Notes under the pieces: generated by a model
What the model was told of the DNA's origin: nothing
The model's input: the letters and a program-made list of their open reading frames with translations, nothing else
The model's database searches: none
Made by a program: the position numbers and the translations under genes
Shown: piece after piece, positions 1 to 64,000 of the stretch
How positions within the stretch are numbered: position 1 is the stretch's first letter
How the letters are laid out: each line of letters opens with the position of its first letter
Source of the DNA: Hormiphora californensis
Lineage: Eukaryota > Animalia > Ctenophora
Assembly: GCA_020137815.1 (NCBI GenBank)
Contig: CM035357.1
Coordinates: 186,001 to 250,000 of the forward strand
Direction: 5' to 3'
DNA: 64,000 nt

Positions 1-3000
1 CAAGAGTAGCAACAGCAGCCCCCGCCCCTACCTGTTTTCTAGTGTCGCAACAGCAGCCCCCGCCCCTACCTGTTTTCAAGAGTAGCAACAGCAGCCCCCG
101 CCCCTACCTGTTTTCAAGAGTAGCAACAGCAGCCCCCGCCCCTACCTGTTTTCTAGTGTGGCAACAGCAGCCCCCGCTCTACCTGTTTTCTAGTGTGGCA
201 ACAGCAGCCCCCGCCCTACCTGTTTTCTAGTGTGGCAACAGCAGCCCCCGCCCCTACCTGTTTTCAAGAGTAGCAACAGCAGCCCCCGCCCCTACCTGTT
301 TTCTAGTGTAGCAACAGCAGCCCCCGCCCCTACCTGTTTTCTAGTGTGGCAACAGCAGCCCCCGCCCCTACCTGTTTTCTAGTGTGGCAACAGCAGCCCC
401 CGCCCTACCTGTTTTCAAGAGTAGCAACAGCAGCCCCCGCCCTACCTGTTTTCTAGTGTGGCAACAGCAGCCCCCGCCCCTACCTGTTTTCTAGTGTGGC
501 AACAGCAGCCCCCGCCCCTACCTGTTTTCTAGTGTGGCAACAGCAGCCCCCGCCCCTACCTGTTTTCTAGTGTAGCAACAGCAGCCCCCGCCCCTACCTG
601 TTTTCTAGTGTGCAACAGCAGCCCCCGCCCCTACCTGTTTTCAAGAGTAGCAACAGCAGCCCCCGCCCCTACCTGTTTTCTAGTGTAGCAACAGCAGCCC
701 CCGCCCCTACCTGTTTTCTAGTGTAGCAACAGCAGCCCCCGCCCCTACCTGTTTTCAAGAGTAGCAACAGCAGCCCCCGCCCCTACCTGTTTTCTAGTGT
801 GGCAACAGCAGCCCCCACCCCTACCTGTTTTCTAGTGTAGCAACAGCAGCCCCCGCCCCTACCTGTTTTCTAGTGTCGCAACAGCAGCCCCCGCCCCTAC
901 CTGTTTTCTAGTGTGGCAACAGCAGCCCCCGCCCCTACCTGTTTTCTAGTGTGGCAACAGCAGCCCCCGCCCCTACCTGTTTTCAAGAGTAGCAACAGCA
1001 GCCCCCGCCCCTACCTGTTTTCAAGAGTAGCAACAGCAGCCCCCGCCCCTACCTGTTTTCTAGTGTAGCAACAGCAGCCCCCGCCCCTACCTGTTTTCAA
1101 GAGTAGCAACAGCAGCCCCCGCCCCTACCTGTTTTCTAGTGTAGCAACAGCAGCCCCCGCCCCTACCTGTTTTCTAGTGTAGCAACAGCAGCCCCCGCCC
1201 CTACCTGTTTTCTAGTGTAGCAACAGCAGCCCCCGCCCCTACCTGTTTTCTAGTGTTGCAACAGCAGCCCCCGCCCCTACCTGTTTTCAGTAGTAGCAAC
1301 AGCAGCCCCCGCCCCTACCTGTTTTCTAGTGTGCAACAGCAGCCCCCGCCCCTACCTGTTTTCTAGTGTAGCAACAGCAGCCCCCGCCCCTACCTGTTTT
1401 CTAGAGTAGCAACAGCAGCCCCCGCCCCTACCTGTTTTCTAGTGTCGCAACAGCAGCCCCCGCCCCTACCTGTTTTCTAGTGTAGCAACAGCAGCCCCCG
1501 CCCCTACCTGTTTTCTAGTGTAGCAACAGCAGCCCCCGCCCCTACCTGTTTTCTAGTGTGCAACAGCACCCCCCCCCCCCTACCTGTTTTAGTGTAGCAA
1601 CAGAGCCCCCCGCCCACCTTTTATGTGCAACAGCGCCCCCCCTCCTTTTTCTAGAACAACAGCACCCCCGCCCCTCTTTTCTAGTGTGGAACCAGCCCCC
1701 GCCCCACCTGTTTCAAGTAGCAACAGCAGCCCCCCCCCACCTTTTATAGGTGCAACAGCAGCCCCCACCCCTACTGTTTAGGGCAACACAGCCCCCCCCC
1801 TACTGTTTTCAAGAGTAGCAACAGCAGCCCCCCCCCTACCTGTTTTCAAGAGTAGCAACAGCAGCCCCCCCCCCCTGTTTTCTAGTGTCGCAACAGCGCC
1901 CCCCCCTCCCCGTTTTAAGGTGGCAACAGCGCCCCCCCCTCCCTTTTTTTAGGTGAAAAACACCCCCCGCCCCTTTACGTTTTCTAGTGTGCAAAAGCAG
2001 CCCCCCCCCCTCCGTTTTTGGGGCAACAGCACCCCCCCCGCCCCTACCTGTTTTCTAGTGTGGCAACAGCAGCCCCCGCCCTACCTGTTTCTTAGTGTGG
2101 CAACACTCAGCCCCCGCCCCTACCTGTTTTCTAGTGGTGTGGCGAAACAGCAGCCCCCGCCCTACCTGTTGTCTTCTAGTGTCGCAACAGAAGGCCCCCG
2201 CCTACATGTTTCAAGAGTAGCAACAGCAGCCCCCGCCCATACCTTGTTTCAAGAGGTAGCAACAGGCAGCCCCCGCCCCTACCTGTTTTCTAGATGTAGG
2301 CAACAAGCAGCCGCCCATACCCCCCTACCTGTTTTCTAGTGTGGCAACAGCAGCCCCCGCCCCCCCTACCTGTTTTCTAGTGTAGCAACAGCAGCCCCCG
2401 CCCCTACCTGTTTTCAAGTGTGGCAACAGCAGCCCCCGCCCCTACCTGTTTTCTAGTGTAGCAACAGCAGCCCCCGCCCCTACCTGTTTTCTAGTGTGGC
2501 AACAGCAGCCCCCGCCCCTACCTGTTTTCAAGAGTAGCAACAGCAGCCCCCGCCCCTACCTGTTTTCTAGTGTGGCAACAGCAGCCCCCACCCCTACCTG
2601 TTTTCTAGTGTAGCAACAGCAGCCCCCGCCCCTACCTGTTTTCAAGAGTAGCAACAGCAGCCCCCGCCCCTACCTGTTTTCAAGAGTAGCAACAGCAGCC
2701 CCCGCCCCTACCTGTTTTCTAGTGTCGCAACAGCAGCCCCCGCCCCTACCTGTTTTCTAGTGTGGCAACAGCAGCCCCCGCCCCTACCTGTTTTCTAGTG
2801 TGGCAACAGCAGCCCCCGCCCCTACCTGTTTTCTAGTGTGGCAACAGCAGCCCCCGCCCCTACCTGTTTTCTAGTGTAGCAACAGCAGCCCCCGCCCCTA
2901 CCTGTTTTCAAGAGTAGCAACAGCAGCCCCCGCCCCTACCTGTTTTCTAGTGTGGCAACAGCAGCCCCCGCCCCTACCTGTTTTCTAGTGTAGCAACAGC

Positions 3001-5018
3001 AGCCCCCGCCCCTACCTGTTTTCAAGAGTAGCAACAGCAGCCCCCGCCCCTACCTGTTTTCAAGAGTAGCAACAGCAGCCCCCGCCCCTACCTGTTTTCT
3101 AGTGTCGCAACAGCAGCCCCCGCCCCTACCTGTTTTCTAGTGTAGCAACAGCAACCCCCGCCCCTACCTGTTTTCTAGTGTCGCAACAGCAGCCCCCACC
3201 CCTACCTGTTTTCTAGTGTGGCAACAGCAGCCCCCGCCCCTACCTGTTTTCTAGTGTCGCAACAGCAGCCCCCGCCCCTACCTGTTTTCTAGAGTAGCAA
3301 CAGCAGCCCCCGCCCCTACCTGTTTTCTAGTGTCGCAACAGCAGCCCCCGCCCCTACCTGTTTTCTAATGTGGCAACAGCAGCCCCCACCCCTACCTGTT
3401 TTCAAGAGTAGCAACAGCAGCCCCCGCCCCTACCTGTTTTCAAGAGTAGCAACAGCAGCCCCCGCCCCTACCTGTTTTCTAGTGTGGCAACAGCAGCCCC
3501 CGCCCCTACCTGTTTTCAAGAGTAGCAACAGCAGCCCCCGCCCCTACCTGTTTTCTAGTGTGGCAACAGCAGCCCCCGCCCCTACCTGTTTTCTAGTGTG
3601 GCAACAGCAGCCCCCGCCCCTACCTGTTTTCTAGTGTGGCAACAGCGGCCCCCGCTCTACCTGTTTTCTAGTGTGGCAACAGCAGCCCCCGCTCTACCTG
3701 TTTTCTAGAGTAGCAACAGCAGCCCCCACCCCTACCTGTTTTCTAGTGTAGCAACAGCAGCCCCCACCCCTACCTGTTTTCTAGTGTGGCAACAGCAGCC
3801 CCCGCCCCTACCTGTTTTCAAGAGTAGCAACAGCAGCCCCCACCCTACCTGTTTTCTAGTGTGGCAACAGCAGCCCCCGCCCCTACCTGTTTTCTAGTGT
3901 GGCAACAGCAGCCCCCGCCCTACCTGTTTTCTAGAGTAGCAACAGCAGCCCCCGCCCCTACCTGTTTTCTAGTGTGGCAACAGCAGCCCCCGCCCCTACC
4001 TGTTTTCAAGAGTAGCAACAGCAGCCCCCACCCCTACCTGTTTTCAAGAGTAGCAACAGCAGCCCCCACCCCTACCTGTTTTCTAGTGTGGCAACAGCAG
4101 CCCCCGCCCTACCTGTTTTCTAGTGTGGCAACAGCAGCCCCCGCCCCTACCTGTTTTCAAGAGTAGCAACAGCAGCCCCCGCCCCTACCTGTTTTCTAAT
4201 GTGGCAACAGCAGCCCCCGCCCCTACCTGTTTTCTAGTGTGGCAACAGCAGCCCCCGCCCCTACCTGTTTTCAAGAGTAGCAACAGCAGCCCCCACCCCT
4301 GCCTGTTTTCTAGTGTCACAACAGCAGCCCCCGCCCCTACCTGTTTTCTAGTGTAGCAACAGCAGCCCCCGCCCCTACCTGTTTTCTAATGTAGCAACAG
4401 CAGCCCCCGCCCCTACCTGTTTTCTAGTGTGGCAACAGCAGCCCCCACCCCTACCTGTTTTCTAGTGTGGCAACAGCAGCCCCCGCCCCTACCTGTTCTC
4501 TAGTGTGGCAACAGCAACCCCCGCCCCTACCTGTTTTCTAGTGTGGCAACAGCAGCCCCCGCCCTACCTGTTTTCTAGTGTAGCAACAGCAGCCCCCACC
4601 CCTACCTGTTTTCTAGTGTAGCAACAGCAGCCCCCGCCCCTACCTGTTTTCTAGTGTAGCAACAGCAGCCCCCGCCCTACCTGTTTTCTAGTGTGGCAAC
4701 AGCAGCCCCCGCTCTACCTGTTTTCTAGTGTCGCAACAGCAACCCCCGCCCCTACCTGTTTTCTAGTGTGGCAACAGCAGCCCCCGTCCCTACCTGTTCT
4801 CTAGTGTTGCAACAGCAACCCCCGCCCTACCTGTTTTCAAGAGTAGCAACAGCAGCCCCCGCCCCTACCTGTTTTCTAGAGTAGCAACAGCAGCCCCCGC
4901 CCTACCTGTTTTCTAGTGTGGCAACAGCAGCCCCCGCTCTGCCTGTTTTCTAGTGTTGCAACAGCAGCCCCCGCCCCTACCTGTTTTCTAGTGTTGCAAC
5001 AGCAGCCCCCGCCCCTAC

Positions 5019-15692
<10,674 letters not shown>

Positions 15693-15869
15693 TTGTGGTG
15701 ATATATGCTACATTCTACAAGGCATTGGTAGTTATTTGATAGCTTTAAAATTGCTATTGATCACTAGACAGTGGACCATGGAGGAAAACAAAAATTAAAA
15801 CTTTCAAATTTTCTTTTTTGGAAAAAATCAGGATCCGAAACGATTTTTTTTTTTTTTTTTTGAAAATTC

Positions 15870-16015
15870 ACTAACCCCAACACCGATTGGTATCACTTTC
15901 CAACAGCCGAAGAGAAGCTGCCGAAGAGAGAAAGGGGGTAACCATATGAAGAGTTAATCGCGATGAGTCTCATTCACATTGGGTTCGATAATTTGCCCCC
16001 GGTGTTGGGGTTAGT
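15870..16015. mobile_element. Small inverted-repeat element (MITE-like)
   Basis: 16-bp perfect inverted repeat ACTAACCCCAACACCG / CGGTGTTGGGGTTAGT. Absent from copy 2. Confidence 0.5.
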
Positions 16016-16058
16016 AATAAATAAATCTTAAAATCACTCAAATATTACTATACATAAA

Positions 16059-17179
16059 TCCATATAATAATTTCCAAAATGTTAGTCCGATAATTGTTTT
16101 CTCCCTACTCCTCCTACAGTTTTTGAGCTAGACCCCTGAAAATTTGTACACTGGTACTTTGGACCAAGGCGGGTGTAAGTACGGGCTCAGATTTTTGATC
16201 CGATCTTTACAGCAGTGACGTCACGGGGTGACGTCATTGCGCCAAAAAGACTTACATTTTTCAAACGCTTCTAAGACCCTGAAAACGGCTCTAAATCAAA
16301 AAACTAACGCAATAGTGGGGAAAGAGAATCGTTTGAACTTCATTTTACATGATAGCGATTTCCCGTAACTCAATGTTTAAGGGTCGTAAATCGCGTCGGG
16401 AAAGTTAAAAATGCCAAAAATACGATATTTTTCACCGTAGCCACCCAAAATCTTATCCAATCGATATGAAACTTGGTCGTTATGTGAACTTTAATGTCCT
16501 TTGGCCAGGGGTTCCCGGAAAACGGATTGGCAAGATGAGAACTGACCGGAGTTCTTATAATTCTAAATTCACGAATTTGGAATTTTTCGTCGACTTTTTT
16601 TGGCGACATAAAACGCGAGGAAATTTTCAATGAATTTTAAAATTTTACACTGCTGCGCGTAATTCTAGGTTCCGCGCGCGGCGTAAAAAAGCAGCGCTTT
16701 TTTGGGAAAATTCGCGCGTTACAGTAAATGATTTACCCGCCTCGCCAAAATTGTAATGGCCGTTTTTTCAAAAACCCAAGGTGTATGATATAGTAGGAGC
16801 GGTTAGATCACCACGTGGTTAAAGTCGCATGCCACCCCTTTTTGCGCATTGTCATAGCTCCTCGAGGTCGCATCCAATCATTATCAAGAAATGTCCCTCA
16901 AGTTTTCGCTTCTCCTTGAGGAGATCTACAGGTTTGATGAAGGTCACTTTTGGATTGGATGCAAAATGAAGCCGTGAGAGTAACCTGAGATTAGGGTGGC
17001 GCGCGACTTTCTGCACGTGCTGATCTAACCGCTCCTACTATGAGACTCATTGCTCTAAGGAACAAACAAATTATCTTTTAAAAATCAAACACAAATGTCA
17101 CCGGTTATATGAGGATAAATTACCATTTACCAGGTCACGGGTTCCCAGCAAACGGGTTCCCAGCAAACGGGTACTCTAG
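16059..17179 (+). mobile_element. Non-autonomous Helitron-like element
   Basis: A|TC start and CTAG|T end, preceded by a GC-rich short hairpin (CCCAGCAAACGGG). No TSD. Absent from copy 2. Confidence 0.6.
16791..17040. mobile_element. MITE nested in the Helitron-like element
   Basis: TIRs TAGTAGGAGCGGTTAGATCA.CACGTG / CACGTG.TGATCTAACCGCTCCTACTA. Confidence 0.75.
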
Positions 17180-17379
17180 TAAATAAAATCTCACACATGT
17201 TTCAAATATTGAAGTCCATGTTTTCCAATCCTGTTGGGGCGTACTTTGTACGGCATCCTCTCAGCGACCTCAGGGTGGCTACCAGTAGACAGAATCTGAG
17301 CCGCCTTCTGATTGCCGCCAAAGCCTCACTGTAGATTTCTCCGTGTTTGTTTTCAATAAGTTTGGCTGTCTTCTTAATC

Positions 17380-17652
17380 GGAAAACGTTAAAATCTGGGT
17401 GCCTTTCATTGCTAACAATTCGTAGTTTTGGCGCGCGCGACGGGTTAGGGCTATCCGTTAGGGTCTGGTTAGGGTTTGGTTTGGGGTTATCGGTTAGGGC
17501 TATCGATTCTCTATCAGTTGCCGTTTAGTTTACTCAAATTGGCCATGTGGTTGCGTGGCTATAGCCGTTGGAAAAAAGTCGGTCTAAGTGTACTCTTTTG
17601 GCAGCGCGCACCTGTAAACACGCTGCAAGGCACCCAGATTATAATCGCGCCC
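17380..17652. mobile_element. MULE-like MITE with 9-bp TSD and internal TTAGGG-like repeats
   Basis: GG...CC ends, TIR core CGTTAAAATCTGGGTG/CACCCAGATT, flanked by TTCTTAATC / TTCTTAGTC. Same family as 33285-33533. Confidence 0.7.
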
Positions 17653-18248
17653 TTCTTAGTCCATTTTTTTCAACTGTTCACCCCCCAAAGTCGTGCGCGG
17701 AATTGTTTTGCGCGTTTATCACATGTTAACGTGTAGCGCGCGCAGCGTAAATTAAAATATCTCACGCGCACGAGTTGAGGGGTGAACAGTTGAATAAAAA
17801 TGGACTTTAATCGCTTTGTCCATTTCAGGGCCAACACCGAAACGATTGATTTTTCAAATTTACTTCCTGCGCGGCGCAAATACGCAGCGCAGTTTTTGGA
17901 TAAAATTCGCGCGTTACAAACTGCGCCATACAGAAAAAAGAATCCAAGTTCAAACTTCAAGTTCAAACTTTGAAAACTTTTGATTTTTTTTCATTTTTGT
18001 TTTTGAGTCCGGGAAATAGAAGGAGGGTTCTTCAGTCCACTGGTGATCAGCACAACCGGGGGACTTGCCAAGGAGTTTACCAAAGTGGTCAAACACATTG
18101 CGGAACTGAAGGCAAACAGATCAGGAAACAGTCATGGCGACTGCATCAGATCTTCTTCATCTTCTTCAAAATAGTTTGACCAGTCATGTCGAGACATCCA
18201 CATTATAAATAAACGCTTCAGCCTCTCTGAACTCATTCGGCTTTGCAA

Positions 18249-21206
18249 CTAGAAGTCCGTGCCCCGGCTCAGGGCATAGTCCAACAAGGAGTTTCCATGA
18301 ACACACGAGTACCCCCTGGTTGGTGGTCTATCAGCAATGCCCCTGAGGTACCCTCCCAGTACAACCTTGAGTTCATCGATATTCCCGGCGTCCTTGACAC
18401 ATTTAGGAAGAGTGTTCCATAGTTTCGCCCCAAGAACCGAAAAAGAGTTTTCAAACATAGTGGACGCCGACCTTTGTGCCCCATGATTGAATTTTGGGAT
18501 CACTGCCCGTGCCCCGTAACGAGGGGTGTCCTTGAAATCAAAACCGGGTCCGTTTGGGGCTAGTCCCTTACAGATTTTGAACATGTGGATAAGGACATAG
18601 CGCTCCCTGCGCCTCTGCAGGGACTGTAAATCAAGGAAAGCAAGTCTCTCCCAGTAGTCCAAGTTTTGACACCCTAGGATACGCCTGGTGAAATTTCGCT
18701 GCACCTGCTCCAATTGGGCAATTTCACCAACCGATGACGGGTTCCAGACTGCAGAACAATATTCCAGGATTGGGCGAACAAGTGTTTTGTAAAGAGTCAT
18801 CATTACCTTAACTGATCTGCATTTGAACGCCCCCAGAATCCAGTTTGCAACCCTTGATGCCGATGCAGATACCTTTTCGATCTGTGGCTTCCACGACCCA
18901 TCCTCTGACAGGAGAACACCAAGATCCTTTACAACCGGGGAAGATGTCAAACATACTCCACTAGGGGTCTCATAAGAGAGATAGCCCGCTGTAAAAGGAA
19001 GCTCCCGCATTAAGTTGTTGGAGCGTGGTGAATAACGCACCAGCTCAAACTTATCGTCGTGGAGTGTCATGTTGTTTAACACCGACCAATCCACCACGTT
19101 ACACAGATCCTCCTGTAGATTTGCATGATCTAGGATTCCTCTGATAACTTTAATGATCTTCGTATCATCGGCAAAAGTCAAAGCATCCGAAAAACTCAGG
19201 GATGATTCAAGGTCAATGACATAGACCAAGAAAAGTACGGGCCCCAGGACACTCCCCTGCGGGACACCGCTTAAAACCTCTTTGAAGCTCGAGAAAACCT
19301 GGTCAACAGTAACAGTCTGAACACGATCCTGTAAAAAGTTCTTGATCCACTCCAGCAGTTTTCCTGACACACCATATTTCTCCAATTTGGACACTAAGAC
19401 CCTGTGATCGACCTTGTCAAACGCCTTTTGATAGTCTAGATAGATCACATCGACCTCATCACCATCACTTACTGCACGCAAAACCCGGTCGAGATGTTCT
19501 ATAAGCTGGGTCAAACAGCTACGGTTTCTCCTAAAACCATGTTGCGACTCATTCAAGATACCACACGTCTCGAAGTGGGTAATGAGCCCTGCACGTACCA
19601 CTCTCTCAAAGCATTTGATGATATTTGACGTCAGCGATACAGGCCTGTAGTTGCCAACCTCGGATCGGGAACCCTTCTTGAAAATTGGAGTGATGAATTG
19701 TCGCTTAAGACAGCTAGGGACAACACCCCGATTAAAGGAATCCCTCCACAGCAAAAACAGAGGGTACGACAAAGCTGATCGGCACCGGTGGAGTATGCAT
19801 GATGGTATATCCCCCGGTGGGCCAGCAGAGAAGGGATCGAGCAGCTTGAGAGCTGCCTCGATAGAAGATGGAGTGAATTCGATGTCAGATAAAGTTGGTC
19901 CTGCAAAGGATATACTCCCTACTGCATCTTCCACCACGACTCGTCCGGGATCACTGAAGACTGATAGATACTGTTCCTGTAGTAATTCGGCCTTTTCCCC
20001 AGGATCCTCTGCCAGAGTCCCATCCGCCCTTTTCAAAGGAGGAATACGTGACTTTGTTTTCCTCCTATCATTTGTGTAAGTCCAGAAAAATTTAGGGTTG
20101 CTCCTAATAATCTCCACAGCACGCTGTTCCTCCTGGTCCATTCGCCTGTTAAGATAGTACCTGATTTCCAGGGCCACTCTCGCAACTCGCCTCTCCAACT
20201 TTGCAATATGCCCAGCATATGAGTTGGCATTCTTTGCCTTGGAGATTTCCCGGTTTAACTTTTTCTGCTTCTTCTTTAGCCGTTTCAGCATTGGGTCTTT
20301 CCTCGCAATACCACGTCTCTTGACCTTGGCATACCGAGATACGATCTGCAAAATCACCTCTGAAATCCGCTTTACAATGTCCGACCCGTCTCCGTCTCTG
20401 CAGCAGTCATCCAGGACACCGTCCCAGTCTACACCTTGTAGTTCGGTATTGACTGCCTCGAAGTCAGCAGAATGGATATCAAGTCCAGCGAAGCCCTGCA
20501 TATTCCTCGCTGGCCTCCCCCTGACCGGCTCAAGCCCAAATCCCAGCACACACTGGACAACTGAATGGTCAGAGATTTTAAGGTCCTCCACCCCAACTGA
20601 AGCACAATACTCCTCCCTGTTAGTGAGTATGATATCCAAAGTATTCTCCCCTCTAGTAGGTTCGTGCACCATTTGAGATAGAAAGTATTTATCCCCAAAC
20701 TCCAAAAGCTCCGACTCCCTTGAGTCTAAGGAAAAATGTGTTGACCAGTTAATACCCGGGCAGTTGAAATCCCCCAGAATGTAAACGTCGGGAAAGACCT
20801 GGTCAGATGAGTGTTTTTCGATGAAGGTTTGTAGCCGGTGAAGGATCGAAGACATTTGGGAACCTGGGGCCCGATAGACAGATGCCAGCACCATGTGTGA
20901 TTCTGCAACGTAGGCTGCAGCAATGTTGGACCAACTGTCACTCCAAATATATTCATCCGTGGGTGTCACTCTCTGGTTCAAGTAGAGTGCACATCCACCT
21001 CCCTTACGGGACTTCCTATCGCTCCTAACTACTGAAAAACCAGGTATTTCTACCTGGGCCTCGGCAAACTCCTCTTTCCACCAAGTCTCCGTTACGGCTG
21101 CTGCCAAAACAGGAACAGAGGAGTTGCTTACCATATCAGTCAAATAAGAGAGTTTCCATCGACAATCACTCGTGGCAGCGGGAGTTAGACTCCTGGCGTT
21201 GAGCAA
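18249..21206 (-). CDS. LINE ORF2: APE endonuclease plus reverse transcriptase
   Basis: Endonuclease motifs LNARSL, VTETW, GDFN and SDH. RT motifs YRPVSLTS, QHGF, DYQKAFD, GVPQGSVLGP, FADD and KDLGV. CR1-like C-terminus (YWERL..LDLQSLQRRR). Confidence 0.95.
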   Translation of the reverse strand: MLNARSLTPAATSDCRWKLSYLTDMVSNSSVPVLAAAVTETWWKEEFAEAQVEIPGFSVVRSDRKSRKGGGCALYLNQRVTPTDEYIWSDSWSNIAAAYVAESHMVLASVYRAPGSQMSSILHRLQTFIEKHSSDQVFPDVYILGDFNCPGINWSTHFSLDSRESELLEFGDKYFLSQMVHEPTRGENTLDIILTNREEYCASVGVEDLKISDHSVVQCVLGFGLEPVRGRPARNMQGFAGLDIHSADFEAVNTELQGVDWDGVLDDCCRDGDGSDIVKRISEVILQIVSRYAKVKRRGIARKDPMLKRLKKKQKKLNREISKAKNANSYAGHIAKLERRVARVALEIRYYLNRRMDQEEQRAVEIIRSNPKFFWTYTNDRRKTKSRIPPLKRADGTLAEDPGEKAELLQEQYLSVFSDPGRVVVEDAVGSISFAGPTLSDIEFTPSSIEAALKLLDPFSAGPPGDIPSCILHRCRSALSYPLFLLWRDSFNRGVVPSCLKRQFITPIFKKGSRSEVGNYRPVSLTSNIIKCFERVVRAGLITHFETCGILNESQHGFRRNRSCLTQLIEHLDRVLRAVSDGDEVDVIYLDYQKAFDKVDHRVLVSKLEKYGVSGKLLEWIKNFLQDRVQTVTVDQVFSSFKEVLSGVPQGSVLGPVLFLVYVIDLESSLSFSDALTFADDTKIIKVIRGILDHANLQEDLCNVVDWSVLNNMTLHDDKFELVRYSPRSNNLMRELPFTAGYLSYETPSGVCLTSSPVVKDLGVLLSEDGSWKPQIEKVSASASRVANWILGAFKCRSVKVMMTLYKTLVRPILEYCSAVWNPSSVGEIAQLEQVQRNFTRRILGCQNLDYWERLAFLDLQSLQRRRERYVLIHMFKICKGLAPNGPGFDFKDTPRYGARAVIPKFNHGAQRSASTMFENSFSVLGAKLWNTLPKCVKDAGNIDELKVVLGGYLRGIADRPPTRGYSCVHGNSLLDYALSRGTDF

Positions 21207-22651
21207 AACAAGTTTTGAGACCGTCTTATTATGTCCCCGTATGACACGTTTCTGCTCATCGGCGTGGAGCCCGCGGGTGTTCCCTTTGCCGTCAGTGCCG
21301 GGGAGCTGCGATGTCGGAATCGTTCCAGTTCCCCGGGTGGGCTGAGGACCGCACGGATCTCTGCCATTTCCTCCCTGAGTAGTTTCTTCATAACTCCCAG
21401 CATCTCTTCCATCATCCCATCCCGAAGGGTACCCATGGTAGTCAATAGAAAATCCTGGTCTACCAGACCCGTTTTCGTGTTGTTGCCGTTCTTGTTGGGT
21501 TTCGGTTTGGGATCGGCCTTCTTCTGGGTTTTGCTGTTACTGGATGTTCCGGCGTTCCCCTTGTCCAGATCAGTAACTACAGGTGGGGTAAGTTTCCTAC
21601 GAGTGTTTTTCAAATGGATCCTATCACAATCAGGGTCAAGACACTGTCTCTTGGTCTCCGAGTTCCTACAAATAGGAGGGTGGAAATATTTACAGTCTTT
21701 GCCCTTGGAGCAGCCCCCTCTTTTGATGGTTCCATGTGATAAGTATCTGGTACAAGAAACTGGGTGATTCTTCGAGCAGGCGACCCCGTTTACGAGTTTA
21801 TCACCTTTTCTCCCGTGAGGGCAAGCCTTCTTCTTATACGCCTCACATACATTTTCAAACTTGGGGCTGGATTTTCTTGACTTCTTATCGTCCTTTTCCT
21901 CGCTCTTATTCTCATCCTGAAGTACCTCATCAGGAACAGAATCCTTCCCCTCTAGTTTGAGTGTCAGATCCCGGCGATTTGGCAGGTTGTCACCTCCAAT
22001 TACCGGCGTGATCGCTTCCTCATCGATCGGGGCTTTCTTCTTTCTTCCACGTTTTCCTTTCTTCTCTTGGACCGGACTGATCTTGTCCTGAAATTCAGTG
22101 TCCGAACTCTCTCCATCTGCAGCCGCCTTATCGTCTGATTCCCCGTAAGTGTAACCTGGGAAAGCCTCAAGACGATTTTTACGAGCACAGGGATGGCATA
22201 ACCAAGAAAGCCCTGGCACCTCCACGTTCAGTTTCTCCAGTGCTTCGTATGCCTCCAAGAAAGGATCGCAGTCGTGGCTGCCTTGTCCACACACTCTGCA
22301 TCTCATCTTTGGTTCGGATAGTCTATCAACTTGATATTCCTTACCACAGGAGCCGCAGTCATACACAAACAAAACGGATATGTTCATGATAACCCACTCT
22401 GCCAGTGTTGTCCGTGAACCATATCGCTTCCTTCCATCAATCAAGGGCTTCAACCCGAGTAGGGTGCATGCCGCGACAAGGGCTTTCTCCGGGAGTTTCC
22501 GCAAGGTATCCAAGTTACCCTCAAACGAGCCCTCAAGATCATACGCGTTGAGAACTTTCAAAGCGTTGGGATTGTTGACGGCTAGGTTTAGTAGTTCCCC
22601 TAGGATAATGTCATTTTCCTTGAGATTTCCGGTAGACATGGACATAGCCAT
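21185..22651 (-). CDS. LINE ORF1 with PHD-like finger and CCCH zinc fingers
   Basis: 488-aa ORF with CGSC..CRVCGQGSHDC..WLCHPC and CSKGKDCKYFHPPIC..C..C..H. It lies immediately 5' of ORF2. Confidence 0.85.
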   Translation of the reverse strand: MAMSMSTGNLKENDIILGELLNLAVNNPNALKVLNAYDLEGSFEGNLDTLRKLPEKALVAACTLLGLKPLIDGRKRYGSRTTLAEWVIMNISVLFVYDCGSCGKEYQVDRLSEPKMRCRVCGQGSHDCDPFLEAYEALEKLNVEVPGLSWLCHPCARKNRLEAFPGYTYGESDDKAAADGESSDTEFQDKISPVQEKKGKRGRKKKAPIDEEAITPVIGGDNLPNRRDLTLKLEGKDSVPDEVLQDENKSEEKDDKKSRKSSPKFENVCEAYKKKACPHGRKGDKLVNGVACSKNHPVSCTRYLSHGTIKRGGCSKGKDCKYFHPPICRNSETKRQCLDPDCDRIHLKNTRRKLTPPVVTDLDKGNAGTSSNSKTQKKADPKPKPNKNGNNTKTGLVDQDFLLTTMGTLRDGMMEEMLGVMKKLLREEMAEIRAVLSPPGELERFRHRSSPALTAKGTPAGSTPMSRNVSYGDIIRRSQNLFCSTPGV

Positions 22652-23402
22652 AGTTACATCCGACTTCGCCTAAGCTTCTCGATGGTCAGAAGTGTCACCC
22701 TTTCGATCCGTGGTTTCCGTGGGAAAAAGGCTGAAGCTACATCTGACGATCTGTGGAACATGAGAGTGTGTGCGTACTGCGTAGTCAATGAACAATTGTT
22801 TGTAATTTATTATCTTATTCCGTGATAGCGCAAGAGCGCATTTATTTAAATAACAACTGAGAACTCTCAGCATCAAAGATTGATTACGGGAGTGCTCTCC
22901 CCCCAAAAAAAAATTTTTGTTTTTGACATTGTTAGGCCAGATGCATGCGGCTTCTTTTAATATAATTTTATTCATTTTTTCCCTCTCATTTTTCCCTGCC
23001 CTGCTGAATGCCCGAAGGGGATTCCCCCAGATGATCGTCTTGGCACGCACAGCCAGCAGCCCCGCATATACGCGCCCCGCCACCCTCATCAAAACGCTGT
23101 GCACTGACCTGGCCAGTCTGACCACGCTGCAGGTGGCGCTGTGGTCTGTGCAGGTGCAGCCAATATGACGGAGCACCACTGACGGGCATTGAGAATTGAA
23201 TGGTTAAATGTCTTATTTCAATTTGCCAGTATGTACTTTAGTTTGAACTGTGGACATCACCATGCTTTGTAGTGATGACATTCAGCAAGTAAAGAACTAT
23301 GGGAGACCTTGGTGACATTAGCAGCGCTATGGACTCTCAACATACGACTTTAAACCGTTCAAATTCGCATCGTGTTTTAAAACAATTATCAGAAAATTAA
23401 AA

Positions 23403-24351
23403 ATGGGTGACATTTTCATTGCCTGCAAGAGGGGTGATCTGGAGAGAGTTACAACGTTAGTTGAGGAAATGCAATGTGAGATTAATGTTACTGATAAGTG
23501 GAACTCGACTCCCCTTTATTATGCTTGTTTGTTAGGGTACGAGGATATTGTACACTTCCTTCTTCAGTCAGGTACAACATGTTTCCAAATTCATCATTTT
23601 GACATTTTAAACCTTTCCTCAATTTTTTGCCAAATAAAGTATCATATCCCTTTTCATTGCACTGGTTCCCCTCGCTACCCTTGTTCCACGACTACCCACT
23701 ATACTCAGGTGCCAAGTACAATATAGATAAGTTCCATGGAGAGAGATGTATCAACAGTGCCCTAACGGACCAAATAAGGTCAATACTAAAGAACCCACCA
23801 AAGGAGAAAACAGAGCCCAGCAGGAACCCGTTTCGAGATGCTATGAGCCAGTGAGTATTTCCCAAGGCGTGCCCCAGGGTAGTGAGTGAGTATTATAATT
23901 CCCAAGGTGTGCCCCAGGGTAGTGAGGGAGTATTATAATTCCCAAGGTGTGCCCCAGGGTAGTGAGGGAGTATTATAATTCCCAAGGTGTGCCCCAGGGT
24001 AGTGAGGGAGTATTATAATTCCCAAGGTGTGCCCCAGGGTAGTGAGGGAGTATTGTAATTCCCCTGGGACTGAATGAATTCTCTTATCTATAACTGTGTC
24101 TTGAATCACCAGTTTGTACATTTCAGTATGCTAGCCTATCTATACCCCAAAATGTGATTTCTATTACCACTTACCAGTTTGTACGTTTCAGTATGCTAGC
24201 GGAGGCGTACCTAACGTATTCGGATGTAACGCTAAACATTGGAGGAACAAGACTGTACAGTCACAAGTCTATTCTTGCAGCTAACAGCCCTTACTTCTCT
24301 TCTGTACTTCAGGGGAGAGACAAACATGTCATAACCTTCAAACACTACAAG
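23403..24351 (+). CDS. ABTB1: Ankyrin repeat and BTB domain protein, copy 1 (first three exons; remainder lost in noisy sequence and the gap)
   Basis: MGDIFIACKRGDLERV..DKWNSTPLYYACLLG..GERCINSAL matches the ABTB1 N-terminus as I recall it. Exons ~23403-23571, 23710-23850 and 24192-24351 (BTB start YSDVTL..HKSILAANSPYF). Confidence 0.8.
23851..24065 (+). repeat. 40-bp tandem repeat starting at a splice donor; each unit begins GTGAG
   Basis: CCCAAGG recurs at 23861, 23901, 23941, 23981 and 24021. Only ~1.5 units are present at 35551 in copy 2. Confidence 0.9.
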
Positions 24352-25175
24352 GTAATAAGTGTTCTTTTGTCCTTACTCTGTGCGTGTTGCAGTAGTCCTT
24401 TCTGTACTGACTGACTATCAACAACCGCACAAGAACGGTGGATTGCTGTTTCTGATACTGACAAAATAATACAACTGATTCCGAGCCAAAACTAAAACTA
24501 AACCGAAACAATAAAATATACTCATAAATGCGGCCATACTACTTCTCTCTCTCTACTCTACTCATTCTCGTGCAGAACTCATCTCTCAGATGCAGGGCTC
24601 TCTATGCAGAGTCTCGGGACTCATTTAGTCGCCAGCGTCTTAGTAAGCCACATTGCTAGACTAAGGCTGGATCTCAGACTAAAGCTCAGGCTATGCTTCA
24701 GATCACAGGAACTGACTCAATAGAACTCAACTCTCTCAGCAGAACTGTCTCCGAACAGAACTTACTCTAGTGTCTCTCTCAGGAACTCTCTCATTGTCTC
24801 TCAACGCAGAACTCAGGAACTGCCTCAGCAGAACTGCCTCTCAGGAACTGCCGGGAACTGACAAGTGTCCTCTCCTCTTGTACCAGCTGACCACACCCGT
24901 CCTTCTCTCCACACTTTCTCCGTCTCCATCAGGGCGTAGGTAGGTTCCCATTGTCCTCAACTATCGTAGATCTTTCTGGAGCATCTGAATTGGTTTTGCT
25001 GCGGACTCTACGATTGTCAGACAAGCAGCTATTGTCTACTTGGTACAACGGCAATAACCAGGTCACACCACACCCGTGGGACGTTTCTCTTTGCAGAAAA
25101 TCATCCTTTTCTTCTCCTCGCGTAACAATGCATCCTAAATTCCCGGTCAATATCAAAATAACTTCAGACTGCAGA

Positions 25176-25275
25176 NNNNNNNNNNNNNNNNNNNNNNNNN
25201 NNNNNNNNNNNNNNNNNNNNNNNNNNNNNNNNNNNNNNNNNNNNNNNNNNNNNNNNNNNNNNNNNNNNNNNNNNN
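25176..25275. other. Assembly gap (100 N)
   Basis: Run of n. Confidence 1.
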
Positions 25276-28200
25276 GCTTAATTCTGGTAGACAAAACAAA
25301 GATGTCATGGGGCAAGACCAGAATGAAATACCACTCGGTTGATCGAGGAGAGAAATACAAACGAACTACCAAACCAAGAGAAACAAGAGAAGCATGACAT
25401 AGGAGAACTGAATACTGATAAAACAAGAAACTGGGGTGATGTAGGGGTGATGTCACATGAGAAGGGGACTGGGGTGATGTCACATAGGTAACAGTTAATG
25501 TAATGAAGGGACTGATGAAAAGCACCGGTTTTTACTTTCAACAAACACACGTGAGCAGCAGGGGTCTAGGGGGGTGAGCAGCATCAAAGAGCAGCAACAA
25601 AGACAGACTGATAAGAAAATGGGGCAACGAAAGGCCTTGTGACAACGATTTAGAACACCGTTTGTCCGGGCTGGTTGACGGTTGTGTTGATTGTAGCTTC
25701 TCAACGCTCAACACAAGTAAGGCAACGTGAGAGAGTAGAGACTAAAAGGAATGGCGACAAACAAATATTGGTCTCGGAGGGTTTTTATTGGGCATCCTCT
25801 GGGTGGTTGAAAGGTAAATATGACAGTAAGCACTGCATACTAGCGGGATGCCAAAATAATAAACAAAGCTGCACAGACTGCAATTGGTGACACGTACACA
25901 TGGCGACTGTAGAGCAGTGTCGTCTCTGCATGGTCAGCAATTCGGCGTTCGTCGCACTCAAAGTAGAGCAGTGGTAGTAAGGTCTTAGGTCTCTCCTCCT
26001 TTTGTCGCTCGCTCTCGACTTAAGTCTCTGCCTCTCTCTTCTCGTTCTCTCTCGCTCTTCTTACTCTCTCTACGTCATATTCGCACTCTCTCTCCAGTTC
26101 CTATATTTCTCTCCTTTTATGTCTATGTTCTCCTAGGTCTCTCTTTGTTTCTCTCTGTCATTTGCCGACTGTGTCAACATCCGGCTGATAGTTTGGGGCA
26201 GAGAGAAAAGGACGGGGATGACAGAGAGAGAAACGTAAAGCATCGAAACGGAATCAGTTGACCGTCAGAGCGGGTCAGAGGCTAACCAATATAGAAATCT
26301 GAAGTAACCTTGTTTCTCTTTGTTTCTCTTTGTTTTCTTTTCCCGATAGAGCACTGTTAGTGGAACGTGATCTATTCCTGTGTAGTAATTTGACTAGATA
26401 TGATTATTGAGTACAAAACAAATGCCGGAATTTTAATAACCGATGACATGCTTGATAGACGAAGTTTTAAAAAGATCGCGTGAGATTACACAACGAAAAT
26501 CGAAAACTCTTACACTGCAGTGTGAACACTGATAGTTATCATGTTTCACCACTAAACCAGAATAATACAAATCGTGCCCGTTAAACTACAGCTGCACCAA
26601 AAGGGCGGAGTGTGTAGAGCTGATGGTGAGTATGAGTTGGTACGGTGGGCGCGGGGGTTGACATCTTTAGTGGGCGTATAATCAAATAACGGAACAGATA
26701 CAGCAGATGTAACATGGTACGTGGTACCTAGAACAGATCCAAGCAGTGGTAGTGGCAGATACAGGAGGAGGAGAGAAAGAGAAATCTAAGGGATCGGGGC
26801 AGGGGGGCGATATTAGATTCAAGCGTAGCGCGGGACACCCACACCAGCCACACACATGGGCCAAACTGACCTGCTATGCAGGCACCAACACACACATTCA
26901 CACACTTGATTTGATTTTGAATGATACACCAACAGTGACAGTCAGTATACAGTCTATAATGAGGTGTGGTAACAGGTCATAGTGTATTCATTTTGGGCAC
27001 ACAATTCATGTCGAGTGATGTTATGTTTTGATAACAGTGAACAAATTGTACAAACATTTAAAATTTTCATTACACAATTTAAACAAGAATTGTTGGACAT
27101 CATCACTGCAACCATTCCGGGCGTATCTTCATTGCTTATCCTAACAAAACGGTGATACCCAACCACACTAACATCCTGCTGTTTTTACTGTATATAAACT
27201 GGTCTAAACATTCATCAGCTGGCAGAGGGGGGGGGCGGGGCGGATTCATTATTCAGTTGTTTTAGGGATAAAAACACTTGGCCTTCGGGTTCTACAGTTT
27301 TGTTATACTTTATGAAACATAACACAGAAACCCATTAATTGTTCATCAAGGCCCTCGTGCCATCTCCCTACCTACCCCCTCTCTTCTATTATAACCACTT
27401 CTCATGACTCTACTAACATTCGGTCCCCATCCTCTTTATCCCCTTCCCCTCTCTCGTCAGCTTCTCCGATTTAAGCCCCTCACTCATCAGATCAGCGAGT
27501 GGTTTGTTTTCAAAAAGGTTTCATGTGTGCGGCACATGGACCATCACCCACTGGTATGGGGGTGTTGAACATCGCTGAACGTCTCGATTTGCAGGTATCA
27601 TTCATTATCATCATTACTTTTTGTTGTGACCTCAGTATCAACATCGTTATCGTGTATCCCCTAACTGCTTGTATATTGGGAACTACGGACGTGTACGTCG
27701 TTTACATTGAAAAAAACGCGGAGTGAGAGGAGATCTCTCGTTTTGAATTTTTCAGTGAGAGTCTTTCAACAAACAACAGATCTATGGAAACATACAGTAT
27801 TTTCGGAGGGAGAAACCCCGTGTGTGCTTGATCTCGGCATGTTGATAGTGACTTCTCTCTCTGTCTCTCTCTATATCTCTTTATTTTCATCTCTTATCTC
27901 TATCTATATATATAGTAGAGTAATATATATCATAAGATATATATATATAATCTCTATCTATTGTTTATCTACGCTGTTTATAGCTCTATATAATATATAT
28001 CTAACTAGTGTTCTAGATGGTGTGTATATATATGTCTATATATATCTTATCATATATATCTTGTTTCATATATTATGTTTGTCTATCTTATCTATCTATA
28101 CTATATATATATATACTCTTCGAAGAGGAGCGGAAGAGAGCAAGAGAGAAGAGCGAGAGCGAGAGATAGAGGAGAGTAGAGGGAGAGAGAGAGGCGAGAG

Positions 28201-29125
28201 AGGAAGAGAGAGAAGAGAGAGAGAGATAGAGATAGCGATCGAGAGAGAGAGAGAGAGAGATCGAGTAATAGCGCTGAGAGCGAGAAAGAGAGAGAGAGCG
28301 AGCGATAGAGAGATATGAGAGAGAGAGAGGAAGCAGAGAGGAGGAAATACTATCCACAACCCGGTCTATATCGCTACCTCTCACTCTTAGCGTCTCTCTC
28401 TTCTCTCTCACCCTCTCTCTGGGTGTTTTACCTCTCCCTTACAATAGATCTCTTGAGATAGGGAGGGGAGAGCTGCAAGTAATCGTTGTAGTAAAAATAG
28501 TCCAGTAAAAGAACTAAAGCTAAGATGCCGGGTTTGCAATGTACTAGCCGGGAATAAAATCCAGTAATAATACCAAACATTCGCACGGACACAATAACGA
28601 GCGTGTTGAGGATGTTTCGAGGGAATTCCAGGGACGGTTACCAGCTGAGGAATTTCCTGCGACATTCATTTCAGAAGATGCAAGACATCTATCTTCAGAG
28701 GTGGAAACTAATGTGGGACTCAGATGATAACTGCTTTCAATGTGGGTATGCACGCGGTTACCCCTCATGTTGAGGGATTAGGAATGTGTGAAGGGTAACT
28801 TCTTCAAGGTAAACTTCTTTCAATGGTTGGTATATTTTGTAAATAATGCGGTTACGGCCGCAATGTATTGTGGGGGAGTGTGTGGAACTATCCGCTCTCA
28901 GATCCGTATATTACATGTACTCTTTTATCTGACCTCCCTCCCGAAGTACCGGGGGAGACAGTAGATAGGGGAAACTCTCCTCTGTCCTAATCTGTACATC
29001 TCTATCACTTACTATCCCCAATATCTCCCTCTCTGAGGGCACATGCCATGGGAAGATGGATTAATTTATAAAAACCAAGATTGTTGTAAAGACCAGAGCA
29101 TCTCACACTTCAGAATTCTCAGCAG
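25276..29125 (+). pseudogene. Inverted, indel-rich duplicate of ~7325-11205 including Kelch exons 4-6 (possibly a mis-oriented low-quality contig)
   Basis: Reverse-complement matches: 25276 vs ~11203, 27490-27594 vs exon 8473-8560, 28588-28742 vs 7678-7828, and 29035-29125 vs 7325-7390. Confidence 0.75.
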
Positions 29126-29220
29126 AAAGGATTAGCTTTAGGAATTGAGCTTCTTTTTACAGTTCCACTATAGAATTGTCTTGATTTATCAGACCACTAA
29201 ACACCCCCCTCATCTAGGAC

Positions 29221-31401
29221 ATGAAGATCCTCGTCCTCTTGTTCCTTGTGGGTACTGCCCTCTCCAGACCAGAGGATTACCCAAAGGAAGCTGTTGTGTG
29301 TGCCTGGGAGGACACCTTCTATCCAGTGGGTGCCAGCTGGGATGTAGATTGTAACACCTGCACGTGCAACTCTAACGGTCTGGCATCCTGCACTAGGATG
29401 CTGTGTGGGACAGGGTGCAGGGTGGGAGAGGACACACTGTACGCAGTGGGAGCCAGCTGGGATGTTGATTGTAACACCTGTACATGTGGTGACACAGGCC
29501 GGGCTCTCTGTACCATGAAGCTGTGTCTGGATGATAAAGACACAGATAAAGATACCAGAGACCCTCAAGCATTTGCATTTGCTGATGATGACTCTGAGGA
29601 TGATGATCCAGTAGATACCAGAGGGGAGGAGGATGTAGTTGCAGTATGTAATGTTGATGGGATGATATATTACGCTGGGGATTCCTTCCCTGCAGCTGAT
29701 GGGTGTAACACATGCAGGTTAGTGTAATATTAGTGAAAACAGGGCAAATCTCAACAAGCTAATTTTGGATAATTAGGTTTGTGCCAACACTATAAATATT
29801 AAATAGCCGATTTCGGCTAGGATTTGTTTTGGGACTTTTCACTGGTTGCACTTCCTTCAGAAAAAAATGTTAATCTAAAAGTTGTGAACAAATTTAGAGT
29901 CTATCTCTAACCATTTTGGAGATATTTGCTGACAAAGTTGGTCGCTAATTAGCCAAATAACATTATCCCCTCAGGTGTACAGAGACAGGTCTAACTCCCT
30001 GCACAAAGATGATGTGTCGACCAGATAAAGACACAGATAAAGAGGACCCACAAGCATTTGCATTTGCTGATAATAAAGATAAAGAGGACCCACAGGCATT
30101 TGCATTTGCTGATGATGACTCTGAGGATGTTCCACAAGATAAAGATACCAGAGGGGAGGATGATATTGCAGTGTGTAATGTTGATGGTATGATATATTAT
30201 GCTGGGGATTCCTTCACCGCAGCTGATGGGTGCAATACGTGCATGTGTGGTGACACAGGGGCGGCTGCATGCACTCTTATGATGTGTGATACAGAAACAT
30301 TTGTATTTGCTGACGATACCGAGGAAGATACAGATAGGGAGACCCGTGGTCAGGAGGCTGGAACTGCTAACTGTGTGTCTGGTGGGAGGAGTTATTACCC
30401 AGGAGATAATTTTCTAGCAGAGGATGGATGTAACAACTGTGTGTGTACCAGTAAGGGTGCAGCTGCATGTACCAGGAAGGCATGCCCTAGAACTTGCACG
30501 TAAGTTGTCAAATACATATCACTCACTTTACAAACGGACTATCCATATTATGACTAACGTTATGCCATTTGAAAGAGTTCCAAGTTTGAGTGTCTCGGCA
30601 AGTCAGTTGGAAGATGCCAACATGGTCGAAAAGTGACTAGATCCTGACTAAACTCCCCCTCCCCTTAGGTACAATGACAAGGTGTACATGGCAGGTGACT
30701 CGTTCCCAGCTAAGGACGGTTGTAACACCTGCACCTGTGGAAGGAAGGATGGCTCCATTGCGTGCACTGAAATGGCGTGTATCTCACAGGTAAGTTCGAT
30801 TATATGAGTCTCTCATAATGAATCAGTTGATATAATGAATCATAGTTGACATGATAAATTAAAGTTGATAATGAATCACTAATCAGTATCTCCCCAGGCT
30901 CTAAGTAAGGAGTATAGTGACGACTATGGTGATGACCCTGCTTACGGTGAAGATGTGTTTTGTTATGTCGACATGAGGATCATGTCAGTGGGTGCCACAT
31001 GGGATGAGGGATGCAGCACATGTAAGTGTGAGGCTAATGGATCCATATCCTGCAACACAACCCCATGCTGTCTATATCTGGGGCCCCGAGGTGAAACTAG
31101 ACGAGTAACGGAGGGTCAGACATTCAACAACGGATGTGGGAAGTGCAGGTGTCTGGAGGAGGGGCCTGGAAAAGTGGCAGCATATTGTACTTCTAAACGT
31201 TGTGCTAATCAGTGCCAATACAAGAATTGGGATCTAGTACAGGGGTACACCTTCAGGAAGGGACGGGGACAGATGATTAGTGTATTTGATGAAGATGAGG
31301 GATGTCCCAAGTTCTGTAGATGTGAGATGAGCAGGAAGAGGGGCGCATTTATTGATTGCAAGATGGATAACGGGGAACCTGAACCATGCATCTACTTCTA
31401 G
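29221..31401 (+). CDS. Secreted multi-pacifastin-like protein, copy 2
   Basis: Same 4-exon structure as 11293-14153. The last ORF (30955-31401) is identical in protein despite many silent changes. Confidence 0.88.
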
Positions 31402-32244
31402 AATACTACACTTAATTAAGGACATGCTATGTGTCTACTTCTAGAATACTAGACAGTAGTACTGAACAGGGACATGTATGTTGTGTCTTCTTCTAGTACA
31501 TTGTTCACAACAGGGACATGTTTATATTTTTGTATGCTTCTAGAACATTCCCCACATTCGTATAGACTGTGTGAAAATGACGACCTGGAGTTTGCAATAT
31601 ATAAAGTTTCTAATATGAAGTTCGTTTTCTGTGTAAATTTAAATCTAAACAGTCCAAACGTTTTTCTAGCGAGATTGTGATATGTGTTAAAACTGGTGAG
31701 ATACTGCTTACAGTACTGCGTTTAAAATACTAATGAATCTCTTATGGAGTAGCACCTGCAGAATCTACAAATTGAGAGAGGGGGACAAAGTATATACATT
31801 TATCTCTCTCTCTCCCCCTCTCTCACTCCCCCTCTCTATCTCTCCCCCTCTCTCGCTTCCTCCATGTAACTGCAACATTCATAAACACACGCTAAAATGC
31901 AAATTACAGGGCAACATCCTCCCGTTCTTCACACAGTTGTAACATACAGATCATTGACCAAACAACAAATGTGTTTGCGGTCTGCTAATGATCACTCTTT
32001 CATCCTGGCTGTATTACACGTGTTCGTATCTCGATCTGTCTGTTTTATGAGGCATGAAATAGATGTATGACTTTATGGCTCATTATAGACGGGAATATAT
32101 TCATACAGGTATCTTTTGCCATATCCAGATTATGTCACATAGAATTTAGAAACTTTGGGAAAAATGTTATGCGGAATAACGCATGGAAACATGGTGATAC
32201 AAATATTATACTGATACTCCCTCTCTCTCTCTCGCTGATCTCAC

Positions 32245-32920
32245 CTGAGGGTGATGAAGGAAAGGAGATCAGCTGCTAGTACCAGATCATGCACATTGCA
32301 TACATCAATAGTGACTTGACCACTGTATGAGAACTCAATCAACAGCTGCATGATCTCGGGCTTTATACCTGTTAAAAAACAATGGGAGTATAAAAGTAGT
32401 TAAAAAGGAAAAACAATGTGATTTTAAAAGCAGTTAAAATTATATCAAACAGATCAGATTGAAGCATGTTAAACAGGATGGATAGGATGGTTCTACATAC
32501 CTTTTATCTGGACCTCCTCCTTTGAACACTCTGTCATCCCAGATAGGAACATGTTACTGAAATACTCTGATCTGGCAGCTAGTATAACTTTATGACAGGG
32601 AAACTTGATTTGAGAGTTAGTCCACCCATCCTCCACCACCACATACAAATCACATAACTTCTCTTGCTCTTTAAAACCTCGTAACGCTTCTAACAGCTGC
32701 AGAAAAATAAAATGTTAAATTTATTAAACTCACTTTTTTTAGTTAAAAATGATCGGAACAATTCACCAACCTTTTGGGAATTGTCTGACTCTTTAAAAAC
32801 ATATGATCGGTCTGAAATACACTCGAAGCTTTCGCCTAGTGATAGATTTTGAAGGCGAGATCCCATTCTTTCGTGACCATCCTCATCCAACGAAAGGAGG
32901 CTCGATTTTGACTGAGTCAT
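32245..32920 (-). CDS. Kelch-like gene copy 2, exons 1-3 (BTB)
   Basis: Exons 32771-32920, 32501-32696 and 32245-32368 match 15543-15692, 15273-15468 and 15020-15143. Confidence 0.85.
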
Positions 32921-33284
32921 TTGTGGTGATAAATGCTACATTCTAAAGGTCATTGGTAGTTATTTGATAGCTTTAAAATTGCTATTGATCACTAGACAGT
33001 GGACCATGGAGGTTGGCATACGCTGCAGGCCCCTTATAAGGGGTGCACGCATGAGGGGGCTGCAGCGCATTCCAACCACGGAGGAACTTTTAAATTTTCT
33101 GTTTTGGAAAAAAAATCGGGATCCGAGAGACTGATTTTTCAAATTTACTTCCTGCGCGGCGCGAATACGCAGTGCAGTTTTTGGATAAAGTTTGCGCGTT
33201 ACAAACTGCGCAGAAAAAAAGAATTCAAGTTCAAAGTTCAAACTTTGAAAACTTTTGATTTTTTGATTGGAGTGGGGGCCACTG

Positions 33285-33533
33285 GGACGCCGTTACGATC
33301 TGGGTGTTTGGTGGCCTCTTTACAGGTGCGCGCTGCCAAAAAAGTTGATTCACTAAAATGACTCTAACCGCCAAACCACTCAACCGTTTTGGCTATTTCA
33401 AAGTTTATCTGGTAGGAAATGTCAAGGCCTAACCCCAACCCAAACCCCAGCCCTAACCCTAACCCCACTTTAGCCCTAACCCTAAAAAACCGTTTGTCAG
33501 CACTCACGAAACACCCAGATTTTAACGCTGGCC
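33285..33533. mobile_element. MULE-like MITE inserted in the left Penelope arm
   Basis: 9-bp TSD GGGCCACTG (33276-33284 and 33534-33542) and CCCTAA repeats. Same family as 17380-17652, in the opposite orientation. Confidence 0.75.
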
Positions 33534-34426
33534 GGGCCACTGGGTGACCTCCAGACTGGTCTCGCGTGTGTTAGGGTGGGTTCAGGCATTCAGGAAAACG
33601 ACGTTGATTCAGGTGTTCAAATCAAATGCTAATAAAACAAACGTTTCGACACAACGTGTCCTCATCAGTGTTAAGCTAACGTCTGTTAATAGGTTGGACT
33701 ATTTAAATAACACACATAGTCGGTCAATTAGTGGCTACACCCGGTCTGAAATATGATCGCAGCTGGGTCCGTGGTCTGATAGTTCGCAGTCTGGGTAGAT
33801 TGGGCCCGAACTAATCAAAACATGAACCCATTCTGCTGGCAGTCATTCAGGCTCGGGTGTTCCCTCTCAATCGCAATATTCTCTTTCAAAAATGTTTCTA
33901 AAGCGTCTCTTCCTCTGCTATGAACTTTAAAATCAAAATTATTCAAAAAATTCTCATAGTCTCTCACACTCCTCCTTCCTGTCACTGCCTCGGGGTGTTC
34001 CTTGACGAGGTGTTTGCCGAGGGAGCTCCGATCGTTGCCCAGTCGCTGACTACTCTCATGTTCGTTAACCCTCTCTCTCAGTGGTCTTGCCTCGTCAAGG
34101 AACACCCCGAGGCAGTGACAGGAAGGAGGAGTGTGAGAGACTATGATAATTTTTTGAATAATTTTGATTTTAAAGTTCATAGCAGAGGAAGAGACGCTTT
34201 AGAAACATTTTTGAAAGAGAATATTGCGATTGAGAGGGAACACCCGAGCCTGAATGACTGCCAGCAGAATGGGTTCATGTTTTGATTAGTTCGGGCCCAA
34301 TCTACCCAGACTGCGAACTATCAGACCACGGACCCAGCTGCGATCATATTTCAGACCGGGTGTAGCCACTAATTGACCGACTATGTGTGTTATTTAAATA
34401 GTCCAACCTATTAACAGACGTTAGCT

Positions 34427-34466
34427 TAACACTGATGAGGACACGTTGTGTCGAAACGTTTGTTTT
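34427..34466 (+). ncRNA. Minimal hammerhead ribozyme motif in the Penelope 3' UTR/pLTR (mirror copy at ~33634-33673, minus)
   Basis: AACA-CTGATGA-G-GACAC-GTT-GTGTC-GAAACGTT-TGTT shows the conserved core, stem II, a palindromic short stem III and stem I. Confidence 0.75.
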
Positions 34467-35121
34467 ATTAGCATTTGATTTGAACACCTGAATCAACGTC
34501 GTTTTCCTGAATGCCTGAACCCACCCTAACACACGCGAGACCAGTCTGGAGGTCACCCAGTGGCCCCCACTCCAATCATCATGATGCCGCGGACGGTGAA
34601 ACCAGCCCCTCAAGGTTGGCACAGCGTTTTGATTTTTTTTCATTTTTGATTTTTTTCTCTCTCATTTTTTCCCTGCCCGGCTGAATGCCCGAAGGGGATT
34701 CCCCCAGATAATCGTTTTGGCACGCACAGCCAGCAGCCCCTCATGTACGCGCACCGCCACCCTCATCAAAACGCTGTGCACTGACCTGGTCCGTGGTCGG
34801 TCTCGGGACTCGGGTCTGACCACGCTGCAGGTGGTGCTGTGGCCTGTGCAGGTGCAGCCAATATGACGGAGCACCACTGACGGCTGACCACTGTCAATTG
34901 AGAATTGAATGGTGAACTGCCTTATTTCAATTTGCCAGTATGTACTTTAGTTTGAACTGTGAACATCATAAAATGACCCCATGCGTTGTAGTGATGACAT
35001 CCAGCAAGTAAAGAACTATGGGAGACCTTGGTGACATTGGTAGCGCTATGGACTCTCAATATACGACTTTAAACCGTTCAAATTCGCATCGTATTTTAAA
35101 ACAATTGTCAGAAAATTAAAT

Positions 35122-38100
35122 ATGGGTGACATTTTCATTGCCTGTAAGAGGGGTGACTTGGAGCGAGTGACAACGTTAGTTGAGGAAATGCAATGTGAGA
35201 TTAATGTAACCGACAAGTGGAACTCAACTCCTCTTTATTATGCTTGTTTGTTAGGGTACGAGGATATTGTACACTTCCTTCTTCAGTCAGGTACAACATG
35301 TTTCCAAATTCATCATTTTGACATTTTAAACCTTTCCTCAATTTTTTGCCAATGATCATTTTCATTCCACTGGTTCCTCTCGCTACCCACTATACTCACT
35401 ATACTCAGGTGCCAAGTACAATATAGACAAGTTCCACGGTGAGAGATGTATCAACAGTGCTCTAACCGACCAAATAAGGTCAATACTAAAGAACCCACCT
35501 AAGGAGAAAACAGAACCCAGCAGGAACCCGTTTCGAGATGCTATGAGCCAGTGAGTATTATAATTCCCAAGGTGTGCCCCAGGGTAGTGAGTATTCCCCT
35601 GGGACTGAATGAATTCTCTTATCTATACCCCAAGATGTGCCTTTAATCACCAGTTTTATTTGTACATTTCAGTATGCTAGCGGAGGCTTACCTTACATAT
35701 TCTGATGTAACACTTAACATTGGAGGAACAAGACTGTATAGTCACAAGTCTATACTTGCAGCGAACAGCCCTTACTTCTCTTCTGTACTTCAGGGGAGAG
35801 ACAAGCATGTTATCACCTTCAAACATTACAAGGTAATAAGTCTTCTTTTGTCGTTACAGGTGTTCTTATTATTGTAAAAAGTTTGTACCGTGTACTAAAA
35901 AAAATTAATAGTAGTAGCTTGGTATCCATATCAATTGTGTGAATCCAGTAGTTTCGATGTTTCTGATGGTCCACTCGCTCTCTACATGGTTTGATGTGAT
36001 CAAAAGTTGGGATTGACCCATGTAGCTGCTATATTGTAGCAATACATTGTAGCAATATACTGAGAGTGCCATACTATGTCTTCTACCAAACACGCTATGT
36101 CACATGATATCTACTCAGTACTTTTATTACTAGTAGATCGACCCGCCCTTTACACGTGCTTCCACATATACGGGACATATACACGTGATCTGTATAATAC
36201 ACGTGGTTTTAGTCATTTTCTTGTTCTCTCTCTCTCTCCTCTCTCTCTCCTCCCTCTCTCTCTTCTCCTCTTCTCTCGTTCTCTCTCTCTCTCTCTCCCC
36301 TTCCTCTCCTCTCCTCTCTCTCTCTCTCTCTCTCTCCTCTCTCCCCCTCTCCCTCTCTCCTCTCTCTCTCTTCTCTCATCTCTCTCTCCGTACTCTCTTC
36401 CTCTCTCTCTCTCGTCCCTCTCGTGCTCTCTCTTCCCTCTCGCTCCTGGGGTCAGTTTTCGCATCTCTCGCTTCTCCCTCTAACTCTCTTCTCGTGTCTT
36501 CTCCTCTCTCTCTTCTTGATTTCTCGTCTTTCTGCTCTCCGTTTCTCGTCGCGTCTTCTCGCTCTCTCCTCGTTCTCTCTCTCTTAGGGTTCGTTTCGTC
36601 TCCTCTCTCTCTCCCTCACACTCTATCCCTCACACTCTATCCCTGTCTCTCTCTGTCTATTTGACTGACCTAGTGTATTTGTCACACGCATGTTTGTTAC
36701 ACTGTCACAGACTAACACAAGGGCATGGCTAAATTGAATTTTCCTTGATTCACCTATATTATGTATTAGGAGAAAAAGAGAGAGAGAAAAATATATCAGA
36801 GAGACGAATGCATACATCTGTGTGTGAGATGTATTGTTCATGATATTCTATGTCGCGAATATGGTTGAAGCATGTATCGGCAAGGGAGAGCACGGACCAC
36901 GGTCAGAGCATTGGTCTGACAGAGAGAGCACGAACACAATGTGTCCAACACATGAATGAGCACACCCTGTTTCTAAATCAGGAATGGCATTATATTATTG
37001 CCATTATTTCTAAAGAATTCTCTCCTACATTATCCTTCTATTCAACTGTAACTAATCACATTATCATATTGTCAGTGACTCTCTCTCTTGTTATATCACA
37101 CTATCACAGGAAACCTAGAAACATGGATCTAACCAATTCATCTGACACACACACACAGATACCATACACGAAGTCACTATCATCATCTCCATTCTCCCTA
37201 TCTCTCACACACACAGAGTCAGACACACTTACAGACTCCTTACAAACTAAACTTAACTAAATTATTGCTTCCAATCCCTTTCTATATCTCTCACTCTCTT
37301 TTCCTAAACTCTAAATTTATTTCAAAGCAACGTTGTTAAATGTTCATTGGTCAGATAGTTGGTCCCTACATCTCACTTTATATCCAGTCTCTCCCTTTTC
37401 ATCCTGTCCCTATATAGTCATTACTCTAGTCTCTACAGTCTACACCTGCATGCTGTAAACACAACCACACAGCTCTGCTGCACCTGGTTTCAAACCCCCT
37501 CTAGATAAGATGTGTTTCTCAATTCGTCTCTTTTACCAATCTTTAGTATTTTCAACTCACGGCTCTAATCTATTCCAGGAGCTCTACAATTCAGGAGCTA
37601 CTGTCTAATCGGATAATTCTTACTAATCAGTGACCACTATAATTTCAGGAGCTTTGTGTGGGTGCATGGATTGAAGTTCTACGTTACATTTACACGCAGC
37701 AAGCAGTTGTACACCGCCATCTCTATAAAGACTGCCTTCATCTCTCTCGGAGATTGGGTCTGAAGGAGCTTACTGCAGAGTTGCGACAGGGATTACCTTC
37801 GTGTAAGTTAATATGAGACTCAGATATGATCGGAGAACAGAGAATATTTGACAGTAGAATATAATGGTGGTTGATTTATGTACAAGCATAGCATGGAATT
37901 GTGACAGGTCTTTCACAGTGACTTTCACTCCCTGGCTGCTAAATTCTGTATTGCTATCAGGATCTATACTATGCAGTTCCCTTCCCAAAATTAAATAAAT
38001 GTTTCAATGTTTCAGTGTCGAAAAGGGGAACTGAAAAGATAGAAATCAAGCACCCTGTACGGTCTTACTATGAGATATCAGAGATTGCCCTGTCTTCAAC

Positions 38101-39843
38101 AACCGAGGAGGTACATTATAACTTCTAGAATATCTCACGTTATGTACTACATAATCACTTCTAGAATATCTCTCAGAATATCTGAGAACCCATCATAACA
38201 TGCATGCATGTTACACACAGGAACCTTTTTATTCCCCCCTCTCTAAATCCCTCTCTAAGTCTATCATTCTTTTATTCTCTCATCTCACTGTTCCATTTTC
38301 AGAGCCGAAAACCACGGCAGCACTTTGCGGATTTATGTGTTAAAGTTAGCAACCGGAAGTTTTATTGTCACAAGGTACTAGTTGGATTTTTGCCAATTTT
38401 CTAAGTCAACATCATTTTAGTAATTACTAAGCATACCGTGATAGTTTGATTTCAAATGCATATCTTAACCACATGATTCTAGTACCGTTCTTAAAACTCT
38501 GAATGGTCAAGATTGCTTGTCGATAAATGCATGTATACCGTTCCGATTGTTAAATTCTGAAACTATAAAATCCCAGGCCGCCGCGTCTGCCGACCCGCCA
38601 GGCCATCTAAAAATAACCCAATGTTTTCGTTTTCATACTTGGTGAAAGTTGCGCCGCGCACAGGGTCAGCATCGGAAAAATGCCGCGCACTGTTTATCAA
38701 TTCTTGGATCCGAGCCAGAGCCTGCGGTCTCGTGGGGCAGCTTGCAACAACATAAACATCATTTTCAGGCGTTCCTCGTGTCACACAGCCCCTACTTTGC
38801 TGCTCTTCTAGATAACGAACAGTTTACTGAAGTTAAAAGCTCGAGCAGGGGAAATTTGACGTTCATAACTCTTAAAGATGTTGGAGAAGAAGCATTTTCA
38901 ACAATCCTGGGTTATATTTATACTGGCAAGGCAGAGGTGGGTGAACAGTGCAGCACTGCAGTGTGAGATTTTACTTGAAATACTATTCACAGGGAGAAAG
39001 TTTTTAGATATGCAATATGCATTTATCCTGTCCTCGCTGCCGGATAATTCATCCGGGATGAATTATCTGCTCCAAATTAATAAATTATCCCAATATCCAA
39101 ATTTATGTTTTCCCGTCCCCCAGGTAACCAATGAGAACCTTCACGACCTGCTATACTACTCAGACCACTATATGATCAACGGTCTCAAGCTGCTATGTGG
39201 AGAACATTTGGAAAAAGAGATAACAACCCAAAATGTCATCCAAATTCTGGCACTGGCTAGAATGCTTCGGATGACTAAACTGCAGCACTCTGCACTGCGC
39301 CACGTGGCTCATAATTTTGAACAGGTCTGTTCACATCAGTTAACGTTTTATCGATGTTTTACCATTTAGCATTTGGCCTTAAATTTTAATCCCCCTCCCT
39401 CCCTCCCCCGGCTAATTAATCCCCCTCTCTCCCTCTCCTCAGTTAATTAACTCCCCATCACTCCTCAGTTGTTTGAGAGTGTCCAGCTCCGTGACCTACT
39501 GCTGCACGACGAACAGAGTCTGAGAGGTAGGAGGAGAGTGAGAGTGAGTGAGAGCAGTCTTGATGAAGAGGAGGAAGAGGAGGAGGACAATAGTCAGATA
39601 GCTGAGGTATGTTTAGAATTACACTTCAATGACCTATCAATTTATTATCTTGTCACTCTTTCACTAATATTTTACTAACTTCCCTATATCTAGGTACAGT
39701 GTGTGGACATTCAGATGGATTTGAGGCTGTATCTGCGTGAGATAACTAACACTCACGGTCACACCCCAACCGCCCAGCAGAGAGAAGAGTTTTGTGTTGG
39801 GAAAATTGAACAAATTCTGAGGAGTTTACCACCCTCTGTCTGA
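35122..39843 (+). CDS. ABTB1: Ankyrin repeat and BTB/POZ domain protein, copy 2 (apparently complete)
   Basis: Ankyrin exon at 35122 and BTB1 exon ~35673-35832. BTB2 exons ~38302-38373 (FADLCVKV..FYCHK), 38769-38936 (AFLVSHSPYFAALL..ILGYIYTG) and 39124-39324. Last exons 39469-39606 and 39693-39843 (stop TGA). Internal exons at 37.6-38.1 kb are approximate. Confidence 0.82.
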
Positions 39844-40537
39844 TCAAGAACACTGAACACTGAACAGCTGACATTAACCAGACTGTAGTGTGAGACTGAC
39901 TCATGGTGACTTGAAACACTCATATATTACCTCACATTATATCAAGATGCAATCTTAGCACGTTTCAATACTGTGCCTATTATTCACGACCTTTTATTTT
40001 ATGAAAAGAGATGCCAAGAAACTTGATATCCGATAGAATGTACTCCTTAAAATTACTGTACATACTGCAGCAGTTCTACTACATATTCTGTACATGTATA
40101 TCTCTTTTATATGAAATTAATTTTGTACAAAATAGATAAATAGTTGTTGTTTAATATTTTACCCCGGTCTGACCAGACGGAAACGAGGCCCCTTTCTTGC
40201 TCAAGAAAACTCGGGTGGTTTTGGTGTTTTATAAGGTAGTGTTGAACGTTTATACAGATACAATAGACAAATCTGATCCCTGCATCTGCATGGCACTGCC
40301 ACCTAGACGATCTAATCCCCAAGATATACACATAATATTTTACATTTTTCTTAAATAAATTGGAATTAAAACATCGTGGGATACCTTCTCTAAAGTTTCA
40401 GCAAACCAAACCAATTTATCTAAATGTACAAAATCGTCTTTGTTTTTAACACCAAGTACAAGTTCAACATAACAATCCACGATCGACAAAATAAAGAACC
40501 CAAACCCTCAACTAGGGTCCCCAATGGGACTTCATTA

Positions 40538-41661
40538 CTATTTATTGATAACTTCTCTCCTAAGAGCAGCAGCTAGTGCAGAACTCATGGCTGGTTGTCG
40601 TCCCCTTGTTTGGCTGCTCCAGAACCTCTGGTGGGGTAGCACTGGTAGCAGCGGTAACTTGTGCAACCGCCACTCTCGCTGACTTGGGTCGTACCGCCTG
40701 GTTGGGCTGGGGGATTAGAGGGTTATAGCAGAGTGCTTCACAGACACGAACATGTTTTGCTTTAAAAACAGATTAGAAGTCGGAAAAGTAACGAACAACG
40801 AACACATGAATTATATGTAATACGGTGTAGTATGGCATTCATACAATTATACTGATTACTGGGCCTGGGGCTTTACACGGCTACATGGACTAATAATTCC
40901 ATACCTCATGTGTTTTCAGTGTTTCCAGTCCCACTGCCCGTTTAGTGTCAACTATCTCTTGTTTTCTCTGTTGCCAATACACCCTTCTCTCCTCGATTGT
41001 TTGAGGGGTTGGAACCTGATATGGGTAGTAGGGGTATTTCAAGAAAAAGTACCGGTAATCGGAAAACTGAAAAGTAACAATTTAGCCATCACTAGCATTT
41101 GCGTTTTTCCACTGTCAAGCCAATGCTCTGACCACAGTTCTCGCGCGAGAATGGGTCAGGCCAATGCTCTGACAATTTTTCCACTTACAATTTCAGATGG
41201 TGAAGCATCTCCCTCGTCTGTTCTTGCATCTTCCATCCACTTTTGAGCAGCGTTACTATCTTCACTTACCTAGGAAAGGAGAAAATGTAACTTCCCTTTC
41301 TTTTTATGGCATGTGCATGAATCAGAACGACGCGACGTCCACCGCTTTTATTTGAGCTGAGATGCTTGGCTTCATGGCTTGTGTCCGAAACAACACTGAA
41401 ATTCCCACGCCGCGCGGGACAGAAAACAGTGAAACCACTACTTTTGTCACAGTTTTTGTTCCGCGCCCTACAGACACGTCTCTACATGTGGTCTGCGAAA
41501 TCAGCGAATTTACTGCAGAATCCTGTGCTCCCGGTGTGATGTGAACTTTCGACTCGAAAGTTTCGAGCGGAGACAAGTATCTAGGAGAAGACTGGGAGAG
41601 TGTAAGAGATAGAGAGAGAGAGAGATAGAGAGAGGGAGAGAGAGAGAGGGAGAGAGAGAGG

Positions 41662-41693
<32 letters not shown>

Positions 41694-44600
41694 GAGATAG
41701 AGAGAGGGGGAGATCGTCAGACAGCGTCTGAGCGTCAGAGAGATACAGAGAAGGTTTTAACACGCCTGAACGATACATGCTTAACACTTTATACATTCGC
41801 GAGCAAGAGACGATTTAGAGACGTGTCGAGGACCGTATTACTGTGACGTATAGCTAATAAATCATCACTGCTCTCACACGAGAAGTTATGTTGTTCAAGA
41901 TAACTCTTTCGACTAGAGCACTGTCACCAGCATCTCTTATTATTAATAAAATCATCACCACTCACTCATACAAACCTTTGGTGGACGGGTAACTTTTAGA
42001 GGAGGGAGGGAAGACTTGTTTTGTACAGGCTCCTTGATCTTAGGAATTGGTTGGGCTGGCTCAGGTATATCAGGGGAGGGTTCTCGAGCTGCAGGGACGG
42101 GGGTAGGTTCTTGAGCTGGGACTGGTGATGGCTCAGGAGCTGCTGGTGCCGATGGTTTGGGGAATACTAACAAATCTTCTAGAGAGAGGAGGGAGTTTTG
42201 AGTCAAAATAAAGCTGGGTTGTATTACAATATACCCACATGTTACCGTAGCAACTTATAGTTATTACCAGATTGTATTGCTATTTAAGGACTAATGAGTT
42301 AGAAAACAACGATTTGGCAAAATGATAACTTTGGTATCATGTCCAAGTTTCCCTATTTATAGATCTAGGATGAAACTATAGCAGCACTGTAAGTACCTGG
42401 TATCTCAGGATATATTTGGTCGGGTGGAGGGGGTAGCCCACTTCCTCCTGGACCATCAATAATCTCAGTATTCTCCCTTTCTATGTCTTTCAGAAAAGTC
42501 TCACAATCTAATCTAGATTTCTTGAGGGCAGCTTCAAGATCTGCCATCTCCTTTCACTGATCGGCTATCAAACTCTTCCCTCTGACTGGGAGGTGAGTGG
42601 ATTTTAGACAGAAATTAAACAGGATTTAAACAGGATTTAAACAGGATTTAAACAGAATTTAAACAGAATTTAAACAGGAATTAAACAGGAATTAAGCAAC
42701 TAAAGATCAGAACACTCGAGTCTGTGAGGTGGGGATTGGGGTTTAGACAGTAAACTTACGATTGGTATTCCGTTTCGGAGCTGAAAGGAAAGTTATTTGG
42801 GAATTTTGGTGGCAATCAACACACCCTGATCCATCAATAAACCCACCCTCATTTAGCCCACTAGACCTCATTAAGTTTACAATACAAAAAACACCCCTCA
42901 TCAGAAATCATAATACTTTAAATGCCATCGTCCGTCCCACCAACCAATGTTTACTACAACTTCATGACCTCTGCCTCCAGTTCCTGACTGTCAGCACATC
43001 CTCCCTTTATCATCTGTAGTGCTTGAAGGGACAGGGCTGCATTGTGTCGCACCATAATACTTTTAAACAGGTCAAAATTAACCGCCGCAAACACTACTCT
43101 TTAAAATTTTCCCTTAGAGAAGCCCTTTAAAATATAGATAGAGAGATAGACTCTATTAGAGGGTAGAGGAAAATAGCTCCCCTATCTCTGCGGCCCTTTC
43201 CCAATGACCGCGCATTCGTTCGCCTCGTCCTTCTCTCTCGTCTCCGCCCCGTATCTCTATTCTTACTCTACGTCTTTTTCTCTCTCTCTCATTTGTCTCT
43301 CCTCTCCTCTCGCTTTTTTCTTTCTCTCTCTTGTCTCTCTCCTCGCTCTCTCCTCTTGTTCTCTCTCTCTTCTTTACTCCTTCTTTCTCTCTCTTTCTCT
43401 CCCTTCTCTCTCTGTTCCTTCTTATCACCTCTCTTTCTCTTTTCTCTTCTTTTTTCCCCCCCTCTTTTCCCTTTTTTTGTCCCCCATTTGGGGGCGCCCG
43501 GGGCCCTTCTTTTTGCCCGTTATTCCTAATGTCCTTTTTTGTTTTTCCCTTTGGGGAATTTTTAAAGGGAAAAAAGGGGGAAAAATGAACGGGGTTCCAC
43601 CCAAAAAAAGAATTTTTGTCTACCTCCCCAAGTAAAAAAAAACCCCTCACCCTAAAACCCCCTTTTTAAAAACAAATTTAAAAAAAAATAAAAAAAAATT
43701 TTTAAAAAAAAATTTAACCCCCCCCAAAAAAAAACCCCGCCCCAAAAAAAAAAACACGGCCCCCCCACATTTTTTTTTTTTTTTCCCCCCTTTTTATTTC
43801 CCCCCCCCCCCCCCCCTTTTTTTTTTTTTTTGTTTCCCCCCCTTTTTTGGGCTTTTTTTTTTTGGGGTCTTTTGTTATTTTTTTTTTTTTTTTCTTTTTT
43901 TTTTTTTTTCCCTTTGTTTCCCCCCCCCTTTCTTTCCCGGGGTTTCTCTTTTTCCCCCCTTGCTTCCTTCTTTCCCCTTTCTTTGCCCCCTTTTTCCTTT
44001 TTCCCCCCTCCTTTTCTCCTTTTTTTTTGGGGCCCCGGGGCCAAAAAGGGGGAATTTTTTGGTTTAAAACGGGGGGGAAACCGGGGCCCCCTGGCTTTTT
44101 CTCGGGGGGGGTTTAAAAATTCCCTTTTTTGTGAAAATTTTTTTTTGGGGGCCCCTTGGGAAAAAAAATTTTTTTTAAAAATATTTTGTTTTTTGTTTTA
44201 AAAGAAAACAAGTTTTTATTTCAATTTTAAAAAATCCTTTTAAAATTTCACCCTTTTTTTCCCAAATCTTAAACCCCTTCCTTTTCCCAAAACCAACAAA
44301 AAAGGTTTTTTCCCCCAAAAAAATTTTTAAACTGAGAGTCCCCCCCCTCGGTGTTATCAGTTTCTTTAAACCCCTTTCCTTTAAGCAATCATCACTCTTC
44401 TTGTAGCCCTTCCCTTTCCCCTGGTTTACATGTCAGCCCCGGGGGGGGTCTTTTTTGGCCTTTTTTGGGGTTCCGGTTTCCCCCCCCCCCCCCCCGGGCG
44501 GTTTTGGGGGGAAAAACCCAGGGGGTTTCTTTTGGGGGGGGGTGGGGGGAGTGGGGGGGGGGTGGGGGTTTTTATTTTTGGGGGGGGGGGTTTTGGGGGG

Positions 44601-47600
44601 GGGGGGGGCCCCCTTTTGGGGGGGGGGGGGTTTGGGGGGGAAATTGGGGGTTTAAAAGGGGGGGGGGAATTTTTTGGGGGTTTTTGTTTAGGGGGGAAAG
44701 GGGGGGTTTTTTTTTTTGGGGGGGTTTGGGGGGGGTTTTTTGTGGGAAAGGGGGTTTTTGGGGGGGGGCCCAGGGGGGGGGGGGGGGGGAAAAATTTGGG
44801 GGGAAAGGGGTTTTTAAAAAAAAAGGGGTTTTTTTTGGGGTTTTTTTGGGGGGTTGGGTTTGGGGGGTGGGTTTTTAGGTGGGGGGGGTTTGGGGGGGGG
44901 AAGGGGGGGGGTGTGGTTTGGTTGTTTAAAGCTTGTTTTAAGGGGAAAAGGGGTGGGGTTGGGTTTTTGGGGGATTTTTTGGGGGGGCCCCCGGGGTTTT
45001 TGGGGGGGGGGTTTTTTTAATTTGGGGTTTCCGGGCCCCTTGGGTTTGGGTTTTGTTGGGAAAAAAAGGGGGGGGGGGGGGGGGTTTTTTTTTTTTAAAA
45101 AAAGGGGGGTGTTTGGGTTTTTAAAAAGGGGGGGGGGTTTTTTTGGTACGCTGAGCTCTATGATATCCCGGATCAGCAGTCTGCAAGACGTGGTGGGCTA
45201 GAGCACCGCAGAGAGACAGATAAACAGCTTCATAATGATAGGAGTGGGGAATGAGTATTGAGTGGGTGGTGGAGGGGGTTTTATACTAATCCAGGTCCAC
45301 ACACGTGTGCTGCAGTACACCACTCAGTGAGGTACAACATGCAACACGGCTCCTCAAAGGACCGGGTCCTAAATTAGGGGACCCCCATTATAGAATAATA
45401 TAATACTAGAATACTACTATTATAAACCACCCCCCTGCAAGGGTTTATTGATTATTAGAATAATAGATGAGGAAGTTTTGTTTTCTCCTTCCGGCTGGAC
45501 AAATGAGTAGACGTAGATTTTATTGTAGAATAACGCTATCAATTTCGGCGCACAGCACCATCTTCAGGCTATAATATACGGAATATACATGTTAGAAAAA
45601 CTGTACACATACCAATCGTAAAATAAAGATTACTGGAAAATTCTAAAGCTAAGCTAATTTAGTGAAATAGTAAAAAGTTGAAAAACTACACGCGGGACTG
45701 GAAAAATTATAAAACAAAAAGTAAAGACTAGGAAATAAACGGGGTTTAAATAGTAAAGAAATAAGATCAGATAGTGAAATAAGATAGGAATCACGCGACT
45801 GCTCAAAAAGATATCTAGCTAAAAATACTCAATGACCAATATGGCCGTTAGAAAATACTAAAAACGGATAATATTAAGAAATAAGGAATCTAGATAGATC
45901 AGTCAACTCTTCTTTTAAATTAATAGTAGGCTTCTCTCTGTTAATATAATATGCTTCTATAATCTTTCTATATAAGATACGTGACTCTGTTGTAATAATC
46001 TCAAAAATCAAATCAGGTACTGTCTTATTATGAAACTGTTTATAGTGCACTGCGAGTGCCATCTCCGAGTAAGATTTCAACGTAGGGGAGGTGGCATACC
46101 GGAGATGTTCTCCAAAGCGGTCTTTAGCTGTTCTCCCCGTTTCCCCGATGTAGATCTCTTTACAGATGTTACAGGTAATCCGGTATACTGGAGCAGTCAC
46201 CTGGCAGTTCCTCTCCCCCTCTAGCCGTGGACATATTTTACATGATCTCCCCCCACAGTAAGCTGCTCCATTGTCAAGGGGCCGTGAGCTACAGAAGATG
46301 TTACGTAGCTTGGTACCTGGAGTAAATACTGTTTTGATAGGAAGAGAGCGGCTAGAGATAAACTTCTGGATCGATAATGAAAATGATTCAGAGATGTAAG
46401 GCAGTTTCAAAATAACACAGTCCTCCACCTGCTGCTTCTGACCCTGGTACAAACGACAGCTCTGTTGTTGTGCGAACTGACGAGGGTTCTGGTACCCATT
46501 AGCAATCAGCAGGTTGTCCACTATTCTCAGGGATGCCTCCTCTTGTTCCGAATCTGATGCACTTAGCCTCGCTGTGGCGTAGAAATTACGGACAGTTTGG
46601 ATTTTAGTGGAAATAGGGTGGTGACTGTTCGCGTGCAGTGTGATATTCTTGCGAGCCTCCTTGCGGTAGAAACGCGTCTGCACCTCCCCAGATTCGGTGA
46701 CCCGGATGTTAGTACCCAAGAAAGGTACAAAGTCATCACCCTCTGGAAAGTCAACCTCCCATTTGATAAGATGGTCCGGATCCTGCTCACCTATCTTATC
46801 AAAGAAACACACTGCCTCCTCTCTCGTATAACATACGGTACAGGCATCATCAATGTACCGCACGGCGTGCCTGGTGAAACTTTAACACGACCTAGCATGC
46901 TACGGGAAACCACCACTTGTACGTGGTAGCTGAGGGTCTACAGAATGGCGCTACGGTGCGGGAAAAAACATTCCATTGCCTAAAATCTTTTTTTTTACTT
47001 TTATTTGATTTGGGTCAAAATTGGCTATATTAAACGTGGTCCCGAAAAATCCATAATGACTTAGCACACGAAATATGTCACCCCCACCTATTTTTGCACG
47101 TAGAATCGATTGCCGTTGAAGTCGAATCTCTAAAATGACTGTAAAACGGTCAAAAATTGATTTTTTACCATTTTTTGAAGGTTTTTGGCCCCTAAACCAT
47201 TGAAAACGTTGAGATAGGAATTTGAAACTAGTGCCAATCGTTAAAATGGTCATTTTTCTACCAAGAACCAAGTTTTCGTGTGTATCAGATTTATGGTTAG
47301 ATTTGGGCAAATTGTTGAAATCTGCCAACTAGGAGAACCGTAACTTGATTTTCTTGTTTTTTGGATTTAGGCATTTTTGCCAAACTTCTGATTGAAATGG
47401 CCAGTCGGGACCATGCTTTTGTTGTTTATGGGACAATTTTCGACTAAAATCCAAAATTTCATACCAATCCAATAACAGATCGTTGATTTATAGAAAATTT
47501 GCGTAGGCAAAACGGTCAAAATAAGCAAGAAAAGTTGTTATTTTGACCGTTTTGCCTACGCAAATTTTCTATAAATCAACGATCTGTTATTGGATTGGTA

Positions 47601-50600
47601 TGAAATCTTGGATTTTAGTCGAAAATTGTCCCATAAACAACTTAAGCATGGTCCCGACTGGCCATTTCAATCAGAAGTTTGTCAAAAATGCCTAAATCCA
47701 AAAAACAAGAAAATCAAGTTACGGTTCTCCTAGTTGGCAGATTTCAACAATTTGCCCAAATCTAACCATAAATCTGATACACACGAAAACTTGGTTCTTG
47801 GTAGAAAAATGACCATTTTAACGATTGGCACTAGTTTCAAATTCCTATCTCAACGTTTTCAATGGTTTAGGGGCCAAAAACCTTCAAAAAATGGTAAAAA
47901 ATCAATTTTTGACCGTTTTACAGTCATTTTAGAGATTCGACTTCAACGGCAATCGATTCTACGTGCAAAAATAGGTGGGGGTGACATATTTCGTGTGCTA
48001 AGTCATTATGGATTTTTCGGGACCACGTTTAATATAGCCAATTTTGACCCAAATCAAATAAAAGTAAAAAAAAAGATTTTAGGCAATGGAATGTTTTTTC
48101 CCGCACCGTAGCGCCATTCTGTAGACCCTCAGCTACCACGTACAAGTGGTGGTTTCCCGTAGCATGCTAGGTCGTGTTAAAGTTTCACCAGGCACGCCGT
48201 GACCGCCCATATAGAATAGGCAAGTACGATACGTCGGTGTAGAGGGTGGCTCTCTCGAACATGAAAACTCTCACCACTGCTGCTATGGGACTAGGGGCAC
48301 ATCCCATGAATAGCCCCCGGAGTTGTTTGTAGAGGCGCCCATCATACGTAAAGAATGAACTCTCCAGTACCAGATCTAGACACTCATGGACATCTACCAA
48401 CTCTAGACCCCTTAGGTTCAAGACGTCCAAGTGTTCCTCGGCAAAAGATACCAAGGACGATATACATGCCTGTATGTTCAGGTTGGTGTAGAGGGCACTG
48501 ATATCTCCACTGCAAAACTTCTTACCACGGAGAACCTCTGGTGACAGATCTCTGAGCCATTGTAGATGAGTATGGATGTTTTTCAGGTGTGGAGAGACCT
48601 CATCAAGCAATGGACTCAAGATGGAGGTTATTAACCAGGCTAGTTTAGCGGTGGGTGAGCCAATACAGGATACTATGGGACGTACCTTGCATGTAGATAA
48701 GAACTGATCCGGTGATACTATCTGACTAGCGTCGAATTTGTGCGTCTTAATCAGAATGTACATGCACGGTAACCTGGATTGAGTAGTGTGGAGTGCCAAG
48801 ATCATGTCCTTACCCATTTTCCTCCGTATGACGATCTGCTCCCACAGGTTGTTACATTTGCTCTGGAGGGTTTGGGTCATGTTGGTTATCTGGGTTAGGT
48901 ATGTGACAGGTGTCGGTTTTGCAACCAACACCTGGCTACCAGCGTAGTTTCGGGTCGGCTGGACTAGCTGGTACACCCCAACTGAGCTGTCCAGGTGTAG
49001 TTTGGTTAGCTCATGTTGTATATCCCTGGGGGTGACCACAAACTCTCCCCCCTTGTCGGACACTGAGATGTGTAGTTCAGACTTCTTGGCTCTCAGAGAT
49101 CTGAGGCCAGCGGCCTGCTGGTTAGATAGGTTGAACGGTACCCGGCAGGTTGACAGGAGTCGTGTGGCCAGCTGTTGCAAGTTGCGTAGATCGTCCTCTA
49201 TTTGGCAATAGGAGACGGGGGGTGGTTTAAGATGACGCTTTCCAATTGGAGCCCCCTCACTCTGCCATGACTGAATCTGTGTGCATACTGTGGGCCTCTC
49301 CTCTGTGGCAACTTTCCATCTAAGTCTATACGCGGTCGCTGCGATCTCATGGTTAACCTGCTGATGGAGCTTCTCATCTACTCGAGTGGACAGAGAGAAA
49401 TTAGGACCTAGGTCTAATAGCGACTTCTCATCATCCGAAAGCTCTTCCAGAATCGGGGTGGTACGATTCTCCATCAGGACACTAGGTTCCACTGGATCGG
49501 TACATGCGGCAGGGTGCTCAGTGTAATAGACAGGGGTGGCGGGAGGTCTATTACACTGAGCACCCTGCCGCATGTACCGATCCAGTGGAACCTAGTGTCC
49601 TGATGGAGAATCGTACCACCCCGATTCTGGAAGAGCTTTCGGATGATGAGAAGTCGCTATTAGACCTAGGTCCTAATTTCTCTCTGTCCACTCGAGTAGA
49701 TGAGAAGCTCCATCAGCAGGTTAACCATGAGATCGCAGCGACCGCGTATAGACTTAGATGGAAAGTTGCCACAGAGGAGAGGCCCACAGTATGCACACAG
49801 ATTCAGTCATGGCGGAGTGAGGGGGCTCCAATTGGAAAGCGTCATCTTAAACCACCCCCCGTCTCCAATTGCCAAATAGAGGACGATCTACGCAACTTGC
49901 AACAGCTGGCCACACGACTCCTGTCAACCTGCCGGGTACCGTTCAACCTATCTAACCAGCAGGCCGCTGGCCTCAGATCTCTGAGAGCCAAGAAGTCTGA
50001 ACTACACATCTCAGTGTCCGACAAGGGGGGAGAGTTTGTGGTCACCCCCAGGGATATACAACATGAGCTAACCAAACTACACCTGGACAGCTCAGTTGGG
50101 GTGTACCAGCTAGTCCAGCCGACCCGAAACTACGCTGGTAGCCAGGTGTTGGTTGCAAAACCGACACCTGTCACATACCTAACCCAGATAACCAACATGA
50201 CCCAAACCCTCCAGAGCAAATGTAACAACCTGTGGGAGCAGATCGTCATACGGAGGAAAATGGGTAAGGACATGATCTTGGCACTCCACACTACTCAATC
50301 CAGGTTACCGTGCATGTACATTCTGATTAAGACGCACAAATTCGACGCTAGTCAGATAGTATCACCGGATCAGTTCTTATCTACATGCAAGGTACGTCCC
50401 ATAGTATCCTGTATTGGCTCACCCACCGCTAAACTAGCCTGGTTAATAACCTCCATCTTGAGTCCATTGCTTGATGAGGTCTCTCCACACCTGAAAAACA
50501 TCCATACTCATCTACAATGGCTCAGAGATCTGTCACCAGAGGTTCTCCGTGGTAAGAAGTTTTGCAGTGGAGATATCAGTGCCCTCTACACCAACCTGAA

Positions 50601-53600
50601 CATACAGGCATGTATATCGTCCTTGGTATCTTTTGCCGAGGAACACTTGGACGTCTTGAACCTAAGGGGTCTAGAGTTGGTAGATGTCCATGAGTGTCTA
50701 GATCTGGTACTGGAGAGTTCATTCTTTACGTATGATGGGCGCCTCTACAAACAACTCCGGGGGCTATTCATGGGATGTGCCCCTAGTCCCATAGCAGCAG
50801 TGGTGAGAGTTTTCATGTTCGAGAGAGCCACCCTCTACACCGACGTATCGTACTTGCCTATTCTATATGGGCGGTACATTGATGATGCCTGTACCGTATG
50901 TTATACGAGAGAGGAGGCAGTGTGTTTCTTTGATAAGATAGGTGAGCAGGATCCGGACCATCTTATCAAATGGGAGGTTGACTTTCCAGAGGGTGATGAC
51001 TTTGTACCTTTCTTGGGTACTAACATCCGGGTCACCGAATCTGGGGAGGTGCAGACGCGTTTCTACCGCAAGGAGGCTCGCAAGAATATCACACTGCACG
51101 CGAACAGTCACCACCCTATTTCCACTAAAATCCAAACTGTCCGTAATTTCTACGCCACAGCGAGGCTAAGTGCATCAGATTCGGAACAAGAGGAGGCATC
51201 CCTGAGAATAGTGGACAACCTGCTGATTGCTAATGGGTACCAGAACCCTCGTCAGTTCGCACAACAACAGAGCTGTCGTTTGTACCAGGGTCAGAAGCAG
51301 CAGGTGGAGGACTGTGTTATTTTGAAACTGCCTTACATCTCTGAATCATTTTCATTATCGATCCAGAAGTTTATCTCTAGCCGCTCTCTTCCTATCAAAA
51401 CAGTATTTACTCCAGGTACCAAGCTACGTAACATCTTCTGTAGCTCACGGCCCCTTGACAATGGAGCAGCTTACTGTGGGGGGAGATCATGTAAAATATG
51501 TCCACGGCTAGAGGGGGAGAGGAACTGCCAGGTGACTGCTCCAGTATACCGGATTACCTGTAACATCTGTAAAGAGATCTACATCGGGGAAACGGGGAGA
51601 ACAGCTAAAGACCGCTTTGGAGAACATCTCCGGTATGCCACCTCCCCTACGTTGAAATCTTACTCGGAGATGGCACTCGCAGTGCACTATAAACAGTTTC
51701 ATAATAAGACAGTACCTGATTTGATTTTTGAGATTATTACAACAGAGTCACGTATCTTATATAGAAAGATTATAGAAGCATATTATATTAACAGAGAGAA
51801 GCCTACTATTAATTTAAAAGAAGAGTTGACTGATCTATCTAGATTCCTTATTTCTTAATATTATCCGTTTTTAGTATTTTCTAACGGCCATATTGGTCAT
51901 TGAGTATTTTTAGCTAGATATCTTTTTGAGCAGTCGCGTGATTCCTATCTTATTTCACTATCTGATCTTATTTCTTTACTATTTAAACCCCGTTTATTTC
52001 CTAGTCTTTACTTTTTGTTTTATAATTTTTCCAGTCCCGCGTGTAGTTTTTCAACTTTTTACTATTTCACTAAATTAGCTTAGCTTTAGAATTTTCCAGT
52101 AATCTTTATTTTACGATTGGTATGTGTACAGTTTTTCTAACATGTATATTCCGTATATTATAGCCTGAAGATGGTGCTGTGCGCCGAAATTGATAGCGTT
52201 ATTCTACAATAAAATCTACGTCTACTCATTTGTCCAGCCGGAAGGAGAAAACAAAACTTCCTCACTGATATGCGGCTAATAAACAATCAACCGATCCTTA
52301 TTCTCTAGAATAATAGAATACTGCAGGTATATAATGTGGAGAGTTAGACCTCATGAAACTACCTATAAAAACTACCTGGCCTCACGACTCACGTGATGTG
52401 GGTTGCTGTTAATAATCAATAAACCCTTGCTTACGGTTGTCTTGTTCGACCCTCCCTCCCCGCGGAAAATAATAAAAAGGGTTTGAACAAAACAAGCTTA
52501 CGGACTAGAAGGTAATGGATATTTTATGTTTTTACATTTAATTCCCTTGCCAGCGTCTTAAGTCTTTGTGGGCAAATGGTTAAACCCACAGCTCACTCAA
52601 AGTGGACAGTGACCAGTTTTATTGTACCAGCAGCAACAGACTAGCTTTGTCCTTTGAGTCGACACACATAATTGGGGCTTTCACCTGCTTGTTCTATTGT
52701 TATGTGAGACAGGGTCGAACAAAGCAACTATATTTTTGCCTGCCCTGCGGAAGTAAGGTGTTTATTCAGTTTTATTCGTCCATGCTGCCTCCAAGTCGTG
52801 TCTACCAGTAGACTCACCAGTGCTATAGTGTTCTCTAGTCTACTAGTAAACTGCCAAGTGCTATTCTTCTATCAGTCTACAACAGTTAGTTCTTCTGTAT
52901 AATGAAGAAGCTTGTGCCTCCCCTTATATTATGAAGCATGAATATTGAATAGAGCCCTATCAGGTGCCTCTCACAGGCAGGTTGTAGAAAGCCCCCTTTG
53001 TCCATGCCAATAGTAGAGAATAGAGATCCAATAGAGCCTTATTGTCCACAGTGGACAATGTCCACTTGTGGTAGTATAAAACACCCTCCGCCACCCATTC
53101 ATTCCCCACTTCACAACTATCATTATGAAGCTGTTTATCTGTCTCTCTGCGGTGCTCCTAGCCACCACCACCGTCCTTGCTGAGGATGATCTGTGCTGGG
53201 GAGAGATCCAGGAGGGAGCCCAACTAAAATGGCCCATGAAAACCTGCTACACCTCCAGAGACGAGGCAGTAGAGGCTTGTGAAGCCATGGATGGAAAGTG
53301 CAAGGGACTCTACAAGAAGAGTGATGATTGTTTCAAGATTGGAAAGAAACAGGTTGTCAAGGAAACTGATAACACCGAGAGGTACTCCCAGTTCTATGGA
53401 CCCTGCCCAGAGGAGGATTAGAAATCTGAATCTAGTTCTGGTGTCTCATGAGTGCGGAATCTGATTATCTGAATCTTTCCGGTGTCTCAGTTTCTGTTGT
53501 CGGGACTAAAATAGTTTTTAAAGAGTGTGTGGTTTTAAAGATTTTATGTGGAAAATTTTTGTAGACATTAAATGGCAGTTTTAAAAAATGTTTGAAAAAG

Positions 53601-54673
53601 TAAATTACTTCTCGTTTTCTATTCTAACTCCCATTTCGTATCCATCACGAGGATACTCACACAAAACAGTATCACGTTGAGCTCCTACCCTAATAAGTGA
53701 TAAGTAATTATTGTCGGAGATCAAACCTGCAGGTCAATCAACTGCCACACCAACTAACATCTAATCCGAGTCTGTGTTTCGGATTTCGACCCTCCCCTGG
53801 CTCTCTAAAATCATACTACCTCTGTACAATACCTGTGTATAAGTTCCGCCCAGTGCACGTCCCTTGTTGCACCCCGCAATAAACTGGGATGATGTGATGT
53901 GGAGGTCTGAAGTGAAGCTCTCCAGTAACTCCTCTACCAACTGCTTGTAATCGTCATGAAGCACGTGGTACTCCTGGTTATCCTCTGTCCCACTGTCAAA
54001 CACTATTGGGGTGGAGGGTGAGGTGATAATCATAGTGGGGTGGAGGGAGATGGTGATGGGGGGGGGGGAGTGGTGCAGGTCATGTAGCACGTGGTATTCC
54101 TGGTTATCTTCAGTACCACTATCAAACACTAAGGGGGGGGGGGGTGGTAATAATAATATTGGGGGGGGGGGGGTGCACTGTGCAGGTCATGTAGCACGTG
54201 GTATTCCTGGTTATCTTCAGTACCACTGTCAAACACTGGGGAGGGGAGGGGGGGTGGTAATAACACTGGGGAGGGGGTGCAGGTCATGTAGCACGTGGTA
54301 TTCCTGGTTATCTTCAGTCCCACTGTCAAACACTATTGGGGGGGGGGGGGGTGGTAATAACAATATTGGGGTGAGGGGGGTGCAGGTCATGTAGCACGTG
54401 GTATTCCTGGTTATCCTCTGTCCCACTATCAAACACTAGAGGGGGAGGGGGTTTACTAACACTAGTGGGGTGGAGGGTAATGGTAATAACACTGCGTGTC
54501 TGTGTTTCTGTCAATGTCTGTGTGTCTGTCTCTTTTTGTCTTTCACAGTATCACTCTCTCTCACCTAAGCAGTGTTGGTCCACGAAAGACTCAATTGGGA
54601 CCATCCATACAGGAGAATTGAGAAACCCAACAACAGAATCATAGATCCAGGAATCTTCATCGTCCCCAGACAT
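40538..54673 (-). CDS. CFAP36: Cilia- and flagella-associated protein 36 (BART-like domain)
   Basis: Exon 54565-54673 reads MSGDDEDSWIYDSVVGFLNSPVWMVPIESFVDQHCL and exon 53833-54002 reads VFD..YKQLVEELLESF. QALQMIK lies near 43020, further exons lie at 40.9-42.6 kb, and the C-terminus ALAAALRREVINK* ends at 40538, resembling vertebrate LAEKLKEEVINK. Part of the gene is obscured by noisy sequence at 43-45 kb. Confidence 0.85.
45150..45233 (-). pseudogene. 5' part of an inverted paralog of the 53125 secreted-protein gene; remainder unreadable
   Basis: The reverse complement reads ATGAAGCTGTTTATCTGTCTCTCTGCGGTGCT, identical to 53125 onward. The upstream TATAAAA and ATTCCCCACT are also shared. 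Confidence 0.65.
45874..49531 (-). pseudogene. Penelope RT/GIY-YIG ORF of the left arm, split by a transposon just before YIDD
   Basis: ORFs 48185-49573 and 45874-46863 together reproduce the 784-aa plus-strand ORF. Confidence 0.9.
46861..48201. mobile_element. Non-autonomous Chapaev/CMC-like foldback transposon
   Basis: CACGG...CCGTG termini and a 4-bp TSD ACCG (46857-46860, 48202-48205). Two 664-bp inverted arms surround a 13-nt spacer. Confidence 0.8.
49546..51858 (+). CDS. Penelope-like reverse transcriptase plus GIY-YIG endonuclease (5'-truncated at the palindrome centre)
   Basis: Motifs SDKG, KTHK, RPIVS, GDISALYTN, GLFMG..SP, RYIDD, PFLG and VYRITCNICKEIYIGETGR..RFGEH. Confidence 0.95.
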   Translation, partial: VYYTEHPAACTDPVEPSVLMENRTTPILEELSDDEKSLLDLGPNFSLSTRVDEKLHQQVNHEIAATAYRLRWKVATEERPTVCTQIQSWRSEGAPIGKRHLKPPPVSNCQIEDDLRNLQQLATRLLSTCRVPFNLSNQQAAGLRSLRAKKSELHISVSDKGGEFVVTPRDIQHELTKLHLDSSVGVYQLVQPTRNYAGSQVLVAKPTPVTYLTQITNMTQTLQSKCNNLWEQIVIRRKMGKDMILALHTTQSRLPCMYILIKTHKFDASQIVSPDQFLSTCKVRPIVSCIGSPTAKLAWLITSILSPLLDEVSPHLKNIHTHLQWLRDLSPEVLRGKKFCSGDISALYTNLNIQACISSLVSFAEEHLDVLNLRGLELVDVHECLDLVLESSFFTYDGRLYKQLRGLFMGCAPSPIAAVVRVFMFERATLYTDVSYLPILYGRYIDDACTVCYTREEAVCFFDKIGEQDPDHLIKWEVDFPEGDDFVPFLGTNIRVTESGEVQTRFYRKEARKNITLHANSHHPISTKIQTVRNFYATARLSASDSEQEEASLRIVDNLLIANGYQNPRQFAQQQSCRLYQGQKQQVEDCVILKLPYISESFSLSIQKFISSRSLPIKTVFTPGTKLRNIFCSSRPLDNGAAYCGGRSCKICPRLEGERNCQVTAPVYRITCNICKEIYIGETGRTAKDRFGEHLRYATSPTLKSYSEMALAVHYKQFHNKTVPDLIFEIITTESRILYRKIIEAYYINREKPTINLKEELTDLSRFLIS
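52159..52208 (+). ncRNA. Hammerhead-like motif in the Penelope 3' UTR (mirror at ~45525-45572, minus)
   Basis: TAGC-CTGAAGA-T-GGTGC-TGT-GCGCC-GAAAT..ATT-CTA. Stems I and III are weak. Confidence 0.55.
53125..53421 (+). CDS. Small secreted 6-Cys protein (PAN/apple-like spacing), nested antisense in a CFAP36 intron
   Basis: Single-exon 98-aa ORF with signal peptide MKLFICLSAVLLATTTVLA. TATAAAA lies at ~53075 and ATTAAA at ~53567. Confidence 0.8.
   Translation: MKLFICLSAVLLATTTVLAEDDLCWGEIQEGAQLKWPMKTCYTSRDEAVEACEAMDGKCKGLYKKSDDCFKIGKKQVVKETDNTERYSQFYGPCPEED
54003..54440 (-). repeat. Four intronic copies of the CFAP36 exon-2 acceptor plus the first ~50 exon nt
   Basis: AG|TGTTTGAYAGTGGKACWGARGATAACCAGGAATACCACGTGCTACATGAC at ~54078-54130, 54185-54237, 54282-54334 and 54385-54437. 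Confidence 0.95.
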
Positions 54674-54685
54674 GGTGGTCTACAT

Positions 54686-55755
54686 GGTTAATTGATTAGG
54701 TAATTGATTAGTTAATTGATTAGTTAATTAAGTGGTTAGTTAATTGATTAGTGAGTTAATTAAGTGGTTAGGTAATTAATTGATTAGTTAGTTAATTAAG
54801 TGGTTAGTTAATTGATTAGTTAGTTAATTAACCCTTTGAGACCGATAGGGTCACCAGTGACCCCACGCTAATTATGCATCTAGCGTCTGTCCGAACTAAA
54901 TCTAAGAAGTTTAAATGGTTTTCCGGGTTAGAATAGACACTTTTTGGCTGTTTTTGGGGTCATTTTAAGCTTTGAACATCTTAGTTTACTAGAAATGCCA
55001 ACTCTAAGCCATAAAAGTTGAAATTTTGGTGTAAAGTTGGCCATACCTCTAAAACGGTATAAGTAAGCCAATAATGGACCTACAAATCAAAAGAAAACCA
55101 TAGGTTTTACCCCGGTATGAAGTTTCGTGATGATTTGATCAAATTTACATCGCTCAGAGGGCAAATAATGCCGGGGTCACCAGTGACCCTATCGTCCCCT
55201 AACGCTAATATAGAAATTTGGATTTTACGTGCATTTCTAAAGGATTGGCCACCGATAAAGGTCTAAAACGGCATTTTTCAAACGGGTGCTAGCGACTAAC
55301 CGACTCCATCAGTGTTATCTATACATCTTAGAGAGTCGCTGAAAAATTTTTTGAGATTCATGCTCCTTCATAAAAATTTTCATCTCGGCCAATTTGAAAT
55401 TCCAAAATCGGCTACAGATGAGATACAGAGGTCCATAGGGTGTGTAAAATGTGCAGAATGGCCGGGTTTATATAAGTGTTATGAAGAAACATAGGGTCTA
55501 AGATGAGCGGTTTTCGAGTTATGAGGCAAAATAGCTACGAAATCTCAATTGTTTGCATTCCATTTGAGACCGATAGGGTCACTGGTGACCCCACAGAAAC
55601 AAAGTTCGTAGAGACGAGTTTTTTGGTTCTGCTTTCAAGTAGGCTTGTTAGGAGTGTCTCCAGCAATTTTCAGATATTTCTGTCGATGGCGCCACTATCG
55701 GTCCCAAAGGGTTAAGTGGTTAGGTAATTAATTGATTAGTTAACTAATTGATTAA
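54686..55755 (-). repeat. CTAATCAATTAA / CTAACC minisatellite upstream of CFAP36, interrupted by a piggyBac-like MITE
   Basis: TAATTGATTAG units at 54690-54830 and 55716-55755. Confidence 0.8.
54832..55711. mobile_element. piggyBac-like non-autonomous element
   Basis: TTAA TSD (54828-54831, 55712-55715) and TIRs CCCTTTGAGACCGATAG / CTATCGGTCCCAAAGGG. The terminal motif recurs internally at ~55175 and ~55565. Confidence 0.88.
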
Positions 55756-56768
55756 TATGTAAATGAGCAAACATAATAATGACAGAGGGGCTTACGTTGA
55801 ACATAATAAATGTGCGGGAGTTTAGAGAGAAAGAATGAATTTATCATTGCATGACGTAGTATTGGAACATGCAGTTAGTATTAATACATTATCATATTTA
55901 TTATTGAATTCAAGTTCATTCTATTCACTAAAAATCCTTCATCACATTCATTATCAAATGACCTCAACTTATTTTAGCAGATAGCTGCAGCTAGCATATA
56001 ATATTCTAGCTAGTCATGCTGCAGTTATCTGATAAAACTGGGTTTCACACGCTTACCAGATGATAATTGTGTACATGGTATAATGTTCTGGAATGTCTCT
56101 AGCTCCTTTCTGCTCTTTCCCACGATCCGAAATAAGAAAGTGGTAATACTGGCAAAAGAGAAATCACTCTTCGCCCTTCACTCATTACACAAAACAGAAT
56201 CTAACAAAAACTCCCACGGTTAAATCGGTAGATCAGTGATAAGACCGGCTCAACAATTCTCATGGTCATGTTTAGTTAGAGGATAGAGAGGGGCAAGGCA
56301 CAGGTCTAACGCCGCTCAGCTTTTCCCATGCCCCCTCATCCCCTCTCATGTGTTATCGGGTGGTCACGTGATCACTCTAGAGCTCTAGTAGCTTCCTCTG
56401 GCTTTTGGAGGGCGTGGTACGGGATATATATTGATTGGAGCTCTCTACCATGCATTATACAACAAGAACTAGTGTGGGGTTGTGTACTTGAGGATGCTAG
56501 ACGGTGCAGAATCTTATCACATGGTTTGCAATTAATGGAGTTGAAACTTGTCTTTAATAAGCCATGGGAAGTTTAGATTGATTCCAGTTATCAGCAACGA
56601 CAGATGCCGCGACCGGAAAAGGGGGTGATTCCAAAAATTGTTTGGTACGGGTATGTCCCAGGTTTCTTCACGATGAAACAGCTTACCCGCTCCTCTTATA
56701 AAAAGGGGGCGTAGCAAACCACCCAACAACATTCATAATACTCGAACATTGTTAAAACGACCTGCATC

Positions 56769-57262
56769 ATGCTACTTCTAACTACTTGTGTCTTTGTGCT
56801 CCTGATTGCTCGTGCACTGGCTTGTGGCTACCTGATCGATCCCCCTCACACCTGCAGTAATGCCATGGTGGCACTAAAAATCCAACAAATCTCCCAACTC
56901 CGACAGCACACTCTAACTCTCCTCTTGGAAATCATCAAGGACTTTGATCTGGAAACCTTTGCAACTTTTGATATCTCTAAGGGGCTGGTTGATAATCCTA
57001 TGGATCAGGAAAACGCTTTCTTTCTATCACTCGATAGCATCATCAAATACACATGGTAAGTCAACCTGTTAGTTAGTAGTATTGTATTATACAACTGTTG
57101 TTGTTTATATGACCCACTAATTATTAATTAGCTGCTATTTATTAATTACCTCTCAGTTACTAACTACTACTCTCTTGTCTCAGGAAGCTCACCAACACCA
57201 AGTTTGGTAGTCATCCCAGTTGGGGAGAGTTCAAAGCCTACGTCAAAGACCCTGCAGACTAA
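56769..57262 (+). CDS. Small secreted orphan protein (~120 aa, 2 exons)
   Basis: Signal peptide MLLLTTCVFVLLIARALA. Exon 56769-57055 (TG|GTAAG) joins in phase to 57184-57262 (W-KLTNTKFGSHPSWGEFKAYVKDPAD*). TATAAAA lies at ~56697. Confidence 0.7.
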
Positions 57263-59201
57263 GACGAACGTGCTGTGCCAAATGCAGGTGTAAATGTCCC
57301 AGTGCCTCTGTGGATGATTCTAAGCTAGATATTCTCATTCAGAATCTACTGGACTCTTATCTAGATGCGTTCATAGCGAACATTTTCATGTCAATGCACA
57401 TTAACCTATGGATATTTAGATTATATACTTTATTTAGGTGTTTAGAAATATTCAGTTTCCGATTAGTATCTTGAATACTTTATAGGTTCGTTTAGAGAAT
57501 AGATATAATACATCTTCAGATTCGTATCGAGATTTTGACATGTTTGTTATTGTAAGTTTGTTATTGTGTTGAGATTTGTAAATAAATTATTTTTGAAGTT
57601 GCGATATTTTTACGTAACTAAACCAGAAAACAATTGAGATTTGTAAATGTGTTACTACTAGCTAGATGGGGTGGGGACATGTCCTGGAACTGATAAAGAT
57701 AACTTGTCCAATGTCACAATATTCATCCTGATCCTTCAAAAGATCCTTCAAATGATCCTAAATCACATTGTACCATTGTTCTGGATCTCCATGTTTAGTT
57801 GGTCATTTACTTGGTCATTTAGTGTCTCCAAAGAAATCATTAGGTATATCATTTATACCTTTTATGTGCTGTCTGAGTAAATGTAGTTTTTGTGGATGAT
57901 TCCACTTACTACTCATCCCCCTGAATTACAGTGCTGCTTGCAGTGAAAATACTGTAACGCAGAATACAGTAATCTGCGCGGAATTTACGTAACGTGTGAG
58001 TGCTTTTGTCAACAATCTGTTAAAAGTACTTTGTGGTCAGCACGTACTACCGCGCCATTGGACGCGTGCGTCTGTGCTCATGTCATACATTCTCCGTTCC
58101 ATTACAGTATTCCCACTACAAGCGACCGTGTAAGATGCCATGTATTTCACCCCATAATAGCTGTTAAAAAATCTCACCATTACCCGTATGGCAGTTCCAG
58201 ACCATCTCGATTTGGTTCTCAAAACCTACTCTGAGCGCACTGTCGTGCGAGCCATTTGATATGAGCCAATTTCCCCTGGGGAGTCGGTAGAAATACCCAC
58301 ATTAATACTAAACTTATGAATCAGCATAGGGCCTATCTACCGTTTTAGAGATAATTGGCTCCAAAGTAAGCAAAAATATAAATTTCCAACACAGTGTCTC
58401 CTAGTCACAAACAGTCTCCCAGACATGGCTTAGTATTGCAATGTAGACTCTACATATACAATCTAATATAATCTACATCCTTTATCCTGATAGACGCCTA
58501 AAATTAAAATAACACGGCTGAGAATTGAGATTATCGGTAAGCTTCACACTGCACCAATGTCCCGGATTTCAACATGCTAAAACTTGTCATACTGCATGCT
58601 TCGCTCGCTGAGGAGAGTGCAGTCATTTGTGAAACAAGCTAAACCGGGTCTTTTCGCGGATAAAGGACTGAGGACATACTTGGTTTAATATTCCTTGCGC
58701 CTTGGACAAATCTTCCAAGCCGCACACTCCAAAACTTTACAAACTCACCAGTAAAACCTCCCTATTTGGAGAAGCCCATGTATTGAAGAGCGCTACCTTT
58801 TAGTGAACCATAAAAAAAGTTCAACTTTCAAGAGCGCACCAGATCCATCATCCAAGAGTGCACCCCATCCAGAAGATACCACATCCAAGTACAAGATGTG
58901 TTCTCTTCTGGATGGAGTGTGCTCTTGGACGGTCTTGAACTTTATTATGGTTCATTATCCCGCATTGGGGTCTGTAGCAAATGCCAAGCACCGGCGCTGT
59001 GGCCTGTGGGATTTTTAAAAAAAACAAGACGACAAAAAAAATTAAGATTGATAAAAAATTCTTGCGGAATAGACGCGCGGCGTATTTGCGCGCCCTGTAA
59101 CGCCGCGCGCTTCGCGCGTTCGCGTTGTAAATCCAAAAATTTAATTTCCTTTCAAATTTTAAAAGTTCACAACAAAGCGCCAGTTTTTGTTTCGATCACC
59201 G

Positions 59202-60440
59202 ATGGTTAAGTTTCCCTTTCGCCAGGCTCATCCCCTGGTCCGAAAATGGGCGCAGCCGCTCGTTTTTGGCAAAGGGCCCATCACGGAGGCTATTCGTCGA
59301 CAGTCTCCTTTGATCGACCGCCAGATTCGAACGCCCATACCTTGCCTAAACCCCGTGTCTGCGTTCGTCTTCCGAACGAAATATGAGAAGAATCCGGAGC
59401 TACGGCTGGTGAGGCATTTGGTTAAAACGGATGATGGTGGCTGTCTTGGTGTGGATAAAATGGAGCGAGATGGAGTGGAAGGCGATCCAAACAAACCAGT
59501 TGTTGTCGTGTTTCCCGGGGGTAATGAGGTTTCTATTTCCACTAAAATTCAGACACTTTGTGCCAGTTACTTGGACGCATCATATGGTGATGTCTTCATG
59601 TGCAACTACCGAGGAAAGTTCAAGACACCACTTCTCACAGCTCAACTGACCTTCCAAAACGGCCGTTTCAACGACGTGTACCAAGTAGTAAACTACATAG
59701 CTGACTTATATCCAGATCGCAAAATCCTCATTTCCGCGGACTGTTTCGGGGGTTCTTGTGCGCTGGATTACCTCTTGACATCCTCCTATGCACCTGTCAA
59801 TGAGAATGTTATTGGTTGTGTAGCCCACAGTGTTCAAATGAACCTAATTGAAACAAACAAAGGAATCCTAACCGAGCCTGGGTACTCTCTGTTTGTTAAA
59901 AACTACAACAAATACCTGCAGCACGTGCTAACTAACGATCGCTACGGATCTGTCGGTCTGCCTGATATGGTCCGGAAGAAGATGGGTGATAAGCTGTACG
60001 AGACAATGGAGAAGTTGGAATTGGAGACGATTGAAGACCACACCCAACTATACATGGGGTTTAGTGTGTTGCTAGATAACGCTTTTGATAGTGCCGAGGA
60101 CTACATTTACCAGACTAGTCCCCATTGTAAGCTACAGAGGGCATCCCTCACCCGCCCAATGGTAATAATCAACTCGCAGGATGATTTCACTGCGCCTGTC
60201 AGTGAGGAGGATATTGATATCTTTGAGCGGGATCCAAACCTCTGTTTCTGGCTAAATCCTAATGGTGGACATTGCTCCTACGTCCGCACAATGTATCCCA
60301 CGGTCACTAACTACATCGATGAGATGGTCGTTAATTGCTCGGATATTCTGGTGTCACATTCTGAGGCAGAGAAGAAGAGAGAGCATGAGAAGAAGAGAGA
60401 GGATGAGAAAATATGTGAACAGGCCATGGACACTAATTAA
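59202..60440 (+). CDS. Alpha/beta hydrolase, ABHD1/2/3 (YheT)-like, intronless, with Cys at the nucleophile elbow
   Basis: Motifs TDDGGCLGVD, PVVVVFPG, NYRG, ADCFGG, INSQDD and GGHCSY. Confidence 0.8.
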   Translation: MVKFPFRQAHPLVRKWAQPLVFGKGPITEAIRRQSPLIDRQIRTPIPCLNPVSAFVFRTKYEKNPELRLVRHLVKTDDGGCLGVDKMERDGVEGDPNKPVVVVFPGGNEVSISTKIQTLCASYLDASYGDVFMCNYRGKFKTPLLTAQLTFQNGRFNDVYQVVNYIADLYPDRKILISADCFGGSCALDYLLTSSYAPVNENVIGCVAHSVQMNLIETNKGILTEPGYSLFVKNYNKYLQHVLTNDRYGSVGLPDMVRKKMGDKLYETMEKLELETIEDHTQLYMGFSVLLDNAFDSAEDYIYQTSPHCKLQRASLTRPMVIINSQDDFTAPVSEEDIDIFERDPNLCFWLNPNGGHCSYVRTMYPTVTNYIDEMVVNCSDILVSHSEAEKKREHEKKREDEKICEQAMDTN

Positions 60441-60511
60441 CGTGGTTCACATCTGTCAACAGGCCATGGACACTAATTAACGTGGTTCACATCTGTCAAC
60501 AGGCCATGGAC
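60418..60511 (+). repeat. 40-bp tandem duplication spanning the hydrolase stop codon
   Basis: AACAGGCCATGGACACTAATTAACGTGGTTCACATCTGTC, ~2.3 copies. Confidence 0.9.
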
Positions 60512-61044
60512 TAATTCTCTCACTAATTGGTGGTAGGCATTCTTGGCAGCCCACTTTACGTGGCCTTTTAGTGTGTTGTGGGGCATTCTACTTTTTTTAT
60601 ATGCAACCAAAATGTTTCTGATTTTCAATTATCAACCACTTTTTATTCTTGGAAGGGTTGATTTAATTTATTGATTTTTAGCATTTGATACTCTATGATT
60701 TACAGTATGAGTAGTCAGCCTAACCTAATAAGTTTTATATGATTTGTCTCGAGAGCAATTTCTCATACTTTAACAGCACAACTACCCCGTCTAGCCGCCC
60801 TACCTTCATATAATTAGTATGTACCAGAATCATCAGAGTAGGTACCATATCGCACTAGAATCTCTTAATGTTACCATTCTTACCATCTAGTACTGTATCT
60901 ACCACTTAGCCACTTAGTCACCACTTGAATTTGACAATTGGCGAGACTACTTGACACTAAATGTCTCACCAAATCGTTATAATACTACTAGAATACCTAC
61001 TATACTATAATACTACTACAATACATGTTGAGGGGGTGATCCCT

Positions 61045-61172
61045 GTACTACTAGAATACAACTCAGCTAAATAATACTACTAGAATACAACTCAGCTAAA
61101 TAATACTACTAGAATACAACACCGCACAGTCGTTTAACGTCTGCTCTTCACTAGAATACAACTCAGCTAAAA
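61045..61172. repeat. ~29-bp minisatellite CTACTAGAATACAACTCAGCTAAATAATA
   Basis: Three to four partial or complete copies. Confidence 0.8.
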
Positions 61173-61430
61173 CTGTCAAAACCATCTTAGATGTGGCTTT
61201 GGGATTTCTCGCGGTGGTGAGAGAGAGTTAGTTTCAGACATTGAAAACAAAGGAAACAAAGAATTCGATATTTCGTCGCTTCAAAACCGTCTTACATTTC
61301 CCAGCTGCCCCACACTTCTAACATAGGCACACTTTTTAACCATTTCCAAAACTACCCTCATTTAACCTTTATAGGCACAATTCCCCTGTCTCTACTTTTA
61401 ACATCTCTATCTCCCTCTCTAGGACTCATT

Positions 61431-64000
61431 ATGGCTGATAAGAAGTGTCCTATATCTCGGGCAGAATCAGCCCAGTCAACATGGAAGAAACACCTAACAG
61501 GATATCTCAACGGGATCCCTATCGAGAAGGCCTTCCCATGGAGTAACTTGCTAAACGGTGATGTGTTAACCGTCCAAGCGGCGCTGAAACCAATAACCGC
61601 AGCTGGTCTTACCGGTGATTTCTTTAACAATTTCTTTAAAAAACTCGCCTCAGTGATCCCTAATTCACACTGCCGGAACATCCTCCTTAAGTACTACCTG
61701 GAGTCCATCATCTCTGATCTCCAAGGCCAGGGTGGTTCTGAGCTGCTGGTTACATTGGTGGAGTTTTACCCCCTCGCAGTTCATATGATCCATATCATGT
61801 TTAAGCCCCACTTCCAAGCCCACCTCAAAGTGGGTCAGAGTTTCGAGGAGAGCGAGGTGATCAAGTGGTGTGAGCCCTATCTGAACCACGTCTTTGCAGC
61901 TCGTGACTTTTACCCTGGCTAGTGCCACTGTGGACTTTCTAGCGCAGTTCAAGTTTAGATCTGTTCACTGAGTTTTTATTGGATACCGCCAGCAGACCAC
62001 CCCAGCCTGCCCGATCTGAATACTGGTTGCTCCTTCATAAAATACTAACGGTGGTCGTCCCTCCTGCTACCCCCCCAGCACTAGTTTCCTATAACAAGTA
62101 CAGCTCAGTGCTCTTTTCAGTTATAGCATCCCTACAGACAGGCTCACCCCTCGACCCAGACAGCTTCCTGCAGATATGCCCACCTGTCTCAGAGGACTCG
62201 TTCTATAAGAACGTCTGTTTGACTCCTGGATTAGCGGGCCTAGCTGCCTACACGATCCTAAAATATCCCATCCCCTCCATCCTCCCACACATCTCAGCTC
62301 TGATTTCCATCTCCCATAACTCATCCCTGGCACTGTGTGGCACCCTTCTCTATCCCCTCACCATCATCGGCCGGAACAACCCCCACCTGGCTGAAACAGT
62401 CCAGGACTATGTTGGTAAGATCCTCTCCATGCCTCATGGGGCAGATCGGGACGACTCCTCGGACAGTTATGCAGAGTGTTGCATCACGACAGAGAGCACT
62501 TTCTACGGATTAAAACTGGGGCAGGTTCTAACTGATATTACCTTTGCAAAGGGTACCAGCGATGTAGAGGAACAGTTAGGGTACCTGAAGACACTGACAC
62601 CTGTCACTGCCTCTCTAATGATTCACTGTCTGGTGCTGAAGAAAGACCGGCCATCTAGGAAACTTATCAGCTATCTCGGGCTAGCAGACGACAGTACCAA
62701 TGTTGCTATCCTGACATTCATGCTGATGCACACTCGACTCATTATTGAAGGGAAGTGTCCCCAGACTAAGAAATTCATCTACGTGTACATCCTCTCTTTA
62801 CCTGATCTGTTCCGCAGAGCTTCCATCGGTAATCTCCGTCGAGCTCTAAAGGTCATCTCCAGAAGTGAGGATGTGTTCCTAAACAACGTTTTCTACGAGG
62901 TCTATTTTAACTCTCTCCTGCAACTCTGGATGGATCACGGAGGGGAGGTTGGGGAGAGGTTACTTCATCTCCTACACAACCACACCCCCCGTCAGGTACA
63001 GGTGGTCAGTGTCATTGTGAGGAGGATGTGTGCTAGTGATAGGGAGGTAGAGGAGTATGTGATTGCTAACATTGTAACCAAGAGTCTGTTAAACCATAGC
63101 AACAATGACGTTGTCATTGGCAACGGTATTGACGCCCTTACATTCCTGTGTAAAGTGTCAGGTAATTACCGGTCCTATGAGAGGGTGGTGGAGGTTTACA
63201 TGGATAAATCTGAGAGTGCCAGTATCGCACTACCACTATGTTTCTGGTACAGCGAATACATTGAATACCTGGCATCACTCATGGAGGGATCTGCTCTTGG
63301 TGATATAAGACAGTTTGGACAGACGAGCGAGGCAGCACACAAGGCCTTCTTTGCCAAGACATCAGGGTGTGTTGAGAAACTGTGGCATTTTACCAGGCAC
63401 ATTGACAGTGAAACAGCAGGGATGGCGTATAAGGGTTTGCTGAATTCAGGGCTCTTCTTTTTAACTGATACAGCAGAGGTGATGGATGAGGTGTTGTATT
63501 TGTTCAGTTGTTATGACTACCCTAAATACTCGGAGCAGTTCGTTGCAGGAGTTGATCACTATGGAGTTGAATAAAAACCCACCGACAATTGGAACCAGGT
63601 AGTGGGCCCAACTGGTCTAAGAAGCTGCTAGAGTCCGTCAAGGGTCAGGAGAATAACCCCTGCTCAACCTGTTGTCAACTCCTTGTTTTCCTTCCAAAAA
63701 GTTGTCTTCAACGCAAGTCGTAGATCAACATAAGAAGCAGCTTAACAAGAGTCTCAGCGCTGTTGTTCAAACTATTGGAACGTTCCTGCTGCTAAGTCAA
63801 TCATTATTTGACTCTGTGTATTCGATGGGATTCAGTTAGTTGAGGGATGGTGTCACTTTTATGACTCAGTACCTTGATGCGATCATTTCCACCCCGACCT
63901 ACCAGAACGCACCCTCGAACCGCAACTGTACAAACCTATGGAACAGAAGCTTACTGACGCCAAACGAAAAGGTGAAGGATGAGGTCCAACAGCATCTAGC
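61431..64000 (+). CDS. Large helical-repeat protein, focadhesin/RST1-like; frame breaks near 61920-61980 and after 63570; runs off the window
   Basis: Long Leu-rich helical ORFs. CVEKLWHFTRHIDSETAGMAYKGL resembles focadhesin (LSFLWTHTQNKD..VANAAYRSL, recalled from memory). Confidence 0.5.

What the first reader, a model, noticed from the sequence alone, without database searches (positions are those of the whole stretch)
53833..54440. Independent second case: four decoy acceptor/exon-start copies in CFAP36 differ only at silent sites, in mosaic combinations
Seen: the true exon reads GAC AGT GGG ACA GAG GAT AAC CAG GAG TAC CAC GTG CTT CAT GAC. The four upstream copies carry GAT/GGT/ACT/GAA, GAC/GGT/ACT/GAA, GAC/GGG/ACT/GAA and GAT/GGG/ACA/GAG, all with GAA and CTA further on. 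All six variable sites are third-position synonymous, so every copy still spells VFDSGTEDNQEYHVLHD, and the variants are shuffled as if recombined. No canonical donor follows the copies. The same phenomenon at an acceptor in an unrelated gene argues for a genome-wide process rather than chance. It also raises the question of how the spliceosome skips four good acceptors.
Basis: partly seen in the sequence, partly recalled or inferred. Interest (0 to 1): 0.85.

Follow-up and report, generated by a model that had tools for sequence, protein, structure and literature searches.

The report
Comb-jelly "mirage" repeat stores exon alleles
An intron of a cilia gene in a probable comb jelly holds four extra copies of the next exon's start that the one spliced message seen skips; they differ only at silent positions, likely because they were copied recently from different working versions of that exon in a very variable species, so this is a known repeat type with a useful clue to how it forms.

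Summary
Observation confirmed. Four tandem copies of the CFAP36 exon-2 acceptor plus the first 50 exon bases sit in intron 1, and all 6 variable sites are silent. This is a 'mirage', an exon-boundary minisatellite known from amphioxus; this scan has met many in other animals. One RNA contig joins exon 1 to the true exon 2 and skips every copy. The silent-only pattern needs no selection on the copies. Working alleles of this exon differ at 14 listed places, all silent, at about 0.36 per silent site. Five duplicated exon pairs in the window differ by 69 silent and 0 non-silent changes. Two of the six sites (GAA, CTA) are allele states of the working exon in other haplotypes. For the other four, free drift gives P = 0.001-0.005 and snapshots of one exon lineage P = 0.009-0.03, so recent copying from different alleles is the best reading. 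That step is inferred. The mosaic signal rests on one site, and 'genome-wide' could not be tested.

The parts
54565..54673 (-). CFAP36 exon 1 coding part (36 codons + 1 nt), donor GTGAGA at 54564
   Evidence: RNA joint 54565 to 54002
54003..54564 (-). intron 1 (562 nt, GT..AG) holding the array
54455..54477 (-). degenerate fifth partial copy: C-rich tract, TAG and about 7 exon-like bases resembling the true acceptor
   Evidence: seen by eye; not scored
54386..54437 (-). copy 1 (farthest): AG + 50 exon-like nt; 3 silent differences from the exon; use would give a stop at codon 37
54283..54334 (-). copy 2: 4 silent differences; use would give a stop at codon 35
54186..54237 (-). copy 3: 5 silent differences; use would give a stop at codon 36
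54079..54130 (-). copy 4 (nearest): 6 silent differences; in frame with exon 2, use would insert 42 residues into the BART domain
54004..54078 (-). C-rich spacer before the true acceptor (75 nt; the other three spacers are 46-56 nt); branch-point-like CTCAC at about -17; G-runs on the + strand
53833..54002 (-). true exon 2 (170 nt), donor GTATTG; terminal unit of the array; polymorphic at 14 listed third positions
40908..43121 (-). later CFAP36 exons (tblastn pieces 43121-42957, 42553-42398, 41269-41201, 41024-40908)
   Evidence: query P0002 (Mnemiopsis protein)
6..5052 (-). comparison case: 38-nt unit (last 32 exon bases + donor) of a Kelch-repeat gene, about 134 copies

Best explanation
The four copies are an exon-boundary minisatellite ('mirage') whose last unit is the working start of CFAP36 exon 2; they are skipped in the one spliced contig seen, and they are silent-only likely because they were written recently from different working alleles of that exon. 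Shown: copy anatomy; exon 1 joined to the last acceptor; working alleles differ at roughly a third of silent sites with no amino-acid change listed; two of the six copy states occur on working exons. Inferred: one founding duplication made the unit (all four copies share the same break after the 17th codon); misaligned pairing between the two chromosomes of a heterozygote then moved exon-start sequence into the copies by gene conversion or unequal crossing-over, faster than new mutations collect; purifying selection acts only on the terminal unit. Inferred for splicing: the last acceptor wins because it defines a 170-nt exon with the exon-2 donor (against 296-603 nt) and has the nearest branch-point-like motif; leakage into copies 1-3 would meet a stop and would likely be removed by nonsense-mediated decay.
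For: RNA contig in run X8 (depth 3.1) joins 54565 to 54002 and runs to 53939, 14 nt past the copied part. A second X1 haplotype contig (53857-53982, depth 46.7, 9 differences) and X5 contig 8 run through the unique exon and carry GAA (53971) and CTA (53959); X5 contig 9 carries CTA, and no X5 depth at 53971 lacks GAA. Depth sums identify the contigs (46.7+110+60.2 = 216.9; 396.5+124.9+1560.5 = 2081.9). The RNA contig carries GAA but not CTA, a further combination. All 16 listed allele differences at 14 places are silent. Window against second haplotype: 9 silent differences at 25 silent sites (0.36); mean among copies 0.26. Variable sites per silent site: 11 of about 24 in the unique exon among 4 alleles, 4 of 9 among the copies (Fisher p = 1.0). 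Five duplicated exon pairs elsewhere in the window: 69 silent, 0 non-silent in 1032 nt, pS 0.32. In X5 one copy-type contig at 3.0 times single-copy depth has the exon's own states at 53989, 53986 and 53983, and X5 depth over copies 2-3 was low (171 against about 520), so that sample's copies largely match its working exons. Leakage of non-silent change in copies: 18 of 100 donor-array units and one X5 loose end with a changed first exon base. In the published amphioxus BflGb6 alignment, read by eye, haplotype-1 copies carry AAG and GTC where their own exon has AAA and GTT and the other haplotype's exon has AAG and GTC.
Against: Four of the six copy states (GAT 53995, GGT, ACT, GAA 53983) were not seen on any working allele. 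The RNA allele has the window exon's state at 53989, 53986 and 53983; for the DNA alleles these places lie near contig ends, where the tool lists nothing. A graph branch in X1 at 53986 with about 50-fold unexplained depth hints that the second haplotype differs there, but the letter was not shown. Only one RNA contig covers the junction (1 of 3 RNA runs laid), from a metatranscriptome whose animals may have another array, and contigs drop rare isoforms. Exchange itself was not observed; the four-gamete signal rests on one site. The in-window duplicates may be paralogues and not alleles.
Confidence: 0.68

Rival explanations
1. Serial snapshots: the copies were duplicated one after another from a single exon lineage while it collected silent changes, and were never rewritten from other alleles.
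For: Differences from the exon rise in order 3, 4, 5, 6 from farthest to nearest copy. Needs no recombination between chromosomes.
Against: In this model copies drift at all sites, so pN/pS between copies is at least 0.5; P(4 of 4 silent) = 0.009-0.029 (my derivation). The nearest copy is the most different, not the least.
Confidence: 0.12
2. The copies, or their letters, are an assembly or polishing artefact: reads of different alleles were stacked or polished onto repeat units.
For: The window holds what look like unmerged haplotypes, an N gap and noisy stretches (1250-2410, about 43100-45300). [quoted passage not shown] The letters of copies 2-4 were not read directly in any run.
Against: A second sample has a copy-type contig at 3.0 times single-copy depth and at least two different upstream flanks. 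The X1 contig shared by copy 1 and the second haplotype has depth 110, about two units, not the 200 or more expected if copies 2-4 had the same letters; X1 has 52-63-fold cover over copies 2-3.
Confidence: 0.08
3. The copies are translated some of the time (alternative acceptors or micro-exons), and selection on the protein keeps them silent-only.
For: No non-silent change and no indel in 4 x 50 exon-like bases while spacers differ by 4-10 substitutions and 6-31 gap columns per pair; copy 4 is in frame.
Against: Copies 1-3 run into stops at codons 35-37 and no array GT scores above 5 of 9; copy 4 would put 42 residues into the BART domain; the RNA contig skips all copies; non-silent variants occur in the donor array and in one X5 copy contig.
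Confidence: 0.05
4. Chance: four mutations arose in freely drifting copies and all fell on silent sites; the other two sites are exon alleles.
Against: P = 0.001-0.005; the donor array shows the same bias (binomial p = 0.009-0.019).
Confidence: 0.05

Closest known systems
Amphioxus 'mirages' (Adh3, globins BflGb6/BflGb9, troponin C, PGBD5). Seen: passages of PMC3087553 section 16 and its supplement 4; one passage of PMC3902484. The original Adh3 paper was not read.
   Same: Tandem copies of an intron 3' end plus exon start, upstream of the real exon; AG kept; splicing undisturbed; concerted evolution and differing copy number between haplotypes reported; highly heterozygous marine animal (amphioxus heterozygosity recalled).
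   Different: Here in a probable ctenophore. The four copies have no non-silent change, whereas BflGb6 copies include replacements, a stop and indels (by eye). The word 'synonymous' occurs 0 times in the main text of either paper. Ebner et al. call the generating mechanism unclear; here allele data point to copying from working alleles.
Human CBS 844ins68. Seen: introduction and passages of PMC2630376.
   Same: Duplicated intron/exon junction; splicing removes the upstream exon piece and keeps the downstream one; gene conversion between the silent copy's chromosome and working alleles was proposed.
   Different: One extra copy; the skipped copy carries a harmful missense change, the opposite of silent-only; low-diversity species.
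Human F7 intron 7 37-bp VNTR. Seen: abstract of PMC1557585. ABCA7 intron 18 VNTR: search listing only.
   Same: Minisatellite whose end unit spans the exon boundary, leaving identical pseudo-sites that stay silent; closest match to the 38-nt donor array at 6-5052.
   Different: Donor side; the scanning rule shown there concerns 5' splice sites in mammals and does not explain skipping upstream acceptors.
Tandem exon duplication with mutually exclusive splicing (recalled, not read here)
   Same: Exon-like copies with a low ratio of non-silent to silent change.
   Different: Those are whole exons with their own donors and are translated; these are 50-nt exon starts with no good donor.

Membership tests
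mirage (exon-boundary minisatellite) | head-to-tail repeats whose unit spans an intron/exon boundary | tested here: met
   TRF period about 97-107, 3.8 copies; five copies in register; each has AG + exon start
mirage (exon-boundary minisatellite) | terminal unit is the authentic exon edge | tested here: met
   only the copy at 54003 continues into the BART-coding exon and donor
mirage (exon-boundary minisatellite) | normal mRNA is made; extra splice sites are skipped | tested here: met
   one RNA contig, depth 3.1, 1 of 3 RNA runs laid; rare isoforms cannot be seen in contigs
mirage (exon-boundary minisatellite) | copy number or unit content differs between haplotypes | tested here: inconclusive
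   X5 has about 3 copy-equivalents of one type; X1 cover over copies 2-3 is about one haplotype; an X1 joint 54023-54143 (25 letters on the short side) suggests another spacer layout; no phased read spans the array
mirage (exon-boundary minisatellite) | somatic length instability (reported for Adh3) | not testable with these tools
   needs single-molecule reads from tissues
CFAP36 (BART-domain) gene | N-terminal ARL2_Bind_BART domain closer to CFAP36 than to other solved BART proteins | tested here: met
   PF11527; the only 2 PDB sequences at E up to 1 are CFAP36, E 9e-19; 78% identity to a 379-aa Mnemiopsis protein whose later parts map to the window
mutually exclusive tandem exon duplicates | each copy has its own donor and is spliced into mRNA | tested here: not met
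   no array GT above 5 of 9 consensus matches; stops at codons 35-37 for three copies; RNA skips all
intron gain by tandem duplication of an AG/GT proto-splice site | matching donor in a copy and acceptor at the same place in the exon | tested here: not met
   GT positions listed; by reading no internal AG/GT pair would restore the exon

The most novel reading that the evidence does not exclude
In very diverse species these intronic decoys are a turning-over archive of working exon alleles, and the traffic runs both ways: copies also convert or replace the real exon start. Non-coding repeats would then be held under indirect protein-level selection and would reshuffle exon alleles. Genome-wide, the silent-site content of mirages would show that they arise by exchange between homologous chromosomes and would date their turnover.
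Probability: 0.25. Interest if true: 0.6.

Novelty: new member of a known kind. Interest (0 to 1): 0.3.

Why it matters
As a structure it is ordinary. Its value is as a marker: alleles here differ at about a third of silent sites, so each copy can in principle be traced to an allele. That makes the origin of mirages, which Ebner et al. 2010 call unclear, testable with phased long reads. It is also a caution: a low dN/dS in an exon-like intronic copy is not evidence of translation when the species is this variable. I found no report of mirages in ctenophores or of a silent-site bias in them (searches; most subscription papers, including the original Adh3 work, are outside the library).

Tried and rejected
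Metagenome pattern scans: 0 matches for a degenerate exon pattern; a 20-letter pattern gave 2 loci that match over only 20-24 bases and are unrelated. RNA run X7 had no listed piece or joint on exon 2 and X10 laid nothing; neither shows absence. The protein P0001 also joins exon 1 to exon 2 without copies, but its tail is not CFAP36-like and it looks like a predicted model, so I did not count it as RNA evidence. My first split of the donor array failed on a wrong anchor and was redone. The third ankyrin-BTB exon was first compared in the wrong frame (1 silent, 12 non-silent, with stops) and was replaced by the open frame (13 and 0). For the donor array I dropped the noisy stretch 1250-2410: all 113 gap-free units give 8 silent and 8 non-silent distinct variants (169 and 24 by copy); the 100 clean units give 8 and 4 (150 and 18). 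Graph-branch reasoning on X5 contig ends gave contradictions at this depth and was dropped. G-quadruplex-driven instability: two motif matches on the + strand, no test, and the paper search returned 0. Paper searches with 0 results. One search gave no nuclear synonymous-diversity figure for Pleurobrachia in its listing.

Full report
Observation. The minus strand carries CFAP36 exon 1 (CDS 54673-54565), a 562-nt GT..AG intron and a 170-nt exon 2 (54002-53833). Inside the intron are four copies of the acceptor AG plus the first 50 exon bases, separated by C-rich spacers of 46-75 nt. All encode the same 17 residues as the exon. Six sites vary, all third-position and silent. With 18-26% of possible changes silent, P(6 of 6) is 3e-5 to 3e-4. 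Two of the six only separate the copies from this exon. The four-gamete test is positive in 3 of 15 pairs, all with site 53995, so the mosaic needs just one exchange or repeat mutation.

Gene and organism. The exons match Pfam ARL2_Bind_BART, the 2 PDB hits are CFAP36, and a 379-aa Mnemiopsis protein is 78% identical and maps further exons to 43121-40908. The best hit is an EukProt protein at 98% whose id format I recall as Pleurobrachia. The organism is therefore probably a pleurobrachiid comb jelly; this is an inference. The related Hormiphora californensis has about 3.2% heterozygosity (PMC8527503, passages).

Splicing. Eleven runs were listed; five were laid. One RNA contig (X8, depth 3.1) joins 54565 to 54002 and runs 14 nt past the copied part, so it uses the true acceptor. 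Use of copies 1-3 would hit stops at codons 37, 35 and 36; copy 4 is in frame and would add 42 residues. A yTnAy motif lies at about -17 of the true acceptor, at -40 of copy 2, and within 60 nt of none of the others (the consensus is general knowledge, not measured in ctenophores). Exon definition, branch-point position and NMD are therefore likely, untested reasons for the skip. Contigs cannot show rare isoforms.

Why silent-only. Laying contigs on exon 2 listed 16 differences at 14 places; all are silent third positions. The second X1 haplotype differs from the window at 9 of about 25 silent sites over 53857-53982 (0.36). As a control, a block duplicated within the window (ankyrin-BTB and Cys-rich genes; likely unmerged alleles, possibly paralogues) gives 69 silent and 0 non-silent differences in five exon pairs, pS 0.32. 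Two alleles are thus expected to differ at about 3 silent sites in the copied 17 codons and at no others; the copies differ from each other by 1-4 (mean 2.3) and from the exon by 3-6. Directly, GAA (53971) and CTA (53959) lie on working-exon contigs of the second X1 haplotype and of X5, and the RNA allele has GAA without CTA. At these two sites it is the assembled exon that is unusual.

The other four sites. They were not seen on working alleles: the RNA allele has the exon's state at 53989, 53986 and 53983, and for the DNA alleles the places are near contig ends where nothing is listed. Free drift gives P(4 of 4 silent) = 0.001-0.005; serial duplication from one exon lineage, where pN/pS between copies must be at least 0.5, gives 0.009-0.029. 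Zero non-silent changes in 4 x 41 sites bound the copies' own drift at 0.018-0.073 per site, well below their silent divergence of 0.26. The copies are therefore young relative to the variation they carry, which points to sampling of standing alleles. In X5 one copy-type contig at 3.0 times single-copy depth has the exon's states at 53989, 53986 and 53983, and X5 cover over the window's copies 2-3 is low, consistent with copies tracking the working exon, though the tool under-detects divergent contigs. Exchange between chromosomes was not observed; minisatellite conversion between alleles is recalled from human work and my search for it returned 0.

No direct selection on copies. The 38-nt donor array of a Kelch gene (6-5052) shows the same bias with leakage: in 100 clean units, 8 silent and 4 non-silent distinct variants at 9 and 21 sites (p = 0.009-0.019), 150 against 18 by copy, and 82 of 100 units still translate as the exon. 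With the noisy stretch included the distinct counts are 8 and 8. One X5 contig of unshown depth has a changed first exon base in an acceptor copy, which would be Val to Gly (loose end); it may be an error.

Artefact check. The assembly has noisy stretches, a gap and apparent unmerged haplotypes, so stacking or polishing of alleles was a real rival. Multi-copy depth and different upstream flanks in a second sample, and X1 depths that fit copies 2-4 differing from copy 1, argue for a real array. The letters of copies 2-4 were not read directly.

Known kin. Earlier notes of this scan pointed to amphioxus 'mirages', which I checked in PMC3087553 (section 16 passages, supplement 4) and PMC3902484 (one passage). 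The definition fits. In the BflGb6 alignment, read by eye, haplotype-1 copies share two silent states with the other haplotype's exon but also carry replacements, a stop and indels. CBS 844ins68 (PMC2630376, introduction and passages) and the F7 VNTR (PMC1557585, abstract) are human parallels. The scan has logged many mirages in worms, urchins, abalone and a shark, including one silent-biased case explained as preserved older exon versions; no note held the word 'ctenophore'.

Verdict. A new member of a known class in a new phylum, with an explained silent-site pattern and a partly tested, allele-based account of its origin. Interest 0.3. The bold reading, two-way traffic that puts intronic copies under indirect protein selection, has probability about 0.25.

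Noticed in passing
window 6-5052 (-): About 134 copies of a 38-nt unit made of the last 32 exon bases plus donor of a Kelch-repeat gene; one Ala third position shows all four bases; mostly silent variation with 4 low-frequency non-silent variants in the clean part.
   Followed up: yes
window about 7300-24400 against about 25300-35900: A block of genes (Cys-rich Pacifastin-like repeat gene, ankyrin-BTB gene) is present twice, parts of it inverted, 72-88% identical by blastn, with identical protein in five exon pairs and pS about 0.32: likely unmerged alleles of an extremely diverse species.
   Followed up: partly
window 23859-24063 against about 35550-35595: A 40-nt repeat starting at the exon-2 donor of the ankyrin-BTB gene has 5 units in one copy of the gene and about 1 in the other; units include donor-like GTGAG motifs.
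   Followed up: partly
window 12659-12774 against about 29935-29975: A 44-nt intronic unit directly before an acceptor of the Cys-rich gene is present about 2.8 times in one copy and once in the other.
   Followed up: partly
window 60414-60511 (+): A 40-nt repeat (2.5 copies) spans the end and stop codon of a 425-aa alpha/beta-hydrolase-like ORF (59163-60440; weak Hydrolase_4 hit).
   Followed up: no
window 45442-52292: Reverse-transcriptase-like ORF with a GIY-YIG domain (49486-51858, Penelope-like by recall) in nested, 99%-identical inverted copies inside CFAP36 intron 2.
   Followed up: no
window about 43100-45300: Noisy, homopolymer-rich stretch that is a degraded inverted copy of 53072-53393 and runs into the start of CFAP36 exon 3, where tblastn shows a stop; looks like a base-calling or fold-back artefact.
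   Followed up: partly
window 53080-53421 (+): Small ORF with a hydrophobic N-terminus and several Cys, nested on the opposite strand in CFAP36 intron 2; covered by RNA contigs in two runs; no Pfam hit.
   Followed up: no
window 54832-55715: Element with inverted ends and internal palindromes, at very high DNA depth in both samples, flanked by a 4-16-nt TTAG/TTAA-type repeat, just upstream of CFAP36 exon 1; likely a non-autonomous transposon.
   Followed up: no
window 61245-63574 (+): Two adjacent long ORFs (225 and 543 aa) without Pfam hits, possibly one gene split by a frameshift or short intron.
   Followed up: no
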